Positions 1 to 64,000 of a DNA stretch of 64,000 bases are shown one piece after another. Made by a program: the position numbers and the translations under genes. The stretch is taken from NCBI RefSeq assembly GCF_056746865.1, contig NZ_CM163382.1, one strand, 5' to 3'. The number at the start of each line of letters is the position of its first letter. Positions within the stretch are counted from its first letter, which is position 1. The notes under the pieces were generated by a model. The model was not told the origin of the DNA. It did not search any database and saw only the letters and a list, made by a program, of their open reading frames with translations.

Positions 1-295
1 TACCCCGCCGTTAAATCATCCACCAAGCGCGAGTCGGATGCGCCGTACAACTCACCATCCGACCCAACCATAATGCTTTGCGTGCTGCCCATCGCCTCAT
101 TCAGCGCCACTTTCTGACCTTTTGCTTCCAGCAGCTTGAGCGTATCCGGACTAAACCCTTTTCAACACGCAGCTCGTCCGGCAACCACTGATGGTGGAAA
201 CGAGGCGCATTGGTCGCTTCGGCAACATTCATTCCACAATTGATGCTGTTCACCACCATTTGCGGCACGGTAGTGATGATCCAGCTACCGGTAAC
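1..295 (-). pseudogene. gamma-glutamyltranspeptidase-like gene remnant (3' portion only, runs off window start)
   Basis: Minus-strand translation gives GGT small-subunit motifs (VTGS..IITTV, NAPRFHHQWLPDELRVEKG). The remaining GGT-like C-terminus (FSPDTLKLLEAKGQKV...TAGY) is in another frame, switching at an A-run near 165. Similarity stops at the IS repeat near 300-330. Confidence 0.5.
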
Positions 296-330
296 AAAGT
301 GAGTACATAAAGGCCATACTGTCACGAACA

Positions 331-2072
331 GTGCAAAAGTGGCTCTTCCTCAACCTAGGTGAAGATTTTCATGCCAGTGGACTCATTACCCTCCGCCTAA
401 GTAGTTCAAGTCCGGCTCGACCATACATCTGGCGTATCAGCACCTTCAGGCGATTTACATGACCTTCGACAACACCAGTACTCCAGCGACTGCTGATTGC
501 CTCACATATAGCCGCAGCATCAGCTTCCATCCCCGCAGCTACGCACCGAAGTTCTGCTGAGCCGCTTTCGTGGACCCGAGTGAACCAGCTGCTTAGCTGT
601 GATTTATTTTAGGTTTTCAGAATACGGTAGAACTCGAGTACCAGTTGCTGCGCTATTTTCAACTCCGGTTCTTTTTCACACATCAGACTAATAAATCGGA
701 AAGCATAATTTTCTTCACCCCTGATTATTCTCCAGGGCATCAACCAGCGGCTTACCCGTGACACTGAAGGAAGTCTTGCGGCAGTAGTAACCGGTGGGAT
801 CCAGCCTTTATGCCATTTGGCAACAGCATCCCTGACGATGGTTTCACTGCCTGTAACCCCCCTGGCCACCATTTCCCGCCATATCCGGCCGGAGTTATAA
901 TTACCACATTCTCGTTGCTCTTTTAACCACTCCCTCCATGGGTCCAGAAGCCCTCGCTTTGGAGGCCTGGTTGACATTTCAGGGAATGTTCCTGAACCCA
1001 CCCAGCGACTGACTGTCACTCGCGACAGGCCTGTAATACGGGATATTTCCCTGAAACTACATCCCTTGTTATGCAGGGCCATAACCTCTGTCCAACGCTG
1101 ATGCCGTTTTTTGCGGATGTGCTGTTTAAGGCGTTCCAGACGACGGAGCGATGCTACAGGCACAGATATTTCTGGCTCAGGTGATTTCTTCAGTGATAAC
1201 TCTCTGACAACAAGACGTATCAGAGGCATATGTCTGTACATCATTCGTTCAGGCTCATCACCAATATTTTTTAGCAGGTGCCATCGATCGGCCACCTGTC
1301 TGGCCTGAGGTGCACCTTCACGTGCTGCTGTCGCATAGACTCCACTGCGATCACGCGAGACAACCTGTATTTCCGGATATTTTCTGAACCAGGTCGCCAG
1401 CGTACGCTGATCACGGCCGGGAAGCAGGACGAGGGGACGGTGAGTATCAGGATTGACTATTAACATACCGCAGCAGTGGCCCCGATGCCACGCCCACTCA
1501 TCAATACCGACATGAGGCGCGCCTGACTGTTTCGTCTCCGGGGTATTGATAAGCCTGCGAAGAAGAGTATCAGCACTGCAACGGAGACCCACTGCCGTTG
1601 CAGCCCGTTTTCCAGCCTCACCTCCAGCTATTAATCCCAGTTGACGTTGTTAATTTTGTAACGCCTGTGAAGACTGCTGGTGTGAACTGGCGAAGGGAGC
1701 AAGCGACTCGGCAAAAATTTTACGTGAACAAGCCGGGTTACGGCAGTACCAGTGGCGGACGGAAAATACAAGCCATAGCGTCTGCCCTGAGCAGGGTAGA
1801 TGCTGTATCCGGCGCCGACGACAACTATGAACAGAGTCGCTACGCTTAAAGCATTCAGGACATTGTGCTGTTTTGCGTTTTCCGTGGAGATGGAGGGTTA
1901 TACCGTCAGAGCTAATAATTTGTCGACTGCATCGCCATCCGCAAGGTAACTGTAGAAGTGTCTTAAGAGAGTGCATTGCGTTGCCCATAACTTAAAACAG
2001 CTTAGATCCTTGTTCGCCAGAAAGTTTCATCCATTTTCTTCCACCCAGGTTGCGGAAGAACCACTTTTCATC
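331..2072 (-). mobile_element. ISL3-family-like insertion sequence
   Basis: Imperfect ~31 bp terminal inverted repeats at 331-361 (gtgcaaaagtggctcttcctcaacctaggtg) and 2042-2072 (reverse complement, ~26/31 identical, core GGCTCTTCC) enclose a zf-ISL3/HTH/DDE transposase reading frame. Exact ends uncertain by a few bp. Confidence 0.6.
609..1988 (-). pseudogene. ISL3-family transposase interrupted by a single in-frame TAA stop
   Basis: ORFs 1650..1988 (CxxC zinc-finger N-terminus) and 609..1592 (HTH then DEWAWHRGH...VVSRDRSGVYA...DRWHLLKN DDE region) are in the same frame, separated only by the stop at 1650-1652. Confidence 0.6.
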
Positions 2073-2271
2073 CGTCGTTGACAGATGTGAAGTATGCGGG
2101 AGAAAAAGTGAATATCTAACTGTAATAACTCAGACCGGTACGAGTACTCGGGACGTCTACAATCATTCAGGGCAAAGTGCTAAAATTTCTCTATCCCGGG
2201 ATGCCCCTACCAACGCAGCACTCCCGGAGATATCATTACAGCTCTGCAACTGATTTCCGCGACTGAACCGC

Positions 2272-2679
2272 TCAGTTCCTATCCTTCCAGTTGCCCTCCT
2301 GCCCCCCCTCCCTGCTGTATACCCCGGTACCACAACTCGGGCAGCACTTTTCCCCCTCATAATTTTCGTCACACATCACACAAAACCACTTTCTCACCTT
2401 CACCGTATAATCCGGAACCGTCATACCCTGCAGATGCAAACGACGGGCCTCTTTCTCTGCCGGGTCAAGCCAGGTGCATCGCAGCAGGATTTTCTCAGCG
2501 ACAGTCATCTGGTCATGTTCAAACCACGGTGGTTGTCCGTCATTGCCCCGCTGAAGTGTTAACGGGCATCCACAGGACACACAGCACAAAACGTCCTGGC
2601 GGTTGTGCTTCGCTGCTTCTTTCGCCGTAACAAAATGGCCTTTGCTGTCATTCGCCATATAACAGTTCAGAATTCGCAT
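2272..2679 (-). CDS. hypothetical zinc-ribbon protein (CxxC...PWFEH...CxxC), paralog of upstream gene
   Basis: ORF 2272..2766, likely start at internal Met (MRILNCY...). Shares the Cys-pair/PWFEH pattern with ORF 2667..3074. Confidence 0.4.
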   Translation of the reverse strand: MRILNCYMANDSKGHFVTAKEAAKHNRQDVLCCVSCGCPLTLQRGNDGQPPWFEHDQMTVAEKILLRCTWLDPAEKEARRLHLQGMTVPDYTVKVRKWFCVMCDENYEGEKCCPSCGTGVYSREGGQEGNWKDRN

Positions 2680-3074
2680 ATTTCCTCCTGAGTTGTCCGG
2701 GGAATACTGAATCCTCCGGTCTGGCAGTGTGTGCAGTACCGCTCCCCATAATAATCGTGGTGACATTGTCTGCAGTGCCAGCTGGCTTTACGCACCACGG
2801 GTAAGGCATCCGGTACGAATTGCTGCAGACGTTTAATCAACTGTATTTCTCTGCGCTCCGGCCTGACATAAGGGCACTGTTGACCGTGCTCTGTCAGCCT
2901 GTCGTCAGTGTGTTCAAACCAGGGAAGTTCAGTGTCGTATTGCGGATGGTATCTGAGTGCACTGCCACACAAGTGGCAGGTGTAGTTAGCATAAGGTGCG
3001 GCCTGTGCAGTACGGGCGCCCGTCAGACGTCCGTTGCCATCAAGAGCGATAAAGGATTTTGCGTACATAGTCAT
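2667..3074 (-). CDS. hypothetical zinc-ribbon protein (CxxC...PWFEH...CxxC)
   Basis: 135-aa ORF with GAGGA ribosome-binding site upstream of the ATG. Motifs YTCHLCGS, LPWFEH, CRQCHH, CTHC. Confidence 0.45.
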   Translation of the reverse strand: MTMYAKSFIALDGNGRLTGARTAQAAPYANYTCHLCGSALRYHPQYDTELPWFEHTDDRLTEHGQQCPYVRPERREIQLIKRLQQFVPDALPVVRKASWHCRQCHHDYYGERYCTHCQTGGFSIPRTTQEEICEF

Positions 3075-3327
3075 ATTCCTCAGCCGCCAGACGACACGCA
3101 GGCAACAGCCGTCCCGGTACGGGCAGCGTGGTCAGGGTGTGAATGGCGGTTCAGTTAAAATCTGGACTGGAGTTTGGGTAAAGCAGGCTGGTTGCTGTTA
3201 CAGCACTGTGGTTGTCACACAATGGAACACTGACGTAAAAAACAGTCAGTGGGCGAGTGGATACATCGTTGCCGCCAGACAACAACCCATACTTTTGGTT
3301 TGCCGGGTATTGGCGCGCCAGTCGTGC

Positions 3328-3933
3328 TCAACTCCGGCTACAGCCAAAATTGCGCTCACCGGTGCAGTGAGCTTTGGTATGTTCCTTCGCCAGATAGTCA
3401 GCACGTTCCAGCACCTGCTGAAAGCCAGTGTCATCATCGCGTTCCAGCCACACCGCCGGCCAGGCCGGGAAATGCACCAGCGTGGCATGGCACCCGACAT
3501 CCACTCCCAGGGCACTGCACCACGCCTGTTTAATCATCCCGGCCAGTGATCCCGGAGCACGGTAATCACCGGCACGACACCAGGTATCCCGGTTAACCAG
3601 CAGCATCAGGTGATAGTGTTTTTTACCTTTGCACTCCCCAAACTCCCGGGCCCAGACGTAATGCAGGGTTGTGGGATGCACGCGTTTACCTTCCCGATGC
3701 TTACGTTTCTGGTAAGCGTCGATTCGGGCTTTCAGGGCATTGATGAAGCGGGATATCACAGCTGCGTCCGTTGCTGCCGGTACATCCGGGAAACGCAGGT
3801 CAACCCGCAATGCCGTCAGGCGGGGATGAACATTCAGTGCGTGCCGCACCGTCTCACGAATACGTTGCTGCCAGAAGGGGTTGTATTTGTAGGTCATGGT
3901 TAAATCTCCGTATGGTTCATACGGAATAGCCAC
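3328..3933 (-). CDS. YagK/YfjJ-family protein (inovirus Gp2-like, typical of CP4-6/CP4-57-type islands)
   Basis: 201-aa ORF; recalled family resemblance (KYNPFWQQRIRETV..., HYHLMLLVNRD). Start may be the internal Met at 3897. Confidence 0.55.
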   Translation of the reverse strand: MAIPYEPYGDLTMTYKYNPFWQQRIRETVRHALNVHPRLTALRVDLRFPDVPAATDAAVISRFINALKARIDAYQKRKHREGKRVHPTTLHYVWAREFGECKGKKHYHLMLLVNRDTWCRAGDYRAPGSLAGMIKQAWCSALGVDVGCHATLVHFPAWPAVWLERDDDTGFQQVLERADYLAKEHTKAHCTGERNFGCSRS

Positions 3934-4093
3934 GTCGTAAAAAATGCGCAGAGTCCCTGAAGTGACCTCCGGCAGGACACTGTCTCAGGCACTCTGTGAT
4001 AACCCGAACGGTCGTCTCCGGACTGACGGTTGAATTTTCAGCGTTGTTTTTTTAATGTAAAAAACCGGTTACGGGTAAGGCTGTGAGGAGGGA

Positions 4094-4297
4094 GTGATGG
4101 TGATACGCAAAAAGAAGTGCAGGGACTGTGGAAACGCGATTACTCATAATACAGTGTGTTGCCCGTATTGTGGTTCTGTCGACCCCTTCGGCTATTACCG
4201 GAATACAGACCGTATCGTTACCATACTGCTGGCACTGATTATTGTGGTCCTGCTGACTACTGTCAGCGTCAGTGTGTATATACTGTGTAGCTGGTGA
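4094..4297 (+). CDS. small zinc-ribbon membrane protein (CxxC-x-CCPYCGS followed by one transmembrane helix)
   Basis: 67-aa ORF with strong GAGGAGGGAG ribosome-binding site directly upstream; C-terminal hydrophobic stretch IVTILLALIIVVLLTTVSVSVYIL. Confidence 0.45.
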   Translation: MMVIRKKKCRDCGNAITHNTVCCPYCGSVDPFGYYRNTDRIVTILLALIIVVLLTTVSVSVYILCSW

Positions 4298-5248
4298 GAT
4301 AACGGTTCATGTATCCCCTGAGCTGACAGTGTACCGGGTATATTAAGCGTAACCGACAGGTTCTCCTTCATACCATATTAAATTTTTCCAGGTATTGCCG
4401 CTGCCTTATTTCGTCCCATACAGGAAAACTCGTCTGGGTTTCTGACAAATACGCGAAACTCACAGCCCCTCAATATCAACCACACGCTGTAAGCCGGTAA
4501 TACCTGAAAATCAGCCTATTACCGCCCGCGCCTCCGTTACCGAACGCTCAGGTGACCAGACTGAAGCCCAGCACGCACTCGTAAAATTTGCGGTCAGTTC
4601 CGTCAGTCAGTGGGCAACCGCAGAGTTACGGGCTTCCAGGTCCACAGGAGTGAGTCTATAACGCGTGTGGGAAATCATTTTTTCTGGCGTTGACAGAACG
4701 CCTTACGGGCTGCTACTTACCCGGTGTCCCGCAATACAGCCTTAGTGTTCCGTTATCGGGGATCCGGACGCACCGCAACAACCGGGGAAGTATTTCTGGT
4801 TAGAGCTGTGTCAAGAGGGATTTCTCAGCCCCTCACTCACCGGCTCAGTCTCAGGGCAGAAGCATTAATACACTCAGTTCATGTCTTATACAGGAATGGG
4901 CATAGGGGGAGCTGGCGTGTCACTGCTGATTTTACGCATCAGCGTTCATGTATCTGCACTCTGATACAGAATGCTTCACAGCGCTCTGTTACCGGAGAGA
5001 TTTACTCTCTTAGGTTATTCTGGCAAATCCTTTACGTTACTCTCTGATGACTTCTTATATTTATAATACCAATCAGACAACCTTATCCCATCGGTGATAT
5101 CAGTCTCCTGCTCGCCAGGAACGGGCTGACTCACTGTAACCACCTCCGAAAACAACTCTGCAATTATCAGAACGCCTGCTTCTCTCCCTGTCCTCACGAA
5201 AACTATCCCCTCTTTATCGCGCGTGCGTGCGGAAGCATCTTTTCGCAA

Positions 5249-5259
5249 CCCCCCCCCCC
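5249..5259. repeat. homopolymeric C tract (11 C)
   Basis: Run of 11 C at 5249-5259, about 165 bp upstream of the alpA-like start. Confidence 0.9.
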
Positions 5260-5423
5260 GGGATTCCGCTACGGCTCTGCCATCGCAATCCCCCCGTTTA
5301 TCTCCGGACAGCCACATTCCCGATTATTTTTTACGTTTCTCCCCGGTTGTTATGCCGGTGAAGGTGGCGCGCTGTTTTCATGACCACACCGGCTGGTTTA
5401 ACAACATCCGGAGGAACATTCTC

Positions 5424-5630
5424 ATGGCTACCCCAGTTTCGCTGATGGATGACCAGATGGTCGACATGGCGTTTATCACTCAACTGACCGGCCTTACCGA
5501 TAAGTGGTTTGACAAACTCATCAAAGATGGGGGCTTTCCTGCGCCCATCAAAATGGGGCGCAGCTCCCGCTGGCTGAAAAGTGAAGTGGAAGCCTGGCTG
5601 CAGGCGCGTATTGCACAGTCCCGTCTGTAA
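5424..5630 (+). CDS. alpA: AlpA-family phage/island transcriptional regulator (excisionase-like)
   Basis: MATPVSLMDDQMVDMAFITQLTGLTDKWFDKLIKDGGFPAPIKMGRSSRWLKSEVEAWL matches the AlpA/MerR-like HTH family. ATG at 5424 preceded by GGAGGAA. Confidence 0.7.
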   Translation: MATPVSLMDDQMVDMAFITQLTGLTDKWFDKLIKDGGFPAPIKMGRSSRWLKSEVEAWLQARIAQSRL

Positions 5631-5717
5631 TTTTTAACCACTAACCCTTCGCCCACAGCAGACGCAATCTCCGGCCTGCCGGCGGCGCTCTGCTGCCTGT
5701 TATCCCCCGTGAGGAAT

Positions 5718-6326
5718 ATGAAAATGAAACAACAGTATCAGACCCGTTACGAGCTGCTCCATGAAAACTACCAGAAATGGCTGACCGGCTTCACCCGGCA
5801 CGCCGTATCATGGGGCGTGTGTCATCCGAATATCTACTATTTCCATAATCTGACGCCCGGGTGGGTGTCATTCAATGGCGAAAAACCGGAGATTGCCATC
5901 GTTCCCCAGAGTCTGCACCGGCTGATTTATGGTCCGGACAAACGGAGCTCCCCGTCCCTGGATGATGATCTGGTGGTGAATTTATGCACCAGCGAACACC
6001 TGCTGGTTCATCATCCGATGCTGGAAGGGATCCTGCTGTCTGAATGTGAGCGCCTGAAGCAACATTCTCTGGCAAACAAACTGATCAGCCTCTTCCGTCA
6101 GTTTGGCGGCACGGAGTTACGTCTCAAACTGGTCTGGCTCTGCTGGCTTGACTTAATGACCGGAAACAGCCTTGACGACTGGACGAAAAACCTGAAACAC
6201 AAATCAGAAAAAGATCTGGAGCAATGGATCATTGCACGTCAGGGTCAGAGTGAACCACTGACAAATCTGATGGATCAGTACGTGCTTATGGCATACCGTA
6301 CATCGGTTGATGCCGCTCACAGTTGA
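5718..6326 (+). CDS. hypothetical protein
   Basis: ORF 5709..6326; ATG at 5718 with GAGGA upstream; followed by a perfect 12-bp stem hairpin. Confidence 0.4.
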   Translation: MKMKQQYQTRYELLHENYQKWLTGFTRHAVSWGVCHPNIYYFHNLTPGWVSFNGEKPEIAIVPQSLHRLIYGPDKRSSPSLDDDLVVNLCTSEHLLVHHPMLEGILLSECERLKQHSLANKLISLFRQFGGTELRLKLVWLCWLDLMTGNSLDDWTKNLKHKSEKDLEQWIIARQGQSEPLTNLMDQYVLMAYRTSVDAAHS

Positions 6327-6336
6327 TGTCTGAGAA

Positions 6337-6370
6337 CCACAGGGCTGGCAGCAGAAAACCAGCCCTGTGG
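6337..6370 (+). terminator. stem-loop (ccacagggctgg / ccagccctgtgg) downstream of the 5718..6326 ORF
   Basis: Perfect 12-bp inverted repeat with 10-nt loop; weak U tract, so intrinsic-terminator function is uncertain. Confidence 0.4.
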
Positions 6371-7149
6371 TAAAATACAGTAATAGCGGCGTACATCAGG
6401 CACGCCGCTCACTCGTCCACAGATCATATACGTCATTATACTGCGCGATAACGGAGGGCTTCAGCACCCGGTCATTTCTGAGCGGGTATGAATACCATTG
6501 ATGATGCGAAGCAGCCACGGGCAGAAACGTTCTTCACAACCAGGTGCCTCCATCTTCACTGCAGTCTGAATGTGCCGGCTTGTTATCCACCAGAAATGGT
6601 ATGCTCCGGTACATGCATACCCCGGAGACTATAAACGCACTGAATCATAGCCTCCCACCTCAGCAGGAGGCAGTCAGCTTTCAGGCGGAAAAACGTTGCA
6701 GTTAAAGATCGTGAGAATCGCTGTTTCGTTGCATAGCAACCCGAACAGTTGTAGTGAAACATTTTACCTGCATCAGCACATGGTCAGGCGCCGTCTGTAT
6801 GGCGTGGAATACTGATGTTTCGGCTGATGGCAAGCCTCATTCTCTGTGGAAACAGGGGCGCGCATTAGCTTCTCAACCAAGAGAGTGTCACAAAGACAAA
6901 TATTGCTGAAAATCGCATTCATCGTTCAGGCGTGAATGCCCGGAGACAAAAGCCGCTGTCCACACAGTCCCCCTCTGACCTGAACAAAAAGCATACACAC
7001 AACAGGCTCACCTGACCCCGAAAAACCATAACTTCAGCAATACCAGTGACACCAGCACGTTACCTCAGTGCCACATCTTCAGACCGCGATCAATCTGAAA
7101 TGTGACTATCGGGGCAATATCCCTGCTTTGTGGTACACGATAACCAGAA

Positions 7150-7244
7150 AACATCCCCTGAACCGCCAGCCAGAAAGACTGGCCACAAAAGGGGTAAGCT
7201 GAAATCGTTTATGGATTACATCGACATATGCCTGGCAGAGAATG
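7150..7244 (+). pseudogene. IS21 istA remnant, 5' piece (split by the IS66 insertion)
   Basis: Translates PEPPARKTGHKRGKLKSFMDYIDICLAEN, matching the IS21 IstA N-terminal region; continues in frame at 9683 once the IS66 element is removed. Confidence 0.55.
7237..7244. repeat. 8-bp target-site duplication AGAGAATG (left copy) of IS66-family element
   Basis: Identical 8-mer immediately flanks both GTAAGCG termini (7237-7244 and 9683-9690). Confidence 0.8.
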
Positions 7245-7285
7245 GTAAGCGTGCAGTGAGAACCGTATTGACGAAGTGAAGCTGG

Positions 7286-8822
7286 TCAGGCGGGCAGAGT
7301 AACCCGCCACGGGAGCAGAGCACCCACCCGGTTCACAGGCCAGTCGGCGATGACATCAAGTACATGATGCAGATAGCGTTCCGGATCCACGCCGTTTAAT
7401 TTGCACGTCCCGATAAGACTGTACAGTGACGCACCGCGCTCACCACCATGATCCGAGCCGAAGAACAGCCAGTTTTTTCTCCCCAGACTGACCAGTCGTA
7501 GGGCGTTTTCGGCAATGTTATTATCCACCTCCACCCAGCCATCTTCTGCATAGCGGGTCAGCGCCGGCCACTGGTTCAGCGCATACCCGAACGCCTTCGC
7601 CAGTTCTGAGTGCCTTGAGAGGGTTTTCTGTTTCTCCCGCAGCCACCCCTCCAGTGACGCCAGCAGCGGCAGCACTTTTTGGTGCCGGACTGCCTGCCGT
7701 TCCTCTGCTCTTTTACCTCTGAGCTCCGACTCGATGGCATACAGCTCGCCGATCCGTTTCAGCGCCTCCTCCGTCAGGGCTGACGGGGTACGGACGTGAA
7801 CATCGTGGATTTTTCGGCGGGCATGGGCCCAGCACGCGGCTTCCTTTATATGGCCGTCGCGGTAGAGCTCGTTGAACCCGGCGTAGGCATCAGCCTGCAG
7901 TACGCCACTGAAGCCTGCAAGATGGGTCTGAGGGTGGATACCTTTTCTGTCCGGGCTGTAAGCGAACCACACTGCGGGGGCCAGCGCTGATCCGGCGTTG
8001 CGGTCGTCTCGAACGTACGTCCATAAGCGCCCGGTCTTCGTCTTCTTATTGCCCGGCAACAGCACCGGGACAGGCATATCGTCAGCATGGAGTTTGCCGT
8101 CGGTCAGGACATAGTGCTGAAGGGCTTCATCCAGCGGTGCCAGCAGACGACAACACGCATCCACCCAGCCCGACAGTACAGAACGACTCAACACTACACC
8201 CTGGCGGGCATAGATCTCCGACTGGCGATACAGCGGTATGTGCTCTGCATACTTTGAGGTCAGCACTCGGGCCAGCAGCCCCGGTCCGGCGATCCCCCGT
8301 TCGATGGGGCGCGAAGGAGCCGGGGCCTGAACGATGCGATCGCACCGACGGCAGGCATGCTTTTCACGGACTGTCCGGATAACCCGGAAGGCGCTGCGCA
8401 TCAGCTCCAGCTGTTCGGCGGCATCCTCACCCAGGTAACTCAGCGAACCACCGCACTCCGGGCAACACGGCTCAGTCGGCAGCAGCCGCTTCTCATCCCG
8501 TGGGAGTGACTCAGGGAACGGTTTGCGGGTGCGGGTCTGACGCAGCGGGCGCTGCACTGCCGGGTCATCCACCCGGCCGGTCAGCGTATCGCTTTCCTGC
8601 TGCAGCAGGTTCAGGTCAGCTTCCATTTGCGCGATACGGCGGGATACCTTTTCGGAACGACTGCCGAAGTTCATCCGGCGCAGCTTATCCAGTTGCGCCT
8701 GCAGATGGTCTATTTCGCGTTCCCGGTTGCTCAGCTTTTCCTGCAGGGCGTGGATCAACGCTTCCTGGTTCGGCCAGGCGCTGTTTCAGCAGAAGGATGT
8801 CGTCAGAAGAGGTGTCGTTCAT
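7286..8822 (-). pseudogene. tnpC: IS66 transposase TnpC with a frameshift about 17 codons from the start
   Basis: ORF 7286..8758 is the IS66 TnpC body. The N-terminus MNDTSSDDILLLKQRLAE is encoded from 8822 in another frame, with one extra C near 8770 (gaaccaggaagcg). Confidence 0.65.
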
Positions 8823-8871
8823 AAGCCTGTATTTTACCAGGCTTATTCTGCGACAACCAGGATAAAGAGCG

Positions 8872-9219
8872 CTACAACATGGTCAGGGATGTCAGTAACC
8901 GCTTTGGCTGTCGCCAGTCGATACCTTCCATCAGCATCGCCAGTTGCGCCGGCGTCAGGAACACTTTGCCATCGCGGGCTGAGGGCCAGGCGAAGCGACC
9001 ACGTTCTAGTCGCTTTGTCAGCAGGCACAGACCATCGCCGGTGGACCAGAGCAGTTTTACCTGACTGCCGCTGCGTCCCCGGAAGATGAAGACGTGGCCG
9101 GACATCGGGTCATCTTTCAGCGCGGTCTGCACCTTTGCGGCGAGGCCATTGAAGCCGTTGCGCATATCGGTGATACCGGCAACCAGCCAGATTTTTGTGC
9201 CTGCGGGAAGATTTATCAT
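8872..9219 (-). CDS. tnpB: IS66 family accessory protein TnpB
   Basis: 115-aa ORF MINLPAGTKIWLVAGITDMRNGFNGLAAKVQ..., typical IS66 Orf2. Confidence 0.85.
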   Translation of the reverse strand: MINLPAGTKIWLVAGITDMRNGFNGLAAKVQTALKDDPMSGHVFIFRGRSGSQVKLLWSTGDGLCLLTKRLERGRFAWPSARDGKVFLTPAQLAMLMEGIDWRQPKRLLTSLTML

Positions 9220-9599
9220 ACAGGCCCCCGCATCAGTTCGCGCAGGACAGTGCTCATGAGTTCAGCAGAGGGATGAGTCAGTGTTATTTCTCCTCCCCGA
9301 CATTTTATGTGGCAGGTAGCGGGAGGAGAGCAGGATGGTAGTTCGAAGGTTGGGAGAGAAGAGCCCGCCTGAAGCTGCACGGGTATCAGGGCAGGAAGCG
9401 ACGATGAGTTTTTTCGGGGCCGACAGACCCGCCCTTCACGCTGCCAGAGCCTTATCCATTTAAAGAGCAGGTTATCATTGACGTCATGTTTCCGGGCCAG
9501 TGCGGCAATACTGCCTTCTTCTTCAAGAGCCAGCCTGACCAGTTCCATTTTGAATTCAGGGGAATAGTGTTTCCGGGGAAGTCTTTCTTTAGCGCGCAT
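9216..9599 (-). CDS. tnpA: IS66 family accessory protein TnpA
   Basis: 127-aa ORF with HTH-like N-terminus, overlapping the tnpB start by 4 nt. Confidence 0.75.
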   Translation of the reverse strand: MRAKERLPRKHYSPEFKMELVRLALEEEGSIAALARKHDVNDNLLFKWIRLWQREGRVCRPRKNSSSLPALIPVQLQAGSSLPTFELPSCSPPATCHIKCRGGEITLTHPSAELMSTVLRELMRGPV

Positions 9600-9682
9600 G
9601 AGGTGTCCACCTGCAAAATAAGTGGGTGCTTAAGTTACAGGATCCTGGATTCGGGACCAGACGGTACTCAGACGACGCTTAC

Positions 9683-9690
9683 AGAGAATG
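9683..9690. repeat. 8-bp target-site duplication AGAGAATG (right copy) of IS66-family element
   Basis: See left copy at 7237-7244. Confidence 0.8.
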
Positions 9691-9960
9691 TCCGGAATGA
9701 CGAGGTTATCTTTGCGGAGATTAAGGCAATGGTATACGGGCCGACGTTCCATGCCGCGTTACTACATTCAGCCCGGACGTAAAATGCGCCCGTCAAAAAG
9801 AACGGTTCGCTTCGAAACTCAGCCAGGATACCACCTCTCCGCCACACCCGGGAAGAAGTTGATATGGTGGTTGCCGGACAACAGCGCTCCTGGATTGACT
9901 GCTGCATCACTCAACCACGCTGAATATCAAAGGAGAGCGTTACCGGTTAAAAGAGAAACG
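9683..9960 (+). pseudogene. IS21 istA remnant, 3' piece (frameshifted, truncated)
   Basis: Encodes NVRNDEVIFAEIKAM and, in a second frame, RYYIQPGRKMRPSKRTVRFETQPGY, matching IS21 IstA residues ~85-150. No intact ORF. Confidence 0.6.
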
Positions 9961-11466
9961 TAAAGCTGTGGTGATGACCCAAAACGCAACGCCTGTCAGT
10001 GAGGATGAAATGGTGAAAAGCGGACAGCATCAGTAACGGAAGTATCTTAGCGGGTACGAAAATGGCAGGATCGTGACATTGACAGAATATCTCCTGATCA
10101 TCCTGAATGACTGCAGTTGCTGTAGAAAAGTAAGCTGTCTCCACCCACGGCACCACTTAACAGGCATTCCGTAACTTCCCCCAGACTTACTATGACGCAT
10201 TATCGGTGCACTGAAAACGGGAGAGTGCGCTTAAAACCGCAGACCGCATGCGGGTGTTACTGCATGACAGTCTGGCCGTATTGTGAGATGTCGGCAGGAA
10301 CCGATGTCCGCGCAGGGGGGAACTTCCTGCAGTACCTGACGCTTCAAATGGTATTAACCGTAGGGTGTTGTTGGTTCCGGATCGCGGAAATGGGAGCACA
10401 GGTCTGCTACGGGGTGTACCTCTGACAGTATATCCGGCTCGCTCATCTGACAGCCTCTCTCCCGGAAAAGACCAAAAATGAGATCGTCTCCTCAACAGCA
10501 GAGAAGAGGTCTTGACAGACAGGCTATATTGCATACGATTTATGAAGAAAAAGACAGCAAATATGGAGGTTATAGCGGAGAATACCCTACGAAATTCCTA
10601 TGAAAAACGATTGAAAAAAATATCAAATTCGATTCGTTTTTATATGCTTTTTGGGAGCGTGGCGATGACGAACTGTTGCATGTGCAGAGGAGAATGCACC
10701 CGGAAGCACCAGAATCATCCAGAAAGGCAGAACGATTACGCATCAAACCAGGAGACAGCAATATCAAGGTAATATACTGATTTAAAATGAATTTACAGCA
10801 ATACGTGAAAACATTTTTTACTTAAAGGAGACAGATGCGCTGAAGAGAGTGCAAGTATTTTTATATAAAAATGAGAAGTTTACGGGATGTATATCCGGCA
10901 CACTATGACCGGAGAATATCAGTCAAGCTTAAAAAGACAATAAATACAGTGAGTTAAATACACAGAGAAAACGTAGTATCAGAGGGTACATCTTACAACA
11001 GAGACTGAATTTCCGGTTTTTCATAACCGGCGCATTCCGGAAAGTGCAGGCGGCCCGGAGGTTTTCTGACGCCACTACCTGGTAGATTGTTCTGTACATC
11101 ATGTACGGAGGTTTTTGTTTGCTTTTTTAAAATCTGCAAATGTGAGAAAAGCAGGTGAGGTGTATTGTGGGAAAGGAACTGGATGATATCTGCACCAGCT
11201 GTCCGTATATCGATGCTGTAAAACGGCACAAACAACAGCTCGGTGCCATAGAGGAATATACACAGTGGTTAAAAAAAGAACCACGGGCATCTTATTTTTT
11301 TCTGTTCCAGCTGTATACCCGCATTCACAATACATTTTTCTCCCAAAAGCAACAACTCCCGTTCACTCCCGGTGGCACTCACTGCCCGGAACCTGATGTC
11401 ACCCTTCGGGACTTAACGCTTTCCCCTGGCTACCACAGTGATTATGCCCCTCAACCCATTCCGGAG

Positions 11467-12318
11467 ATGGACAGTTCTGCTGTTGTTCCCCCAACTAATG
11501 AAAACACCTCGCCTCCGGAAGATACTCCCGACAACACTCCGGCCGGAGGCAATACCGGACAAGCGGAAAAGACCAGAAACGCAGGACTCACACCCATTCC
11601 TGAAAAACGTTCAGGAATGCCCCCGGAACATCTGCGGTTTGCCACGGGGTTTCCATCGCAACCGAAGATTGCCGGTCCCAGAGAAAAGCCGATGCGCACC
11701 GTGCATCCGGATAAAATCTACCGTGAAATTATATGGTTCTGCTCCAGTTACCTGCTGAAATCCGGACCAGAGGCTACGAGGACGATTATCAACTCAGTAT
11801 TCTCTGAATGGGCCAGCATAAACAATGATTACCCCTCCCCCTTTTCGTGGGTGGACAGCAGGGACAGTGAACAGTGTGACTGGTTATGGAACGCCATGCA
11901 GGTCCGGTGTGTGGGAACCCCGCTGAATCCCCTTACCCCGGAGCAGAAATACTGGTTTGCCTGCGCCACGTTTGATAACTGGGAGGGCTGGAATGAGCAA
12001 CAGGTACAGTTTTTACTGGAAAGTAATCCCAGACGGAACAGAGCGAAGTTTACGCAGGTCTCCTTCCAGGCCCCCAGGATTCAGCATAAAGCGATTCTTC
12101 TTGATGAGCTGAAAAGTGCCCGGGAGCAACAAAAAAGGCGTGATGAACGTGCTGATGGTTCCGTCCCTCTGAAACTGTCCGGAAAAATCCACAAACAGCT
12201 TGAAAGTATTGCCCGAAGTCGTGGTGTCCTCCCAAAAAAACTGCTGAATGAAATGATTGAGCAGGCGTACCATGATTTGGTGGCAACCAGGCAGAACAGC
12301 CAAATCGATTCCAGATAA
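11467..12318 (+). CDS. hypothetical protein (Pro/Thr-rich N-terminal region; C-terminal region with ribbon-helix-helix-like segment)
   Basis: ORF 11155..12318 with no ATG before 11467. GGAG precedes ATG 11467. No family recognised. Confidence 0.3.
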   Translation: MDSSAVVPPTNENTSPPEDTPDNTPAGGNTGQAEKTRNAGLTPIPEKRSGMPPEHLRFATGFPSQPKIAGPREKPMRTVHPDKIYREIIWFCSSYLLKSGPEATRTIINSVFSEWASINNDYPSPFSWVDSRDSEQCDWLWNAMQVRCVGTPLNPLTPEQKYWFACATFDNWEGWNEQQVQFLLESNPRRNRAKFTQVSFQAPRIQHKAILLDELKSAREQQKRRDERADGSVPLKLSGKIHKQLESIARSRGVLPKKLLNEMIEQAYHDLVATRQNSQIDSR

Positions 12319-12401
12319 TTTCAGACAGATATTATTTCCGTGAATCCCCCGCCACCTTTCCGGTGCGCGGGGTTTTGTCTTTTTTCACCGGGAATACATG
12401 T

Positions 12402-12637
12402 ATGAATCCGTCTGATGCCATTGAGGCAATTGAAAAACCGCTCTCCTCCCTGCCTTACTCACTTTCCCGTCACATCCTGGAACATCTGCGCAAACTCACC
12501 AGTCACGAACCCGTGCCTGGCATTATGGGTAAAAGCGGGGCCGGTAAATCCTCACTCTGTAATGCGCTGTTTCAGGGGGAGGTCACCCCGGTCAGTGATG
12601 TTCACGCCGGCCCCCGGGAAGTGCAGCGCTTCCGTCT
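12402..12637 (+). pseudogene. YeeP/YfjP-like small GTPase gene, N-terminal part (interrupted by IS21-family element)
   Basis: P-loop GKSGAGKSS, then ...REVQRFRL at the insertion junction. Confidence 0.7.
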
Positions 12638-12839
12638 TGCAAAATGGCATCTGAATCGATCGCAGTTTGGCATTCGAATCGATCATGATTTGGCATCCAT
12701 CTCCGATCACAGTTTGGCATCACAATCGATCACGATTTGGCATGCTTCCGATCATTGATTGGCATCCTGCCAGTCACTCCGGGAATTAACTCTTTTCACC
12801 ACAGTCTCCATTGCCGTGTTTAAACCAGTGGAGACGTCA

Positions 12840-14405
12840 ATGTCCAGAAAGAGAAAATCCAGGAGCACTATGGAAACCTGTTTTAAGATTCTTCAGCTCA
12901 AGTTCGACAAGAAGCTGACTAACCGTTGTATCGGACTGACGTTACACATCAGCGCCTCAACCGTTTTTGAGGTTCTTGCCCGCTTCAAAGCCTCTTCTCT
13001 GTCATGGCCATTACCTGCTGATATATCCCATGACACGCTGGAGAAACTCATTTTTCCGCCCAAAGACACCTTTGCATCAGAGCTTGTAATGCCTGACATG
13101 TTGTACCTCGATACGGAAATGAGAAAACCAGGTGTGACGCGGCAACTGTTGTGGATGGAATACAAGGCACAGGCGGGTAACAAAGCGATGGGATACTCGC
13201 ACTTCTGCCGTTGCTACCGGGAGTGGAAAAAAACGCGACGTCTCTCCATGCGCCAGGAGCATCGTGCCGGCGAAAAGCTTTTTATCGACTTCTGTGGTCC
13301 TACGGTTCCTGTTATTAATCCGGACACCGGTGAGATACGCCGCGTGGCAATCTTCGTGGCCGTAATGGGGGCGTCCAACTATACCTACGTTGAAGCGTGC
13401 GAAGGTCAGGACATGATGTCATGGTTAAATGCCCACAGCCGTTGCCTGACCTTCCTGGGCGGCGTACCGAAGCTGCTCATCCCCGATAACCTCAGAAGCG
13501 CAGTGAAAAAGGCCGATCGATATGAGCCTGTCATCAACGACAGTTATCAGGCACTGGCTGAGCACTATGGCACGGTTATCATCCCGGCCCGACCACGCAA
13601 ACCTAAAGATAAACCAAAAGCAGAAAACGGCGTCCTCATCGTCGAACGATGGCTTCTTGCCCGCATCCGTAATGAAACCTTCCACACGCTCAGGGCGCTG
13701 AATGCGCGCCTTAGGGAGTTACTGACAGACATGAATAACCGGCCAATGAAGGGGTACGGCAATCAAACCCGTGCAGAACGCTTCCGCATACTGGATGCGC
13801 CAGCACTCTCTCCGCTGCCTCTGGCACCTTATGAATACACGGAATACAAAGCTGTGAAGGTTGGCCCTGACTACCACGTTGAATATGCCCGTCACTGGTA
13901 CTCCGTTCCACACGAACTGGTCGGTCAGCGTCTGTCACTGAAGGCGGGGCAGTCGGTGGTACAGCTCTGGCACAAGGGGCAGTGTGTGGCGCAACATCCG
14001 CGCAGCACACATGAATATAAACACACAACCAATCCGCTTCACATGCCAGAGCGCCACCGGCAGCACGGGACATGGACACCGGAACGCCTGATCGAGCAGG
14101 GAAAACGTACGGGCCCGTCCACAGGCCGGGTGGTTGAATCCATGCTGAAGGCAAAACCCCATCCGGAACTGGCTTATCGTGCAGTTCTGGGGCTGCTGGC
14201 ACTTCAGAAAAAATACGGCCCGGAACGGCTGGAAAAGGCCTGTTACGTTGCCCTGCACTATAACGCCCCTGACAGACGCTTTATCGACAATCTGCTGCGT
14301 CACCATCGGGAGAACCTGGAGCTTCCATTATCCCGCCAGGGCGAACAACATCCGGCATATGCTTCAGAGCATGAAAACCTGCGTGGTCCGGGCTACTACC
14401 ACTGA
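12840..14405 (+). CDS. istA: IS21-family transposase IstA
   Basis: Long ORF with GGAG ribosome-binding site before ATG 12840; lies between IS21-type ends, directly upstream of an IstB-like gene. Confidence 0.7.
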   Translation: MSRKRKSRSTMETCFKILQLKFDKKLTNRCIGLTLHISASTVFEVLARFKASSLSWPLPADISHDTLEKLIFPPKDTFASELVMPDMLYLDTEMRKPGVTRQLLWMEYKAQAGNKAMGYSHFCRCYREWKKTRRLSMRQEHRAGEKLFIDFCGPTVPVINPDTGEIRRVAIFVAVMGASNYTYVEACEGQDMMSWLNAHSRCLTFLGGVPKLLIPDNLRSAVKKADRYEPVINDSYQALAEHYGTVIIPARPRKPKDKPKAENGVLIVERWLLARIRNETFHTLRALNARLRELLTDMNNRPMKGYGNQTRAERFRILDAPALSPLPLAPYEYTEYKAVKVGPDYHVEYARHWYSVPHELVGQRLSLKAGQSVVQLWHKGQCVAQHPRSTHEYKHTTNPLHMPERHRQHGTWTPERLIEQGKRTGPSTGRVVESMLKAKPHPELAYRAVLGLLALQKKYGPERLEKACYVALHYNAPDRRFIDNLLRHHRENLELPLSRQGEQHPAYASEHENLRGPGYYH

Positions 14406-14421
14406 CAGAAGGAACAACAGT

Positions 14422-15177
14422 ATGAGTGATAACCTGTTAAACAAACTGACCCAACTGAAACTCCCGGCGATGGCCGGGAGCCTGATACGGCAGCGGGAAA
14501 CGCCTCAGACCTACGACGAACTGTCGTTCGAGGAAAGGCTGACGCTGCTGGTTGATGACGAGCTTCTGAGCAGGGAAAACAGCCGTGTGGCACGGTTGAG
14601 AAAAAATGCCGGCCTGAAATACCAGGCAACACCGGAAGGGCTGCGCTATCCGGCCTCAAGAGGTCTGCGGGCTGAACAGATGAGAGAACTGCTGAACGGC
14701 CACTACATAACCCACAGGAAAAACCTGCTGATAACCGGTCCGACAGGATGTGGCAAGAGCTGGATAGCCAATGCGCTGGGCGAACAGGCATGTCGACAGA
14801 AACACAGCGTCCGGTACTGTAGAACCGGGCGATTACTGGAACAACTGGCTCAGGGACGTGTTGATGGCAGCTGGCTGAAATATCTGAAACAGTTGCAAAA
14901 AATACAGGTTCTAATCCTGGACGATCTGGGGCTGGAACAGTTAAGTAACGCCCAGTGTAATGACCTTCTGGAGCTCATAGAGGATCGTTACGGACAAAGC
15001 AGCACGATAGTGGTAAGCCAGTTCCCGGTAGATAAATGGCATGGTCTGATGGAGAACCCAACAACAGCAGATGCCATCCTGGACAGACTGGTACATAACT
15101 CACACCGGGTGGTCCTTCAGGGAGAGTCACTGAGGAAAAATCCCCCGGTAGTGGAAAGCAGCGAAAAAACGCGTTAA
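14422..15177 (+). CDS. istB: IS21-family helper ATPase IstB
   Basis: Walker A LITGPTGCGKS and Walker B VLILDDLG motifs; ATG 14422 with AGGAA upstream. Confidence 0.85.
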   Translation: MSDNLLNKLTQLKLPAMAGSLIRQRETPQTYDELSFEERLTLLVDDELLSRENSRVARLRKNAGLKYQATPEGLRYPASRGLRAEQMRELLNGHYITHRKNLLITGPTGCGKSWIANALGEQACRQKHSVRYCRTGRLLEQLAQGRVDGSWLKYLKQLQKIQVLILDDLGLEQLSNAQCNDLLELIEDRYGQSSTIVVSQFPVDKWHGLMENPTTADAILDRLVHNSHRVVLQGESLRKNPPVVESSEKTR

Positions 15178-15276
15178 AAAGCGGTAGAAAAAGTTAAGTT
15201 CCCGGTTGATCGAATGGATGCGAATCGCTGATCGGACTTCGATGCCAATCCGTGATCGAATAGAGCGGAATACGCA

Positions 15277-15920
15277 TCCGTCTGAATGGCCATGGTCACA
15301 GCATGGTTATCACTGACCTGCCCGGGGTGGGCGAGAGCCGGGACAGGGATGCAGAGTATGAAGCCCTGTACCGTGACATTCTGCTCGAACTGGACCTGGT
15401 ACTGTGGCTGATTAAAGCCGATGACCGTGCCCTGTCTGTGGATGAGTATTTCTGGCGACACATCCTGCACCGGGGACATCAGCGGGTACTGTTTGTGGTG
15501 ATGCAGGCCGATAAAACGGAGCCCTGCCATGAATGGGATATGGCCGGTATTCAGCCTTCTCCCGCACAGGCACAGAACATTCGCGAAAAAACGGAGGCGG
15601 TATTCCGTCTGTTCCGGCCCGTACATCGGGTTGTTGCCGTATCGGCCCGCACCGGCTGGGAACTGGATACGCTGGTCAGTGCGCTCATGACAGCACTTCC
15701 CGACCATGCCGCCAGTCCCCTGATGACCCGCCTGCAGGACGAGCTGCGCACGGAGTCTGTCCGGTCTCAGGCCCGTGAACAGTTTACCGGTGCGGTGGAC
15801 CGGATATTTGACACGGCGGAGAGCGTCTGCATTGCCTCTGTTGCACGCACGGTTCTGCGCGCCGTCCGTGACTCGGTGGTCTCTGTTGCCCGCGCGGTAT
15901 GGAACTGGATTTTCTTCTGA
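15277..15920 (+). pseudogene. YeeP/YfjP-like small GTPase gene, C-terminal part
   Basis: Continues the split GTPase: G3 motif DLPGVGES, then LVLWLIKADDR and VLFVVMQADK. Confidence 0.7.
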
Positions 15921-16040
15921 ACCCGGTGGTGATGTACCAGGCTGTTGTTACAGATTTTTAACTCCATGAAAACACTATGCAAACGCAGCCATACCCGGGT
16001 TGTCCCCTTGCGTTGTGTTTCTCAAGTTAATAGAATACAT

Positions 16041-16077
16041 CGATCGTTACTATCATATCGATCGTTATAAACGATCG
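16041..16077 (+). promoter_or_regulatory. cluster of three GATC (Dam) sites embedded in repeated CGATCGTT motifs, 60 bp upstream of the dynamin-like gene
   Basis: GATC at 16060-16063 and 16073-16076, with a third at about 16042; each inside a cgatcg palindrome (catcgatcgttact...atcgatcgttataaacgatcgttt). Confidence 0.5.
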
Positions 16078-16137
16078 TTTGTAGTAAATGACCTCCTCCG
16101 TGGTTGTCATGAAAATGCGTCTTAGGAAGGTTAAATA

Positions 16138-18534
16138 ATGCACGAAAAGAACATCGCCCTGCTTTGTGATGAAGCCGACCGACTTTTGCAACTGAACATT
16201 AATCTGCTCCGGCAAATGGTTGAGGAGCCAGATGTGTTATCTGACAGTAAGAACGAAAACAGACTGCTTTTTGATAAACAGAAAGCACTGAAAAGAATTG
16301 AGGAGCTGGAGGGCGAACAAATCAAAACCGCCCGCAGGGAGATGGTGCTGGCTGTTGTCGGCACGATGAAAGCAGGCAAATCAACCACCATCAACGCCAT
16401 TGTGGGGCAGGAAATTCTGCCTAACCGTAACCGCCCCATGACCTCTGTACCGACGCTCATCCGCCACGTTCCCGGAAAAACTGAGCCGGTTCTCCATCTG
16501 GAACATATTCAGCCTGTCCGCAATTTATTAATCACACTGCAGGAAAAACTCGCCACCCCGGCAGGACAGCAGGTCGCACAGACCCTGCAGCAAACCGGGG
16601 ATACCCGCGAACTGCTGGATATTCTGACGGATGATGGCTGGCTCAAAAATGAATACCACGGGGAGGAGGAAATCTTTACCGGACTGGCATCGTTAAACGA
16701 TCTGGTTCGTCTTGCTGCGGCAATGGGGACTGAATTTCCTTTTGATGAATACGCAGAAGTGCAGAAACTGCCGGTGATCGACGTGGAATTCAGCCATCTG
16801 GTGGGGATGGATGCATGCCAGGGAACACTCACACTGCTGGATACCCCCGGCCCTAATGAGGCCGGACAACCGCAGATGGAAGTGATGATGCGGGATCAAC
16901 TGCAGAAAGCCTCTGCGGTTCTGGCTGTGATGGATTACACCCAGATGAACTCAAAAGCGGATGAAGACGTCCGTAAAGAGCTTAATGCCATTGCTGACGT
17001 ATCAGCCGGCCGCCTGTTTGTACTGGTCAATAAATTTGATGAGAAAGACCGCAATGGCGATGGGGCAGATGCCGTACGCCAGAAAGTTCCGGCAATGCTG
17101 AACAGCGATGTGCTGCCCGCCTCCCGCGTTTATCCCGGATCCTCACGCCAGGCATACCTGGCTAACCGTGCGCTTCATGAGTTACGGAAAAACGGAACCC
17201 TTCCTGTTGATGAAGCCTGGGTCGATGATTTTATCAGAGGTGCCTTCGGTTGCATGAAAAAAGAATACGTCTGTAAAGACAGTGAACTGGCAACTGAAGG
17301 GGCGACAGACCTGTGGGAAGGCTCACTTATCGATCAACTGATAACGGAAGTCATACAGAGCTCACATTCCAGAGCTGCGGCACTGGCGGTTGACTCTGCC
17401 GCCGCAAAACTGATGCAGAATGCAGAAAATATCAGTGAATACCTGTTGTTACGCCATCAGGGGCTACAGCAAAGCATTCAGTCACTGCAGTCGCATATCA
17501 CCAGCCTGCTTGCGGATATCCGGGAAATCGCGGACTGTCAGGAGCAGATGACCACTGATGTCAGAATGGCCATGGAGGAGATCGATACTAAAACCCGGGA
17601 ATTACTGACGGGGGTCTGCACCTCACTGGAAGAGGAGCTGAATGACTATTTCAGAAGCGGTAAACGCAAAGAACAGCAAATGCTGGAGGAAGAAGACGCA
17701 GAACAACGAAGGTCTCAGTCCGGATTATGGGGGAAAATTTCTCAATGGTCCGGTATCAACAACCAGGGCCGGGAGGATTACAGGAAACGAGATTTTGCCC
17801 CGGACAGCCCCGAAATAAAATTCAGTGATCGCAGGGAAGCCCTTGAACTGATGACGCAAATCGAATCGACCGTGACCAGCCTGCACCGTGAGGCTGAAGC
17901 ACAGTTCCGGCCTGAGCTGGAGAAAATCGTCAGCGGGATTGAAACAGGTTTTCGTGGCACGGCCCTGTACGCCACAGAAAACATTGCCGGTCGCATCAAT
18001 GCCCGCCTGGAGGATGAGGGCTTTACCGTAAAAATCAGTTTTCCGGCAGTCAGCCAGTTACAGACCCGGCTCGCGGTAAAAATAAATCTGAGTGCGCTTA
18101 TGGAGGAAAGAACGGAGACCGTCACCCGTCGCCGTCGGCAGAGTGGCGTATGGGGAACCGTTTGTCGATGGTTTGGCACCAGTGACCTGGGCTGGGAAAA
18201 CTATGACGAGGATGTGAGTCGCAGCGTGATCAATATCAACAAGGTCAGAGAGGAAGTTATGTCACTGACCCGGGCATATTTCGGGGAGCTGCAGGCATCC
18301 ATTGAGCAGGATATTAACCAGCCCGTCCGCCAGGAAATCGATGCCTTTTTCTGCGCATTCAGGGAGAAAGTTGAACAACTGCGTAACACGCTGATTCAGA
18401 GCTCTGAAGATCATAAACGCGATCAGCAGGCGCAGGAACGGCTTACCGGGCGACTTCAGGCATTAAATGAAAGGGTTCCTGAGCTCATTACTGACAGTAA
18501 GGCGCTGAGGGAAGAGCTGGAGACAATGCTGTGA
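16138..18534 (+). CDS. dynamin-like GTPase, CrfC/YjdA-like (798 aa)
   Basis: G1 P-loop GTMKAGKST, G2 Thr in MTSVPT, G3 DTPG, G4 NKFD, in dynamin order, followed by a long helical region. N-terminal block MVLAVVGTMKAGKSTTINAIVGQEILPNRNRPMT closely matches recalled E. coli CrfC. AGGAAGG ribosome-binding site. Confidence 0.85.
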   Translation: MHEKNIALLCDEADRLLQLNINLLRQMVEEPDVLSDSKNENRLLFDKQKALKRIEELEGEQIKTARREMVLAVVGTMKAGKSTTINAIVGQEILPNRNRPMTSVPTLIRHVPGKTEPVLHLEHIQPVRNLLITLQEKLATPAGQQVAQTLQQTGDTRELLDILTDDGWLKNEYHGEEEIFTGLASLNDLVRLAAAMGTEFPFDEYAEVQKLPVIDVEFSHLVGMDACQGTLTLLDTPGPNEAGQPQMEVMMRDQLQKASAVLAVMDYTQMNSKADEDVRKELNAIADVSAGRLFVLVNKFDEKDRNGDGADAVRQKVPAMLNSDVLPASRVYPGSSRQAYLANRALHELRKNGTLPVDEAWVDDFIRGAFGCMKKEYVCKDSELATEGATDLWEGSLIDQLITEVIQSSHSRAAALAVDSAAAKLMQNAENISEYLLLRHQGLQQSIQSLQSHITSLLADIREIADCQEQMTTDVRMAMEEIDTKTRELLTGVCTSLEEELNDYFRSGKRKEQQMLEEEDAEQRRSQSGLWGKISQWSGINNQGREDYRKRDFAPDSPEIKFSDRREALELMTQIESTVTSLHREAEAQFRPELEKIVSGIETGFRGTALYATENIAGRINARLEDEGFTVKISFPAVSQLQTRLAVKINLSALMEERTETVTRRRRQSGVWGTVCRWFGTSDLGWENYDEDVSRSVININKVREEVMSLTRAYFGELQASIEQDINQPVRQEIDAFFCAFREKVEQLRNTLIQSSEDHKRDQQAQERLTGRLQALNERVPELITDSKALREELETML

Positions 18535-19436
18535 CTTCACCATTTATTCAACAAATTGCTGATAACCGGGTATGTCAGGTACTCACCTGTCTTCCTGAAA
18601 AATTTGTGGTTGATTTCGCAAACGGAATCGATGTTGCACAGGAGCATATCCGCACGGCCGGAGAGCGCACGTTCTTCCGGCGTTTAAAAGAGGGGCTGAC
18701 CGGCGAAGGCGCTGCACGGCAGAATGCCATCAATGCGTCGCTTGCACAGGGCGTTGAGGCGTCCCTGCGCTGGCTGACGGAGATGACAACGTCACTTGCC
18801 ACCACAAACTACGCGATTACCCGGGTAAACGACAGGGTCAGTTCACTGGTCAGTGATACAGCCAGGCTGGCGCATTATTCCGCAGATACGCGGGAGCAGT
18901 TACTCACCCTGGCCGATCAGGTTCACCATAAACTGAATCATCTTGAAGAAAAACTCCACCGTGTTGACCAGGTTCAGCGGGCGCAGTTACATCTTGAGCA
19001 GATATTCTCATGGTGGAGCGCCGGGCGATATGCGTCATTTTCCCCTGCCGGACGTTGTTATGTGGCACTTGAAGAGCTTCGCTGGGGCGCGTTTGGTGAT
19101 GTGATACGTCAGAGCGAAACAGGCCAGGTTAACCAGCTACTGGATATTCTCAGACATAAAGCATTAACGCAGATGGCACAGGAGAGTGGCGGTAGTGCAA
19201 CCGTGCGTCTGAACACTCTGGACTGGCTTGGTGGTCAGGGCCGGGAGCAGGCAGATAACGAGTGGCATGACGCGATTAACTGGCTGGGAGACTGGTGCAG
19301 TGAAGAGCAGCATCCGGTGATCTGGTCAACCACGCAGGCTGCAGAACACTTACCGGTTCGCATGCCTCGCCTCTGCTCTGCAGAACGCCTCTCTGAAAGT
19401 ATGGTCGATGAAATATTTCAGAAGGGGGCTGCATGA
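18531..19436 (+). CDS. YjcZ-like partner protein of the dynamin-like GTPase (301 aa)
   Basis: GTG start overlaps the upstream stop (ctGTGA); GGAG 10 bp upstream. Size and position mirror the crfC-yjcZ pair; family assignment not verified. Confidence 0.55.
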   Translation: MTSPFIQQIADNRVCQVLTCLPEKFVVDFANGIDVAQEHIRTAGERTFFRRLKEGLTGEGAARQNAINASLAQGVEASLRWLTEMTTSLATTNYAITRVNDRVSSLVSDTARLAHYSADTREQLLTLADQVHHKLNHLEEKLHRVDQVQRAQLHLEQIFSWWSAGRYASFSPAGRCYVALEELRWGAFGDVIRQSETGQVNQLLDILRHKALTQMAQESGGSATVRLNTLDWLGGQGREQADNEWHDAINWLGDWCSEEQHPVIWSTTQAAEHLPVRMPRLCSAERLSESMVDEIFQKGAA

Positions 19437-20503
19437 GTACAGAAATGAAAACGGGGCTGGTGCTGTCCGGTGGCGGGGCGGTGGGCGCTTATCAGGCGGG
19501 AGTGGTTAAGGCACTGGCAGAGTGTGGTACACAGATCAGCATGGTTTCAGGGGCCAGCATTGGCGCATTCAATGGTGCCATTATCGCGGCCTCTCCCGAT
19601 CTGTCAGAAGCTGCCGTACGCCTGGAGGCGCTCTGGGATCATCTGGGGAATAATCAGGTGCTGTCGGTAAACAGATTGGTTTACTTTTCATTGCTGAAAA
19701 AATTGTTCCAGGCAATGAACCTCTGCCAGATCCCCGGACGTGCAGGAGCACTGCTTACGACGCTTCTTCGCCATATATCGACAATCAACGGGTTTGACAA
19801 TCTGATGGCTCAGCCGTTGTTGTCAGATGAGCCCCTGACAGCGCTGATGGATCATTATCTTGATACTGATGCTCTGGCAGACGGGCTACCGCTGTATGTG
19901 TCGCTGTACCCCACAGAAGGGGGCATGCAGGATATTATTGACTGCATTCGTGCTGAACTGGGTGTCGGAACCACGAAAAACGCCGTTTTTCAGCATATCC
20001 AGAGCCTGCCCCGCGGACAGCAGAAAGAGGCTCTGCTTGCGTCAGCCGCGCTGCCCCTGCTGTTCCGTCCCCGTGAGGTTCAGGGGACAATGTTCGGTGA
20101 TGGTGGTATGGGAGGATGGCGAAATATGCAGGGAAATACCCCTGTGACGCCTCTGGTCGATGCCGGATGCAATATGGTGATTGTGACGCATCTGAGTGAG
20201 GGTTCTTTATGGGATCGCCAGGCTTTTCCGGACACCACAATCCTTGAGATCCGTCCCCGGAAAAGGCTGAAATATGCAGGTGATGGTGGCAACAGCGGCG
20301 GTCTGCTCAGTTTTACATCGGCACATACCGACGCCTGGCGTCAGCAGGGCTATGAAGACACGATGCTGGCGATGGAGCATATCCGGAAACCGCTGGCAGC
20401 ACGTCAGGCACTGACCCGGTCAGAGGCGGTATTGCAGAAAAGCCTGGATATAACGGAAGAGGCAGATTTGGCACTGAGAAACGCGATGGCCCGGATTAAA
20501 TAA
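19433..20503 (+). CDS. patatin-like phospholipase (356 aa)
   Basis: Oxyanion motif LSGGGAVGAYQAG, nucleophile elbow G-A-S-I-G (Ser42, nt 19556-19558), catalytic Asp in FGDGG (Asp223, nt 20099-20101). ATG overlaps the upstream stop (gcATGA). Confidence 0.85.
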   Translation: MSTEMKTGLVLSGGGAVGAYQAGVVKALAECGTQISMVSGASIGAFNGAIIAASPDLSEAAVRLEALWDHLGNNQVLSVNRLVYFSLLKKLFQAMNLCQIPGRAGALLTTLLRHISTINGFDNLMAQPLLSDEPLTALMDHYLDTDALADGLPLYVSLYPTEGGMQDIIDCIRAELGVGTTKNAVFQHIQSLPRGQQKEALLASAALPLLFRPREVQGTMFGDGGMGGWRNMQGNTPVTPLVDAGCNMVIVTHLSEGSLWDRQAFPDTTILEIRPRKRLKYAGDGGNSGGLLSFTSAHTDAWRQQGYEDTMLAMEHIRKPLAARQALTRSEAVLQKSLDITEEADLALRNAMARIK

Positions 20504-20836
20504 AGACGCCCCAAAGAAACGCCACCGCCTGTGGTGGTGTTTTTCCTGTCTGGTGTTATTGAAAATATTTTCATATATATATTACCTGAGAGAAAGTTTT
20601 ACCCCTCACCTGTCAATTCACTCACTGGAAATTTAATTATGAAATTACCTGTAAAGTTATTAATGAGCCTTATATCTCTGGTCAGCGTTATTGCACGTGC
20701 CGGGGAATATAAAAATTACAGCCGGGATGAAATAAAATACTGGCGATATACATCATACAAGGGGGGGAAACTTCCGGAAGGTTTCACTGATGAGAAATTT
20801 TCCAGCGCCATTTACAACGGAAGAATATTTACAATG

Positions 20837-21322
20837 AAACGTTTACATACCCTTATGTTATTTCTGGCGGTTCTGTTCACGGGCTTTAACTTTAACGCAG
20901 AAGCGGCTACCGTAAAACAAGCTCTTAGTTGTAACCCGGAAGCCTGGGCTGAACAACCTGGAGCGTGTCCATCAACGTACGAGTTGTACGAAGGTGACGC
21001 TACCTACAAAGCCGCTATCGACAAAGCATTAAAACCGGTCGGACTGAGCGGCATGTTCGGTAAAGGCGGCTATATGGATGGCCCTGGTGGAGGTATCACG
21101 CCAGTAAACATTAACGGTACAGTCTGGTTCCAGGGCGACGGTTGCAAAGCCAATACCTGCGGCTGGGACTTTATCGTAACACTCTATAACCCAAAAACCC
21201 ATGAAGTTGTTGGCTACCGTTACTTTGGTTTAGATGACCCGGCCTACCTGGTTTGGTTCGGTGAAATTGGCGTGCATGAATTCGCGTATCTGGTGAAAAA
21301 CTACGTAGCTGCGGTTAACTAA
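20837..21322 (+). CDS. secreted Ivy-family-like protein (loop CKANTC in place of Ivy CKPHDC)
   Basis: Signal peptide MKRLHTLMLFLAVLFTGFNFNAEA. Mature protein resembles E. coli Ivy in KAA...KGG and CKxxxCG blocks. ORF extends upstream to 20531/20639 with a second signal-like segment, so start is uncertain. AT-rich DNA. Confidence 0.45.
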   Translation, partial: KRLHTLMLFLAVLFTGFNFNAEAATVKQALSCNPEAWAEQPGACPSTYELYEGDATYKAAIDKALKPVGLSGMFGKGGYMDGPGGGITPVNINGTVWFQGDGCKANTCGWDFIVTLYNPKTHEVVGYRYFGLDDPAYLVWFGEIGVHEFAYLVKNYVAAVN

Positions 21323-21337
21323 TTTAAGGAGTCTATC

Positions 21338-21748
21338 ATGAAAACTTTTATCAAAACTTTACTCGTTGCTGTAACTATTCTGTTCTCTGTCTTCGCTACT
21401 GCGAAACAAGTAAAACTGCCAAATAACATCAAATACGTTAATACTACAGAAGCGTTTTCCTGTACCGAAATTGACGGTATGAATTGCCAGACAAAGAATC
21501 AGTTCAACTATAAAGATAACAGCTATGTTTTCGTGCTTGAACGTGGTGGTGCCTGGTGCTACGACTACACTGTCTCGGTAGTTAACCTGAAAACCGGGAA
21601 AGCACAAATGATTGAATACGGGGACAATCAACTGTGCTCAGGTAGCAACAAACCGTTCTTCGAAATCAAAAATGGCGTACCGACGGTAGGAGTCATCGAC
21701 ACATCCGGAAAACCTGTCGTTGTAGCCCAGGACAAACTTAAAATCTAA
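21338..21748 (+). CDS. small secreted Cys-containing protein, unknown function
   Basis: Signal peptide MKTFIKTLLVAVTILFSVFATA; GGAG before the ATG; 15 bp after the previous gene. Confidence 0.5.
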   Translation: MKTFIKTLLVAVTILFSVFATAKQVKLPNNIKYVNTTEAFSCTEIDGMNCQTKNQFNYKDNSYVFVLERGGAWCYDYTVSVVNLKTGKAQMIEYGDNQLCSGSNKPFFEIKNGVPTVGVIDTSGKPVVVAQDKLKI

Positions 21749-21891
21749 GGAGTAAACCATGCGTTTCTCTGCACATTATTAATATCAAAGGTAAATACAG
21801 CCCCAGCCATTGTTACCGGAAAGCCGCTTAATGCGTGGCTCGCCAGTGAAAGGCCTCTCAGACAATAAACCTTATTCATTTCACCCGTCAG

Positions 21892-21925
21892 GCCGCGTCT
21901 TCTCCGGGAGACGCGGCTTTTTTCA
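21892..21925 (+). terminator. rho-independent terminator after the secreted-protein genes
   Basis: gccgcgtct...agacgcggc stem followed by tttttt. Confidence 0.6.
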
Positions 21926-21968
21926 TTTATTGCACCAGTAAATCTTAACCACCGATAAGGAGCAAAGT

Positions 21969-22790
21969 ATGCGATTAGCAAGTCGTTTTGGTTATGCTGC
22001 AAACCAGATACGCCGTGACCGTCCGCTGACACATGAAGAACTGATACGCCATGTACCCAGTATTTTTGGGGAAGACCGGCACACCTCCCGCAGTGAACGG
22101 TATGCGTACATTCCCACCATTACCGTCCTGGAAAATCTGCAGCGGGAAGGCTTTCAGCCGTTCTTCGCCTGCCAGACCCGTGTGCGCGACCCGGGCCGCC
22201 GGGGATACACAAAACACATGCTGCGTCTGCGGCGGGCCGGAGAGATAAACGGAGAACATGTCCCTGAAATTATTCTGCTCAACTCTCATGACGGTACCTC
22301 CAGCTACCAGATGCTGCCGGGTTACTTCAGGTTCGTCTGCCAGAACGGGTGCGTCTGTGGCCAGTCTCTGGGGGAAGTGCGTGTTCCACACCGGGGAAAT
22401 GTAGTGGAGAAAGTTATCGAAGGGGCTTACGAGGTGGTGGGCGTGTTTGACCGGATAGAGGAGAAGCGTGATGCCATGCAGTCGCTGGTCCTGCCGCCAC
22501 CGGCACGCCAGGCGCTGGCACAGGCGGCACTGACTTACCGTTATGGTGACGAACATCAGCCCGTCACCACCGCCGACATTCTGACGCCGCGACGCCGGGA
22601 GGATTACGGTAAGGACCTGTGGAGCGCATATCAGACCATCCAGGAGAATATGCTGAAAGGCGGGATTTCCGGTCGCAGTGCAAAAGGAAAACGTATCCAT
22701 ACCCGGGCCATTCACAGCATTGATACCGACATTAAGCTCAATCGCGCATTGTGGGTGATGGCAGAAACGATGCTGGAGAGCCTGCGCTGA
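21969..22790 (+). CDS. DUF932-family protein (YfjQ/YafZ-like)
   Basis: 273-aa ORF in the conserved CP4-type order before the antirestriction gene; AAGGAG ribosome-binding site. Confidence 0.65.
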   Translation: MRLASRFGYAANQIRRDRPLTHEELIRHVPSIFGEDRHTSRSERYAYIPTITVLENLQREGFQPFFACQTRVRDPGRRGYTKHMLRLRRAGEINGEHVPEIILLNSHDGTSSYQMLPGYFRFVCQNGCVCGQSLGEVRVPHRGNVVEKVIEGAYEVVGVFDRIEEKRDAMQSLVLPPPARQALAQAALTYRYGDEHQPVTTADILTPRRREDYGKDLWSAYQTIQENMLKGGISGRSAKGKRIHTRAIHSIDTDIKLNRALWVMAETMLESLR

Positions 22791-22871
22791 TGCCGTTTCC
22801 CTGAGTGAGGGAATCATTCAGCTTTCGTTCCTGAAAAACACACATTTATTTGTTATTTAAGGAGTTATCTC

Positions 22872-23351
22872 ATGAAAACCGTTTCTCAGAATACCCCCAC
22901 AATTTATTCAGCTACAACACCAGAGAATAATCCGCCTCAGTTGGTTGCCAGCCTCGTCCCTGATGAACAGCGCATCAGCTTCTGGCCGCAGCATTTTGGC
23001 CTCATTCCACAGTGGGTGACCCTGGAGCCCCGTGTCTTCGGCTGGATGGACCGTCTGTGCGAAGACTACTGCGGTGGTATCTGGAATCTGTACACCCTGA
23101 ACAACGGCGGGGCATTTATGGCACCCGAACCGGATGACGATGATGACGAAACATGGGTACTGTTCAATGCCATGAACGGTAACCGCGCAGAAATGAGCCC
23201 GGAAGCCGCCGGTATTGCCGCCTGTCTGATGACGTACAGTCATCATGCCTGTCGTACGGAGAATTATGCCATGACGGTCCATTATTACCGGTTGCGGGAT
23301 TACGCCCTGCAGCATCCGGAATGCAGCGCCATTATGCGCATCATCGACTGA
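22872..23351 (+). CDS. antirestriction protein, KlcA/ArdB family (YfjX/YeeS-region paralog)
   Basis: 159-aa ORF with acidic stretch PEPDDDDDETW, typical of this family and position. Confidence 0.7.
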   Translation: MKTVSQNTPTIYSATTPENNPPQLVASLVPDEQRISFWPQHFGLIPQWVTLEPRVFGWMDRLCEDYCGGIWNLYTLNNGGAFMAPEPDDDDDETWVLFNAMNGNRAEMSPEAAGIAACLMTYSHHACRTENYAMTVHYYRLRDYALQHPECSAIMRIID

Positions 23352-23843
23352 ATGGAGAGAAGCACAATGCAACAACTTTCCTTTCTGCCCGGAGAGATGA
23401 CGCCCGGCGAGCGCAGCCTCATTCAACGGGCCCTGAAAACCCTGGACCGCCATCTTCATGAACCCGGCGTGGCCTTCACCTCCACCCGTGCAGCACGGGA
23501 ATGGCTGATTCTGAACATGGCGGGACTGGAGCGTGAAGAATTCCGGGTGCTGTATCTGAACAACCAGAATCAGCTGATTGCCGGTGAAACCCTCTTCACC
23601 GGCACCATCAACCGCACGGAAGTCCATCCCCGTGAAGTGATTAAACGCGCCCTGTATCACAATGCCGCTGCTGTGGTGCTGGCACACAATCACCCGTCCG
23701 GTGAAGTCACACCCAGCAAGGCAGACCGCCTTATCACGGAACGTCTGGTACAGGCACTGGGCCTGGTGGATATCCGGGTGCCGGACCATCTGATAGTCGG
23801 TGGCAGCCAGGTTTTCTCCTTTGCCGAACATGGTCTGCTTTAA
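23352..23843 (+). CDS. RadC-like JAB/MPN domain protein
   Basis: JAMM motif HNHPSG and upstream E (REVIKRALYHNAAAVVLAHNHPSGEVTPS). Confidence 0.8.
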   Translation: MERSTMQQLSFLPGEMTPGERSLIQRALKTLDRHLHEPGVAFTSTRAAREWLILNMAGLEREEFRVLYLNNQNQLIAGETLFTGTINRTEVHPREVIKRALYHNAAAVVLAHNHPSGEVTPSKADRLITERLVQALGLVDIRVPDHLIVGGSQVFSFAEHGLL

Positions 23844-23905
23844 CCCGTCACAACCACATCACACCTGTTTTCACTTTTATCTTCTGTCTTCAGAGGTATC
23901 CCACT

Positions 23906-24127
23906 ATGAAAATCATCACCCGTGGCGAAGCCATGCGTATTCACCGTCAGCATCCGGCATCCCGTCTTTTTCCGTTCTGTACCGGTAAATACCGCTGGCA
24001 CGGCAGTGCTGAAGCGTATACCGGTCGTGAAGTGCAGGATATTCCCGGTGTGCTGGCCGTGTTTGCTGAACGCCGTAAGGACAGTTTTGGCCCGTATGTC
24101 CGGCTGATGAGCGTCACTCTGAACTGA
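23906..24127 (+). CDS. yeeT: YeeT-family protein (DUF987)
   Basis: MKIITRGEAMRIHRQHPASRLFPFCTGKYRWHGSAEAYTGREVQDIPGVLAVFAERRKDSFGPYVRLMSVTLN. Confidence 0.8.
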   Translation: MKIITRGEAMRIHRQHPASRLFPFCTGKYRWHGSAEAYTGREVQDIPGVLAVFAERRKDSFGPYVRLMSVTLN

Positions 24128-24206
24128 GTCAGTAAGGGCATTCTGATGAGCAGAATTATCGCCATTACCGGACCGTTCTTAACCGATTTTCTGTAAGGAT
24201 TTTATC

Positions 24207-24575
24207 GTGTCAGACACACTCCCCGGGACAACACTTCCCGACGACAATCACGACCGCCCCTGGTGGGGGCTGCCCTGCACCGTGACGCCCTGTTTCGGGG
24301 CACGTCTGGTGCAGGAGGGTAACCGGTTGCATTACCTTGCCGACCGCGCCGGTATCAGAGGCCTGTTCAGCGATGCAGATGCGTACCACCTGGACCAGGC
24401 CTTTCCGCTGCTGATGAAACAACTGGAACTCATGCTCACCAGCGGTGAACTGAATCCCCGCCATCAGCATACCGTCACGCTGTATGCAAAAGGGCTGACC
24501 TGCAAAGCCGATACCCTCAGCAGTTGTGGTTACGTTTATCTGGCTGTTTATCCGACGCCCGAAATGAAAAATTAA
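24207..24575 (+). CDS. cbeA: CbeA/YeeU-family antitoxin (type IV toxin-antitoxin, cytoskeleton-bundling)
   Basis: 122-aa ORF matching the YeeU family in its conserved position upstream of cbtA. Confidence 0.8.
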   Translation: MSDTLPGTTLPDDNHDRPWWGLPCTVTPCFGARLVQEGNRLHYLADRAGIRGLFSDADAYHLDQAFPLLMKQLELMLTSGELNPRHQHTVTLYAKGLTCKADTLSSCGYVYLAVYPTPEMKN

Positions 24576-24663
24576 CTCTCCAGAATAGCCTTCTGCTACG
24601 GCCTGGTGTTTTCACCACGCCACTTTTCCATTTTTATATCTGCATATCAGGAAAATCTTCAGT

Positions 24664-25037
24664 ATGAAAACATTACCTGTATTACCCGGGCAGGCGGCCA
24701 GTTCTCGCCCGTCTCCTGTTGAAATCTGGCAGATACTGCTGTCCCGACTGCTGGACCAGCACTATGGCCTCACACTGAATGACACACCTTTTGCCGATGA
24801 ACGTGTGATTGAGCAGCATATTGAGGCAGGCATTTCACTGTGTGATGCGGTGAACTTTCTCGTGGAAAAATACGCGCTGGTGCTACCGACCAGCCGGGAT
24901 TCAGCGCCTGTACCCGCTCTCAGTTAATAAACAGCATCGATATCCTCCGGGCTCGCAGGGCGACCGGCCTGATGACCCGCGACAATTACAGAACGGTAAA
25001 TAACATTACCCTGGGTAAGTATCCGGAGGCGAAATGA
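24664..25037 (+). pseudogene. cbtA: CbtA/YeeV-family toxin gene with a 1-bp deletion (frameshift)
   Basis: N-terminal 80 aa match CbtA, then the frame breaks near 24883 (gtgctaccgac where gtgcgtaccgac is expected). The canonical C-terminus INSIDILRARRATGLMTRDNYRTVNNITLGKYPEAK is present in the +1 frame, ending at 25037. Confidence 0.7.
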
Positions 25038-25228
25038 TGACACTGGAAGCCGACAGCGTTAACGTACAGGCGCTGGATATGGGGCACATTGTCGTTGACA
25101 TTGATGGTGTTAATATCACTGAACTGATTAATAAGGCCGCTGAAAACGGTTATTCACTCCGCGTGGTGGATGACCGTGACTCTACCGAAACACCGGCAAC
25201 TTATGCCAGCCCTCACCAGTTGCTGTAA
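25034..25228 (+). CDS. yeeW: YeeW-family protein
   Basis: 64-aa ORF MMTLEADSVNVQALDMGHIVVDIDGVNITELINKAAENGYSLRVVDDRD. Confidence 0.7.
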   Translation: MMTLEADSVNVQALDMGHIVVDIDGVNITELINKAAENGYSLRVVDDRDSTETPATYASPHQLL

Positions 25229-25384
25229 GACAATGCAGTGATGCAGGGTATAGTGCCATTAACCACAGAAACAGCACTGTTGTCCTGTATTAAGCAGGCA
25301 AGAGAAGATGTCCTTACCCTGCGCCATCTGCAGCTTCTGCACCAGAACCGGTGAATCTCACTCAACAGGCTTCATTTCCCCTGA

Positions 25385-25415
25385 CGCCAGCCTGAATACA
25401 GCTGGCGTTTTCATT
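25385..25415 (+). terminator. rho-independent terminator downstream of yeeW
   Basis: cgccagc / gctggcg stem followed by ttttcattt. Confidence 0.55.
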
Positions 25416-25612
25416 TATAAACAGAAAGGAAAACCGATAATAATGGAATGGACGCCCCGACCATGAAGCAACGGTAGGATATTACTGATAAACCTTCCAG
25501 TGGAGGTGCGTTATGGCCGTTTTAACGATTAGCATTGACCTGACAAAAAATGAATTCCAAATCCACGGTCTGGGTAGGAACAGAAAAATCTAAGCTCAGA
25601 AAACGGATTAAA

Positions 25613-25785
25613 GTAAGCGTCAACGGAGCACCGTATTGACGCTTATTTATTGGTGAGAACTACGTTCCATGGCAGGAGTTCGTCAACACGGTTGGAGGGC
25701 CATTCCGGCAGTATGCTCAGAATATGGCGCAGATACGCTTCCGGATCGATACCGTTCAGACGGCAGGTGCCTGCTTTTCCGGCAA
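25613..25785 (-). mobile_element. IS66-family remnant: terminal repeat plus last ~40 codons of a TnpC (yoeD-like)
   Basis: GTAAGCGTCAACGG terminus at 25613. Minus-strand translation of 25653-25780 gives ...GIDPEAYLRHILSILPEWPSNRVDELLPWNVVLTNK, an IS66 TnpC C-terminus distinct from the 7245-9682 copy. Confidence 0.6.
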
Positions 25786-25799
25786 CAAGCAGGAATCTC

Positions 25800-26025
25800 A
25801 GCGCTGAAGCAGGAATTAGAGGTAAAAACGCCCTACCGGGCCATGAATCACCCGGTCATTGGAGTAGTAACCAAAGCAGATTTAGCCAGCATGGAACAAA
25901 TATCTTTGGTGAAAAGTTGGTTACGGGAAGCTGGAGCGCACAACGTGTTAGTAACCAGTGCAGTTAATAACAATGGAGTTACAGAACTTTTTGCCTTGCT
26001 GCATACAGAAGAAGGCTGTTGTTAA
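25800..26025 (+). pseudogene. EutP/PduV-like GTPase fragment (yoeF-like)
   Basis: C-terminal-like segment NHPVIGVVTKADLASMEQISLVKSWLREAGAHNVLVTSAVNNNG with no credible N-terminus. Confidence 0.35.
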
Positions 26026-26125
26026 TTTCGATTGGTTCTCAGATGAGAATGATGACGGTGATACACAGATAAGAATCAATGAGCAATGAGGGTTACCGGG
26101 CAACCCTCATTGAATAAAACGGGAA

Positions 26126-26455
26126 TTACTTCGCTTCGCCGTTTTTCATTTCGCCCATAGCTTTCAGCTTTTTGGAGATATCGCGGCGTTCTTTGGAGAG
26201 CTCGGCATTTTTGATGATGTAATCGTCAACGCGATCTTCATAGTCACCTTTCATGCTGGCGATGATGCCCTGGATTGCTTCAACGCTCATCCCTGGCTTG
26301 ATGTAATCGCTCAGGTTGTCCAGCAACAGGACGCGCTTCTGGTTGTCACGGATCTTTTTCTCAACGTCCTGAATTTCACGTTGCAGTTTGTTCTTACGAC
26401 GGAACAGACGAACAAATTCCAGTACGTCCTGGAATGAAGGCTTGGTAGTTTCCAT
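26126..26455 (-). CDS. yeeX: DUF496 protein YeeX
   Basis: [41 protein letters not shown]...; start codon placed at 26453-26455. Confidence 0.9.
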
Positions 26456-26626
26456 TTTTATACCCCTGATAATGTGAGAGTCGGATTCGTTTAAGCAACC
26501 GCTATTCGTTAGGGCCAACATTACTCATAGCTGCCGCAGATGACAATGCTTTTATCCCTTTTCACTATCATACCCTTTATCCTTGCTGAATCGAAGCAGC
26601 AGCAAGATGATTCTGAAGTTCAGGAA

Positions 26627-27685
26627 TTATTTGCGCAAGGCCCGGCAAATCAGATTCGATAGCAACTCAAGCTGATGTGCCGTTTCCATGTTCAGCCACA
26701 CATAACCATAGATTGGTGTTTCCACAACCTTCAGGTCATGGTGGTTATCGAGCAACTGACGCAGCTCTTCCACAGCATCGTTCAATTTTTCCGTATTGGC
26801 AAAAACCGGCTGCGGATTACCTTCGTACAGCGCATGAACAAGGCTCAGCAGTATTTGCTGCATCATGTGCTGGGTATCACGAAGTTTTTGCGCGTTCAAT
26901 AACACGAAATGGCTGGGGCGCGTGGCCCAGTACGCATTGATTTGCAACTCCAGCATACAAACCAGATTGCGGTTAATGGTCTGGATACCTTCATATATCG
27001 ATTTGGGAATACGGGTTTCTTTGCTGGCGGGCGCAATCAGCCCACGCATTTTCACGGCATCGGTCAGCAGTTTTTGTAGATGGCTTTCCAGACGTGGGCG
27101 TTCGAGTAAGTTCGGTGAGAATGCAGATTGATAGACCCGATTATACTCGGTCAGACTTTTCGCCAGTTGAATGCGCCAGTGGATGAACGCCCGTTGTGGC
27201 CAGATACCGGTAAACAACATTGCCAGTAAAGAGCCGAGGATCACATCGCCGCTTCGCCATAACGCCGTATCAATTTCACCTGTCGGGGAACCCACAACAA
27301 TTGCCAGCGTCACCCCAATCAATAATCCTTGATACGGTTTCTTGCCCAGCGCCAGCCAACCGCAAAGAAACATCGCCGCCGCGCACCAGACTAACATCAG
27401 CGGTAACGAAATTAACTCCAGTTGCAGAGCGATAAGACCTAAAATCGACCCCAACACCGTACCGCCAATACGTTCGAAGGCACGAGGGACAACGTTCCCC
27501 CAGAACGAGATTGGCCCCATAATCACCACCATGGTGACCAGCGGCCAGGTGCTTTCCGGGATAGTAAACAGGCGGATAATGAGAAAAGTGAGCAGGAATG
27601 CCAGCGCGACCCGAGTACCATGCACAATGCGGTAATGGCGGTATACCCGGATTTCAAACGGGCTTAATGACTTATCGGCACGCAC
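26627..27685 (-). CDS. yeeA: inner membrane protein YeeA
   Basis: 352-aa multi-transmembrane ORF in conserved backbone position. Confidence 0.85.
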   Translation of the reverse strand: MRADKSLSPFEIRVYRHYRIVHGTRVALAFLLTFLIIRLFTIPESTWPLVTMVVIMGPISFWGNVVPRAFERIGGTVLGSILGLIALQLELISLPLMLVWCAAAMFLCGWLALGKKPYQGLLIGVTLAIVVGSPTGEIDTALWRSGDVILGSLLAMLFTGIWPQRAFIHWRIQLAKSLTEYNRVYQSAFSPNLLERPRLESHLQKLLTDAVKMRGLIAPASKETRIPKSIYEGIQTINRNLVCMLELQINAYWATRPSHFVLLNAQKLRDTQHMMQQILLSLVHALYEGNPQPVFANTEKLNDAVEELRQLLDNHHDLKVVETPIYGYVWLNMETAHQLELLSNLICRALRK

Positions 27686-27882
27686 TCAGAAACTCCGTAA
27701 TGAAGATGAAAAGCGCTCATAACACATCTGTCGGCCAGAAGGCGCGCCTCTGAGTTATCCGACGGACATACCGGGAACAGTGTAATTTCCCGGCAGGAGC
27801 GAAAAATTTGAAAGGCGCATCTTACTCTTTTCGCTTTCAAAAAAAGAGTGGTCTTCGCGTTAACACACCGCCCTGAGATGAA

Positions 27883-28356
27883 TTAGTGATGTTTTGGCTG
27901 CACCGCAACATACATTTCGATATCCCAGTACCCATCTTCCGCGCCATTGTTCAAGTAAACCTCGAAGCAGGGCTTTGGTAACATTTCATAAGCACTGTCC
28001 TGCAAGAGGCTATTAAAGAACTGATACCAGGGTTTAGCAAAATCATCACCGACTACACGAGCCACCGCCACCGCATATTGACCACCTGAAATTTCTGTCA
28101 GAATGACGCCCTCACTGTTTTCGGGGAGCGTAAAGTTATTCGGTACCGTCACGACGGTGTCGCAGCGTAATTTTTCGGCGGGTGTTTCATCCGGATTGTC
28201 GTAATAGACAGCAACCCACTCCTTCGGCACAATATTTTTGCTATCTACCCACATCATCAACTGCTCAAAACCTTTCTTTACCGTCTGTTCCCACGGGCCA
28301 ACGAGATGGAAACCTGCAACGGTACGTTTCTCTTCCTGCTTAATCTCGTAGTTCAT
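27883..28356 (-). CDS. sbmC: DNA gyrase inhibitor SbmC (GyrI)
   Basis: 157-aa [39 protein letters not shown]... Confidence 0.92.
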
Positions 28357-28474
28357 GACGCCTCCATTGATGCTGTTTTTATATACAGTATAGTTGCAAA
28401 ATTAAAACCACAAGGAATGAGTGTTGATTATGCGAGCAGACTCGCACTCCTGCCAGTCTGCTGCAAAAGAAAGG

Positions 28475-29647
28475 TCAGGCCTTATGGTGGAAATAATCAC
28501 TCAGGCGAGAAAACATGCTGCCTTCCCCGACAGATTCCAGGGTAACCAGCGGCCAGTGCGCCACCTGTTTATCACGGTCGTAAAGTTCAATTTCCCCTAC
28601 CCGCTGATGGGCGCTAATTGGCGCGGTGAGCTCTTTACCATCAAGGGTATATTTGGCTTTGATATGTGGAATTTCGGCTTTCGGTAGCACCATCCAGAAC
28701 TCTTGTTCCGTTCCCAGGTCGATATTTTCTTTATCGCCATACCAGATGCGTTCCGTTCCGACCTTTTTCCCACGGTGCAAAATTTGCACCGTAGTAAAGT
28801 TTTGTTGCCCCCAACGCAGTAATTTTCTTGCCTCTTCCTCACGACCTTTTGCACTGTCAGCCCCCATTACCACTGCAATGAGACGACGCTGCCCATCTAC
28901 AGCCGAAGCAATGAGATTAAACCCGGCACCAGAAGTATGACCCGTTTTCAGGCCGTCAACATTCATGGTTTTATCCCACAACAACCCGTTACGGTTTTGC
29001 TGGGTGATACCGTTCCAGGTGAGACTTTTCTCACTGTACATATGATAAAACTCGGGCTCGCCGTGGATGATAGCGCGAGAAAGCACAGCTAAATCATAAG
29101 CCGAGCTATGCTGGCCAGGTGCATCCAGACCATGCACTGTTTCAAAATGCGTATCCTTGAGATGCAACTTCTCGGCATAGTTGTTCATCATTTCAACAAA
29201 CTGCCGTTGCCCACCGGCAATATAGTCAGCCAATGCAACACAAGCGTCATTTCCGGAATCCACAATTAAACCACGGCTTAAATCACGTACCGATACGCGA
29301 TCGCCCTCTTTCAAAAACATCAGTGAAGAACCGACAAACACCGGATTATCTTTCGCCCACGCATCGCGCCCCACGGTGACAATATCGTCTGGCGTAATGC
29401 GATGACTATCGATAGCGCGATCCACGACATAGCCCGTCATCAGCTTTGTCAGGCTGGCGGGATTGCGCTGTTGATGCTCATTACCCGCGGTGAGGATCTG
29501 TCCGGTGGTGTAATCCATCAGTACCCAGGACCCGGCATGAATCTCTGGAGGCTGAGGTGAAAAAGGAATGTTTTCCGCCGCAAAACCAGACGATAAGTTA
29601 AAAACGAACAAAGAAGCAGCAATAATAAGACGGCGTTTCAACAGCAA
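28475..29647 (-). CDS. dacD: D-alanyl-D-alanine carboxypeptidase DacD (PBP6b)
   Basis: Signal peptide plus SxxK-type penicillin-binding protein fold sequence; conserved neighbour of sbcB. Confidence 0.92.
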   Translation of the reverse strand: MLLKRRLIIAASLFVFNLSSGFAAENIPFSPQPPEIHAGSWVLMDYTTGQILTAGNEHQQRNPASLTKLMTGYVVDRAIDSHRITPDDIVTVGRDAWAKDNPVFVGSSLMFLKEGDRVSVRDLSRGLIVDSGNDACVALADYIAGGQRQFVEMMNNYAEKLHLKDTHFETVHGLDAPGQHSSAYDLAVLSRAIIHGEPEFYHMYSEKSLTWNGITQQNRNGLLWDKTMNVDGLKTGHTSGAGFNLIASAVDGQRRLIAVVMGADSAKGREEEARKLLRWGQQNFTTVQILHRGKKVGTERIWYGDKENIDLGTEQEFWMVLPKAEIPHIKAKYTLDGKELTAPISAHQRVGEIELYDRDKQVAHWPLVTLESVGEGSMFSRLSDYFHHKA

Positions 29648-29849
29648 ACCCTCAGGAGTTTCAAATAGCTGTTCTTTTTACGGAAATACTTATGAACTGG
29701 CTGGAATAAAGTGCAAGAAAATGTGACTACCCTCTCATTTTCATCTGACATGATCTGTTGCTACTCGCTGTCAAATTGTCGCGCTAAAGCTGATTAGCAC
29801 GGTGATATTTGATACTCTGGCAGACAGCAGAAATAACGGATTTAACCTA

Positions 29850-31277
29850 ATGATGAATGACGGTAAGCAACAATCTACCTTTTTGTTTCACGATTACGAA
29901 ACCTTTGGCACGCACCCCGCGTTAGATCGCCCTGCACAGTTCGCAGCCATTCGCACCGATAGCGAATTCAATGTCATCGGCGAACCCGAAGTCTTTTACT
30001 GCAAGCCCGCGGATGACTATTTACCCCAGCCTGGAGCCGTATTAATTACAGGTATTACCCCGCAGGAAGCACGGGCGAAAGGAGAAAACGAAGCCGCGTT
30101 TGCCGCCCGTATTCACTCGCTTTTTACCGTACCGAAGACCTGTATTCTGGGCTACAACAATGTGCGTTTCGACGACGAAGTCACACGCAACGTTTTTTAT
30201 CGTAATTTCTACGATCCTTACGCCTGGAGCTGGCAGCATGATAACTCGCGCTGGGATTTACTGGATGTTATGCGTGCCTGTTATGCCCTGCGCCCGGAAG
30301 GAATAAACTGGCCTGAAAATGATGACGGTCTACCGAGCTTTCGCCTTGAGCATTTAACCAAAGCGAATGGAATTGAACATAGCAACGCCCACGATGCGAT
30401 GGCTGATGTGTACGCCACTATTGCGATGGCGAAACTGGTAAAAACGCGTCAGCCACGTCTGTTTGAATATCTCTTTACCCATCGTAATAAACACAAACTG
30501 ATGGCGTTGATTGATGTTCCGCAGATGAAACCCCTGGTTCACGTTTCCGGAATGTTTGGGGCATGGCGCGGCAATACCAGCTGGGTGGCACCGCTGGCGT
30601 GGCATCCTGAAAATCGCAATGCCGTAATTATGGTGGATTTGGCAGGAGACATTTCGCCATTACTGGAGCTGGATAGCGACACATTGCGCGAGCGTTTATA
30701 TACCGCAAAAGCCGATCTTGGCGATAACGCCGCCGTTCCGATTAAGCTGGTGCACATCAATAAATGTCCGGTACTGGCCCAGGCGAATACGCTACGCCCG
30801 GAAGATGCCGACCGACTGGGAATTAATCGTCAGCATTGCCTCGATAACCTAAAAATTCTGCGTGAAAATCCGCAAGTGCGTGAAAAAGTGGTGGCGATAT
30901 TCGCGGAAGCCGAACCGTTTACGCCTTCAGATAACGTGGATGCACAGCTTTATAACGGCTTTTTCAGTGACGCCGATCGTGCAGCAATGAAAATTGTGCT
31001 GGAAACCGAGCCGCGTAATTTACCGGCACTGGATATCACTTTTGTTGATAAACGAATTGAAAAACTGTTGTTCAATTATCGGGCGCGCAACTTCCCGGGG
31101 ACGCTGGATTATGCCGAGCAGCAACGCTGGCTTGAGCACCGCCGCCAGGTCTTCACGCCAGAGTTTTTGCAGGGCTACGCTGATGAATTGCAGATGCTGG
31201 CACAACAGTATGCCGATGACAAAGAGAAAGTGGCGCTGTTAAAAGCGCTTTGGCAGTACGCGGAAGAGATCGTCTAA
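29850..31277 (+). CDS. sbcB: exodeoxyribonuclease I
   Basis: MMNDGKQQSTFLFHDYETFGTHPALDRPAQFAAIRTD...; ATG at 29850. Confidence 0.95.
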   Translation: MMNDGKQQSTFLFHDYETFGTHPALDRPAQFAAIRTDSEFNVIGEPEVFYCKPADDYLPQPGAVLITGITPQEARAKGENEAAFAARIHSLFTVPKTCILGYNNVRFDDEVTRNVFYRNFYDPYAWSWQHDNSRWDLLDVMRACYALRPEGINWPENDDGLPSFRLEHLTKANGIEHSNAHDAMADVYATIAMAKLVKTRQPRLFEYLFTHRNKHKLMALIDVPQMKPLVHVSGMFGAWRGNTSWVAPLAWHPENRNAVIMVDLAGDISPLLELDSDTLRERLYTAKADLGDNAAVPIKLVHINKCPVLAQANTLRPEDADRLGINRQHCLDNLKILRENPQVREKVVAIFAEAEPFTPSDNVDAQLYNGFFSDADRAAMKIVLETEPRNLPALDITFVDKRIEKLLFNYRARNFPGTLDYAEQQRWLEHRRQVFTPEFLQGYADELQMLAQQYADDKEKVALLKALWQYAEEIV

Positions 31278-31319
31278 TTTGAAGCCTCCGCCGCTGGTAC
31301 GGCGGAGGACAATGTTGAG

Positions 31320-31547
31320 TCAGGCTTTTTGAACGGTGATGCTCCACGCTGCATCGCCAATCTGCTGATAATCGGTGATGGCATGTCCTTCTTCTGCCGC
31401 CCACTGTGGGATTGCTTCAGTTGCCTGGGTGCAATCAAACTCAATTACCAACTCATCGCCGCTGGCCATTTCTGCCAGTGCTGCTTTTGCTTCTATGAGT
31501 GGAAACGGACAGACCTGCGTCACCACATCCAGCTTTTTAATCGCCAT
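31320..31547 (-). CDS. yeeD: TusA-like sulfur carrier protein YeeD
   Basis: CPFP motif (VCPFPLIEAKAAL), 75 aa. Confidence 0.9.
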   Translation of the reverse strand: MAIKKLDVVTQVCPFPLIEAKAALAEMASGDELVIEFDCTQATEAIPQWAAEEGHAITDYQQIGDAAWSITVQKA

Positions 31548-31560
31548 CTTTACACCTTAC

Positions 31561-32619
31561 TTAATTTGCCGCAGCAGTTGCCAGTCGCGCCTTACGCTGC
31601 GGTCGAACATACACAAGCCAGGACGCAGTCCAGACTCCGAGAATCATAAATACAAGGCCAATCCAGCCCTGCCAGGTCATCATTGCAGTCATGACCAGTC
31701 CATTACCGATAGAGCAACCACCTGCAATGCTGGCACCGAAGCCCATCAGTACACCACCTAACCCGCTACGTAATGTTGTTTGTGCATCAGCAGCGCGAAC
31801 GCGGAACTCACGGCTCGCTTTGGCGGCAATAAATGACCCCACGAAGATCCCTAACACCAGGAAAACGCCCCAGTTAATGTATTTCACGTCACCCGCGACC
31901 AGAAATTGCAGAATATTGGCCGTTGGGGAAGTGATGCCTAACCCAAACATACGTCCGGTTGCTTCACTCAGGGGCCAGGCTAAAAGCGCAATCAAACCGA
32001 TGAGTACAGCTGTGACAAAGGGATGCCAGCGTTTTTCAAACAGAATATGAGCGATCCCGGCTCGGCGCGGCGGTAAGGTCGCGACTTTGAGTTTTGGCTT
32101 CTTCAACTCTTTCATCACCACCCAGAGCGTTATCACCAGCAAAACGGCAACCAACGGCCACACAGACAAATTAAAAGTATCAGCAATAGAGTTATGTTCA
32201 GTAGTGTAGTGCTGCAAGGTTTGATTTAAACCACTGGCGTGTGGAGAACGCATCACCGCACTCATCACCATATAAGTGAAAAGCGCGATCCAACTGCCGA
32301 TCAATCCCTCACCCGCGCGATACCAGGTCCCGGTGGCACATCCACCCGCCAGAACAATTCCCAGCCCGAAAAGATACCCACCTATAACAGTACCAAGCCA
32401 CGGGAACGCCCCGGCTTCGTAAGTCAGTAGGCCCGCCTGAATTAACGCAAAAACCCCCACGCTTTGTACCGAAATTGCAATCAGCAAGGCGTAAAACATG
32501 CGATTATTTTTCGCGATATACATATCGCGAAAACCACCTGTCAGGCAAAAACGCCCACGCTGCATGACAAATCCCAGCAGAGCACCACAAATTAGCCCGC
32601 TTAATATCATTGAAAACAT
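31561..32619 (-). CDS. yeeE: thiosulfate transporter YeeE (TsuA)
   Basis: 352-aa membrane protein directly upstream of yeeD on the same strand. Confidence 0.9.
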   Translation of the reverse strand: MFSMILSGLICGALLGFVMQRGRFCLTGGFRDMYIAKNNRMFYALLIAISVQSVGVFALIQAGLLTYEAGAFPWLGTVIGGYLFGLGIVLAGGCATGTWYRAGEGLIGSWIALFTYMVMSAVMRSPHASGLNQTLQHYTTEHNSIADTFNLSVWPLVAVLLVITLWVVMKELKKPKLKVATLPPRRAGIAHILFEKRWHPFVTAVLIGLIALLAWPLSEATGRMFGLGITSPTANILQFLVAGDVKYINWGVFLVLGIFVGSFIAAKASREFRVRAADAQTTLRSGLGGVLMGFGASIAGGCSIGNGLVMTAMMTWQGWIGLVFMILGVWTASWLVYVRPQRKARLATAAAN

Positions 32620-32797
32620 AAATTAATTAACCAGATGAATGTTAATGAGGAAATTATTCATGACTGGTGGAATGCAGACCAATAACCAAATTCTCTAAAT
32701 TAGAACAAATGGTTATTAATGAGGATTTCGATAAAAAAGAATAAAAAAACCGGAGCCAAATATTCATTCGACTCCGGTTGATTATTAGAAAAGATGA

Positions 32798-34156
32798 TTA
32801 TGCTACGTCTTCGTACTGCGGAACCGGGTTACGGAAGCTCTTGGTGACGCAAGCCAGGTAAATCAGACCGATAGCAGCCCAGATCAGACCCAGAACCATT
32901 GAGCTTTCTTCCAGGTTAACCCACAGCGCACCAACGGTCAGCGCACCACACATCGGCAGGAACAGATACTGGAAGTGATCTTTCAGCGTCTTGTTACGCT
33001 TCTCACGGATCCAGAACTGCGAGATGACCGACAGGTTAACGAAGGTGAACGCCACCAACGCACCAAAGTTGATCAGCGCCGTAGCCATTACCAGGTCGAA
33101 GTTGATTGCCAGCAGGGCAATCGCGCCAACCAGGATGATGTTCATTGCCGGAGTACGCCATTTCGGGTGAACATAACCGAAGAAGCTTTTCGGGAATACG
33201 CCGTCACGACCCATTACGTACATCAGTCGCGCAACGCCTGCGTGCGCCGCCATACCAGACGCCAGTACGGTAATGGTGGAGAAGATCAGCGCACCAACCT
33301 GGAATGCTTTACCTGCAACATACAGCATGATTTCAGGCTGTGACGCATCCGGATCTTTAAAGCGAGAGATATCCGGGAAGTACAGCTGCAGGAAGTAAGT
33401 TGCAAAGATGAAGATCATGCCGCCAATCAGCGCGGTCAGGAAAATCGCACGCGGGATCACGCGCTCTGCATCTTTGGTTTCTTCCGACAGGTTGCTGATG
33501 CCGTCAAAGCCGGTAAAGGAGAAGCACAGGATTGTCGCCCCGGTAATCATCGGGATAACATGCGCATCGCCAGACCAGAACGGACGAGTGCTCGCCAGCG
33601 TACCAGCGCCTTCACCTTCAAATACGCCATAAACAACCATGCCCAGAATCACCGCGATCAGCACTACCTGCAACACGACGATTACAGTGTTGAAGTTCGC
33701 TACGGATTTCAGACTACGCAGGTTAAAGGCGGTCATAAAGGCCACCAGCGCCACCACAAACATCCACGATGGGATGGAAGGCACCAGAGCTTCAAAATAG
33801 ATTTTCGCCAGCAGAATGTTGATCATCGGCGCGAACAGATAGTCGAGCAGAGAAGACCAACCCACCATAAAGCCGACAGTCGGGCTAATGGATTTCTGGG
33901 CGTAAGTGTATGCAGAGCCAGCAGAAGGATAGCGGCGAACCAGTTTCCCGTAGCTCAGAGCCGTAAACAGGATCGCAATCAATGCGAACGCATAGGCTGT
34001 CGGCACATGACCATCCGTGAGGCCTGAAACGATACCAAAAGTATCAAACAGCGTCATCGGCTGCATATAGGCAAGACCCATCATTACAACCGGAACTAAC
34101 GTAAGCGTTTTACGCAATTCCACGCGAGAGGTGTTTGGAGTAACGTTATGCGACAT
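32798..34156 (-). CDS. plaP: putrescine importer PlaP (YeeF), APC family
   Basis: [31 protein letters not shown]...; start codon at 34154-34156. Confidence 0.92.
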
Positions 34157-34422
34157 GGTCATTCTCCTTTACGGTGATAACCGTCGCGTAAGCAAAAAAT
34201 TGCCCCATTTTTTTGGATTCCTCAGCGACAACAACTGTCGATTTTTAGTAAATATCTATCCGGTACGAAGCCCGGCCTCTTGGTATGAATGATTGGTTTG
34301 AAGCAAAAAATAACCGACGCTGATGAAACGTCGGTTTTTAGTCATTTTTTGACAGCGGCGCATTGTGCCTAAATGGGGGGGAAATGACAAGAGAATGAGA
34401 GGCTTGTCATAATAATTTTTCT

Positions 34423-35352
34423 TTAAATGGCTGATTTTCCGTCATCAGATTTTGCATAAACACCGGCGATCGCACTATTTGCTAAAATTTCATCCCGCCA
34501 CCAGCCGCTGGCAAGCCCTGCGGTCTGTTCGTTCCAGCCAATCCAGACGGGTTCAAAGAGAGTTTGGGCGACCACTTTCTTCTCGATTAACGCGCCACTA
34601 TCGAGAAAACGTTGTGCCAGATAACGGGGTAAATAGCCGCAGCCGAGGCCGCTAATTTGCAGCTCCAGCTTGGTTTTAAAATCGAAAACGGTAATGGCTT
34701 CTTGTTCGTCGAGAAGTTGTGAGGCCGTAGAAGCGCCTGCCTGCGCAGTATCCCCCACCACAATCGCCCGATATCGCTTAATAATACGACGGTTTAACGG
34801 CTCTTCTTCCAGGGCTAACGGATGATGAGGCGCGACCGCAAAGACTTGTTCCAGATCGCCCAACCGTGAAAAACCAAACTCACTGGAAGATGGTGGCTCA
34901 TGCATCGCGCCAACAATAATATCCGCTCGCCCCTGAGTCAGGGCATCCCAGGAACCACCGAGTACGCCATTGATAAACTTCAGGCGCGTCACGCTATGAT
35001 GTTGATAAAAAGCTTCAATCAGTGGCGCAAGCAGAGAAAAAGGAAACGTGTCGTCCACGCCAATCACCAGCTCGTTTTCCCAGCCTTCATGCAGTTTGAT
35101 CGCCTGCTTTTCCAGTTCTCGCACGGTATGCAGAACTTCCCGCCCTTTCTCTAATAACATTTTTCCGGTACGGGTGAATTTAGCGCGGTGACCGCTACGA
35201 TCAAGCAATTGAATATTAAGGTCGCTTTCCAGCTTGTGAACGGTGTAACTCAGAGCGGACGGCGTCTTATAGAGTTTGGCCGACGCCGCCGCAAAACTGC
35301 CTTCTTTTTCTAAGGCATCGAGGATCATCAACACATCCAGCAGTGGTTTCAT
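34423..35352 (-). CDS. yeeY: LysR-type transcriptional regulator YeeY
   Basis: N-terminal HTH (FAAASAKLYKTPSALSYTVHKLE) and LysR substrate-binding domain. Confidence 0.9.
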   Translation of the reverse strand: MKPLLDVLMILDALEKEGSFAAASAKLYKTPSALSYTVHKLESDLNIQLLDRSGHRAKFTRTGKMLLEKGREVLHTVRELEKQAIKLHEGWENELVIGVDDTFPFSLLAPLIEAFYQHHSVTRLKFINGVLGGSWDALTQGRADIIVGAMHEPPSSSEFGFSRLGDLEQVFAVAPHHPLALEEEPLNRRIIKRYRAIVVGDTAQAGASTASQLLDEQEAITVFDFKTKLELQISGLGCGYLPRYLAQRFLDSGALIEKKVVAQTLFEPVWIGWNEQTAGLASGWWRDEILANSAIAGVYAKSDDGKSAI

Positions 35353-35397
35353 ACACGCCCCCTTGCAGTGCATGCGGCGTCCTGCTGGCGTGATCGT

Positions 35398-36222
35398 TTA
35401 CTCCAGCGGCATTACCAGCGGATCGGGATACTGGTATTCAAATCCCAGTTCATTACAAATCCGACTGCCATCAATAATCTTACCTTTGCCGCTGTCCAGA
35501 CTATTTCTGAACTGCGGAGGCTCCAGCCCCAGTAAACGGGCCATCTGCGGATAGAAAACATTACGCGCAGGGTGAGCTGGCGCACATATATTATAGATGT
35601 GTCCGCCTTTAGGTGCCTGTAACAACAGAGTGATAGCGCCAATAACATCTTCTAAATGGACTAAATTAACACCATGTTCACCATCAGGCGCGGTTTTTCC
35701 GGCAAAGAAGCGTCCGGGATGACGTCCCGGTCCGACCAGCCCCGCAAGACGCAGAATATCGACCGAAGTACCGGGTAAATTGTGCAGCCAGTCTTCGAGT
35801 TCTTCTAATACTCGTCCACTGTTGGTTACCGGATTACGCGGGGTAGTTTCTTTCACCGTGCCTTGCGCGTCGCCATAGACAGATGTTGAGCTGGTAAAAA
35901 TAATGCGGGGAATACGATGGGCCAGCGCGCTATCCACTAACTCTTGTACCGCTTGTAAATAGAACTCATCGCCGGGGCCGCTACGACGTGCCGGAAGCGT
36001 AATGACCAGCGCATCGACATCCATCAGGGCATCCAGATCGTCAGAATCGCAAACTAACTCAGGCTCCATGCGAAGCAGATAGCTATCAATGCCACTCATT
36101 CGGGCCGCTTCGACACCATCTTGTGTGGTTTTACTCCCGGTGACTTGCCAGCCTCGCGCTGAAAGTGACATCGCCAGCGGCATGCCTAACCACCCTAACC
36201 CGACAATTGCGACCTTTTTCAT
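35398..36222 (-). CDS. yeeZ: NAD-dependent epimerase/dehydratase-family protein YeeZ
   Basis: Rossmann motif VAIVGLGWLG; 274 aa. Confidence 0.9.
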   Translation of the reverse strand: MKKVAIVGLGWLGMPLAMSLSARGWQVTGSKTTQDGVEAARMSGIDSYLLRMEPELVCDSDDLDALMDVDALVITLPARRSGPGDEFYLQAVQELVDSALAHRIPRIIFTSSTSVYGDAQGTVKETTPRNPVTNSGRVLEELEDWLHNLPGTSVDILRLAGLVGPGRHPGRFFAGKTAPDGEHGVNLVHLEDVIGAITLLLQAPKGGHIYNICAPAHPARNVFYPQMARLLGLEPPQFRNSLDSGKGKIIDGSRICNELGFEYQYPDPLVMPLE

Positions 36223-36304
36223 CCGTTATCTCCTGATACACCTTAGATCTATAAGGCTACGCTAGCGTATCAAAACTGACAATTCATTCTATGAATGAAT
36301 CTGT

Positions 36305-36559
36305 TCAATAATGATAACGACATGCTGCAATGAGCAGTGAATCGTCGGTAACCGCGTATACCAGACGGTGCTCCTCTGTAATGCGTCGGGACCAGAAACC
36401 TGACAAATTATGTTTCAGGGGTTCTGGCTTCCCCTTACATTCAAATGGCGTTCTGCGGGTATCTTTGATAAGTTCATTGATCTTTTTAACAATTCGCTTA
36501 TCTGTTTCCTGCCAGTACAGATAATCATCCCATGATTCCTCAGACCAGATTAGTTTCAC
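36305..36559 (-). CDS. yoeB: YoeB toxin (RelE-fold ribosome-dependent mRNA interferase)
   Basis: [40 protein letters not shown]... Confidence 0.95.
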
Positions 36560-36807
36560 TCAATAATGTCCTTTTCTGTTCCTTTGCCTGATTTCAGGCT
36601 ATCGATTGAGTCCATCAATCTCCGGGCGTTAGCGGGGGAGCGCAGTAGATAAGCCGTCTCTTCCAGCGAGTTGTATTCTTCGAGTGACATCAGAACACAA
36701 GCCTCTCCATTCTGACGAGTAATAAGGATCGGGGCATGATCTTCAACGGCTTTCATCATTGTTGCCGACAAATTCTGACGCGCTTCGCTGTAGCTAATTG
36801 TACGCAT
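36556..36807 (-). CDS. yefM: YefM antitoxin
   Basis: [45 protein letters not shown]...; overlaps yoeB by 4 nt. Confidence 0.95.
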
Positions 36808-37089
36808 GTCAATCTCCTCTTTTGTACAGTTCATTGTACAATGATGGGCGTTAATTAACTATTTATTAATTAGTTTGTAGATCAAGGTATTGTCAGTGAG
36901 ACGAAAATCCAGGCTTCGCTATTTTTGGTGCCGTCAGCTTAGAGGACAGTCCTCTTAGCCCCCTCCTTTCCCCGCTCATTCATTAAACAAATCCATTGCC
37001 ATAAAATATATAAAAAAGCCCTTGCTTTCTAACGTGAAAGTGGTTTAGGTTAAAAGACATCAGTTGAATAAAAATTCACAGAGACTTTT

Positions 37090-37140
37090 ATGACACGCGT
37101 TCAATTTAAACACCACCATCATCACCATCATCCTGACTAG
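37090..37140 (+). CDS. hisL: his operon leader peptide (MTRVQFKHHHHHHHPD)
   Basis: 16-codon ORF with seven consecutive His codons, read directly from the sequence. Confidence 0.95.
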   Translation: MTRVQFKHHHHHHHPD

Positions 37141-37205
37141 TCTTTCAGGCGATGTGTGCTGGAAGACATTCAGATCTTCCAGTGGTACATGAACGCATGA
37201 GAAAG

Positions 37206-37240
37206 CCCCCGGAAGATCACCTTCCGGGGGCTTTTTTATT
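37206..37240 (+). terminator. his attenuator terminator
   Basis: cccccggaag / cttccggggg stem followed by cttttttatt. Confidence 0.9.
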
Positions 37241-37285
37241 GCGCGGTTGATAACGGTTCAGACAGGTTTAAAGAGGAATAAGAAA

Positions 37286-38185
37286 ATGACAGACAACACT
37301 CGTTTACGCATAGCTATGCAGAAATCCGGCCGTTTAAGTGATGACTCACGTGAATTGCTGGCGCGCTGTGGCATTAAAATCAATCTTCACACCCAGCGCC
37401 TGATCGCGATGGCAGAAAACATGCCGATTGATATTCTGCGCGTGCGTGACGACGACATTCCCGGTCTGGTAATGGACGGCGTGGTAGACCTTGGGATTAT
37501 CGGCGAAAACGTGCTGGAAGAAGAGCTGCTTAACCGCCGAGCCCAGGGTGAAGATCCGCGCTACTTTACCCTGCGTCGTCTGGATTTCGGCGGCTGCCGA
37601 CTTTCACTGGCAACGCCGGTTGATGAAGCCTGGGATGGCCCACTCTCCTTAAACGGTAAACGTATCGCCACCTCTTATCCTCACCTGCTCAAGCGTTATC
37701 TCGACCAGAAAGGCATCTCTTTTAAATCCTGCTTACTGAACGGTTCTGTTGAAGTCGCCCCGCGTGCCGGACTGGCGGATGCGATTTGCGATCTGGTTTC
37801 CACCGGTGCCACGCTGGAAGCAAACGGCCTGCGCGAAGTCGAAGTTATCTACCGCTCGAAAGCTTGCCTGATCCAACGCGATGGCGAAATGGAAGAATCC
37901 AAACAGCAACTGATCGACAAACTGCTGACCCGTATTCAGGGCGTGATCCAGGCGCGCGAATCAAAATACATCATGATGCACGCACCGACCGAACGTCTGG
38001 ATGAAGTCATCGCCCTGCTGCCAGGTGCCGAACGCCCAACCATTCTGCCGCTGGCGGGTGACCAACAACGCGTAGCGATGCACATGGTCAGTAGCGAAAC
38101 CCTGTTCTGGGAAACGATGGAAAAACTGAAAGCGCTGGGTGCCAGTTCAATCCTGGTCCTGCCGATTGAGAAGATGATGGAGTGA
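37286..38185 (+). CDS. hisG: ATP phosphoribosyltransferase
   Basis: [34 protein letters not shown]... Confidence 0.97.
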
Positions 38186-38190
38186 TCGCC

Positions 38191-40561
<2,371 letters not shown>

Positions 40562-40562
<1 letters not shown>

Positions 40563-41628
40563 TGAGTCAGAAGTATCTTTTTATCGATCGCGATGGAACC
40601 CTGATTAGCGAACCGCCGAGTGATTTTCAGGTGGACCGTTTTGACAAACTCGCCTTTGAACCAGACGTGATCCCGGAACTGCTGAAGCTGCAAAAAGCGG
40701 GCTATAAACTGGTGATGATCACCAACCAGGATGGTCTGGGGACGCAAAGTTTCCCGCAGGCGAATTTCGATGGCCCGCACAACCTGATGATGCAGATCTT
40801 CACCTCGCAAGGCGTGCAGTTTGATGAAGTGCTGATTTGTCCGCACCTGCCCGCAGATGAGTGCGACTGCCGTAAACCGAAAGTAAAACTGGTGGAGCGT
40901 TATCTGGCTGAGCAAGCGATGGATCGTGCCAATAGTTATGTGATTGGCGATCGCGCGACCGACATTCAACTGGCGGAAAACATGGGCATTAATGGTTTAC
41001 GCTACAACCGCGAAACCCTGAACTGGCCGATGATTGGCGAGCAACTCACTAAACGAGACCGTTACGCCCATGTAGTGCGCAACACCAAAGAGACGCAAAT
41101 TGACGTTCAGGTGTGGCTGGATCGCGAAGGTGGCAGCAAGATTAACACCGGCGTTGGCTTCTTTGATCACATGCTGGATCAGATCGCCACCCACGGCGGT
41201 TTCCGTATGGAAATCAACGTCAAAGGCGATCTCTATATCGACGATCACCACACCGTCGAAGATACCGGCCTGGCGCTGGGCGAAGCGTTAAAAATTGCCC
41301 TCGGCGACAAACGCGGTATTTGCCGCTTTGGTTTTGTGCTGCCGATGGACGAATGCCTTGCCCGCTGCGCGCTGGATATCTCTGGTCGCCCGCACCTGGA
41401 ATATAAAGCTGAGTTTACCTACCAGCGCGTGGGCGATCTCAGCACCGAGATGATCGAGCACTTCTTCCGTTCGCTCTCTTACACCATGGGCGTGACGTTG
41501 CACCTGAAAACCAAAGGTAAAAACGATCATCACCGTGTAGAGAGCCTGTTCAAAGCCTTTGGTCGCACCCTGCGCCAGGCCATCCGCGTGGAAGGCGATA
41601 CCCTGCCCTCGTCGAAAGGAGTGCTGTA

Positions 41629-41629
<1 letters not shown>
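40562..41629 (+). CDS. hisB: bifunctional imidazoleglycerol-phosphate dehydratase / histidinol-phosphatase
   Basis: [25 protein letters not shown]... Confidence 0.97.
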
Positions 41630-43707
<2,078 letters not shown>

Positions 43708-43714
<7 letters not shown>

Positions 43715-44319
43715 CAGAACAACAACGTCGCGAACTGGACTGGGAAAAAACCGACGGACTTATGCCGGTGATTGTGCAACACGCGGTATCTGGCGAAGTG
43801 TTAATGCTGGGCTATATGAACCCGGAAGCCTTAGACAAAACCATCGAAAGCGGCAAAGTCACCTTCTTCTCGCGCACTAAACAGCGACTATGGACCAAAG
43901 GCGAAACGTCGGGCAATTTCCTCAACGTAGTAAATATTGCGCCGGACTGCGACAACGACACGCTACTGGTACTGGCGAATCCTATCGGACCAACCTGCCA
44001 CAAAGGCACCAGCAGCTGCTTCGGCGACACCGCTCACCAATGGCTGTTCCTGTATCAACTGGAACAACTGCTCGCCGAACGCAAATCTGCCGACCCGGAA
44101 ACCTCCTATACCGCCAAACTGTATGCCAGCGGCACCAAACGCATTGCGCAGAAAGTGGGCGAAGAAGGCGTAGAAACCGCACTGGCAGCGACGGTACATG
44201 ACCGCTTTGAGCTGACCAACGAGGCATCTGACTTGATGTATCACCTGCTGGTGTTGTTGCAGGATCAGGATCTGGATTTAACAACGGTGATTGAGAACCT
44301 GCGTAAACGTCATCAGTGA
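43708..44319 (+). CDS. hisI: bifunctional phosphoribosyl-AMP cyclohydrolase / phosphoribosyl-ATP pyrophosphatase
   Basis: 203-aa ORF ending the his operon. Confidence 0.97.
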
Positions 44320-44360
44320 GTTGCGGGGTAAGCGGATGCGATGTTGTCGTCGCATCCGGC

Positions 44361-44400
44361 AAAAAAAACGGGCAAGGTGTCACCACCCTGCCCATTTTCT
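44361..44400. terminator. bidirectional intrinsic terminator between hisI and wzzB
   Basis: gggcaaggtg / caccctgccc hairpin flanked by an A8 tract on one side and a T-rich tract on the other. Confidence 0.75.
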
Positions 44401-44415
44401 TTAAAACCGAAAAGA

Positions 44416-56550: not shown

Positions 56551-57670
56551 ACATAATCTCAATTATCTTTTTTGCCCAATTGTCCCAATGCAATATTTTA
56601 TTATATCTAACTCTTGCGTTTTGGGAGTAGTTTTGATAAGTCTCTACGGAGCTAATTATTTTATGAATTGCATTTCCAAAGTGCTTATAGTCTGACGAGT
56701 CTTTAATTAATATCCCCGTCCTTTCGTTGATAACTATAGAACTAATTCCACCTGTATCTGTGGCGACAACTGGCAATCCATAAGCTGCAGCTTCACAAAA
56801 TACCATTCCGTAACATTCAGCAATGGTTGGTAAAAGAAGTATATCAGCGTTAGATAACACATCGATGAATTTCTGATATTCTTCAACGTTATTTTTATTT
56901 ATTTTATCAATTAATTCAACCCAAGCAGGTAAAATCTCTTGATTCGGAGTACATCCACAAATTTTTAGTCTAACATCGATCCCATATAACTCTCTTACAT
57001 ATTCAATTGCTTTCAATGCTGTTTTACCACCTTTTCTTTCCCAATCGACCCCCAAGAAAAGACAAGTATAACTAATCTTTTGAATTATAGTTTTATTAGC
57101 AAAATGAATATCTTCAAATAAATTAGCCCCCCATGGTATTTCAACTAATTTATCAGAATCCAATCTGTAATAGTCCTTGCAAAAATCCATTGCCCATTTA
57201 GATGGGAAAGATACGACTGTTGCTTTTTCAATAGCCTTGCGTTCGATTAAACTTGCATCCTCATCATTTATAATTGTTTTTTTATTTAAATTCGGATAAT
57301 AGTTTTTTAATTGATCATATGTTGTATCCGATAGATATATTATTGGTATATTTGTTTCTAAAAAAGCAATTTGTGAAGAACCTGCAGGTGCAATAATAAA
57401 ATCCAAACCATCAATTTTTTTTAATTTTCTCTCAAATATTCTACCGTAATACTTGGAAAGCAACTTCGAACGACTATAATCATATTCCTTTCCGAAACAC
57501 CTTAATATTAATTTATATGCTTTTAACATGTATACCATATAGCTATTTACCGGTCCTAATATTTCAATGGAAATATTTCTCTTCGATAATGCCTTTAGCA
57601 TATAATAAGGTGTGCCAGACCAACTGGATGTAGATAGTGGATCATAAGCAGATAAAAAAGCCACTTTCAT
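56522..57670 (-). CDS. GT4-family glycosyltransferase
   Basis: 382-aa ORF with the C-terminal region typical of retaining GT4 enzymes. Confidence 0.7.
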   Translation of the reverse strand: MKVAFLSAYDPLSTSSWSGTPYYMLKALSKRNISIEILGPVNSYMVYMLKAYKLILRCFGKEYDYSRSKLLSKYYGRIFERKLKKIDGLDFIIAPAGSSQIAFLETNIPIIYLSDTTYDQLKNYYPNLNKKTIINDEDASLIERKAIEKATVVSFPSKWAMDFCKDYYRLDSDKLVEIPWGANLFEDIHFANKTIIQKISYTCLFLGVDWERKGGKTALKAIEYVRELYGIDVRLKICGCTPNQEILPAWVELIDKINKNNVEEYQKFIDVLSNADILLLPTIAECYGMVFCEAAAYGLPVVATDTGGISSIVINERTGILIKDSSDYKHFGNAIHKIISSVETYQNYSQNARVRYNKILHWDNWAKKIIEIMYEHKNRRTK

Positions 57671-57736
57671 TAAATACCCTTTAATAACATATCAAACTAT
57701 ACATTTATTTAATAACACCATCATTAAATGCATATT

Positions 57737-58702
57737 CTAATGGCATTTGCTACCTTTATTTCGTTTGAAGTTAAACATAACATTCAAACATCTTTTCATC
57801 TTATTAAACTCACCTCTTCTAGCACGGTTAAATGCTACAACAAAGAGTGACAACCATACCGTCCAATAATATTGTGGATAAAACTTTTCTGTAATGACCA
57901 GCCTATTTTTTATTGAACAAAGGTCAGCTATCATACTCTTTCCCCCATCAGTACTTGCACCTATCTTATGATAAACCAAACTATCTGAGCAAATACCTAA
58001 TTTAAAGTTCTTTGCTTTTGCTCTGAGGCAAATATCTAACTCTTCATAGTATAAAAAATATTCTTCATTCATCAATCCAACTGTTTCCAAACATTCTCTA
58101 GAGAAAAACATTGATGCGCCAATTATATAATCTATATTATTGCTAATGACTTCATCATCATATTTTTTGGAAACTAATCTTCCCATCTCATAATTTTTTG
58201 TAGTGCATAACCATCTGTAATGTACCCCACCCAGTCCTTGCTGCATCTCTCTATCGGTAAAATAGACTAAACGAGAACCGCAAATCCCTATATTTTTATC
58301 TGAATCACATTTACTAATTAAATGAGTTAAAGCCTCTTTATCCACTTCAGTATCATTATTCAGAACCCAGACGTATTTCATATCCTCCTGATTAAGTGCG
58401 AGCTCTATTCCAATGTTATTACCACTTGCGTACCCATTATTTTTCGGAGATTGTATTAATATGATTTTATCGTTTTCTAATGTTTGATATTTACTTCTAT
58501 CCTCATACTTCACCTCAATGAAACTTTTACCAGTAATATATAATGCATTAAGATTTTCTTTTATAGAATCATATGAGTTATCCGTAGAACAGTTATCAAC
58601 AACGATAATTTTATAATCATCATAATTTAAATTCATTAAACTTTTAACACAATTAATGGTATCTATAGCCCCATTCCAATTTAACACTACAATATATATC
58701 AT
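57737..58702 (-). CDS. GT2-family glycosyltransferase
   Basis: MIYIVVLNWNGAIDTINCVKSL...VDNCSTDNS, the GT2 N-terminal signature. Confidence 0.8.
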   Translation of the reverse strand: MIYIVVLNWNGAIDTINCVKSLMNLNYDDYKIIVVDNCSTDNSYDSIKENLNALYITGKSFIEVKYEDRSKYQTLENDKIILIQSPKNNGYASGNNIGIELALNQEDMKYVWVLNNDTEVDKEALTHLISKCDSDKNIGICGSRLVYFTDREMQQGLGGVHYRWLCTTKNYEMGRLVSKKYDDEVISNNIDYIIGASMFFSRECLETVGLMNEEYFLYYEELDICLRAKAKNFKLGICSDSLVYHKIGASTDGGKSMIADLCSIKNRLVITEKFYPQYYWTVWLSLFVVAFNRARRGEFNKMKRCLNVMFNFKRNKGSKCH

Positions 58703-59979
58703 CAGGCTACCCTTTTTTTCATAAGATTATTACAACGATAACTCATATAAAAAAGCATCAAAAAATCAATTATCACTCGAATTGTCCATAACCACGCCAC
58801 ACCAATAACCCCACATTCCTTTGAAATTATATATAACATTATCAAATAAGGAATAAATTCCATCATATGGATGTATGCAGTGTATTTTGCTTTTCCAAAT
58901 GCCTGTATATTGGCAAAAGAGATTTGTGAATAACAGTTAAAGATATACCCTATAAGCATAATCCGTAATATTTCGACTGAAATCCCTGCATACTCAGCCC
59001 CCATCCACAATGTTAAAATAAACTTTGCGTAGTAATATATAAATAAAACCAAAGGCAATACAATGACAGTCATTAATATATACGCTTTTTTTTGTTCTGC
59101 ATATGACGCTGTAAAACTACTTGCATGGCTTAATTTTGGAAAAACAGCTTTCCCAAGAGAGCCTGGAACTATTCCAAGCCTAGTTACCAGCTCATTAGGG
59201 ACTGTATAGAATGATATTTTTGATGCTCCCTGGATATGAGATAGAATAAATCTATCCATACTCGCTAATATAGGAGATATTATGTTACTTATAGTTACCC
59301 ACCCGCCATATCTAAATAACCGTTTTAAAACAGTTATTGAAAAAAATGAAATATCGATAGTTATTCTTTTCCTGCTCATAATGTAGCTTAACCACAAGCA
59401 TATAACTCTTGCAATAGCTACACCAATAATTGCAGAAAAAAGTGTTTGATTAATTAAAACAAATAATGCAGGCAACCCTGCAATTAAAGAATTCCCTAAA
59501 CTTTTTTGTATATTTAGGATTCCAAAATATTCCCGCCCCTCAAGCTCTGCTAATAGTATTTGCGTGACTAAGAATACAGGTATCAGAGATGATAATAATA
59601 TTAGAGACTTTATCGCATCGACGTAGTATATTGGTGACATATTTAACAGTTCAATAATATGGTCTTTAAGCAGAAACACTCCCCCGCCTCCGATACCCCC
59701 TAAAAATACCACAGCAATAATAGAAGTTACTATTATCGTATTACAATCGTCCAGTCTGTTTTTTAGTAATGCTATTTCGCGTACTACAGCTCTTGTTAAC
59801 CCAGCATCAAATATACTAGCATACCCTATAAAAATCATTGATAAAGTATACAAACCAAATAGTTCTACACCAATTTCCCTTGCAATTAATCCAAACGCTG
59901 GGATTGCAATTAATGTTGGTATAAAGTAGCCCGCAACATTCCATATACTATGTTTTAAGAGAGACATTTCAATACTCAC
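58702..59979 (-). CDS. wzx: O-antigen flippase Wzx
   Basis: 425-aa, 12-transmembrane-type protein immediately after rmlC. Confidence 0.8.
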   Translation of the reverse strand: MSIEMSLLKHSIWNVAGYFIPTLIAIPAFGLIAREIGVELFGLYTLSMIFIGYASIFDAGLTRAVVREIALLKNRLDDCNTIIVTSIIAVVFLGGIGGGGVFLLKDHIIELLNMSPIYYVDAIKSLILLSSLIPVFLVTQILLAELEGREYFGILNIQKSLGNSLIAGLPALFVLINQTLFSAIIGVAIARVICLWLSYIMSRKRITIDISFFSITVLKRLFRYGGWVTISNIISPILASMDRFILSHIQGASKISFYTVPNELVTRLGIVPGSLGKAVFPKLSHASSFTASYAEQKKAYILMTVIVLPLVLFIYYYAKFILTLWMGAEYAGISVEILRIMLIGYIFNCYSQISFANIQAFGKAKYTAYIHMMEFIPYLIMLYIISKECGVIGVAWLWTIRVIIDFLMLFYMSYRCNNLMKKRVA

Positions 59980-60511
59980 TTAGTTCTAATTTTTCCCCAT
60001 TTGCATCCTTATCAGACAGAGTAATCAGTGCTGTCCTTGGCCATTTAATATTAAGCAAGGGGTCATTCCAGATAATATTTCGTTCATGTGATGGAGCATA
60101 ATATTGATTCGTTTTATATAAAACTTCTGCTAAATCACTAAGTACCAAAAATCCATGAGCAAATCCTTCAGGTATCCACAACTGACGCTTGTTCTCAGCA
60201 GACAAATTCACCCCAACCCATTTCCCAAATGTACCTGACGATTTACGAATATCAACTGCTACATCAAAAACCTCACCGACCACACAACGAACTAATTTAC
60301 CTTGAGCATAAGGTTCCAGCTGATAGTGCAATCCGCGTAATACACCCTTAATTGATTTAGAATGGTTATCCTGAACAAATTCAACCTTACGCCCTACAGC
60401 CTCTTCGAAAACTTTCTGATTAAAGCTTTCCATAAAAAAACCGCGCTCATCACCAAAAACTTCCGGTTCCAAAATTAATACATCAGGAATTTCAGTTTTA
60501 ATTACATTCAT
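59969..60511 (-). CDS. rmlC: dTDP-4-dehydrorhamnose 3,5-epimerase
   Basis: MNVIKTEIPDVLILEPEVFGDERGFFMESF... Confidence 0.95.
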   Translation of the reverse strand: MNVIKTEIPDVLILEPEVFGDERGFFMESFNQKVFEEAVGRKVEFVQDNHSKSIKGVLRGLHYQLEPYAQGKLVRCVVGEVFDVAVDIRKSSGTFGKWVGVNLSAENKRQLWIPEGFAHGFLVLSDLAEVLYKTNQYYAPSHERNIIWNDPLLNIKWPRTALITLSDKDANGEKLELSEY

Positions 60512-60513
60512 TT

Positions 60514-61392
60514 TTAGTAACCTTTAATCATTTTTAGCAGATACTGACCATAAGCATTTTTCTTTAGTGGTTCTGCTAATACATTAACCTGCTCAGCGTC
60601 AATAAAGCCTTTACGATAAGCAATTTCTTCCGGGCAAGATACCTTTAAACCTTGTCGCTCTTCAATTGTTGCAATGAAGTTACTTGCTTCAATCAGACTT
60701 TGATGTGTCCCCGTGTCTAACCATGCATAACCACGGCCCATCATGGCAACAGATAAACGCCCCTGTTCCATATAGACACGGTTAATATCGGTAATTTCCA
60801 GTTCACCACGGGCAGAAGGCTTAAGGTTTTTCGCCATTTCCACAACGTCGTTATCATAGAAATAAAGCCCGGTTACCGCATAATTACTTTTTGGTTGTAA
60901 CGGTTTTTCTTCCAAGCTGATTGCAGTACCGTTTTTATCAAACTCAACGACACCATAGCGTTCAGGATCATTTACGTGATAGGCAAATACCGTTGCACCA
61001 CTTTCTTTGTTAACAGCGGCATCCATTAACCTCGGCAGATCGTGACCGTAAAAGATATTATCACCAAGAATCAAAGCACAATCATCACCACCAATAAACT
61101 CTTCACCGATAATAAATGCCTGCGCAAGCCCATCTGGAGTCAGTTGCACTTTGTACTGAAGATTTAGCCCCCACTGGCTACCGTCACCCAGCAGTTGTTG
61201 AAAACGAGGAGTATCCTGTGGCGTACTAATAATCAAAATATCGCGAATACCCGCCAACATCAGTGTAGAGAGCGGGTAATAGATCATCGGTTTATCATAA
61301 ATCGGTAATAGCTGTTTACTGACTGCCATAGTCACAGGATAAAGACGAGTACCAGAACCACCCGCTAAAATAATACCCTTACGCGTTTTCAT
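60514..61392 (-). CDS. rmlA: glucose-1-phosphate thymidylyltransferase
   Basis: [60 protein letters not shown]... Confidence 0.97.
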
Positions 61393-61449
61393 TTCATCAT
61401 TCCTTTTAATTCATCTTGCTCCATCATCACGAACAAGATGCAAAAACTA

Positions 61450-62349
61450 TTAAATTGCTGTAGTCGTAAATAATTCGTTGAGCATGCGTTTCACACCAAC
61501 CTGCCAGTCAGGCAAGACAAGCGCAAAATTCTGCCGAAATTTTTCTGTATTAAGTCGAGAGTTATGTGGACGACAAGCTGGTGTAGGATAGGCTGTCGTT
61601 GGTACCGCATTGAGTTTGTTGAGTGCGAGGGGAATATCTGCTTTGCGCGCCTCTTCAAAAACCAGCGCAGCATAATCGTACCAGGTCGTGGTACCACTGG
61701 CTACCAGATGGTACAAGCCTGCGACATCCGGTTTATTCAGTGCGACACGAATGGCATGTGCTGTACAATCGGCCAGAAGCTCAGCACCCGTTGGTGCGCC
61801 AAATTGATCGTTTATCACAGCCAACTCTTCGCGTTCTTTTGCCAGACGCAACATCGTTTTGGCAAAATTATTTCCTTTACCAGCGTATACCCAGCTGGTA
61901 CGGAAAATAAGATGCTTTGCGCAATGTTCTTGTAACGCTTTTTCCCCAGCTAGCTTAGTTTCACCGTAAACATTTAGCGGCGCTGTTGCATCCGTTTCCA
62001 GCCATGGCCTGTCACCACTGCCAGGGAAAACATAATCGGTGGAGTAGTGTATAACCCAAGCTCCAACTTCATTTGCTGCTTTCGCAATCGCTTCGACACT
62101 TGTTGCGTTAAGTAATTGTGCAAACTCCGGTTCTGATTCTGCTTTGTCTACTGCGGTGTGAGCGGCTGCGTTGACAATAATATCAGGCCGAATGCTTCTT
62201 ACGGTTTCAGCTACACCTTCAGGATTACTAAAATCACCACAGTAATCAGTGGAGTGAACATCAAGAGCAATCAAATTACCCAAAGGTGCCAGAGCACGCT
62301 GTAGTTCCCAACCTACCTGCCCTGTTTTGCCGAATAGGAGGATATTCAT
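61450..62349 (-). CDS. rmlD: dTDP-4-dehydrorhamnose reductase
   Basis: [33 protein letters not shown]... Confidence 0.95.
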   Translation of the reverse strand: MNILLFGKTGQVGWELQRALAPLGNLIALDVHSTDYCGDFSNPEGVAETVRSIRPDIIVNAAAHTAVDKAESEPEFAQLLNATSVEAIAKAANEVGAWVIHYSTDYVFPGSGDRPWLETDATAPLNVYGETKLAGEKALQEHCAKHLIFRTSWVYAGKGNNFAKTMLRLAKEREELAVINDQFGAPTGAELLADCTAHAIRVALNKPDVAGLYHLVASGTTTWYDYAALVFEEARKADIPLALNKLNAVPTTAYPTPACRPHNSRLNTEKFRQNFALVLPDWQVGVKRMLNELFTTTAI

Positions 62350-63434
62350 TACTGGCGGCCCTCATAGTTCTGTTCAATCCACGATTGATAGGCGCCACTT
62401 TTCACATTATCAACCCATTTTGTATTGGACAGGTACCATTCCACCGTCTTTCGAATCCCGCTCTCAAACGTTTCTTGCGGTTTCCAGCCCAATTCACGGC
62501 TAATTTTATCGGCATCGATCGCATAACGGCGATCATGCCCTGGGCGATCAGCAACATAAGTAATTTGCTCACGATAAGATTTCTCTTTCGGTACAATCTC
62601 ATCCAGCAAATTACAAATAGTGAGCACTACATCAATGTTTTTCTTTTCGTTGTGCCCACCAATGTTATAAGTTTCACCCGCTTTACCTTCGGTTACGACG
62701 GTATATAATGCACGCGCATGATCTTCAACATACAGCCAATCACGAATTTGATCCCCTTTGCCATAAATAGGTAATGCCTTACCTTCCAGAGCATTAAGAA
62801 TTACTAGTGGAATCAATTTTTCCGGAAAGTGATAAGGACCGTAGTTATTCGAACAGTTAGTCACAATGGTCGGTAAACCATAGGTACGTTTCCACGCGCG
62901 GACTAAATGATCGCTGGATGCTTTGGATGCGGAATAAGGGCTGCTTGGTGCGTAAGCTGTTGTCTCAATAAATAAGGGTAATTTTTCTTTATTATTTACT
63001 TCGTCAGGATGAGGCAAATCACCATAGACTTCGTCAGTAGAAATATGATGAAAACGGAAGCTATTTTTCTTGTCGCTATCAAGAGCAGACCAGTAATTGC
63101 GAGCAGCTTCCAAAAGGACATAAGTACCAACAATATTGGTTTCAATAAATGCCGCAGGGCCTGTAATTGAACGGTCAACATGGCTTTCAGCAGCCAGGTG
63201 CATCACTGCATCCGGCTGATGCTGAGAAAAAATTCGCGCCATTGCAGCAGCATCGCAAATATCCGCATGTTCAAAAACATAGCGTTCAGAATCAGAAACA
63301 TCAGCAAGTGATTCCAGGTTTCCGGCGTACGTTAATTTATCGACATTAACAACACTATCCTGCGTATTATTTATAATGTGACGAACTATAGCAGAACCAA
63401 TAAATCCTGCGCCACCAGTAACAAGTATCTTCAC
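62349..63434 (-). CDS. rmlB: dTDP-glucose 4,6-dehydratase
   Basis: [43 protein letters not shown]... Confidence 0.97.
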
Positions 63435-63508
63435 TTATTTATTCCATATAACTTCAGAGCATGCTGTGAAATAAGCGGCTCTTAGGTTGATTAATAGAGG
63501 TGTTAATG

Positions 63509-63520
63509 CACGCTACCGCC
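63509..63520 (-). promoter_or_regulatory. ops element (GGCGGTAGCGTG on the minus strand) within the JUMPstart region upstream of rmlB
   Basis: Plus strand reads cacgctaccgcc at 63509-63520, the reverse complement of the RfaH-dependent ops consensus, in the galF-rmlB intergenic leader. Confidence 0.85.
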
Positions 63521-63806
63521 CCTGGCTTTACAGCTACCAGAGCACTACATGCATGTCTACGATGTGACGAGCGTTACCCACTCGCGCTAAACCCGAAAAA
63601 TTCAAACGCTAATTGTCTTACCAATCCGCTCTGGAAACAAGGAAAATCCTGGAAAACTTTGACTAAAATCCTATTGCTAAGTCGTTGTTATTCTGATTGT
63701 TTATATAAAACAACGGCAGGAAAATTCGCAACAAATTACTTTCGCCGCTAATCTTCACTGCCGTTATAATTTTCTTATCAACCGTTACATCCGGTCAGAT
63801 TTTCAT

Positions 63807-64000
63807 TATTCGCTTAACAGCTTCTCAATCCCTTTACGGAACTTCGCCCCTTCTTTGAGGTTGCGTAGTCCATACTTCACGAACGCTTGCATATAACCCA
63901 TTTTTTTACCGCAGTCGTAGCTGTCGCCGGTCATCAGCATGGCATCAACGGACTGTTTTTTCGCCAGTTCGGCAATGGCATCAGTCAGCTGAATACGTCC
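63807..64000 (-). CDS. galF: UTP-glucose-1-phosphate uridylyltransferase subunit GalF, 3' end (gene runs off window)
   Basis: Minus-strand translation ...[44 protein letters not shown], stop at 63807-63809. Confidence 0.85.

Follow-up and report, generated by a model that had tools for sequence, protein, structure and literature searches.

A full-length, apparently functional ISSso4-type element of the IS21 family (2,639 bp) has almost certainly transposed into an intact GTPase gene of the yeeP type, at codon 79, in the CP4-44-equivalent island of an Escherichia coli chromosome, and no observation speaks against this reading. What we observed in the 64-kb stretch of DNA analysed here (the window) is a true, ordinary insertion of an already known element. 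The coordinates of its parts and of the interrupted gene are given in Table 1.

Table 1. The inserted element, its flanking duplication and the two parts of the interrupted gene (positions in the window)
Feature	Position	Strand	Details
Complete IS21-family insertion sequence (ISSso4-type)	12638..15276	+	2,639 bp; 5'-TG...CA-3'; 52.6% G+C
Left terminal region	12638..12800	+	degenerate terminal repeat TGCAAAATGGCATC, five 18-mers CGATCANNRTTTGGCATC, then CCGGGAATTAAC
Right terminal region	15183..15276	-	inward from the end: degenerate repeat TGCGTATTCCGCTC, two 18-mers, then CCGGGAACTTAAC
istA, DDE transposase	12870..14405	+	511 aa, WP_023181050.1; alternative in-frame ATG at 12840
istB, AAA+ helper ATPase	14422..15177	+	251 aa, WP_001282653.1; NCBIfam, Pfam, Walker motifs
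Target-site duplication, left copy	12631..12637	.	from the sequence; single copy in empty-site genomes
Target-site duplication, right copy	15277..15283	.	direct sequence reading
yeeP-like GTPase, 5' fragment	12402..12637	+	codons 1-78 plus two nt of the next codon; no difference from the 5' part of WP_001069811.1 of genomes with an empty site
yeeP-like GTPase, 3' fragment	15284..15920	+	from the remainder of codon 79 through the stop codon; G3 DLPG present, no P-loop

The interrupted gene and its empty site

When the element was excised in silico so that one repeat was kept (12402..12637 joined to 15284..15920), an open reading frame of 873 nt (290 aa) was obtained, which runs without interruption through QRFRLNGHGHSMVITDLPG, exactly as the original prediction had written it. 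The restored protein carries the P-loop G1 motif GKSGAGKS (aa 43-50) upstream of the junction and the G3 motif DLPG (aa 90-93) downstream of it, and scores 49 bits against PF01926 MMR_HSR1 (cut-off 21.9). This domain upholds the assignment as a YeeP-like GTPase, as does the comparison with the CP4-44 cryptic prophage GTPase pseudogene yeeP of K-12 (b1999), which is 96.2% identical across the 3' 553 nt and occupies the equivalent island position, upstream of yeeS-yeeT-cbeA-cbtA-yeeW and tmaR-yeeA-sbmC. Synteny agrees, the island position here being next to tmaR-yeeA-sbmC-dacD-sbcB. In K-12 the first 320 nt of yeeP are missing, whereas the allele in the window is complete except for the insertion; the downstream cargo also differs, with dynamin-like, RdcB-like and patatin genes here and flu in K-12. 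The target is an intact homologue of the K-12 pseudogene yeeP in the CP4-44-equivalent island of the E. coli chromosome. In its present state, the 5' fragment reads through into the element and stops at 12756-12758, giving a chimeric product of 118 aa. The gene is thus split into an N-terminal fragment with only the P-loop, extended by 39 residues encoded by the element, and a C-terminal fragment without a P-loop, and is therefore inactivated.

The element is flanked by a direct repeat, TCCGTCT, which lies flush with it at both sides; the junction falls inside codon L79 of the GTPase gene. The repeat is exactly 7 bp long and cannot be extended (t versus a preceding it, t versus g following it). 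The word itself is not rare: the window contains five forward and two reverse copies where about eight are expected, and it also occurs at 12407 and 15604 in the same GTPase gene. The significance of the duplication therefore comes from its position flush with both termini. These were fixed independently, since ten other copies that are 100% identical drop homology at exactly 12638 and 15276, and the chance of an identical 7-mer abutting both ends is 4^-7 = 6e-5.

Natural empty sites were found in other strains. The restored sequence is identical at 1000 of 1000 positions, with one TCCGTCT, in at least 30 listed complete E. coli genomes, where the intact gene carries the annotation 'GTPase family protein' (WP_001069811.1). 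The closest relative (NZ_CM188248.1) matches exactly over 5,758 nt to the left and 25,870 nt to the right of the empty site and likewise holds one TCCGTCT. Between these alleles and the product of excision in silico there is 100% identity, which bears out the prediction of a precise insertion accompanied by a true 7-bp target duplication; an interrupted GTPase sequence without the element was found in none of the related genomes. Strain F11, considered as a same-serogroup comparator because of its identical O25 cluster, was dropped, as its version of the island lacks this GTPase gene. A search for the occupied junction (400 nt of flank plus 400 nt of the element) in 5,426 complete E. coli genomes gave no place covering at least 80% of it, and no insertion of the element at the same position of a yeeP paralogue was detected in that set. 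As the occupied junction is present in none of these genomes, the insertion is either a recent one or specific to this strain.

The surroundings were also scanned. Between 12300 and 16200, no sigma-70-like promoters, outward or inward, and no terminators were detected in the ends of the element, although such scans give weak evidence. The same scan, with the same reservation, placed one promoter-like site at 16027-16056, upstream of the dynamin gene, so that nothing here suggests polar effects on the genes downstream. The GTPase gene and its neighbours were considered as a known defence system and rejected as such, PADLOC giving only P-loop-level LeoBC matches (E = 1e-5 to 1e-4). The 64-kb window contains no tRNA gene, which puts the integration site of the island outside it.

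An ISSso4-type member of the IS21 family

Both open reading frames of the element are uninterrupted, as had been noticed from the sequence. IstA scores 285.7 bits against the NCBIfam equivalog NF033546 (transpos_IS21, cut-off 160), and IstB 257.8 bits against NF038214 (IS21_help_AAA, cut-off 200). In Pfam, IstA matches Mu-transpos_C_2 with 72.1 bits and rve with 32.1 bits, slightly below the cut-off of 32.6 for the latter, and IstB matches PF01695 IstB_IS21 with 205.7 bits. The candidate DDE residues of IstA (D140, D206 and E252) align with the catalytic motifs of IS5376 IstA, and the protein has an rve core and a Mu-transposase-C-like beta-barrel. IstB contains a Walker A motif (GPTGCGKS, aa 106-113) and a Walker B motif (LILDDLG, aa 164-170).

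The element begins with TGCAAA and ends with ACGCA. In its left end, the 18-mers CGATCANNRTTTGGCATC start at 12657, 12680, 12704, 12727 and 12749 on the plus strand, at spacings of 23, 24, 23 and 22, and together span 12657-12766. Those in the right end lie on the minus strand at 15241-15258 and 15217-15234, and this end matches the inner part of the left one imperfectly, in inverted orientation. The reiterated (T)TTGGCAT terminal repeats described earlier are thus real, with five 18-mers in the left end and two in the right, 22-24 bp apart. Elsewhere in the 64-kb window the 18-mer has only weak matches with 3-4 mismatches. The bare 8-mer TTTGGCAT is not enriched across the window; the non-random feature is its clustering at the end of the element, and only the longer 18-mer with its clustering carries meaning. 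Terminal repeats at 23-bp spacing are a feature of the IS21 family (PMC10122671), and those found here are presumed to be IstA binding sites. The assignment to this family accordingly stands on two proteins above their NCBIfam cut-offs and on TG...CA ends with imperfect inverted repeats composed of several direct repeats at intervals of about 23 bp.

ISSso4 is an ISfinder name for an IS21-family element first described from Shigella sonnei. A copy on the E. coli plasmid pCT, published under this name (PMC6361801), has the same length and ends and is 99.7% identical to the element (7 mismatches in 2,639). The IstB accession is one that PGAP labels 'IS21-like element ISSso4 family helper ATPase'. 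Plasmid copies from S. sonnei and E. albertii, whose IstA is PGAP-labelled 'ISSso4 family', are about 96% identical. The name is therefore indirect, resting on the PGAP label of an identical IstB and on the published label of the pCT copy. By the isoform rule, nucleotide identity to the reference sequence in ISfinder has to be at least 95%. Since identity to the S. sonnei plasmid copy is no higher than 96.1%, the element would be at best an isoform, probably the common one of E. coli and not necessarily the ISSso4 type sequence. ISEc12, another IS21-family element of E. coli, is similar in size and is inserted in the antirestriction gene of the same island in other strains, but it is a distinct element with other protein accessions and is not the one in this window.

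The structurally characterized relative is IS5376 of Geobacillus stearothermophilus (PDB 8b4h, 8q4d, 8q3w, 5bq5), which has in common with the element the istA-istB order, the DDE triad, the beta-barrel, the AAA+ Walker motifs, the 3'-CA ends and direct repeats at the termini, spaced by about 23 bp. Its proteins are distant in sequence (E = 2e-14 for IstA; E = 4e-24 for IstB, against the PDB structure). IstA has 511 aa here compared to about 400 aa in IS5376, the left end has a terminal repeat and five further repeats instead of L1/L2, and the target duplication is longer (6-7 bp versus 5 bp).

Mobility and alternative explanations

DNA 100% identical over exactly positions 1-2639 of the element is present in at least 25 other records, both chromosomal and plasmid-borne. 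A copy covering at least 80% of the element occurs in 225 genomes. The ten other identical copies mentioned above have unrelated flanks and the same ends; seven have a 6-bp duplication and two a 7-bp duplication. IS21-family target duplications range from about 4 to 8 bp. With both reading frames intact and identical DNA at many other sites, the element may still be mobile, as originally suggested.

It could be argued that the insertion is real but that the element has become a fossil that no longer moves, perhaps one that needs a tandem (IS21)2 junction or an absent host factor. It is present as a single copy in the 64-kb window, and single copies of IS21 transpose poorly compared to tandem duplicates. 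In addition, a consensus scan, weak evidence in itself, gave no sigma-70-like promoter upstream of istA, and one of the ten identical copies (L005) has no duplication. We nevertheless consider this improbable: istA and istB are not only uninterrupted but identical to WP_023181050.1 and WP_001282653.1, the identical copies are spread over many positions in chromosomes and plasmids, up to 34 in one genome, with duplications of their own in nine of the ten examined, and the empty site of the closest relative, embedded in over 31 kb of exactly matching sequence, implies very recent movement.

Copies of insertion sequences are a classic cause of misassembly, and the junction occurs in no other complete genome, so an assembler might have wrongly put a repeated element into the GTPase gene. 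A misjoin, however, would not give a perfect 7-bp duplication at the true ends of the element together with the exact empty-site sequence, and both junctions fit one transposition event, which makes an artefact very improbable. Even less credit can be given to the idea that the 7-mers are coincidental or pre-existing and that the element came with flanking DNA by homologous recombination. TCCGTCT is indeed a common word with further copies in the gene, but the empty-site alleles hold exactly one at this position, not the tandem TCCGTCTTCCGTCT, and are otherwise base-for-base identical. Homology to the other copies ends at the two termini, so no extra DNA was carried in. We consider this explanation refuted by the single-copy empty sites and the exact ends of homology.

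A proposed mechanism and its implications

By analogy with IS5376 (PMC10122671, PMC11208146), IstA tetramers would bind the 23-bp-spaced terminal repeats and synapse both ends, and ATP-bound IstB decamers would bend the target DNA, besides recruiting IstA and activating it. The target would then be attacked, with a 7-bp stagger, by the 3'-OH of the CA at each terminus, and gap repair would yield the TCCGTCT duplication. The putative IstA-site repeats in 23-bp phase number six on the left versus three on the right, compared to two per end in IS21 and IS5376. Together with the 6- or 7-bp duplications made by sequence-identical copies, this asymmetry might point to an ISSso4-type transpososome that is built asymmetrically, or to one in which the spacing of the cuts is more flexible than in the solved IS5376 complex, but we regard this as a speculative and unlikely reading. 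Weaker still is the suggestion that loss of the YeeP-type GTPase is selectable for the island, for example via the adjacent dynamin, RdcB-like and patatin genes.

Beyond annotation, the significance of this ordinary insertion is slight. The locus is better annotated as one GTPase pseudogene split by an ISSso4-type IS21-family element than as two hypothetical ORFs. Being absent from the 5,426 complete E. coli genomes, the insertion could serve as a marker specific to the strain. It is one further data point for the present activity of this element in E. coli chromosomes and plasmids, and shows that cryptic-prophage-like islands continue to decay by insertion sequence hits.

Insertion site and target duplication

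The original prediction of a 7-bp duplication was borne out: TCCGTCT occurs in two copies that abut a 2,639-bp segment (see table). Because the bases neighbouring the two copies differ on both sides, the repeat is exactly 7 bp long. The word is not rare, as it occurs seven times on both strands of the 64-kb window, which is about the expectation; its position flush with both element ends is non-random (4^-7 = 6e-5). The element starts with TGCAAAATGGCATC and ends with GCGGAATACGCA, i.e., 5'-TG...CA-3'.

When 12402-12637 was joined in silico to 15284-15920 with one repeat retained, an 873-nt ORF (290 aa) was obtained, which reads ...EVQRFRLNGHGHSMVITDLPGVGES..., as predicted for the restored GTPase frame. 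A 1,000-nt empty-site query (500 nt per side, single repeat copy) was matched unbroken and at 100% in at least 30 complete E. coli genomes among the matches listed, and the allele is annotated there as an intact 'GTPase family protein' (WP_001069811.1). The genome of isolate CE20 (NZ_CM188248.1), with one TCCGTCT at the empty site, shows zero mismatches to the window on either side of the junction (5,758 nt on the left, 25,870 nt on the right). For the occupied left junction, no place covering at least 80% of the query was found in any of 5,426 complete E. coli genomes. Since empty-site alleles are identical and the occupied junction is absent from these genomes, the insertion is real, precise, and recent or strain-specific.

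Features of the interrupted locus (window coordinates)
Feature	Coordinates	Description	Source
TCCGTCT, two copies	12631-12637; 15277-15283	target duplication
Element	12638-15276	IS21 family
18-mer, direct copies	12657-12766	five, left end
18-mer, inverse copies	15217-15258	two, right end
istA	12870-14405	511 aa, WP_023181050.1	PGAP annotation of identical copies
istB	14422-15177	251 aa, WP_001282653.1, 'IS21-like element ISSso4 family helper ATPase IstB'	PGAP annotation of identical copies
Dynamin-family protein	within 16138-20503	798 aa, downstream of interrupted GTPase
YjcZ/RdcB-like protein	within 16138-20503	301 aa
Patatin-like phospholipase	within 16138-20503	356 aa

The element and its copies

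Membership in the IS21 family was confirmed by scores above the NCBIfam cut-offs, with 285.7 bits for IstA against the equivalog transpos_IS21 (cut-off 160) and 257.8 bits for IstB against IS21_help_AAA (cut-off 200). IstA contains the Pfam domains rve and Mu-transpos_C_2, IstB contains IstB_IS21, and the closest solved structures are IS5376 IstA (8b4h, 8q4d) and IstB (8q3w, 8q4d, 5bq5). Both genes, described earlier as intact-looking, are indeed uninterrupted, with intact DDE motifs in IstA (LFID140F, LIPD206N, KAE252N) and intact Walker motifs (A, GPTGCGKS; B, LILDDLG). In istA, in-frame ATGs lie at 12840 and 12870, a distance of 10 codons, and a Shine-Dalgarno-like GGAG or AGGAG stands before each; PGAP takes the second ATG. 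The istA gene of IS21 has two in-frame starts that give two products, transposase and cointegrase, and the two ATGs here may be a parallel to this.

A full-length copy on plasmid pCT, listed as ISSso4 by Zhang et al. (PMC6361801), is 99.7% identical to the element (7 mismatches). Plasmids of S. sonnei and E. albertii carry copies with approximately 96% identity, whose IstA has the PGAP label 'ISSso4 family transposase'. The published name of the pCT copy and these labels therefore point to an ISSso4-type element, in its common E. coli isoform.

The reiterated terminal repeats could be resolved into an 18-mer, CGATCANNRTTTGGCATC, with five direct copies at the left end (spacing 23, 24, 23, and 22 bp) and two inverse copies at the right, plus a degenerate copy at each element end. 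Outside the termini, the 64-kb window holds just weak matches with 3-4 mismatches. In the characterised IS21-family system, IstA binds to multiple terminal direct repeats with a spacing of about 23 bp (PMC10122671). In an alignment, the right end corresponds to the two left repeats farthest from the terminus plus the adjacent CCGGGAA(N)TTAAC, so the left end resembles a right end extended by further repeat units.

Copies 100% identical over exactly 1-2639 were found in at least 25 records among the matches listed, both chromosomes and plasmids, and 225 genomes have a copy that spans 80% or more of the element's length, in up to 34 places per genome. Ten copies (L002-L011) were compared together with their flanks. 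All were identical to the window element and lost homology at the same two bases; they were flanked by direct repeats of unrelated sequence, 6 bp long in seven, 7 bp in two, and lacking in one. Thus, the element ends are fixed independently, and 6-7 bp is the usual duplication. The copy without duplication (L005, plasmid pEGY2) suggests a later rearrangement. Two unrelated sites (L004 and L009) share GTATCC as their duplicated hexamer. Isolated, 100% identical fragments of the left end (IS positions 1-34, 1-57, and 1-73; 34-73 bp) and the right end (2607-2639, 33 bp) occur on many E. coli and Klebsiella plasmids (H134-H145), where the remaining IS is lacking; deletions, or other insertions into older copies, probably left them behind.

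An assembly artefact is very unlikely, since the duplication at the true IS ends is perfect and a natural allele is exactly restored. The idea that the TCCGTCT repeat is coincidental, or that recombination brought the element in, is refuted by the single TCCGTCT of the empty-site alleles (the at least 30 genomes listed; NZ_CM188248.1) and by the common end points of the ten copies. It is possible that the insertion is real and this copy is now immobile, but the intact istA and istB ORFs and the DNA-identical copies at many sites disfavour this.

The interrupted GTPase gene and its island

An MMR_HSR1 GTPase domain (49 bits) was found in the restored protein, whose G1 motif spans aa 43-50 and G3 motif aa 90-93. 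The IS lies within codon 79 and, as originally stated, between the two motifs. The K-12 pseudogene yeeP (b1999) is 96.2% identical to the last 553 nt of the target gene. The island occupies the CP4-44 position and is followed by yeeS, yeeT, cbeA, cbtA, yeeW, tmaR, yeeA, sbmC, dacD, sbcB, the his operon, and the O-antigen cluster. Because of this identity and position, the YeeP-like gene is a full-length yeeP allele knocked out by the IS. Its 5' fragment reads into the IS and stops at 12758 (79 native and 39 IS-encoded residues), and the longest ORF of the 3' fragment (15303-15920) is without P-loop. A 217-bp stretch containing a promoter-like site separates the gene from the downstream dynamin-like, RdcB-like, and patatin genes.

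These three genes lie where K-12 CP4-44 has flu (Ag43). They were rejected as a recognised defence system; PADLOC gave just weak P-loop-level LeoBC matches. In the NZ_CM188248.1 region identical to window ~24664-25037, the annotation gives a frameshift in cbtA, which encodes the toxin of the CbtA/CbeA pair, and an intact cbeA. Further IS debris in the island (~7286-9548 and the left window end) is annotated by PGAP in that genome, where the sequence is identical or nearly so: an IS66-family unit with frameshifted tnpC and an ISL3 transposase gene interrupted by a stop codon. An IS3-family insertion is present in NZ_CM188248.1 and absent from the window. In other strains, ISEc12, a different IS21-family element, sits in the antirestriction gene of the island (9089-12154 of L016, a locus in NZ_CM192843.1, corresponding to window ~22870-23350), and their GTPase gene is intact.

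The O25-type O-antigen cluster (52000-64000) is 100% identical to that of strain F11 and others. F11 lacks the GTPase gene in its island, which is of a different version, and CE20, which matches the island and his region best, has an O131-type cluster; the source chromosome is therefore mosaic relative to every complete genome examined.

Probable transposition mechanism and novelty

By analogy with IS5376 (PMC10122671, PMC11208146), an IstA tetramer would synapse both ends via the terminal repeats, and ATP-bound IstB decamers would bend the target, bring in IstA, and activate it. The hydroxyls of the terminal 3'-CA would then attack at two target positions separated by 7 bp, and the TCCGTCT duplication would arise by repair after this staggered attack.

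Slightly unusual are the six repeats of the left end versus three at the right, and the fact that identical copies duplicate 6 or 7 bp. Both are variation within the family and probably already in ISfinder. The finding is correct, was well described in the original prediction, and is ordinary: previous knowledge covers the element, its family, its mechanism, and the gene family of the target, and just this insertion site is unrecorded among complete E. coli genomes.

Follow-up and report, generated by a model that had tools for sequence, protein, structure and literature searches.

The locus considered here raises the question of what three closely spaced GATC sites are doing in the leader of an operon coding for a dynamin-family GTPase, a YjcZ/RdcB-family protein and a patatin-like phospholipase. 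A sequence-only reading of the window (the whole stretch of 64,000 nucleotides of contig NZ_CM163382.1 that was analysed) had suggested that the operon inherited or convergently acquired the Dam-dependent ON/OFF switch of agn43. Our results support this suggestion in the form of inheritance, since the core of the cluster is about 80% identical to agn43-type switches and the spacer that carries it is a fused one. We estimate a probability of roughly three in four that the GATC cluster is a truncated and slightly altered copy of the agn43 Dam/OxyR switch, which now controls the dynamin-like/YjcZ-like/patatin operon.

The window carries a CP4-44-type island at the chromosomal site that CP4-44 occupies in K-12, adjoining tmaR, yeeA, sbmC and the his operon. 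The gene order is a YeeP-family GTPase, a 217-bp spacer, the dynamin GTPase, YjcZ/RdcB, the patatin-like phospholipase, two small genes and a terminator, downstream of which are found DUF932, antirestriction, yeeS, yeeT, cbeA, cbtA and yeeW (Table 1); a homologue of K-12 YeeR was sought in the window and not found. The YeeP-family GTPase gene is split by an IS21-family element (12638-15272), with its 5' part at 12402-12637. The dynamin GTPase scored 556 bits against NF007368, which is under the equivalog cut-off of 1146 and makes it a paralogue of CrfC/YjdA/RdcA. The two small genes had no family match in PADLOC or NCBIfam. PADLOC did not recognise the cargo as a catalogued defence system, giving weak partial matches to LeoBC and phospholipase effector models, and the dynamin operon has been proposed by others as a phage-defence or membrane-remodelling system.

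Table 1. Coordinates of the features of the switch locus in the window and of the unmethylated GATC triples of agn43-type switches in CFT073 (NC_004431)
Feature	Position	Strand	Basis or remark
YeeP-family GTPase gene, 3' part	15273-15920	+	blastn against the uninterrupted gene of CP033884 (L002)
Predicted -35 hexamer TTGCGT	16008-16013	+	read from sequence; 17 nt upstream of the -10 box
Predicted OxyR binding region	16030-16075	.	three half-sites, each 8/10 against ATAGnTnnnAnCTAT
Predicted -10 hexamer TAGAAT	16031-16036	+	belongs to the invariant TAATAGAAT
Predicted transcription start	16042	+	G of GATC-I; alignment transfer from the annotated isrC 5' end, K-12 L001 5318
GATC-I	16042-16045	.	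Dam site; homologous CFT073 site unmethylated in both copies
GATC-II	16060-16063	.	Dam site, 18 nt after GATC-I (19 nt in agn43-type copies); CFT073 homologue unmethylated
GATC-III	16073-16076	.	Dam site, 13 nt after GATC-II, as in agn43; CFT073 homologue unmethylated
Fusion junction	16091-16096	.	left, agn43/cah-type leader; right, dynamin-proximal 44 nt; alignments to O157
Shine-Dalgarno AGGAAGG of the dynamin gene	16124-16130	+	read from sequence
Dynamin-family GTPase, 798 aa	16138-18534	+	NCBIfam NF007368; RefSeq annotation of identical loci
YjcZ/RdcB-family protein, 301 aa	18531-19436	+	Pfam PF13990, E 4.7e-70; RefSeq annotation
Patatin-like phospholipase, 356 aa	19433-20503	+	weak N-terminal phospholipase matches (NCBIfam, PADLOC); RefSeq annotation
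Two small genes	20639-21322, 21338-21748	+	RefSeq annotation; probably same transcription unit
Strong intrinsic-terminator-like hairpin	21890-21919	+	13 pairs and T run; likely end of the unit
CFT073 agn43 copy, unmethylated GATCs	1225386/405/418		spacing 19, 13; PMC4752239
CFT073 agn43 copy, unmethylated GATCs	3491586/605/618		spacing 19, 13; PMC4752239
CFT073 dynamin leader, unmethylated GATCs	2358454/472/485	+	spacing 18, 13; upstream of dynamin gene at 2358550; PMC4752239
CFT073 dynamin leader, unmethylated GATCs	268724/737/755	-	spacing 13, 18; upstream of dynamin gene ending 268662; PMC4752239

The three GATC sites of the leader start at 16042, 16060 and 16073, spanning the 35 bp that had been claimed for them. 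They also sit in a repeated motif as described before, each being enclosed by one copy of the octamer CGATCGTT (at 16041, 16059 and 16072; the sequence of 16041-16079 is CGATCGTTactatcatatCGATCGTTataaaCGATCGTT), and the 64-kb window has no copy beyond these three, which fall within 39 bp. The cluster had further been placed 60 bp before the ribosome-binding site, but the gap between the last CGATCGTT and AGGAAGG is in fact 44 nt; the start of GATC-III lies 65 nt before the dynamin ATG. A GATC triple within 36 bp is unremarkable alone, since at least one was seen in 64% of first-order Markov simulations and the window holds two more, at 41165 and at 62517, the latter inside coding sequence. Three copies of CGATCGTT anywhere, though, were obtained in just 6.8% of the simulations of the whole window. 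A scan of the window showed no GATC outside the leader cluster within 600 bp on either side. As to other GATC clusters, those at 12658-12753 and 15208-15257 are the terminal repeats of the inserted IS21-family element, and that at 62517-62549 lies within an rfbB-like coding sequence.

Alignment to the agn43 regulatory region, which the sequence-only reading had put forward as a check of its proposal, showed a conserved core between unrelated-looking flanks. From TAATAGAAT, which includes the -10 hexamer, through GATC-III, the window is 78-82% identical to K-12 flu, O157 cah, CFT073 agn43a/b and the Citrobacter and Enterobacter copies, while the 60-nt flanks show 44-53% identity, the level of shuffled sequence (49 +/- 3%, pairwise), with the upstream flank of cah (63%) as the lone exception. 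The Ag43/Cah gene region of strain 2013C-4187 also aligns with the window core. TAATAGAAT is invariant, and in every copy compared the first GATC begins 14 nt after the start of TAATAGAAT and the distance from GATC-II to GATC-III is 13 nt. A conserved core with flanks at random level indicates that the cluster is a sequence island common with the agn43 regulatory region and not a convergent look-alike of it. The statement that flu, with its three GATCs, occupies the equivalent place in K-12 is correct, as it lies between yeeP and yeeR with GATCs at 5318, 5337 and 5350 of the K-12 locus (L001). The K-12 yeeP-flu spacer contains TAATAGAATaaaaCGATCaatatctattttatCGATCGTTtatatCGATCG, and the annotated 5' end of IsrC is the G of the first GATC. 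The GTPase gene precedes the switch in every locus examined for it, and this common position, together with the core identity, led us to reject convergence in favour of common descent.

The copies differ in their GATC spacing, which is 18/13 nt in all dynamin-linked copies and 19/13 nt in all agn43-type copies examined. The shorter spacing stems from a 1-bp deletion between GATC-I and the CTAT element, and it brings the middle OxyR-like half-site, ATCGATCGTTACTAT, into the canonical 7-nt register with the downstream half-site. Because of this difference, the switch could behave differently from that of agn43, for example being biased or locked OFF. The 18-nt spacing was nevertheless treated as a variant and not as a reason to exclude the locus from the agn43 type, because the CFT073 homologues that share it are still protected from Dam.

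A promoter and an OxyR binding region are predicted at the core. The -10 hexamer TAGAAT is invariant across 14/14 switch copies compared, and the position of TTGCGT matches that of TTGTCC in K-12 flu and of TTGCGT in cah. The annotated 5' end of IsrC, the leader transcript of flu, is found 6 nt downstream of the -10 hexamer in K-12, and its transfer by alignment suggests a transcription start at 16042, which would give a 5' UTR of 96 nt. A simple promoter scan missed the TTGCGT/TAGAAT pair, because TTGCGT has just 3/6 matching bases, and called an overlapping TTAATA-18-TATCAT instead.

OxyR half-sites were searched by scoring 15-mers against ATAGnTnnnAnCTAT, the half-site consensus of Toledano et al. 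in its symmetric form, which differs slightly from the form quoted in PMC2909390. The first half-site (16030-16044) overlaps the -10 box and GATC-I, the second (16039-16053) contains GATC-I and the third (16061-16075) spans GATC-II to GATC-III. Separation is the canonical 7 nt between the second and the third (16/20 matches) and 16 nt between the first and the third, and no other two half-sites with scores of 8 or more stand at such spacings anywhere in the window, for which simulations gave an expectation of 0.04 pairs. K-12 flu, cah and the Citrobacter copy have the first and third half-sites in common, at a separation of 17 nt. At the level of sequence matches, the predicted half-sites cover all three GATCs and overlap the predicted promoter. 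A structured RNA in the leader was also considered and rejected: a search of 12000-26000 against Rfam with E up to 1 gave no hit, the model of the IsrC/IS102 RNA (RF00124) being unmatched, and the fold of the 5' UTR was not significant (z = -1.69).

Comparison with O157 shows how the switch probably came to stand before the dynamin gene. The order in O157:H7 strain TR01 is GTPase, switch, cah, a 110-bp spacer and the dynamin operon. In the window, the 217 bp from the GTPase stop codon to the dynamin ATG comprise the agn43/cah promoter and GATC part, from 15921 to about 16093, followed from about 16094, without a mismatch, by the 44 nt that directly precede the dynamin ATG in the TR01 cah-dynamin spacer; megablast homology of the fused forms begins at position 7288 of locus L003. 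The leader is cut about 17 nt after GATC-III, and what is absent from the window is the remainder of the agn43-type leader with the IsrC terminator, the autotransporter gene and the first ~66 nt after its stop codon. The lack of an Rfam match to IsrC/IS102 agrees with loss of the terminator-bearing part of the leader. The fused arrangement most likely arose by deletion from an island with the order GTPase, switch, agn43/cah and dynamin operon. This is the most parsimonious history, given that loci in K-12, 2013C-4187 and CFT073 carry the full cassette (switch, leader and gene) unaccompanied by a dynamin operon. The cah-dynamin junction is present in 635 genomes. Neither a promoter nor a terminator was predicted in the O157 cah-dynamin spacer, so that transcription from the cah promoter may have extended into the dynamin operon even before the deletion. 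With the autotransporter gene lost and the switch directly before it, the dynamin operon is probably expressed in some cells only, as expected by analogy with agn43. The locus would thereby be an example of a deletion handing an existing epigenetic switch to an adjoining operon.

The 217-bp spacer is not a peculiarity of the window, as it was found in 1985/5426 complete E. coli genomes (~37%). The operon is carried by about a third of sequenced E. coli, with CFT073, UTI89, ST131, O157, O145 and O103 among the carriers. Alleles were sampled with a metagenome scan anchored on TAATAGAAT and the dynamin-proximal leader, and hence independent of the GATCs, which returned 42 loci; with the genome loci added, the sample came to 51 instances representing 17 alleles. 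Of these instances, 48 retain all three GATCs with the 18/13 spacing. GATC-I was lost in the NCTC9699-type allele (~7/1900 genomes) via an 18-bp deletion between CGATCGTTA repeats, and GATC-III has a point change in two single contigs. Variable positions made up 2/12 of the GATC positions versus 14/45 of the others, a comparison (Fisher p = 0.48) for which allele diversity was too low to reveal selection on the GATCs.

Inspection of per-site methylation had been another of the checks proposed for this leader, and published SMRT data on close homologues provide it. Blow et al. 2016 (PMC4752239, S5 Table) reported 18 GATCs in CFT073 that are unmethylated on both strands, a call that stands for a signal below that for ~10% methylation at a coverage of at least 20-fold. 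We found that 12 of these 18 protected sites lie in agn43-type switches, six of them before dynamin operons (Table 1). The two CFT073 dynamin leaders are identical to the window at 212/217 and 213/217 nt (98%), and at both loci the unmethylated GATCs precede the start codon by 96, 78 and 65 nt, just as the three sites of the window do. All six homologous sites are therefore unmethylated on both strands in that data set. The authors named just the six agn43 sites and did not link those of the dynamin leaders to the operon or to the agn43 switch, but they labelled a second two-copy, three-site cluster as 'upstream of TonB dependent receptor' (PMC4752239). This cluster appears to correspond to the two CFT073 dynamin leaders, because the receptor gene c2518 is single-copy and is listed there with only two unmethylated sites. 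By analogy with agn43, the protein protecting the GATCs of the dynamin leaders would be OxyR.

In agn43, loss of dam locks expression OFF and loss of oxyR locks it ON, and the switching is heritable and reversible, at ~1e-3 per generation. The mechanism that we propose for the window is drawn by analogy with it, and reversible switching is what we infer from that analogy. The sigma-70 promoter formed by TTGCGT and TAGAAT would start transcription at about 16042. In the OFF state, an OxyR tetramer bound to 16030-16075, over the -10 box, the start and all GATCs, would block transcription and at the same time shield the GATCs from Dam. In the ON state, Dam would methylate the three GATCs after replication, OxyR binding would be prevented and the operon would be transcribed. 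Both states would copy themselves, giving rise to heritable ON and OFF lineages in a clonal population.

Expression data are available for homologous operons in E. coli MP1. Pick and Raivio 2026 (PMC12922286) compared the MP1 derivatives MP13 (lysogen) and KP7 (cured), with two colonies each, and observed strong differential expression of the homologous dynamin/RdcB/phospholipase operons between them in both media. In either medium, up-regulation was strongest for the five-gene cluster of island 8, whose consecutively numbered genes acted as one differentially expressed unit, and the authors call the regulation of these dynamins undescribed (PMC12922286). We infer that these are the same five genes as those of the window operon. 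Heritable ON/OFF states in separately derived MP1 lineages would give this RNA-seq pattern, which is supporting evidence and not proof, and the same phase-state pitfall in the comparison of strains has been documented for agn43 (PMC3764049).

These data also bear on an alternative in which OxyR or another protein does protect the GATCs, but the fused switch is a constitutive, locked-OFF repressor site, a remnant of the agn43 deletion that leaves the operon silent or confines its expression to special conditions. The 18-nt spacing creates a canonical 7-nt OxyR site (16039-16053/16061-16075, 16/20), at which binding may be tighter, and methylation is under ~10% in both CFT073 copies, as a locked switch would have it. 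The agn43 loci, which do vary in phase, are however equally unmethylated in the same CFT073 culture, so that a mostly-OFF population is to be expected either way. Moreover, the strong expression of the homologous operon in one MP1 lineage means that an ON state exists, and the retention of all three GATCs in nearly all instances sampled also speaks against a locked remnant. We therefore consider a locked-OFF site unlikely.

It seems less probable still that the operon is under some other control, either by a resident prophage, as with Kapi1 in MP1, or from another promoter, with the GATC cluster as a passive remnant. The MP1 authors did read the up-regulation as prophage crosstalk (PMC12922286), but since MP13 and KP7 were separately derived, a differing phase state is no less likely an explanation. 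Our promoter scan found no other promoter-like site between the GTPase stop codon and the ATG, and the IS21-family element separates this region of the window from upstream transcription. In a passive remnant, moreover, one would not expect all three sites to be free of methylation in each of two separate copies.

Very little weight is left for a switch of a different type that shares agn43 sequence and in which a protein other than OxyR protects the GATCs. The GATC spacing is indeed 1 bp off that of agn43, but the protected segment corresponds by homology to the OxyR target mapped in agn43, it fits the OxyR consensus, and OxyR is the one factor known to shield the GATCs of agn43 in the OFF state. 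A functionless accumulation of GATCs by chance, common as GATC triples were in the simulations, can be dismissed because all CGATCGTT octamers of the window cluster here, the homologous sites are unmethylated in vivo and, decisively, the core is homologous to the agn43 regulatory region in several species between random flanks.

The agn43-type core also occurs outside E. coli. In a scan of one genome per species, it was found, with 19/13 spacing, in Citrobacter braakii, C. amalonaticus and Enterobacter wuhouensis. At all three loci the switch precedes two small ORFs with signal-peptide-like N-termini, and at the C. braakii locus, the one of the three whose upstream side was examined, it follows a YeeP-like GTPase gene. 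Downstream of the small ORFs, C. braakii has a weak match to a phage/plasmid-like protein family where the window has DUF932, and then an ORF without family hit. Taken with the Ag43/Cah and dynamin loci, these findings suggest that the switch moves together with the GTPase gene and that the cargo it drives is of at least three kinds. The YeeP-GTPase gene and the agn43-type switch could thus form a general slot for phase-variable expression in CP4-44-type islands of Enterobacteriaceae, with the dynamin operon bet-hedged in a minority of cells, a generalisation to which we give even odds. The cargoes of such a slot would be the Ag43/Cah adhesins, along with the dynamin-like/YjcZ-like/patatin operon that ~37% of E. 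coli carry and, in Citrobacter and Enterobacter, a pair of small secreted proteins. If so, both the 'regulation' by Kapi1 and the 'TonB-receptor' cluster of CFT073 would be read-outs of the phase state of the switch.

Dam-dependent phase variation is known for few families, namely pap-like fimbriae, agn43, gtr, opvAB and a few others. If our main reading is true, an intracellular dynamin-like GTPase/phospholipase operon joins them, and 6/18 of the unmethylated GATCs of CFT073 as well as the top up-regulated cluster of an E. coli lysogen transcriptome find an explanation. Studies of the expression and phenotype of the operon, phage-defence tests included, would then hinge on the colony picked, as they do for agn43. 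The mechanism of the switch is well known, but that it has captured an intracellular dynamin/phospholipase operon seems not to have been reported before: our literature searches, which included the CFT073 genes c2520 and c0287, found no paper tying the dynamin operon to a Dam/OxyR switch.

Among known systems, the window locus is closest to agn43/flu, agn43a/b and cah. It is like them in TAATAGAAT, in the offset of GATC-I, in the 13 nt between GATC-II and GATC-III and in the distance to the -35 box, and it has the OxyR-like half-sites ATAGAATnnAnCGAT and ATCGTTnnnAnCGAT in common with them. The place is also the same, after a YeeP-family GTPase gene in a CP4-44-type island, and the GATCs of agn43a/b are unmethylated in CFT073 just as those of the dynamin leaders are. 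The cargo, however, is an autotransporter in agn43 and the dynamin-like/YjcZ-like/patatin operon in the window, where no Ag43/Cah gene is controlled; and while the agn43 leader carries IsrC (RF00124) with its terminator, the leader in the window is cut and has neither.

Other Dam-dependent systems share the logic more than the sequence. In Salmonella gtr (P22, LT2) and opvAB, the GATCs lie in OxyR half-sites, and methylation and OxyR binding block each other (PMC2909390, PMC4856963). These loci, though, carry two pairs of GATCs, four in all, and their alternative OxyR sites lie upstream of the promoter, where OxyR can also act as an activator; they show no sequence homology with the window locus, which has a single predicted OxyR site over promoter and start, as in agn43. 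Systems of the pap type, under Dam and Lrp, also reach heritable ON/OFF states by methylation of regulatory GATCs, but they rely on two GATC boxes 102 bp apart, Lrp and a PapI-like protein (PMC2909390), none of which is present at the locus. With regard to cargo, the first two genes have paralogues in rdcA-rdcB (yjdA-yjcZ) of K-12, which belong to the FlhDC/FliA flagellar regulon and activate DgcE (PMC6510439). The island copy is reported to have only about 30% amino-acid identity to the K-12 rdcAB pair (PMC12922286). Unlike the K-12 pair, the island copy adds a patatin-like phospholipase and sits behind an agn43-type switch.

The three-site unmethylated cluster of CFT073 that has been published as 'upstream of TonB dependent receptor' (PMC4752239) seems in fact to belong to the dynamin leader. 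The same study lists two more unmethylated GATCs at NC_004431 2357478 and 2357504 (PMC4752239), corresponding to 1979-2008 of the CFT073 region L010; these lie immediately upstream of the TonB-dependent receptor gene adjoining the island. Natural variation in the switch is found in strain NCTC9699 (L008 3990-4040), in which 18 bp between two CGATCGTTA repeats, equivalent to 16037-16054 of the window, have been deleted, with loss of GATC-I and retention of the two other sites. This allele, carried by ~7 of the ~1900 genomes with the fused leader, may represent a locked or altered switch.

The inverted repeat made by GATC-II and GATC-III (table) was scored as terminator-like by a simple scan, but its symmetry is probably that of an OxyR half-site, with its dyad structure, and not of a terminator. 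Within the predicted 5' UTR, in the segment 16089-16130, CCUCCUCC at 16093-16100 could pair with the Shine-Dalgarno sequence AGGAAGG at 16124-16130; the overall fold of this UTR showed no significant stability (z = -1.69).

Features of the switch, its surroundings and its relatives (window coordinates unless a locus is named)
Feature	Position	Remarks
8-bp inverted repeat	16059-16077	CGATCGTT ATA AACGATCG, then TTTGT; made by GATC-II and GATC-III
GATC triple, 14- and 15-nt spacing	62517-62549	within rfbB-like gene, minus strand
IS21-family element (istA, istB)	12638-15272	interrupts YeeP-like GTPase gene
Periodic GATC clusters	12658-12753; 15208-15257	~23-bp spacing, motif GATC...TTGGCAT
Citrobacter braakii switch and cargo	L015 ~3977-5160	minus strand
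Weak terminator-like hairpin	20523-20539	3' of patatin gene
Strong terminator-like hairpin	21890-21919	3' of fifth gene

Elsewhere in the window, the periodic GATC clusters were rejected as a regulatory leader, being the multiple terminal repeats of the IS21-family element, and the triple in the rfbB-like gene is coding sequence, compatible with chance. In strain KMi025 an IS21-family element is housed by the dynamin gene, not the GTPase gene.

The switch core with 19/13 spacing is also present in Citrobacter braakii (L015), C. amalonaticus and Enterobacter wuhouensis (the latter two on L014 and L017), followed by a pair of small ORFs (154 and 157 aa) that have signal-peptide-like N-termini and returned no family match. 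This arrangement is a third cargo type of the switch. In C. braakii, the one locus of the three whose upstream sequence was checked, the switch follows a YeeP-like GTPase gene; an ATPase-like and a helicase-like ORF occupy the upstream segment 6547-10105 of L015, Gabija-like in appearance as judged by eye. An E. coli cah-type switch with its leader is also borne by a 1.5-kb contig labelled Collinsella MAG (JAIJJM010000733.1, L016); this contig almost certainly belongs to the Enterobacteriaceae and was wrongly binned with an actinobacterial MAG.

As for the extent of the dynamin operon, the weak hairpin after the patatin gene and the strong one after the fifth gene suggest that the core comprises three genes and that read-through extends the unit to five; this would agree with the co-regulated five-gene cluster reported in E. 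coli MP1.

Follow-up and report, generated by a model that had tools for sequence, protein, structure and literature searches.

RdcA and RdcB of Escherichia coli K-12 belong to the same two protein families as the first two products of the operon analysed here, and their genes follow one another in that order, the stop codon of the first overlapping the start codon of the second. Together they activate a membrane enzyme and are inhibited by GTP (Pfiffer et al. 2019, PMC6510439): GTP-bound RdcA is inactive, while nucleotide-free RdcA docks on the membrane enzyme and activates it (PMC6510439). The K-12 pair is a member of the flagellar regulon and targets the diguanylate cyclase DgcE in trans; it has no patatin gene, which in the operon described below is an obligatory third member. 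Dynamin-like proteins (DLPs) of the YjdA type have been noted as an exception to tandem DLP pairing (PMC4159319). The Eleos/LeoABC systems ('Dynamins') and Bacillus DynA differ from the present operon in having at least two dynamin-like proteins, no YjcZ partner and no lipase. Patatins are established suicide effectors in CBASS. Two patatins provide precedents for the mechanism proposed below: CapV, which a sensor releases to act as a suicide effector, and VipD, a patatin activated on binding a GTPase.

In the window (the whole stretch of 64,000 nucleotides analysed), a gene specifying a dynamin-like GTPase, a paralogue of RdcA/CrfC/YjdA (16138..18534, + strand; ATG start, 798 aa), is followed by that of a YjcZ/RdcB-family partner (18531..19436, + strand; 301 aa), whose GTG start lies over the upstream stop codon, and by that of a patatin-like phospholipase (19433..20503, + strand; ATG start, 356 aa). 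The list of open reading frames gives exactly these three genes, as the sequence-only reading had proposed, with a 4-nt overlap at both junctions; all three are intact and translationally coupled. Comparison with the orthologues of E. albertii and Pectobacterium indicated purifying selection on each of them (dN/dS 0.09-0.34). A terminator-like GC-rich hairpin followed by a T run (20520..20546, + strand), 17 nt past the patatin stop codon, probably marks the end of the operon, judging from its match to the consensus only.

A script placed the GTPase motifs GTMKAGKST at residue 75 (including K81), MTSVPT at 101, DTPG at 235 and NKFD at 298, and the lipase motifs GGGAVG at 13, GASIG at 40 (S42) and DGG at 223 (D223); the motifs had been read correctly from the sequence, as had the nucleotide positions given for K81, S42 and D223. 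Pfam searches recognized Dynamin_N in residues 71-299 of the GTPase (E 1.6e-17), YjcZ in residues 26-296 of the partner (the whole 272-position model, E 4.7e-70) and Patatin in residues 9-239 of the lipase (E 7.4e-24), all well outside what chance would give. The GTPase is 33% identical to RdcA over 744 aa, with identical G1-G4 motifs, and the partner 30% identical to RdcB over 281 residues, which bears out the earlier description of the first two genes as CrfC-like and YjcZ-like. The GTPase active site is invariant across homologues. Across 22 homologues of the lipase, the most distant being 41% identical, the oxyanion loop G13-G15, the nucleophile S42 (G40-x-S42-x-G44) and D223-G224 do not vary, in agreement with the proposal of a catalytically intact patatin. 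The partner is all-helical; a search for solved structural relatives found none, and the YjcZ fold yields no functional clue.

The similarity to RdcA/RdcB and to the CrfC model, together with the RefSeq product name ('diguanylate cyclase regulator RdcB family protein'), might suggest that the GTPase and partner genes simply duplicate the regulator of DgcE (c-di-GMP, biofilm), with the lipase an unrelated passenger. This is very improbable. Besides the low identities, the GTPase scored 556 bits against the NCBIfam CrfC equivalog, less than half the cut-off of 1146, and the lipase, itself coupled in translation, was never missing. When 100,044 species genomes were scanned for loci using the YjcZ family as the seed, the order GTPase-YjcZ-patatin was found in all 33 trio-clade loci, so the expectation that the trio would be conserved across genomes held; a patatin gene also lay 3′ in the four distant family members looked up (4/4). 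The 33 loci belong to Gamma- and Betaproteobacteria, the former including Pseudomonas, Vibrio, Pantoea, Erwinia, Serratia, Budvicia, Marinospirillum and the purple sulfur bacteria Allochromatium and Thiodictyon, and the latter Macromonas, Aquaspirillum, Paenacidovorax and Gallionella; the only genes common across loci were the three of the trio. The patatin-less form, in contrast, was limited to Enterobacteriaceae (46/46 loci), and its clade nests within the diversity of the trio (neighbour-joining tree, midpoint-rooted). The RdcA/RdcB pair looks derived, with the trio as the likely ancestor of these E. coli biofilm regulators, and the trio is an intact mobile unit across many Proteobacteria. 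The two also differ in what lies ahead of them: the trio is found on mobile DNA behind an agn43-type region or, in other genera, WYL regulators, an upstream region unlike that of the K-12 pair.

None of the three proteins matched a named defence system among the PADLOC v2 models, as the sequence-only reading had anticipated. The LeoA and LeoBC models gave no significant match (for LeoBC, E was no better than 8.6e-5, across 60 residues). Models of CBASS lipases covered only the N-terminal glycine loop of the patatin, and CBASS_lipase itself scored 18 bits where the cut-off is 200. The trio lipase shares the catalytic Ser-Asp dyad and glycine-rich oxyanion loop with CapV, VipD and ExoU, although the similarity is confined to the first ∼65 residues; likewise, its closest solved relatives (PlpD, VipD and ExoU) match only the N-terminal 65 residues. 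Past the patatin domain it bears a C-terminal extension of ∼115 aa. Unlike CBASS, the operon contains no cyclic-nucleotide synthase and, unlike the toxins VipD and ExoU, its lipase is not secreted: neither a signal peptide nor a transmembrane segment was found in the patatin protein, which points to a cytoplasmic location.

The claim that the module was undescribed proved too strong, since RefSeq annotates the trio genes in ∼45% of complete E. coli genomes, and the same operon in strain MP1, strongly differentially expressed by RNA-seq, has been named a "putative dynamin phage defense system" (PMC12922286, 2026). No functional study of the trio was found in the literature. What is new here is the strict co-inheritance of the three genes, the derived-looking RdcA/RdcB pair, the variable flanks and, in Escherichia, the agn43-type region.

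These results are consistent with the idea, which we favour tentatively, that the trio is a phospholipase module gated by its GTPase and most likely acts in conflict or abortive infection, being placed in Escherichia behind an agn43-type switch. The GTPase and its YjcZ/RdcB-type partner would control the cytoplasmic phospholipase within a self-contained, horizontally mobile module. By homology with RdcA/RdcB, which probably shares the logic of a dynamin-like GTPase and a partner switching another enzyme, their complex would act as a sensor or switch whose nucleotide state sets the activity of the output enzyme; here that enzyme would be the cis-encoded lipase, with phospholipids of the inner membrane as the substrates that it would hydrolyse. 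Control might take the form of activation or inhibition, or the lipase might regulate the GTPase. This GTP-gating logic would be borrowed from a paralogue of 33% identity whose target, DgcE, is unrelated to a lipase. By the same analogy, a K81A substitution may not abolish function, because RdcA K82A remains fully functional.

The role of the module is judged from its context, which most likely reflects a conflict function; abortive-infection-type phage defence would be the lead candidate, or else a related response on mobile elements that kills or permeabilises the cell. The flanks of the trio vary between loci and often contain integrases, IS elements, WYL regulators, BREX or restriction-modification genes. 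The neighbours are BrxR/WYL, SIR2 and an integrase in P. fluorescens, and in V. vulnificus a WYL regulator directly upstream with BREX nearby; HTH-WYL-WCX regulators precede the trio in several loci, and type III and type I methyltransferases, BrxC, a DRT-like reverse transcriptase, a GajB/NERD-like helicase and mad3 were also encountered, in a tally made without a formal background control. In Pectobacterium the trio sits on a CbtA/CbeA island, and it was also found on IS-flanked conjugative IncFII plasmids. The same phage-defence role was proposed independently from expression data (PMC12922286). Against the defence reading stand the lack of PADLOC matches and of matches to PHROGs (0/3 proteins), the absence of the YjcZ family from phage genomes, and at least two distant lineages in which the module lies among housekeeping genes (parC/parE; folP/glmM). 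Moreover, the IS element, antirestriction gene and CbtA/CbeA genes described around the trio are indeed present in the window, but no PADLOC defence gene adjoins it in its own island.

Such stable housekeeping neighbourhoods would also suit a membrane maintenance or remodelling machine, in which the dynamin-like protein would resemble Bacillus DynA in binding the inner membrane where it is stressed or damaged, and the lipase would locally remodel or remove damaged phospholipid for repair, vesicles or delayed lysis, any effect on phages being secondary. The fold of the GTPase resembles those of the membrane-active DLPs SynDLP, mitofusins, IniA, BDLP and LeoA, and each protein of the trio is either cytoplasmic or peripheral. 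The trio-clade GTPases keep a polybasic and tryptophan-rich hairpin (RRRRxSGVWGTVCxWFxTxDWGWE, residues 663-690) and an extra variable loop of 31-54 aa (residues 527-552), features absent from RdcA and degenerate or missing in its soluble clade. However, RdcA itself is reported to be soluble, most loci lie on islands, plasmids or beside integrases or IS elements, with flanks that are never conserved, which is unusual for a housekeeping function, and the family is rare (504 clusters among 1.84 billion representatives) and found in only ∼45% of E. coli genomes. We consider this explanation unlikely, if credible, and retain the conflict module as the preferred reading.

The region containing the operon is collinear, at 99.98%, with an annotated E. 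coli chromosome, in which it forms a CP4-44-type island between cobUST and yeeA/sbmC. An IS21-family insertion (12638-15272) splits a YeeP/YkfA/YfjP-type GTPase gene, the 3′ part of which (15273..15920, + strand) belongs to the island backbone and lies outside the module; a related GTPase was close to the trio in only 5 of 37 loci. Between this remnant and the trio lies an agn43-type regulatory region (16020..16080, + strand) with GATC sites at 16042-16045, 16060-16063 and 16073-16076, 65-96 nt 5′ of the GTPase start codon. Alignments showed the block TTAATAGAATA..CGATC..TATCGATCGTT..CGATCG to be common to the window, the K-12 yeeP-isrC-flu intergenic region and the O157:H7 cah upstream region, the three sites being in register over 60 bp with spacings of 18/19 and 13 nt; clusters of three GATC within 40 bp occur only three times in the window. 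The homologous block of agn43 (flu)/cah occupies the same island slot, 3′ of a YeeP-type GTPase gene, but drives an autotransporter adhesin, while that of the window directly precedes the operon; the window leader is shortened past the third GATC, and no IsrC-like RNA was detected. By this resemblance the region is probably an OxyR/Dam phase-variation switch, the switching mechanism of agn43 having been described (PMC3764049, PMC2909390). Since it lies behind such a region with three Dam sites, the Escherichia operon is probably phase-variable, its transcription being set stochastically ON or OFF. The sequence-only reading had included neither the three-GATC switch directly upstream nor the RdcA/RdcB mechanism.

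This arrangement bears on a further explanation, that the lipase is a toxin serving the mobile element (addiction or exclusion, with the GTPase and partner as antidote or controller) or a fitness or virulence factor coregulated with the adhesin Ag43 on islands of E. coli. In O157:H7 the trio follows the Ag43/Cah gene at a distance of 110 nt, with the same switch ahead, in the window switch and trio are directly fused, and in Enterobacterales the trio is always on mobile DNA adjoining CbtA/CbeA toxin-antitoxin genes. Truncated patatin variants are common among E. coli protein clusters, as expected of a costly gene, and mosaicism is seen among the GTPase alleles, the partner and patatin genes being nearly identical. 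Yet the three GATC sites, present upstream of the trio in E. albertii, were absent in other genera, and no link to Ag43 was seen outside Escherichia; a simple toxin-antitoxin pair would not call for three large proteins, one of them a 90-kDa GTPase, and an exported virulence lipase would need the secretion signal that this one lacks. We consider this explanation quite unlikely.

Downstream of the terminator-like hairpin, two small genes (20639..21748, + strand) encode proteins of 227 aa and 136 aa with N-terminal signal peptides. Neither matched NCBIfam or PADLOC models, and the second (136 aa) matches phrog_8968, a PHROG of unknown function. They are not conserved with the trio outside Escherichia and are absent from the O157:H7 arrangement; their membership of the operon is doubtful. 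In Escherichia they are possibly co-transcribed with the trio, and five genes on one island were reported to be upregulated together (PMC12922286).

The operon at 16138-20503 of the window, on the + strand, comprises three genes (the trio) specifying a dynamin-like GTPase (798 aa, ATG start; 16138-18534), a YjcZ-like partner protein (301 aa, GTG start; 18531-19436) and a patatin-like phospholipase, here called the lipase (356 aa, ATG start; 19433-20503), with a 4-nt overlap at both junctions. The ORF list gave the three ORFs exactly as the sequence-only reading of this DNA had described them, and a script reproduced the positions of the GTPase and lipase motifs; Pfam searches agreed with both assignments (Dynamin_N, E 1.6e-17; Patatin, E 7.4e-24). 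In the GTPase, the dynamin motifs G1 to G4 lie in order at residues 75-83 (GTMKAGKST, including K81), 102 (the Thr of MTSVPT, which begins at 101), 235-238 (DTPG) and 298-301 (NKFD), and are invariant across 38 homologues; its large size, a helical bundle/stalk on the G domain and a fold like that of solved dynamin-like proteins place it in the dynamin superfamily. The partner gene, directly downstream, encodes a protein matching the entire Pfam YjcZ model (PF13990, E 4.7e-70, model positions 1-272 of 272), for which a confident, all-helical structure was predicted (pLDDT 79.4, pTM 0.81); no informative structural or sequence relative of it was found in the PDB. The lipase shows the three patatin hallmarks (PF01734), namely the oxyanion loop GGGxxG (GGGAVG, residues 13-18), the nucleophile elbow GxSxG (GASIG, 40-44, with S42) and the catalytic Asp in DG[GA] (DGG, 223-225, with D223). 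The loop, the Ser and the Asp do not vary among 22 homologues, the most distant at 41% identity, and the likeness to the solved patatins PlpD, VipD and ExoU is confined to the first ~65 residues. No membrane-spanning hydrophobic segment or signal peptide was found in any of the three proteins. All three genes are under purifying selection (dN/dS 0.09-0.34 versus the E. albertii and Pectobacterium orthologues), and we regard the composition of the module (GTPase, YjcZ partner and patatin) as practically certain.

Co-inheritance was examined in one genome per species (100,044 species) using a YjcZ-family alignment as the seed. The scan returned 79 loci, which a BLAST of every ORF they contain sorted into two clean groups. 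In the trio group, the order GTPase-YjcZ-patatin was found in 33/33 loci, the genes mostly overlapping or abutting; conservation across genomes was the key test called for in the sequence-only reading. This group includes Gammaproteobacteria (E. albertii, Pantoea, Erwinia, Serratia, Budvicia, Pseudomonas, Allochromatium, Thiodictyon, Thiorhodospira, Marinospirillum, Pontibacterium and gamma proteobacterium HdN1), Betaproteobacteria (Macromonas, Aquaspirillum, Paenacidovorax, Gallionella and Yanghanlia) and a few metagenome bins; the same trio was present in P. fluorescens, V. vulnificus and Pectobacterium, which were examined separately. The pair group consists of 46 loci bearing RdcA/RdcB with no patatin gene within 8 kb, all of them (46/46) from Enterobacteriaceae (Citrobacter, Enterobacter, Kosakonia, Leclercia, Lelliottia, Phytobacter and others). 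The YjcZ family is small: an exhaustive profile search yielded 504 clusters (50% identity) from 1.84 billion representatives. In the four distant members examined the next gene was, in every case, a patatin gene. Taken together, the scan and the distant members indicate that the YjcZ-patatin link is the tightest in the module, that the effector is not swappable, and that the patatin-less RdcA/RdcB pair is a taxonomically narrow exception. The idea of a GTPase-YjcZ sensor with exchangeable effectors was rejected, since a patatin gene lay downstream in every member examined outside the Enterobacteriaceae core. The sole variation found in the layout was a lineage with an extended YjcZ protein and no preceding dynamin gene. 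At one such locus, on a metagenome contig (7001-9630), a 532-aa protein with a DUF3944-containing N-terminal region fused to YjcZ is followed by the patatin gene; the locus adjoins parE/parC and has no dynamin gene upstream. Another domain may replace the GTPase in this lineage.

The closest characterized relatives are RdcA (YjdA/CrfC) and RdcB (YjcZ) of E. coli K-12, to which the GTPase and the partner are 33% (over 744 residues) and 30% (over 281 residues) identical, respectively. With the NCBIfam CrfC equivalog model NF007368, the GTPase scored 556 bits over its full length, the cut-off being 1146; at these scores and identities the proteins are paralogues of RdcA and RdcB rather than orthologues. 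The two systems also differ in that RdcA/RdcB is a two-gene operon with no effector in cis, whereas the trio clade always has patatin as a coupled third gene. RdcA, with RdcB, docks on the MASE1 membrane domain of DgcE, a diguanylate cyclase, and so activates the enzyme (PMC6510439). The hydrolysis-dead variant RdcA T103D is inactive while the nucleotide-free K82A is fully active, making GTP an inhibitor of the pair, which may sense the drop in GTP at entry into stationary phase (PMC6510439). RefSeq names the trio products 'dynamin family protein', 'diguanylate cyclase regulator RdcB family protein' and 'patatin-like phospholipase family protein', a nomenclature implying that the GTPase and partner are a second copy of the DgcE regulator. 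RdcA/RdcB acts on MASE1 of DgcE within the flagellar (FlhDC/FliA) regulon, while the region upstream of the trio is agn43-like and unlike that of K-12 rdcA; we consider a second DgcE regulator very improbable. In a midpoint-rooted neighbour-joining tree, built without outgroup or support values, the RdcA clade fell inside the diversity of the trio GTPases, beside those of Budvicia and Serratia. This nested position, together with the taxonomic distribution, suggests that a trio gave rise to RdcA/RdcB by loss of the lipase.

Two regions distinguish the GTPases of the two clades. At residues 527-552 of the window protein the trio GTPases have an extra loop of 31-54 residues, where the RdcA clade has 0-18, and at residues 663-690 they have a polybasic, Trp-rich hairpin (RRRRxSGVWGTVCxWFxTxDWGWE) that in RdcA no longer has its basic residues or its first Trp-Gly. 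The hairpin and loop could form a membrane-binding tip that the trio has kept and RdcA, a soluble protein, has lost. That the loop folds as an amphipathic membrane helix is speculation, its hydrophobic moment and net charge being not distinctive. E. coli alleles of the GTPase also differ: between the window gene and that of the O157:H7 Gim1-1 locus (7011-9395), the GTPase gene is 91.7% identical, with the differences mainly in two short stretches (residues 361-400 and 521-560); the corresponding figure for the partner and lipase is 99.7-99.9%. Divergence of the GTPase next to a near-identical partner and lipase points to either mosaic recombination within the operon or a hypervariable loop at the predicted stalk tip; the extra loop is either hypervariable or unconstrained.

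No system-level match for the trio was found in PADLOC v2 (2023), PHROGs or NCBIfam, in agreement with the sequence-only reading, which had not recognized it as a named defence system. The sole PADLOC match relevant to Eleos/LeoABC was to LeoBC (E 8.6e-5, 19.8 bits, residues 29-89), with none to LeoA. The operon contains no CD-NTase cyclase gene of the kind that defines CBASS; the lipase scored 18.3 bits with the NCBIfam CBASS_lipase model (cut-off 200), and 19.8 bits with the PADLOC phospholipase effector model over its N-terminal 62 residues only. The same reading had put the trio forward as a candidate undescribed module, and this holds in part: full-text literature searches turned up no functional study, but the operon had already been described in a 2026 RNA-seq paper on strain MP1 (PMC12922286). 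Its authors report ~30% identity to RdcA/RdcB, state that a dynamin-phospholipase link was not found in the literature, and propose population-level phage defence. A 2026 genomics paper on O118 treats the trio genes as 'membrane modelling' genes on an island, and the main text of the DefensePredictor preprint makes no mention of them. The trio is real and not entirely undescribed, and its defence role is putative; the most fitting description is an RdcA/RdcB-type GTPase pair whose output is a phospholipase.

Homology with RdcA/RdcB suggests that the GTPase and its partner form a complex that switches an output enzyme according to nucleotide state. This enzyme would be the lipase encoded in cis, the activation of which would lead to hydrolysis of inner-membrane phospholipids; the role would most likely be a conflict function, for example abortive infection. 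By analogy with the K-12 pair, control of the lipase by the GTPase is a reasonably likely component; the explanation as a whole, from coupled mobile trio to conflict role, falls just short of being probable. A GTPase-gated phospholipase would represent a new sensor-effector logic for bacterial conflict systems, in which a dynamin-like switch is joined to a membrane-destroying enzyme. Proteins of the YjcZ family, of which no fold relative is known, could then be tested as lipase adaptors. If the proposed descent is true, it would also explain where RdcA/RdcB (CrfC), whose primary function is disputed, came from in evolution.

The surroundings of the trio bear on its role. Neighbour clustering across loci showed only the three trio genes to be shared, which is the signature of a self-contained mobile module. 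At about ten loci, HTH-WYL-WCX or BrxR-type WYL regulators were found ~2 kb or less upstream of the trio; WYL regulators accompany many defence systems. BREX genes lie near the trio in V. vulnificus and Pantoea eucrina, methyltransferases in E. albertii (type III) and P. putida (type I), and an IetA-like ATPase and SIR2 in P. fluorescens; elsewhere the neighbours include a DRT-like reverse transcriptase, a GajB/NERD-like helicase, mad3 and a DpdF/BrxH-like helicase, as well as integrases and transposases. A strong defence-type neighbour was present at no fewer than 9 of the 33 trio loci (30 large neighbours were tested, with no formal background), and as a sign of a defence role these neighbours are suggestive only. 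The module also sits among housekeeping genes in two distant lineages, which counts against a universal defence role. Such positions would suit a trio that repairs or remodels membranes; the mobile surroundings of most loci would be unusual for a housekeeping function, and we consider membrane repair or remodelling quite unlikely. A defence role remains tentative, at nearly even balance.

The module is no rarity. The 4.7-kb trio stretch was present, at ≥80% coverage, in 2443/5426 complete E. coli genomes (~45%), O157:H7 and B2 strains among them, with up to five copies per genome. The family was also found on 44 plasmids, including IS-flanked copies on conjugative IncFII plasmids of Klebsiella, Enterobacter and E. 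coli, and in 0 of 50,697 phage records. The plasmids of these three genera have in common a 62%-identical trio allele bracketed by IS1 and IS30; in the copy on a K. pneumoniae IncFII conjugative plasmid (6773-10991 of its locus), the GTPase gene appears 5′-truncated by IS1. The trio is thus a co-inherited, translationally coupled and selectively maintained unit with intact active sites, carried on mobile DNA.

In the window, the trio occupies a CP4-44-type island lying between cobUST and yeeA/sbmC, and the region matches an annotated E. coli chromosome collinearly at 99.98% identity; the K-12 counterpart of this slot carries the adhesin gene flu (Ag43) and yeeR. Upstream, a YeeP-type island GTPase gene (parts at 12402-12637 and 15273-15920) is interrupted by an IS21-family element with istA/istB-like ORFs (12638-15272), and a 217-nt spacer separates it from the trio. 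In the reference chromosome an IS100 copy lies ~330 nt deeper in the same island GTPase gene; the different positions imply either independent insertions or movement of the element. Downstream of the trio come, in order, two signal-peptide genes, DUF932, antirestriction, yeeS, yeeT and cbeA/cbtA, so that the accessory context described earlier (IS element, antirestriction and toxin-antitoxin genes) was found on the two flanks. PADLOC recognized no defence genes among ten other proteins from the window's island. The two signal-peptide genes lie 3′ of the operon's terminator-like hairpin (20639-21322, and 21338-21748, whose product hits the uncharacterized family phrog_8968). They could correspond to genes four and five of the co-regulated set reported in strain MP1; as members of the system they were rejected, being absent in O157:H7 and not conserved outside Escherichia.

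Directly upstream of the trio (16020-16080) sits a regulatory block absent from the sequence-only reading. It contains three GATC sites (16042, 16060 and 16073), 65-96 nt 5′ of the GTPase start and within a repeated ATCGATCGTTA element, and can be aligned with the regulatory regions upstream of flu (agn43) in K-12 and of cah in O157:H7 so that each of the three GATC sites coincides; at the sequence level it matches an agn43-type switch, with three GATC sites in one region homologous to the OxyR-bound agn43 region. agn43 has a single OxyR operator, which the three sites overlap; their methylation by Dam keeps OxyR off, giving a heritable ON state, and the unmethylated, OxyR-bound region is OFF (PMC3764049, PMC2909390). 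The whole 64-kb window has only three triple-GATC clusters of this kind. A sequence joining the switch to the 5′ end of the GTPase gene was present in 1978 E. coli genomes; the same GATC sites precede the trio in E. albertii and not in other genera. Since a block homologous to the agn43/cah switch precedes it, the operon is probably phase-variable in Escherichia. In O157:H7 a gap of 110 nt separates the trio from the Ag43/Cah gene upstream of it, and that gene has a switch of its own. The Gim1-1 locus (1494-11364) reads island GTPase, agn43-type switch, Ag43/Cah autotransporter (IS-disrupted here) and trio, and the window arrangement looks like the O157:H7 type with the adhesin gene deleted. 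This proximity would fit an addiction, fitness or virulence module tied to Ag43 islands; with no link to Ag43 or to the GATC sites seen outside Escherichia, we judge that explanation distinctly improbable.

The operon differed strongly and constitutively in expression between two lineages of strain MP1, an indirect hint of heritable ON/OFF states, and such a difference may explain the 'induction' result of PMC12922286; the same pitfall in expression comparisons is documented for agn43 itself. An agn43-type switch would imply heritable expression differences between colonies, with a bearing on screens and RNA-seq involving these islands, and could account both for the operon appearing 'induced' in one lineage and for its being missed by functional screens. 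The most elaborate reading, a phase-variable, nucleotide-sensing suicide or defence system in which the GTPase and its YjcZ partner read the GTP state of the cell or a phage cue and unleash the lipase on the inner membrane, and of which RdcA/RdcB is a domesticated remnant that lost the lipase and was rewired to DgcE, is unlikely in its entirety. New here are the finding that the three genes are strictly co-inherited across two proteobacterial classes, the likely origin of RdcA/RdcB in the trio, and, as features predicted from sequence, the clade-specific tip of the GTPase and the agn43-type phase switch.

Several other observations concern annotation and the remainder of the window. In public records the genes at 18531-19436 and 19433-20503 appear as 'chemotaxis protein', 'ferredoxin reductase', 'dGTPase', 'crfC' and 'rssA', names that look like propagated misannotations; the 'crfC' entries of an olaquindox resistance study and of a pan-genome table for UTI were set aside as annotation by-products. 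A resistance study of ATCC 25922 lists very high 'mutation' counts for crfC and rssA, which may reflect mis-mapping between paralogous island copies. No Rfam match was found between 15 and 22 kb of the window. At 50000-62000, the GC content falls to 0.30-0.36 and the GC skew is strongly negative; this stretch is probably the O-antigen/rfb cluster, since the his operon lies just upstream in the collinear reference.

Follow-up and report, generated by a model that had tools for sequence, protein, structure and literature searches.

A two-gene cassette of apparent giant-phage origin in Escherichia coli, encoding a putative divergent Ivy-family homologue and a second small exported protein

Two adjacent genes lying downstream of a patatin gene in contig NZ_CM163382.1 (RefSeq assembly GCF_056746865.1) appear, as judged from sequence comparison, to form a cassette which was taken over from a gene block for small exported proteins in SPN3US-like giant phages. 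They were studied within a window of 64,000 nucleotides, this being the whole stretch of DNA that was analysed. The product of the first gene (gene 1) is best described as a divergent Ivy-family homologue with a predicted signal peptide, a relationship which is seen by means of a family profile and intermediate relatives. The second gene (gene 2) encodes a small exported protein with four cysteines. Both genes are real and under purifying selection, and their patatin neighbourhood is incidental. The only annotation which the pair bears, in over 2,000 complete E. coli genomes including O157:H7, is 'hypothetical protein'.

Organization of the two-gene unit

The following features, given in positions of the window, were assigned.

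20515–20544, plus strand: terminator-like hairpin of 12 bp followed by a U-run, 12 nt past the patatin stop (pattern scan and folding)
20639–20833, plus strand: decayed 5' end (65 codons, signal peptide included) of a separate gene for an exported protein of 180–185 amino acids (annotation, homologue alignment, junction)
20827–21780, plus strand: cassette as far as it is shared with genomes of SPN3US-like giant phages; identity to L015 6994–7942, 77.6%
20834–21322, plus strand: gene 1, 162-amino-acid precursor of an exported, putative divergent Ivy-family homologue (homologue starts, Ivy links, dN/dS)
21143–21160, plus strand: codons of the Cys104–Cys109 loop, CKANTC (sequence, alignments with Ivy)
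21326–21331, plus strand: ribosome-binding site AAGGAG of gene 2, 3 nt past the gene 1 stop and 6 nt ahead of the ATG
21338–21748, plus strand: gene 2, 136-amino-acid exported four-cysteine precursor of the PHROG 8968 / SPN3US gp084 family (HMM, phage homologues, structure model, dN/dS)
21759–21782, plus strand: seven-codon stub (MRFSAHY, then stop) with its own AAGGAG, what is left of the 5' end of the phage gene that follows (p129 / SPN3US gp083 family)
21890–21919, plus strand: strong intrinsic terminator, 13 bp and U-run, dG −24.5 kcal/mol, z −5.4

The open reading frame 20531–21322, which starts with GTG, is present and contains two signal-like segments, an upstream one beginning at ATG 20639 (MKLPVKLLMSLISLVSVIARA) and a downstream one beginning at ATG 20834 (MKRLHTLMLFLAVLFTGFNFNAEA). 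Gene 1 has its functional start at ATG 20834, as opposed to 20531 and 20639; homologues of 160–161 amino acids begin at MKRL. The fusion is annotated by PGAP as a 227-amino-acid hypothetical protein (WP_000775500.1). Comparison with homologues indicates that this 227/263-amino-acid reading frame is artefactual: a separate 180-amino-acid gene has decayed, and its 5' end, fused in frame, supplies the first 65 codons. The remnant shares 49% identity over 63 amino acids (E 4e-18) with the 180-amino-acid gene, of which an intact copy is found at L003 7098–7640. The junction between remnant and gene 1 falls at the ribosome-binding site, and the in-frame fusion arose by internal deletion. The 180-amino-acid gene fell into no Pfam or PHROG family and had no counterpart in the phage block. 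The original prediction had pointed to a second signal-like segment in the upstream part of the frame and had doubted the start; the segment exists and belongs to this other gene, and the start is settled at 20834. The genes had also been called AT-rich, which is true of the spacer and gene 2 (36–46% GC) but not of the core of gene 1 (about 50% GC).

The gene 1 precursor consists of a signal peptide (residues 1–24), an N-terminal Cys33–Cys45 module and an Ivy-like domain. As read from the sequence, the signal has the usual Sec pattern, with MKR followed by a hydrophobic core and AEA/A, and four cysteines are conserved. The junction between gene 1 and gene 2 is operon-like and is conserved in the phage alleles. 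Gene 2 had been predicted to encode a signal-peptide protein of 136 amino acids with four cysteines, and it does so: a signal peptide (...FATA/KQ) is present, and the cysteines number exactly four (C42, C50, C74, and C100).

Hairpins on both sides bound the two-gene unit. The upstream one, at 20515–20544 (dG −17 kcal/mol, z −3.4; none of 200 shuffled sequences equally stable), is probably where the dynamin/RdcB/patatin operon ends. The downstream one, at 21890–21919, ends the unit 49 nt before a DUF932 gene and bears out the clean terminator that had been described after the pair. A promoter scan yielded no plus-strand site ahead of either gene start and none in 20545–20830, and a search of Rfam over 20300–22200 yielded nothing at E≤1.

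Relationship of gene 1 to Ivy

Direct searches with the gene 1 protein did not reveal a family. Nothing was matched in Pfam, including the Ivy family PF08816, even at E≤10, nor in NCBIfam at E≤0.1, where the Ivy equivalog NF007443 is included, and a sequence search of the PDB gave no match. The PADLOC defence-system models contained no family for either gene at E≤0.01. The lysozyme inhibitor families MliC/PliC, PliI, and PliG, the first three of which had been put forward for checking, matched neither gene by HMM or by fold.

The link to Ivy emerges when relatives are brought in. A sister allele which is 72% identical and carries the loop CKAHAC matches the NCBIfam Ivy model with an E value of 3.9e-4 and 20 bits, as compared to a curated cut-off of 180. 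The family profile search with gene 1 found relatives bearing CE[AP]HNC loops, and 25 of the 30 aligned family members, an alignment which includes the gene 1 protein itself, matched Pfam Ivy (PF08816) at E≤1e-3. When compared with solved Ivy structures the family profile matched 1GPQ and 1XS0 with an E value of 1.3e-12 and 4PS6 and 1UUZ with about 2e-9, and hhalign gave a probability of 97% for its alignment with E. coli Ivy. By tblastn, the mature gene 1 protein found Klebsiella genes annotated as 'Ivy family c-type lysozyme inhibitor' (32.6% identity, 95% coverage, E 4e-10). A profile built from the E. coli alleles alone was weakly tied to Ivy (hhalign 32%, PDB E value 1.2), and the homology therefore depends on the intermediate relatives. 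The structure model of gene 1 is mediocre, with a mean pLDDT of 64 and values below 50 in the loop. Its eight best Foldseek matches in the PDB were all Ivy, whose fold is an antiparallel sheet with flanking helices, with probabilities of 0.85–0.99, but with E values of 0.01–0.1 and TM scores of 0.4–0.5. The Ivy resemblance noted at the outset thus holds by way of the family profile and the intermediates, whereas the PF08816 HMM search which had been proposed as its test does not see it.

The altered loop

The stretch GCKANTCGW corresponds to codons 103–111 of the 162-amino-acid form. In the profile alignments CKANTC pairs with CKPHDC of Ivy, with Asn107 at the position of His60 and alanine at that of Pro59, so that the original observation of an Ivy loop devoid of its plugging histidine proved correct. 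The loop has the length of that of Ivy, six residues. Cys104 and Cys109 are invariant in 30 relatives, with the consensus CExHNCG; the histidine is mostly kept in these relatives (CE[AP]HNC), and certain E. coli alleles read CKAHAC. Asparagine at the histidine position is found also in Klebsiella P0099 (CEANNC). In Ivy the loop is essential for inhibition, according to the part of PMC4262234 which cites Abergel 2007. As the residue that plugs the active site of lysozyme is absent, an inhibitory activity of gene 1 is putative.

The segments of gene 1 gave pN/pS values of 0.24–0.46. The value for the loop segment, 0.28, lies within this range and is not raised, so there is no signature of an arms race and no signal of local positive selection in the loop.

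Gene 2

Gene 2 matches PHROG 8968 with an E value of 2.6e-45 across residues 1–131 of its 136, and tblastn finds its homologues in SPN3US-like giant phages. Structure model and fold searches predict an all-beta protein. The earlier statement that it belongs to no recognised family remains valid for Pfam and NCBIfam, where none was found, but not for the phage families, where PHROG 8968 / SPN3US gp084 was matched.

Two other assignments were considered and rejected. Direct searches with gene 2 in Pfam, NCBIfam, PADLOC, and, by sequence, the PDB produced a single match, to a JUQZ-family bacteriocin, and this was below threshold (E 0.022, 15 bits as compared to a cut-off of 40). The C-terminal domain of two-domain Klebsiella Ivy proteins, which has a similar cysteine spacing, was compared with gene 2 to test for a gene fusion linking genes 1 and 2, and gave an hhalign probability of 0.9% and a BLASTP E value of 1.5.

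Phage origin, distribution, and selection

The proposed origin of 20827–21780 in a giant-phage block rests on metagenome elements of about 222 kb and one Enterobacter 'plasmid', all collinear with SPN3US. The phage block of small exported-protein genes is collinear with SPN3US gp086–gp080. The alignment with L015 and L008 continues for 32 nt beyond the gene 2 stop, and remnants of the phage genes on either side survive in the E. coli islands. A tblastn search of the deposited phage collection yielded no Ivy-like gene.

In E. coli the cassette occupies the cargo slot of a CP4-44-type island. The pair is present with both reading frames intact in 2247 of 5426 complete E. coli genomes (41%), O157:H7 included, and its carriers comprise commensal as well as pathogenic strains. 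Alleles which are 58–93% identical hold the reading frame. Pairwise dN/dS among alleles was 0.10–0.26 for both genes (0.14–0.25 for gene 2), a range which includes comparisons between E. coli island alleles.

Whether the two genes serve the phospholipase next to them had been raised at the outset, the other choice offered being an unrelated secreted pair, which is the better description. That the two products act in the periplasm as accessory or immunity proteins for the patatin-like phospholipase, or for the whole dynamin/RdcB/patatin system, is very improbable. The pair is found directly downstream of patatin on the same strand, and 1822 of the 2247 E. coli genomes that bear the pair have it immediately next to patatin, but the patatin stop is followed by the terminator-like hairpin and then by a 290-nt AT-rich spacer with a decayed third gene. 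The giant-phage genomes carry the pair without patatin, dynamin, or RdcB nearby, and the L003 type (864 contigs) has patatin and gene 1 without gene 2. Synonymous divergence is discordant as well: dS is 0.6–2.3 in the cassette as compared to 0.1–0.5 in the flanks and 0.10–0.30 in patatin, and cassette and patatin therefore differ in history. Finally, the N-terminus of patatin (MSTEMKTGLVLSGGGAVG...) shows no evident signal peptide, so that a protein conferring immunity in the periplasm would not come into contact with it. Nothing specific turned up in literature searches on these protein accessions, on phage-encoded Ivy, or on a dynamin, RdcB, and patatin system.

Proposed function and alternatives

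With moderate confidence we favour a phage-captured pair in which gene 1 encodes an Ivy-like inhibitor of a peptidoglycan-cleaving glycosidase and gene 2 a separate periplasmic protein. The gene 1 product would be exported by the Sec route and then oxidized in the periplasm, where its Cys104–Cys109 loop would bind the active-site cleft of a peptidoglycan-cleaving glycosidase, be it a lysozyme or a lytic transglycosylase, as in Ivy. Because asparagine stands in place of His60 here while most relatives have histidine, the preferred target would probably not be the vertebrate c-type lysozyme which is blocked by Ivy. The phage origin would make a bacterial or phage muramidase or transglycosylase the likelier target. 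One candidate would be the enzyme with which an incoming phage pierces the cell wall; blocking it would amount to an exclusion function like that of T4 Spackle, a phage-encoded periplasmic inhibitor of tail lysozyme (PMC7677548). Ivy proteins are known to inhibit lytic transglycosylases also (PMC3660660, PMC10139938), Ivy and MliC being weak inhibitors of those of E. coli (PMC10139938). Gene 2 would be a separate periplasmic protein of the same phage block rather than an obligate partner of gene 1.

Three other explanations were weighed against this one. Gene 1 might simply be a further Ivy, which blocks vertebrate c-type lysozyme in the periplasm and helps E. coli to withstand the lysozyme of its host. 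Its Ivy homology, its periplasmic signal peptide, the disulfide-closed loop of equal length, and the common occurrence in commensal and pathogenic E. coli, O157:H7 included, would all fit, yet this is unlikely in view of the changes from His60 to Asn and from Pro59 to Ala in a loop reported as essential in Ivy (PMC4262234, where it cites Abergel 2007). Scores are far under the Ivy equivalog cut-off of NCBIfam (20 bits versus 180 for the sister allele, no score for the gene 1 allele), and the setting in phages and mobile elements does not point to a host-interaction role. Somewhat less likely again is control of the cell's own lytic transglycosylases, that is of autolysins, as was proposed for Ivy in bacteria whose peptidoglycan is not O-acetylated. 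E. coli Ivy inhibits MltA and MltB weakly and is dispensable under overexpression of lytic transglycosylases (PMC10139938); gene 1 is accessory, being missing from 59% of complete E. coli genomes, and carriage on mobile elements is ill-suited to housekeeping control. An SLT-domain gene located about 6 kb downstream in the phage block speaks in its favour. It is improbable that the cassette is leftover phage DNA which hitch-hikes in E. coli and serves no function there today: both reading frames are intact in the 2247 genomes, dN/dS among alleles is low as given above, those from E. coli islands included, and the ribosome-binding sites, every cysteine, and the terminator have been kept. Signs of decay do exist, namely gene stubs on the flanks of the cassette, the fusion of gene 1 to a pseudogene remnant, the lack of a detected promoter, the loss of gene 2 in one island type, and truncated copies, which are common.

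The favoured reading, an Ivy-like inhibitor next to a separate periplasmic protein, may be taken further. We see a small chance that SPN3US-like giant phages, and the CP4-type islands of E. coli which took genes from them, send a set of small disulfide-bonded proteins into the periplasm of the host, and that one of these is an Ivy-derived inhibitor whose changed loop directs it against the peptidoglycan-piercing enzymes of incoming phages or the muramidase toxins of competitors. If so, an exclusion module against lysins would have gone unrecognised in the periplasm of 41% of E. coli strains, and gene 2 would add another inhibitor, with a fold of a new class.

Gene 1 can now be named a remote Ivy homologue, its gene model can be corrected, the 227-amino-acid annotation being a fusion with a pseudogene remnant, and the origin of the cassette can be followed back to a set of exported-protein genes in giant phages. 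An anonymous pair has thereby gained a testable hypothesis, that of a mobile-element-borne periplasmic inhibitor of a peptidoglycan-cleaving enzyme. Should the target be an enzyme of a phage or a competitor, the role of the Ivy family would widen from evasion of host lysozyme to conflict between microbes; should the gene 1 protein be inactive, it would be a natural loop variant helping to define what the Ivy loop requires. For those who study the dynamin/RdcB/patatin operon it matters that the patatin neighbourhood of the pair is incidental.

Comparison with known systems

Like gene 1, Ivy (YkfE; E. coli and P. aeruginosa; PF08816; structures 1GPQ, 1XS0, 1UUZ, and 4PS6) is a small periplasmic protein with a Sec signal peptide, the periplasmic location being predicted for gene 1. 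Both share a homologous core composed of a strand, a disulfide-closed six-residue loop (C-x4-C followed by G), and a further strand. Gene 1 differs in having CKANTC instead of CKPHDC in this loop, in an additional N-terminal module with a second conserved cysteine pair (C33 and C45; 'C..CPY' in relatives), in the lack of a direct HMM match, and in its location on mobile islands and phages, whereas Ivy is encoded on the core chromosome. Loops which depart from CKPHDC are not confined to gene 1. As far as the descriptions in citing papers go, 'CExxDxC' members of the Ivy family were noted by Abergel 2007 (cited in PMC4262234), and for P. aeruginosa Ivyp2, whose loop also deviates, inhibition of the lytic transglycosylase MltB has nonetheless been reported (PMC10139938, citing Clarke 2010). 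The subfamily of gene 1 has a CE[AP]HNCG consensus together with the N-terminal cysteine pair.

The closest relatives beyond E. coli are two-domain Ivy-family proteins from Klebsiella plasmids and islands (WP_228706714.1; P0098 and P0099), with an E value of 1e-21 and 30–33% identity. Their genes share the island class, lying between YeeP-like GTPase/DUF932/WYL genes and RadC/CbeA-CbtA genes. These proteins carry in addition a cysteine-rich C-terminal domain of about 150 amino acids with a weak match to DUF7908, which gene 1 does not have.

The likeness to T4 Spackle (gp61.3), the inhibitor of the tail lysozyme gp5, is one of function only. Spackle too is small, phage-encoded, and disulfide-bonded and has a signal peptide (PMC7677548), but as a helical bundle with an allosteric mechanism it is unrelated in sequence and fold. 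For gene 2 the counterpart is SPN3US gp084 of PHROG 8968, with a full-length HMM match, equal length, and all four cysteines conserved. The identity to gp084 itself is 31%, and both genes occupy the same place, upstream of the gp083–gp080 (SMC-like) genes.

Island setting of the gene pair

The source of the window is Escherichia coli, and positions 20400-22000 are 100% identical in many complete genomes. The locus is a CP4-44-type island adjoining sbmC/dacD/sbcB, in which two genes, both annotated by PGAP as 'hypothetical protein', lie between a patatin and a DUF932 gene:

12759-14405, istA, with istB ending at 15177; IS21-family element inside a YeeP-like GTPase gene
16138-18534, dynamin-family gene
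18531-19436, RdcB/YjcZ-family gene
19433-20503, patatin-like phospholipase gene
20834-21322 (+), gene 1, Ivy-like protein
21338-21748 (+), gene 2, four-cysteine protein
21969-22790, DUF932 gene, followed by an antirestriction gene, yeeS, yeeT and cbeA/cbtA

The YeeP-like GTPase gene is split by the IS21 element (region 12759-15920), its C-terminal part being ORF 15303-15920; in other strains the insertion sequence lies elsewhere or within the dynamin gene. The stretch 16138-20503 is a three-gene operon (dynamin-family, RdcB/YjcZ-family, patatin-like phospholipase) with overlapping stop and start codons. Its dynamin-family protein is CrfC-like (NF007368, E 1e-166, yet under the cut-off), and its RdcB-family gene is intact in the window (301 aa) but interrupted by a stop codon in certain strains that are identical otherwise (L001 7132-8037 of strain 4/2-1, annotated pseudogene). 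No PADLOC system was matched by the operon, which gave weak LeoBC and phospholipase-effector matches only; it occupies the variable slot in which a CP4-type island carries its cargo, and looks like a candidate defence system.

Gene model of the Ivy-like protein

The PGAP model of gene 1 comprises 227 aa from ATG 20639. The original prediction had called the true start unclear because of an upstream signal-like segment, and the long ORF ending at 21322 does contain two such segments. Homologues of gene 1 from five other contexts have 160-161 aa and start with MKRL. In the L003 island type an intact gene for a 180-aa exported protein separates patatin from the Ivy-like gene; over its first 63 residues the extension in the window shares 49% identity with the N-terminus of this L003 protein (E 4e-18), and the fusion junction lies at the ribosome-binding site of gene 1. 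By these sequence comparisons 20639-20833 is the stub of a separate third gene, which a deletion has joined in frame to gene 1; the start of gene 1 itself is ATG 20834, giving 162 aa, and the 227-aa model needs correcting. Initiation at 20639 would turn the second signal sequence into an internal hydrophobic segment, and a product begun there would probably not bring the Ivy-like domain into the periplasm. The intact exported protein of other island types (L003 7098-7640; L021 913-1470) has 180-185 aa, a coiled, Cys-bearing C-terminal tail (..EHCRRYGNC) and no Pfam or PHROG family; its first 65 codons alone survive in the window.

Remote homology to Ivy

The GCKANTCGW loop described for the ORF ending at 21322 is present in the sequence. 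Searched directly, gene 1 had no Pfam match even at E<=10, the Ivy family PF08816 included, no NCBIfam or PADLOC match, and nothing significant among PDB sequences; BLASTP against E. coli Ivy aligned the loop region only (46 residues, pairwise E 0.001). Searching 1.84 billion representatives with a profile built from ten E. coli alleles retrieved 59 proteins, many of them full length, whose loops include CEAHNCG, CKPHACP and CQPHNCS. When the window protein was aligned with 29 relatives, C104 and C109 were invariant, the consensus loop was CExHNCG, and Pfam Ivy was matched by 25 of the 30 members at E<=1e-3 and by 28 at E<=0.1. This 30-member profile matches solved Ivy structures (1GPQ and 1XS0, E 1.3e-12; 4PS6 and 1UUZ, about 2e-9), and hhalign of the family profile with E. 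coli Ivy yielded 97% probability. A single tblastn step with the mature product reached genes on Klebsiella plasmids whose annotation reads 'Ivy family c-type lysozyme inhibitor' (32.6% identity, 95% of length, E 4e-10), and a sister E. coli allele with the loop CKAHAC matched NCBIfam Ivy with E 3.9e-4 (20 bits versus a cut-off of 180). The AlphaFold model of gene 1 is mediocre (pLDDT 64), and its eight best Foldseek PDB matches are all Ivy (prob 0.85-0.99, E 0.01-0.1). As a profile from the E. coli alleles alone is weakly linked to Ivy, the homology rests on intermediates; it is remote and well supported. The observation is thus real and the predicted Ivy resemblance correct though remote: it emerges from the family profile and the intermediates and not from direct Pfam, NCBIfam or PADLOC searches.

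In all alignments Asn107 of gene 1 stands opposite His60 of Ivy and Ala106 opposite Pro59, so that the histidine which plugs the lysozyme active site is absent, as had been proposed. A passage in PMC4262234, citing Abergel 2007, describes the strict Ivy loop motif as shown by mutagenesis to be essential for lysozyme inhibition. With both substitutions gene 1 departs from this motif, and its identification as an Ivy orthologue was rejected for this reason; it was classed instead as a variant that has diverged within the Ivy family. Gene 1 further differs from Ivy in an additional N-terminal module, which contains another pair of conserved cysteines (C33, C45). The E. coli alleles have the loops CKANTC, CKANAC, CKSNAC, CKSDAC and CKAHAC, with Asn forms in the largest clusters, and the histidine is also lost in a few relatives outside E. 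coli (CEANNC, CEAGNC, CEPNNC).

Gene 2 and the terminator

Gene 2, with AAGGAG 6 nt upstream of its ATG, encodes the 136-aa protein with four cysteines that had been described. The statement that it falls in no recognised family holds for Pfam, where none of 17 aligned relatives has a family either, and not for PHROG 8968 (function not annotated), which it matches over its full length (E 2.6e-45). No similarity to the lysozyme-inhibitor families MliC/PliC, PliI and PliG was found. Relatives with 31-34% identity occur in SPN3US-like giant phages of Salmonella, Escherichia and Erwinia, and the four cysteines are conserved among relatives; gene 2 can be assigned to an uncharacterised phage family. 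The predicted structure is all-beta with seven strands (pLDDT 80-90 across residues 50-136) and retrieved from AFDB50 only uncharacterised enterobacterial 'secreted proteins'. The clean terminator described after the pair is a strong one (21890-21919, 13 bp, dG -24.5 kcal/mol, z -5.4). The description as AT-rich fits only the spacer and gene 2 (36-46% GC); the core of gene 1 has about 50% GC.

Giant-phage origin of the pair

An allele of gene 1 with 59% identity sits in elements of roughly 222 kb (metagenome contigs, together with a record from Enterobacter ludwigii filed as plasmid), in a row of six small exported-protein genes. The order is two YfjT-family genes, one 131-aa gene, the Ivy-like gene, the gene 2 homologue and a 129-aa gene 2 paralogue, then an SMC-like gene; this block has no patatin. 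It is collinear with SPN3US gp086-gp080 (protein identity 46%, 31%, 48%, 33%, 42%, 55%), except at the Ivy-like slot, where SPN3US has the unrelated 163-aa exported protein gp085. All six consecutive proteins of the block (L008 6598-9309; also L015 and L012, further SPN3US-like elements) contain cysteines, and two fall in PF27224, to which yfjT of the CP4-57 prophage in E. coli K-12 also belongs, an indication that several exported small proteins are common to CP4-type islands and SPN3US-like phages.

Positions 20827-21780 are 77.6% identical to the phage block, the match stopping 32 nt beyond the gene 2 stop, inside what is left of the following phage gene, a stub of seven codons (21759-21782). 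In other types of E. coli island, the phage gene that precedes the Ivy-like gene has kept its 3' end. These decayed flanking phage genes inside islands indicate that transfer ran from phage to island, and the pair is, on this comparison, a giant-phage-derived cassette of exported proteins. The stub reads MRFSAHY before its stop and has its own AAGGAG; it is the decayed start of the 129-aa paralogue (SPN3US gp083 family) and marks where the captured fragment ends on the right.

Outside E. coli, gene 1 is most closely related to two-domain Ivy-like proteins in the same island class (Klebsiella and other hosts), in a slot between YeeP-like GTPase/DUF932/WYL genes and RadC/CbeA-CbtA genes; more distant relatives are chromosomal in other Proteobacteria. 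In the two-domain proteins (312-316 aa; L013 3905-4843, L028 3795-4745) the Ivy-like domain is joined by a Cys-rich domain at the C-terminus that weakly matches DUF7908, and one CP4-like island with such a protein also has DarT/Macro.

Relation to the patatin gene and selection

From its position the pair had been considered as accessory or immunity factors of the phospholipase. It is present in 2247 of 5426 complete E. coli genomes and contiguous with patatin in 1822. Past the stop codon of patatin, at a distance of 12 nt, lies a 12-bp hairpin with a U-run after it (dG -17 kcal/mol, z -3.4), dS between alleles is far from concordant (cassette 0.6-2.3; patatin 0.10-0.30; DUF932 0.28-0.50), gene 2 is missing from one island type that carries patatin, the 180-aa gene and the Ivy-like gene, and the phage block lacks patatin, all of which makes an immunity or accessory role unlikely. 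The contiguity is linkage within a single island lineage, and the link to patatin is incidental. A promoter scan found none for the pair.

Pairwise dN/dS (gene 1 0.10-0.26; gene 2 0.14-0.25) and pN/pS by segment (0.24-0.46) indicate that purifying selection acts throughout, and none of the segments, the loop included (pN/pS 0.28), showed a sign of local diversification. Gene 1 (20834-21322) is a mosaic of phage-type and island-type alleles. Compared with L015 (phage-type) and L018 (island-type), nucleotides 61-120 are 97% identical to the former and the last 180 nt 90-97% to the latter; megablast coverage classes among E. coli genomes break near codon 47.

Possible function and comparison with known systems

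The pair is widespread and previously unannotated, and offers a testable hypothesis on its putative function. Both proteins would be exported by Sec and oxidized in the periplasm, where the Cys104-Cys109 loop of gene 1 may occupy the cleft of a peptidoglycan glycosidase, by analogy to Ivy with c-type lysozyme. Judging by the missing histidine and the origin in phage, this target is probably not vertebrate lysozyme. Lytic transglycosylases are also targeted by Ivy proteins (PMC3660660; PMC10139938, which reports a weak effect in E. coli). A phage-encoded periplasmic inhibitor of tail lysozyme is known in T4 Spackle, a precedent for superinfection exclusion (PMC7677548); for gene 1 it is a functional precedent with an unrelated fold.

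Follow-up and report, generated by a model that had tools for sequence, protein, structure and literature searches.

A broken toxin gene next to an intact antitoxin gene raises the question of whether the lesion is real, where it came from, and why the antitoxin has outlasted its partner. Such a pair, cbeA-cbtA, lies in the 64,000-nucleotide stretch of Escherichia coli DNA considered here (contig NZ_CM163382.1 of RefSeq assembly GCF_056746865.1), which we refer to as the window. Our analysis makes it very probable that this is a CP4-44-type pair whose toxin gene is an inherited, frameshifted allele, one that is truncated and most likely nontoxic, that most likely arose once, and that is now a common polymorphism.

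The antitoxin half of the pair bears out the initial annotation, which had described cbeA as intact. The gene (yeeU; 24207..24575, plus strand) begins with GTG and encodes a complete 122-aa type IV antitoxin, as judged by its open reading frame, its Pfam domain, and its match to a known structure. Specifically, the protein aligns with positions 1-100 of the 101 in the CbeA_antitoxin profile (PF06154, E = 4.3e-53) and its residues 1-122 align with YeeU, whose structure has been solved (2H28, E = 5e-84). This complete CbeA_antitoxin gene lies immediately upstream of the toxin gene. An exact look-up of the 122-aa protein placed it on at least 1000 contigs, and the cbeA that PGAP annotates in E. 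coli C, O104:H4, KMi025, and SMS-3-5 (WP_001285585.1) is intact.

The genes on either side identify the setting. Upstream on the plus strand are yeeS, which encodes a RadC-like JAB protein (23352-23843), and yeeT, which encodes a DUF987 protein (23906-24127), both assigned by Pfam and by PGAP annotation of near-identical loci. Downstream is yeeW (25034..25228, plus strand), an intact 64-aa gene with the DUF5983 N-terminal domain, recognized by its reading frame, by Pfam, and by PGAP annotation at other loci. The yeeW start codon (ATG) overlaps the stop codon that cbtA originally used. Because yeeW has a GGAGG of its own at 25025-25029, 4 nt upstream of the ATG, translational coupling to cbtA need not be required. 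At every locus that we examined, yeeW contains only the N-terminal domain of DUF5983 and is followed by a DUF957 remnant, here at 25034-25354 for the two together; a 2026 paper has hypothesized that a programmed frameshift joins DUF5983 to an AntiFam-listed domain beside cbtA/cbeA (PMC13294457). The yeeS-yeeT-cbeA-cbtA-yeeW block sits in a CP4-type island that is collinear with K-12 and with 13 other loci, and the locus forms the right end of an E. coli cryptic-prophage island of the CP4-44 type, beside tmaR(yeeX)-yeeA-sbmC-dacD. When we searched with tblastn, there was no second copy of cbtA or cbeA within the 64-kb window.

The toxin gene occupies 24664-25037 on the plus strand when its full frameshifted extent is delimited by alignment to an intact allele. 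As the initial annotation had noted, the CbtA-like reading frame ends after 87 aa, running from an ATG at 24664 to a TAA at 24925-24927 (24664..24927, plus strand), and in the Pfam search its CbtA_toxin match is confined to profile positions 1-73. The product consists of 73 native residues followed by 14 out-of-frame residues. The remainder of the gene, from codon 75 to codon 124 and on through the original TGA, is found in another frame at 24885..25037 (plus strand), where it was recovered by translation, tblastn, and Pfam. With the intact CbtA protein as a tblastn query, we obtained two segments at 100% identity, one placing residues 1-73 at 24664-24882 and the other placing residues 75-124 at 24885-25034. 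The CbtA_toxin profile (PF06755) is split in the same way, its positions 75-112 being matched in the second frame (E = 2.6e-13). Thus no complete CbtA_toxin protein of approximately 124 aa is encoded in a single frame at this locus.

Comparison with an intact allele, which had been proposed as a check, reduces the difference to a single base. Against the cbtA of strain KMi025, the alignment contains one gap and is otherwise identical (374/374 bases); the missing G falls between C24883 and T24884 on the plus strand, agreeing with the suggestion that a G had been lost near 24883. The assembly reads gtgctaccgac at 24880-24890, gcgctggtgctaccgaccagcc over 24874-24895, and GTGCTACC across the deletion site within 24870-24895. 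The lost base corresponds to nucleotide 221 of the intact gene, the second position of codon R74 (CGT). The KMi025 allele encodes a 124-aa protein named CBTA_ECOLI, that is, the K-12 CbtA (WP_000854814.1). The canonical C-terminus had also been placed out of frame by the initial annotation, and correctly so, but the direction given there (+1) needs amending. The 3' remnant lies two positions out of the start frame, since (24885-24664) mod 3 = 2, and therefore a -1 shift on the ribosome, not a +1 shift, would restore the frame. Because a full-length toxin reading frame is absent, the pair cannot be counted as a functional CbtA/CbeA module. The frame is disrupted relative to intact orthologs at the same locus and the lesion is shared by descent with other carriers. 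Judged by its sequence, cbtA in the window is a frameshift pseudogene, a null allele of the CP4-44 toxin.

A scan for minus-strand terminators also picked out a 6-bp inverted repeat, GCTGGT/ACCAGC, at 24876-24894, with the deleted G in its loop. It is speculation, but this position might have favored the deletion. Across 23300-25700, scans for promoters and terminators returned nothing above expectation that is relevant to the cbtA lesion.

Single-base insertions and deletions are the commonest kind of assembly error, and the missing G could in principle be one, in which case the true gene would encode an intact 124-aa CbtA. To evaluate how often the lesion occurs elsewhere, we used a 70-mer centered on the deletion and the corresponding 71-mer containing the G as queries against 5426 complete RefSeq E. 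coli genomes. The deletion 70-mer was present exactly in 1498 of the 5426, all of them independently sequenced, while the intact 71-mer was found exactly in 1784 records of the same set. Carriers of the deletion include O157:H7, O145, O104:H4, O111:H8, E. coli C, SMS-3-5, enterotoxigenic strains, and many animal isolates, and there are finished reference strains among them, such as SMS-3-5, O157:H7, O104:H4, and E. coli C. Nor is the sequence context one that invites error, as the site lies outside any homopolymer and the sole run of five or more bases in cbtA is an A5 at 24866. Furthermore, the deletion is linked in nine of nine carriers to a single-nucleotide polymorphism 360 bp away. On the basis of the population counts and the sequence context, we rejected sequencing error, which we consider exceedingly improbable.

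Other views of the public data give a similar picture. In an evenly spaced sample of the ranked matches, approximately 20 of 60 records had the 374-nt deleted form, and half of these were identical to the window throughout. Among the matches listed, the 831 bases of cbeA-cbtA were found at 100% identity in at least 40 genomes. All nine of the other carriers that we inspected have a cbtA that PGAP labels "frameshifted" next to an intact cbeA, which is the same combination that had been proposed for the window. The exact 87-aa product occurs on at least 1000 public contigs, usually under the name YeeV toxin. The deletion, delG221, is therefore an ordinary, common, inherited allele present in roughly one in four complete E. 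coli genomes, and the lesion is neither private nor recent. The allele appears in more than 1000 public annotations and has the status of a RefSeq pseudogene. Our literature searches (pseudogene, frameshift, truncation, O157) retrieved no paper that describes the cbtA/yeeV frameshift allele specifically; one paper on O157 super-shedders merely lists yeeV among polymorphic genes. Among the CbtA-family representatives clustered at 50% identity (P0046-P0195), there were also many fragmentary or chimeric sequences that stop near residue 74, start near residue 83, or are fused to a neighbor, an indication that cbtA genes in public data are often damaged or miscalled.

How the allele became so common can be approached from the surrounding haplotypes. 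We compared 15 sequences, the window and 14 public loci. All 15 occupy the same chromosomal place and have the same gene order, with yeeS-yeeT-cbeA-cbtA-yeeW first, then remnants of DUF957 and of transposases, a yoeF/EutP remnant, and tmaR(yeeX)-yeeA-sbmC. Over the approximately 1.9 kb that could be aligned from cbeA onward, position 25243 (plus strand) is a G in nine of nine deletion carriers and an A in six of six intact alleles, and the deletion haplotype is far more uniform than the intact alleles among the sampled loci. The perfect linkage between the deletion and G25243 points to a single origin. Most likely, delG221 arose once and was then inherited vertically, and recombination probably spread the haplotype as well; a single mutation event could in this way have entered many lineages. 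The island of KMi025 is 99.5% identical to that of the window over 22 kb and yet has an intact cbtA, and therefore both alleles circulate on the same type of island.

One segment of the window departs from this uniformity. From 23914 to 24182, covering yeeT and the yeeT-cbeA spacer, the haplotype is unlike that of the other deletion carriers aligned there and equals that of ST131 at about a dozen polymorphic sites, with a shared 6-bp insertion at 24130-24135. The pattern indicates a recombination mosaic directly upstream of cbeA.

Even if the deletion is genuine, some full-length toxin might still be made by recoding, either through a programmed -1 ribosomal frameshift or through transcriptional slippage. 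The downstream frame is open from 24846, creating an 82-nt overlap that includes the A5 run at 24866-24870, and the sequence encoding the C-terminus is perfectly preserved. Yet a slippery heptamer of the form X XXY YYZ is absent from the whole cbtA gene, including 24664-24927. Runs that give efficient transcriptional slippage are longer than A5. A shift at the A5 run would, moreover, turn YALVR into IRAGA, losing the near-invariant residues L72 and R74. The preservation of the remnant carries little weight, because it is just 153 nt long and the haplotypes being compared are closely similar. With our scan of cbtA for slippery heptamers and homopolymers having yielded the A5 run only, recoding was rejected; we view it as very improbable.

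The preferred reading, a truncated allele inherited from one event, leads to the question of what the 87-aa product could do. With G221 in codon R74 lost, the reading frame stops after 87 aa. In an alignment of diverse CbtA-family proteins that are 35-60% identical, R74 is near-invariant, and the motif DILRARRATGL (residues 93-103) is among the best conserved, being kept down to about 35-45% identity. A PDB sequence search for CbtA returned no solved relative. The AlphaFold2 model of the intact protein (mean pLDDT 83, pTM 0.74) has helices at 18-34, 46-54, 59-70, 91-101, and 109-116, in agreement with a published model that has a loop at T75-T84 (PMC8828653). Based on these positions, the frameshift sits just after the third main helix. 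The truncated protein lacks R74, the loop at 71-90, and the two C-terminal helices together with DILRARRATGL, while retaining the three N-terminal helices. With the loop, the C-terminal helices, and the motif gone, the 87-aa product is most likely a nontoxic fragment, and a probably unstable one, if sequence conservation and the structural model are a guide.

A different possibility is that the fragment is partly active, binding FtsZ and/or MreB through its N-terminal helices, or that it serves as a modulator, whether attenuated or dominant-negative. In work by Tan et al. from 2011, C-terminal truncations of YeeV reportedly still gave cell elongation. Substitution of R15 or F65 in CbtA abolishes binding to MreB or FtsZ, respectively, and the 87-aa product still has both residues (PMC5624674). 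The start codon, the Shine-Dalgarno sequence, and the reading frame are intact in nine of nine other sampled carriers, the allele is very common (1498/5426 genomes), and residual activity would explain why both the open reading frame and cbeA persist in many lineages. Set against this are the loss of two of five helices together with the best-conserved motif, and the fact that a 264-nt reading frame can persist without selection at such low divergence.

The substitutions found in truncated alleles also weigh against an active fragment. Variants of the 87-aa protein include D40N (418 contigs), I24T/S27T (120 contigs), R15H+D40N, and L38M, among others; D40 is invariant and L38 near-invariant in the CbtA family, and R15, altered in the R15H+D40N variant, is the MreB-contact residue. 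In the 220-nt 5' part of cbtA, the changes observed among nine deletion carriers (A12T, L38Q, and R47C) were all nonsynonymous, whereas the intact alleles had synonymous changes only (Y34Y and P42P). The resulting counts of nonsynonymous versus synonymous changes, 3 versus 0 in carriers and 0 versus 2 in intact alleles, come from few independent substitutions and are not statistically significant. This pattern fits a dead gene, small as the counts are, and we regard an active fragment as unlikely. The 3' remnant of cbtA had zero substitutions among the sampled carriers, and the age of the lesion is consequently not readable from decay.

If cbtA is a null allele of single origin, the persistence of cbeA calls for its own explanation. 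There may have been too little time for the antitoxin gene to decay. Alternatively, cbeA may be useful without its cognate toxin, countering paralogous toxins and other inhibitors of FtsZ. What is known of the antitoxin is compatible with the second option. A passage of PMC5624674 that cites Masuda 2012 states that CbeA neutralizes CbtA by bundling and stabilizing FtsZ and MreB polymers, without binding the toxin, and that it neutralizes other FtsZ inhibitors too. In addition, all three paralogous toxins are neutralized by each of CbeA, YafW, and YfjZ, the cbeA-cbtA operon lacks autoregulation, and deletion of the antitoxins is tolerated (PMC5371832). Since CbeA acts on polymers and neutralizes paralogous toxins, an orphan CbeA could stay useful or harmless. 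Many carriers have further CbtA-family copies elsewhere, in several places per genome; in E. coli C, the cbeA-cbtA locus is the only CbtA-family copy. The little divergence that is seen among carriers makes lack of time equally possible, and we infer that cbeA has been kept for one or both of these reasons.

Variation in cbeA itself among the carriers amounts to three synonymous and two nonsynonymous changes (L62P and L53R), which at most hints that the gene is under constraint. Both of the latter are nonconservative: L62P occurs in the cbeA of O157:H7 (locus L003, 2358-2726) and L53R in that of a poultry isolate (locus L014, 244-612). They could represent early decay of an orphan antitoxin.

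A bolder proposal would be that the toxin-null haplotype, delG221 together with G25243, spread because it was advantageous, with the 87-aa fragment, the orphan CbeA, or both being retained for what they do in their own right. In that case, the fragment might, for example, be an attenuated binder of FtsZ or MreB, and the orphan CbeA might be a general stabilizer of the cytoskeleton against paralogous CbtA-family toxins and division inhibitors of prophages. We think such a history decidedly unlikely, and favor instead a truncated toxin allele that was passed on by descent next to an antitoxin that has had little time to decay, or some use of its own.

Among known systems, the closest counterpart is the CbtA/CbeA (YeeV/YeeU) pair of K-12 CP4-44, which occupies the same locus by tmaR/yeeX-yeeA-sbmC in the same yeeS-yeeT-cbeA-cbtA-yeeW order. 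The K-12 toxin is an inhibitor of FtsZ and MreB, and its antitoxin works against it without toxin binding (PMC5624674, PMC5371832). Save for the missing G, the cbtA of the window agrees at every base with an intact allele coding for the K-12 protein, and CbeA differs by one residue, G108D. The pairs diverge in the frameshift at codon 74 and in their upstream cargo, which in the window consists of DUF932, an antirestriction gene, and a dynamin/YjcZ/patatin module, and in K-12 of flu-yeeR. The sequences that RefSeq lists as "cbtA, frameshifted" in O157:H7, O104:H4, E. coli C, and SMS-3-5 are the same allele as in the window, alike in both the deletion and the linked polymorphism; nothing material distinguishes them, the window differing in its ST131-like yeeT and spacer haplotype. 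YkfI/YafW of CP4-6 and YpjF/YfjZ of CP4-57 belong to the same Pfam families and have the same targets as CbtA/CbeA; they reside at other loci and, in our searches, showed a DNA identity of about 85-93%. The antitoxins of the three systems cross-neutralize each other's toxins (PMC5371832; PMC5624674).

The allele has some bearing on how type IV modules are counted in E. coli, as the yeeX-proximal locus holds this null allele in about a quarter of complete genomes, and its 87-aa reading frame is often labeled a "toxin" by gene callers. For the island in the window, the correct annotation is an orphan cbeA antitoxin with a cbtA pseudogene, and beyond this the lesion has little significance. The frameshift allele could nevertheless serve as a natural control for CbtA toxicity and for roles of CbeA that are independent of the toxin.

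The rest of the island has features of its own. An IS21-family element (istA/istB) lies at 12638-15276, and its insertion site differs from that in the near-identical island of KMi025. In the window, it is within the counterpart of a KMi025 GTPase-family gene (L002 13402-14274) and the dynamin-family gene is intact, whereas in KMi025 it is the dynamin gene that an IS21-family element splits. At 16138-20503, three overlapping genes in an operon take the place of the K-12 flu-yeeR cargo. Their products are a GTPase of the dynamin family (798 aa, Dynamin_N 2.8e-18), a protein resembling YjcZ/RdcB (PF13990, 4e-70), and a phospholipase of the patatin-like type (3e-24). A PADLOC scan of the island's cargo genes gave weak matches only, which for this operon were to LeoBC (8.6e-5) and to a phospholipase effector (1e-4). 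The operon may be a membrane-remodeling or defense module, to judge by its domains. Three further island reading frames, of 263, 136, and 387 aa (20531-21748 and 11155-12318), matched no Pfam or PADLOC family, and their counterparts are annotated by PGAP as hypothetical proteins. To the right of yeeW, positions 25669-26025 contain the yoeF-type remains of a GTPase of the EutP/PduV family (PF10662, profile positions 86-142 only), with a transposase fragment adjacent. This remnant is common to all of the loci examined and forms the decayed right end of the island.

An Rfam scan of the whole window detected no RNA family near cbeA-cbtA. Its matches elsewhere were the STnc240 small RNA at 34303-34377 (minus strand), the his operon leader at 37116-37239 (plus strand), and JUMPstart at 63509-63547 (minus strand). 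Beyond the island, collinearity with KMi025 places the core genes dacD, sbcB, yeeD/E, plaP, yeeY, yeeZ, yefM-yoeB, and the his operon.
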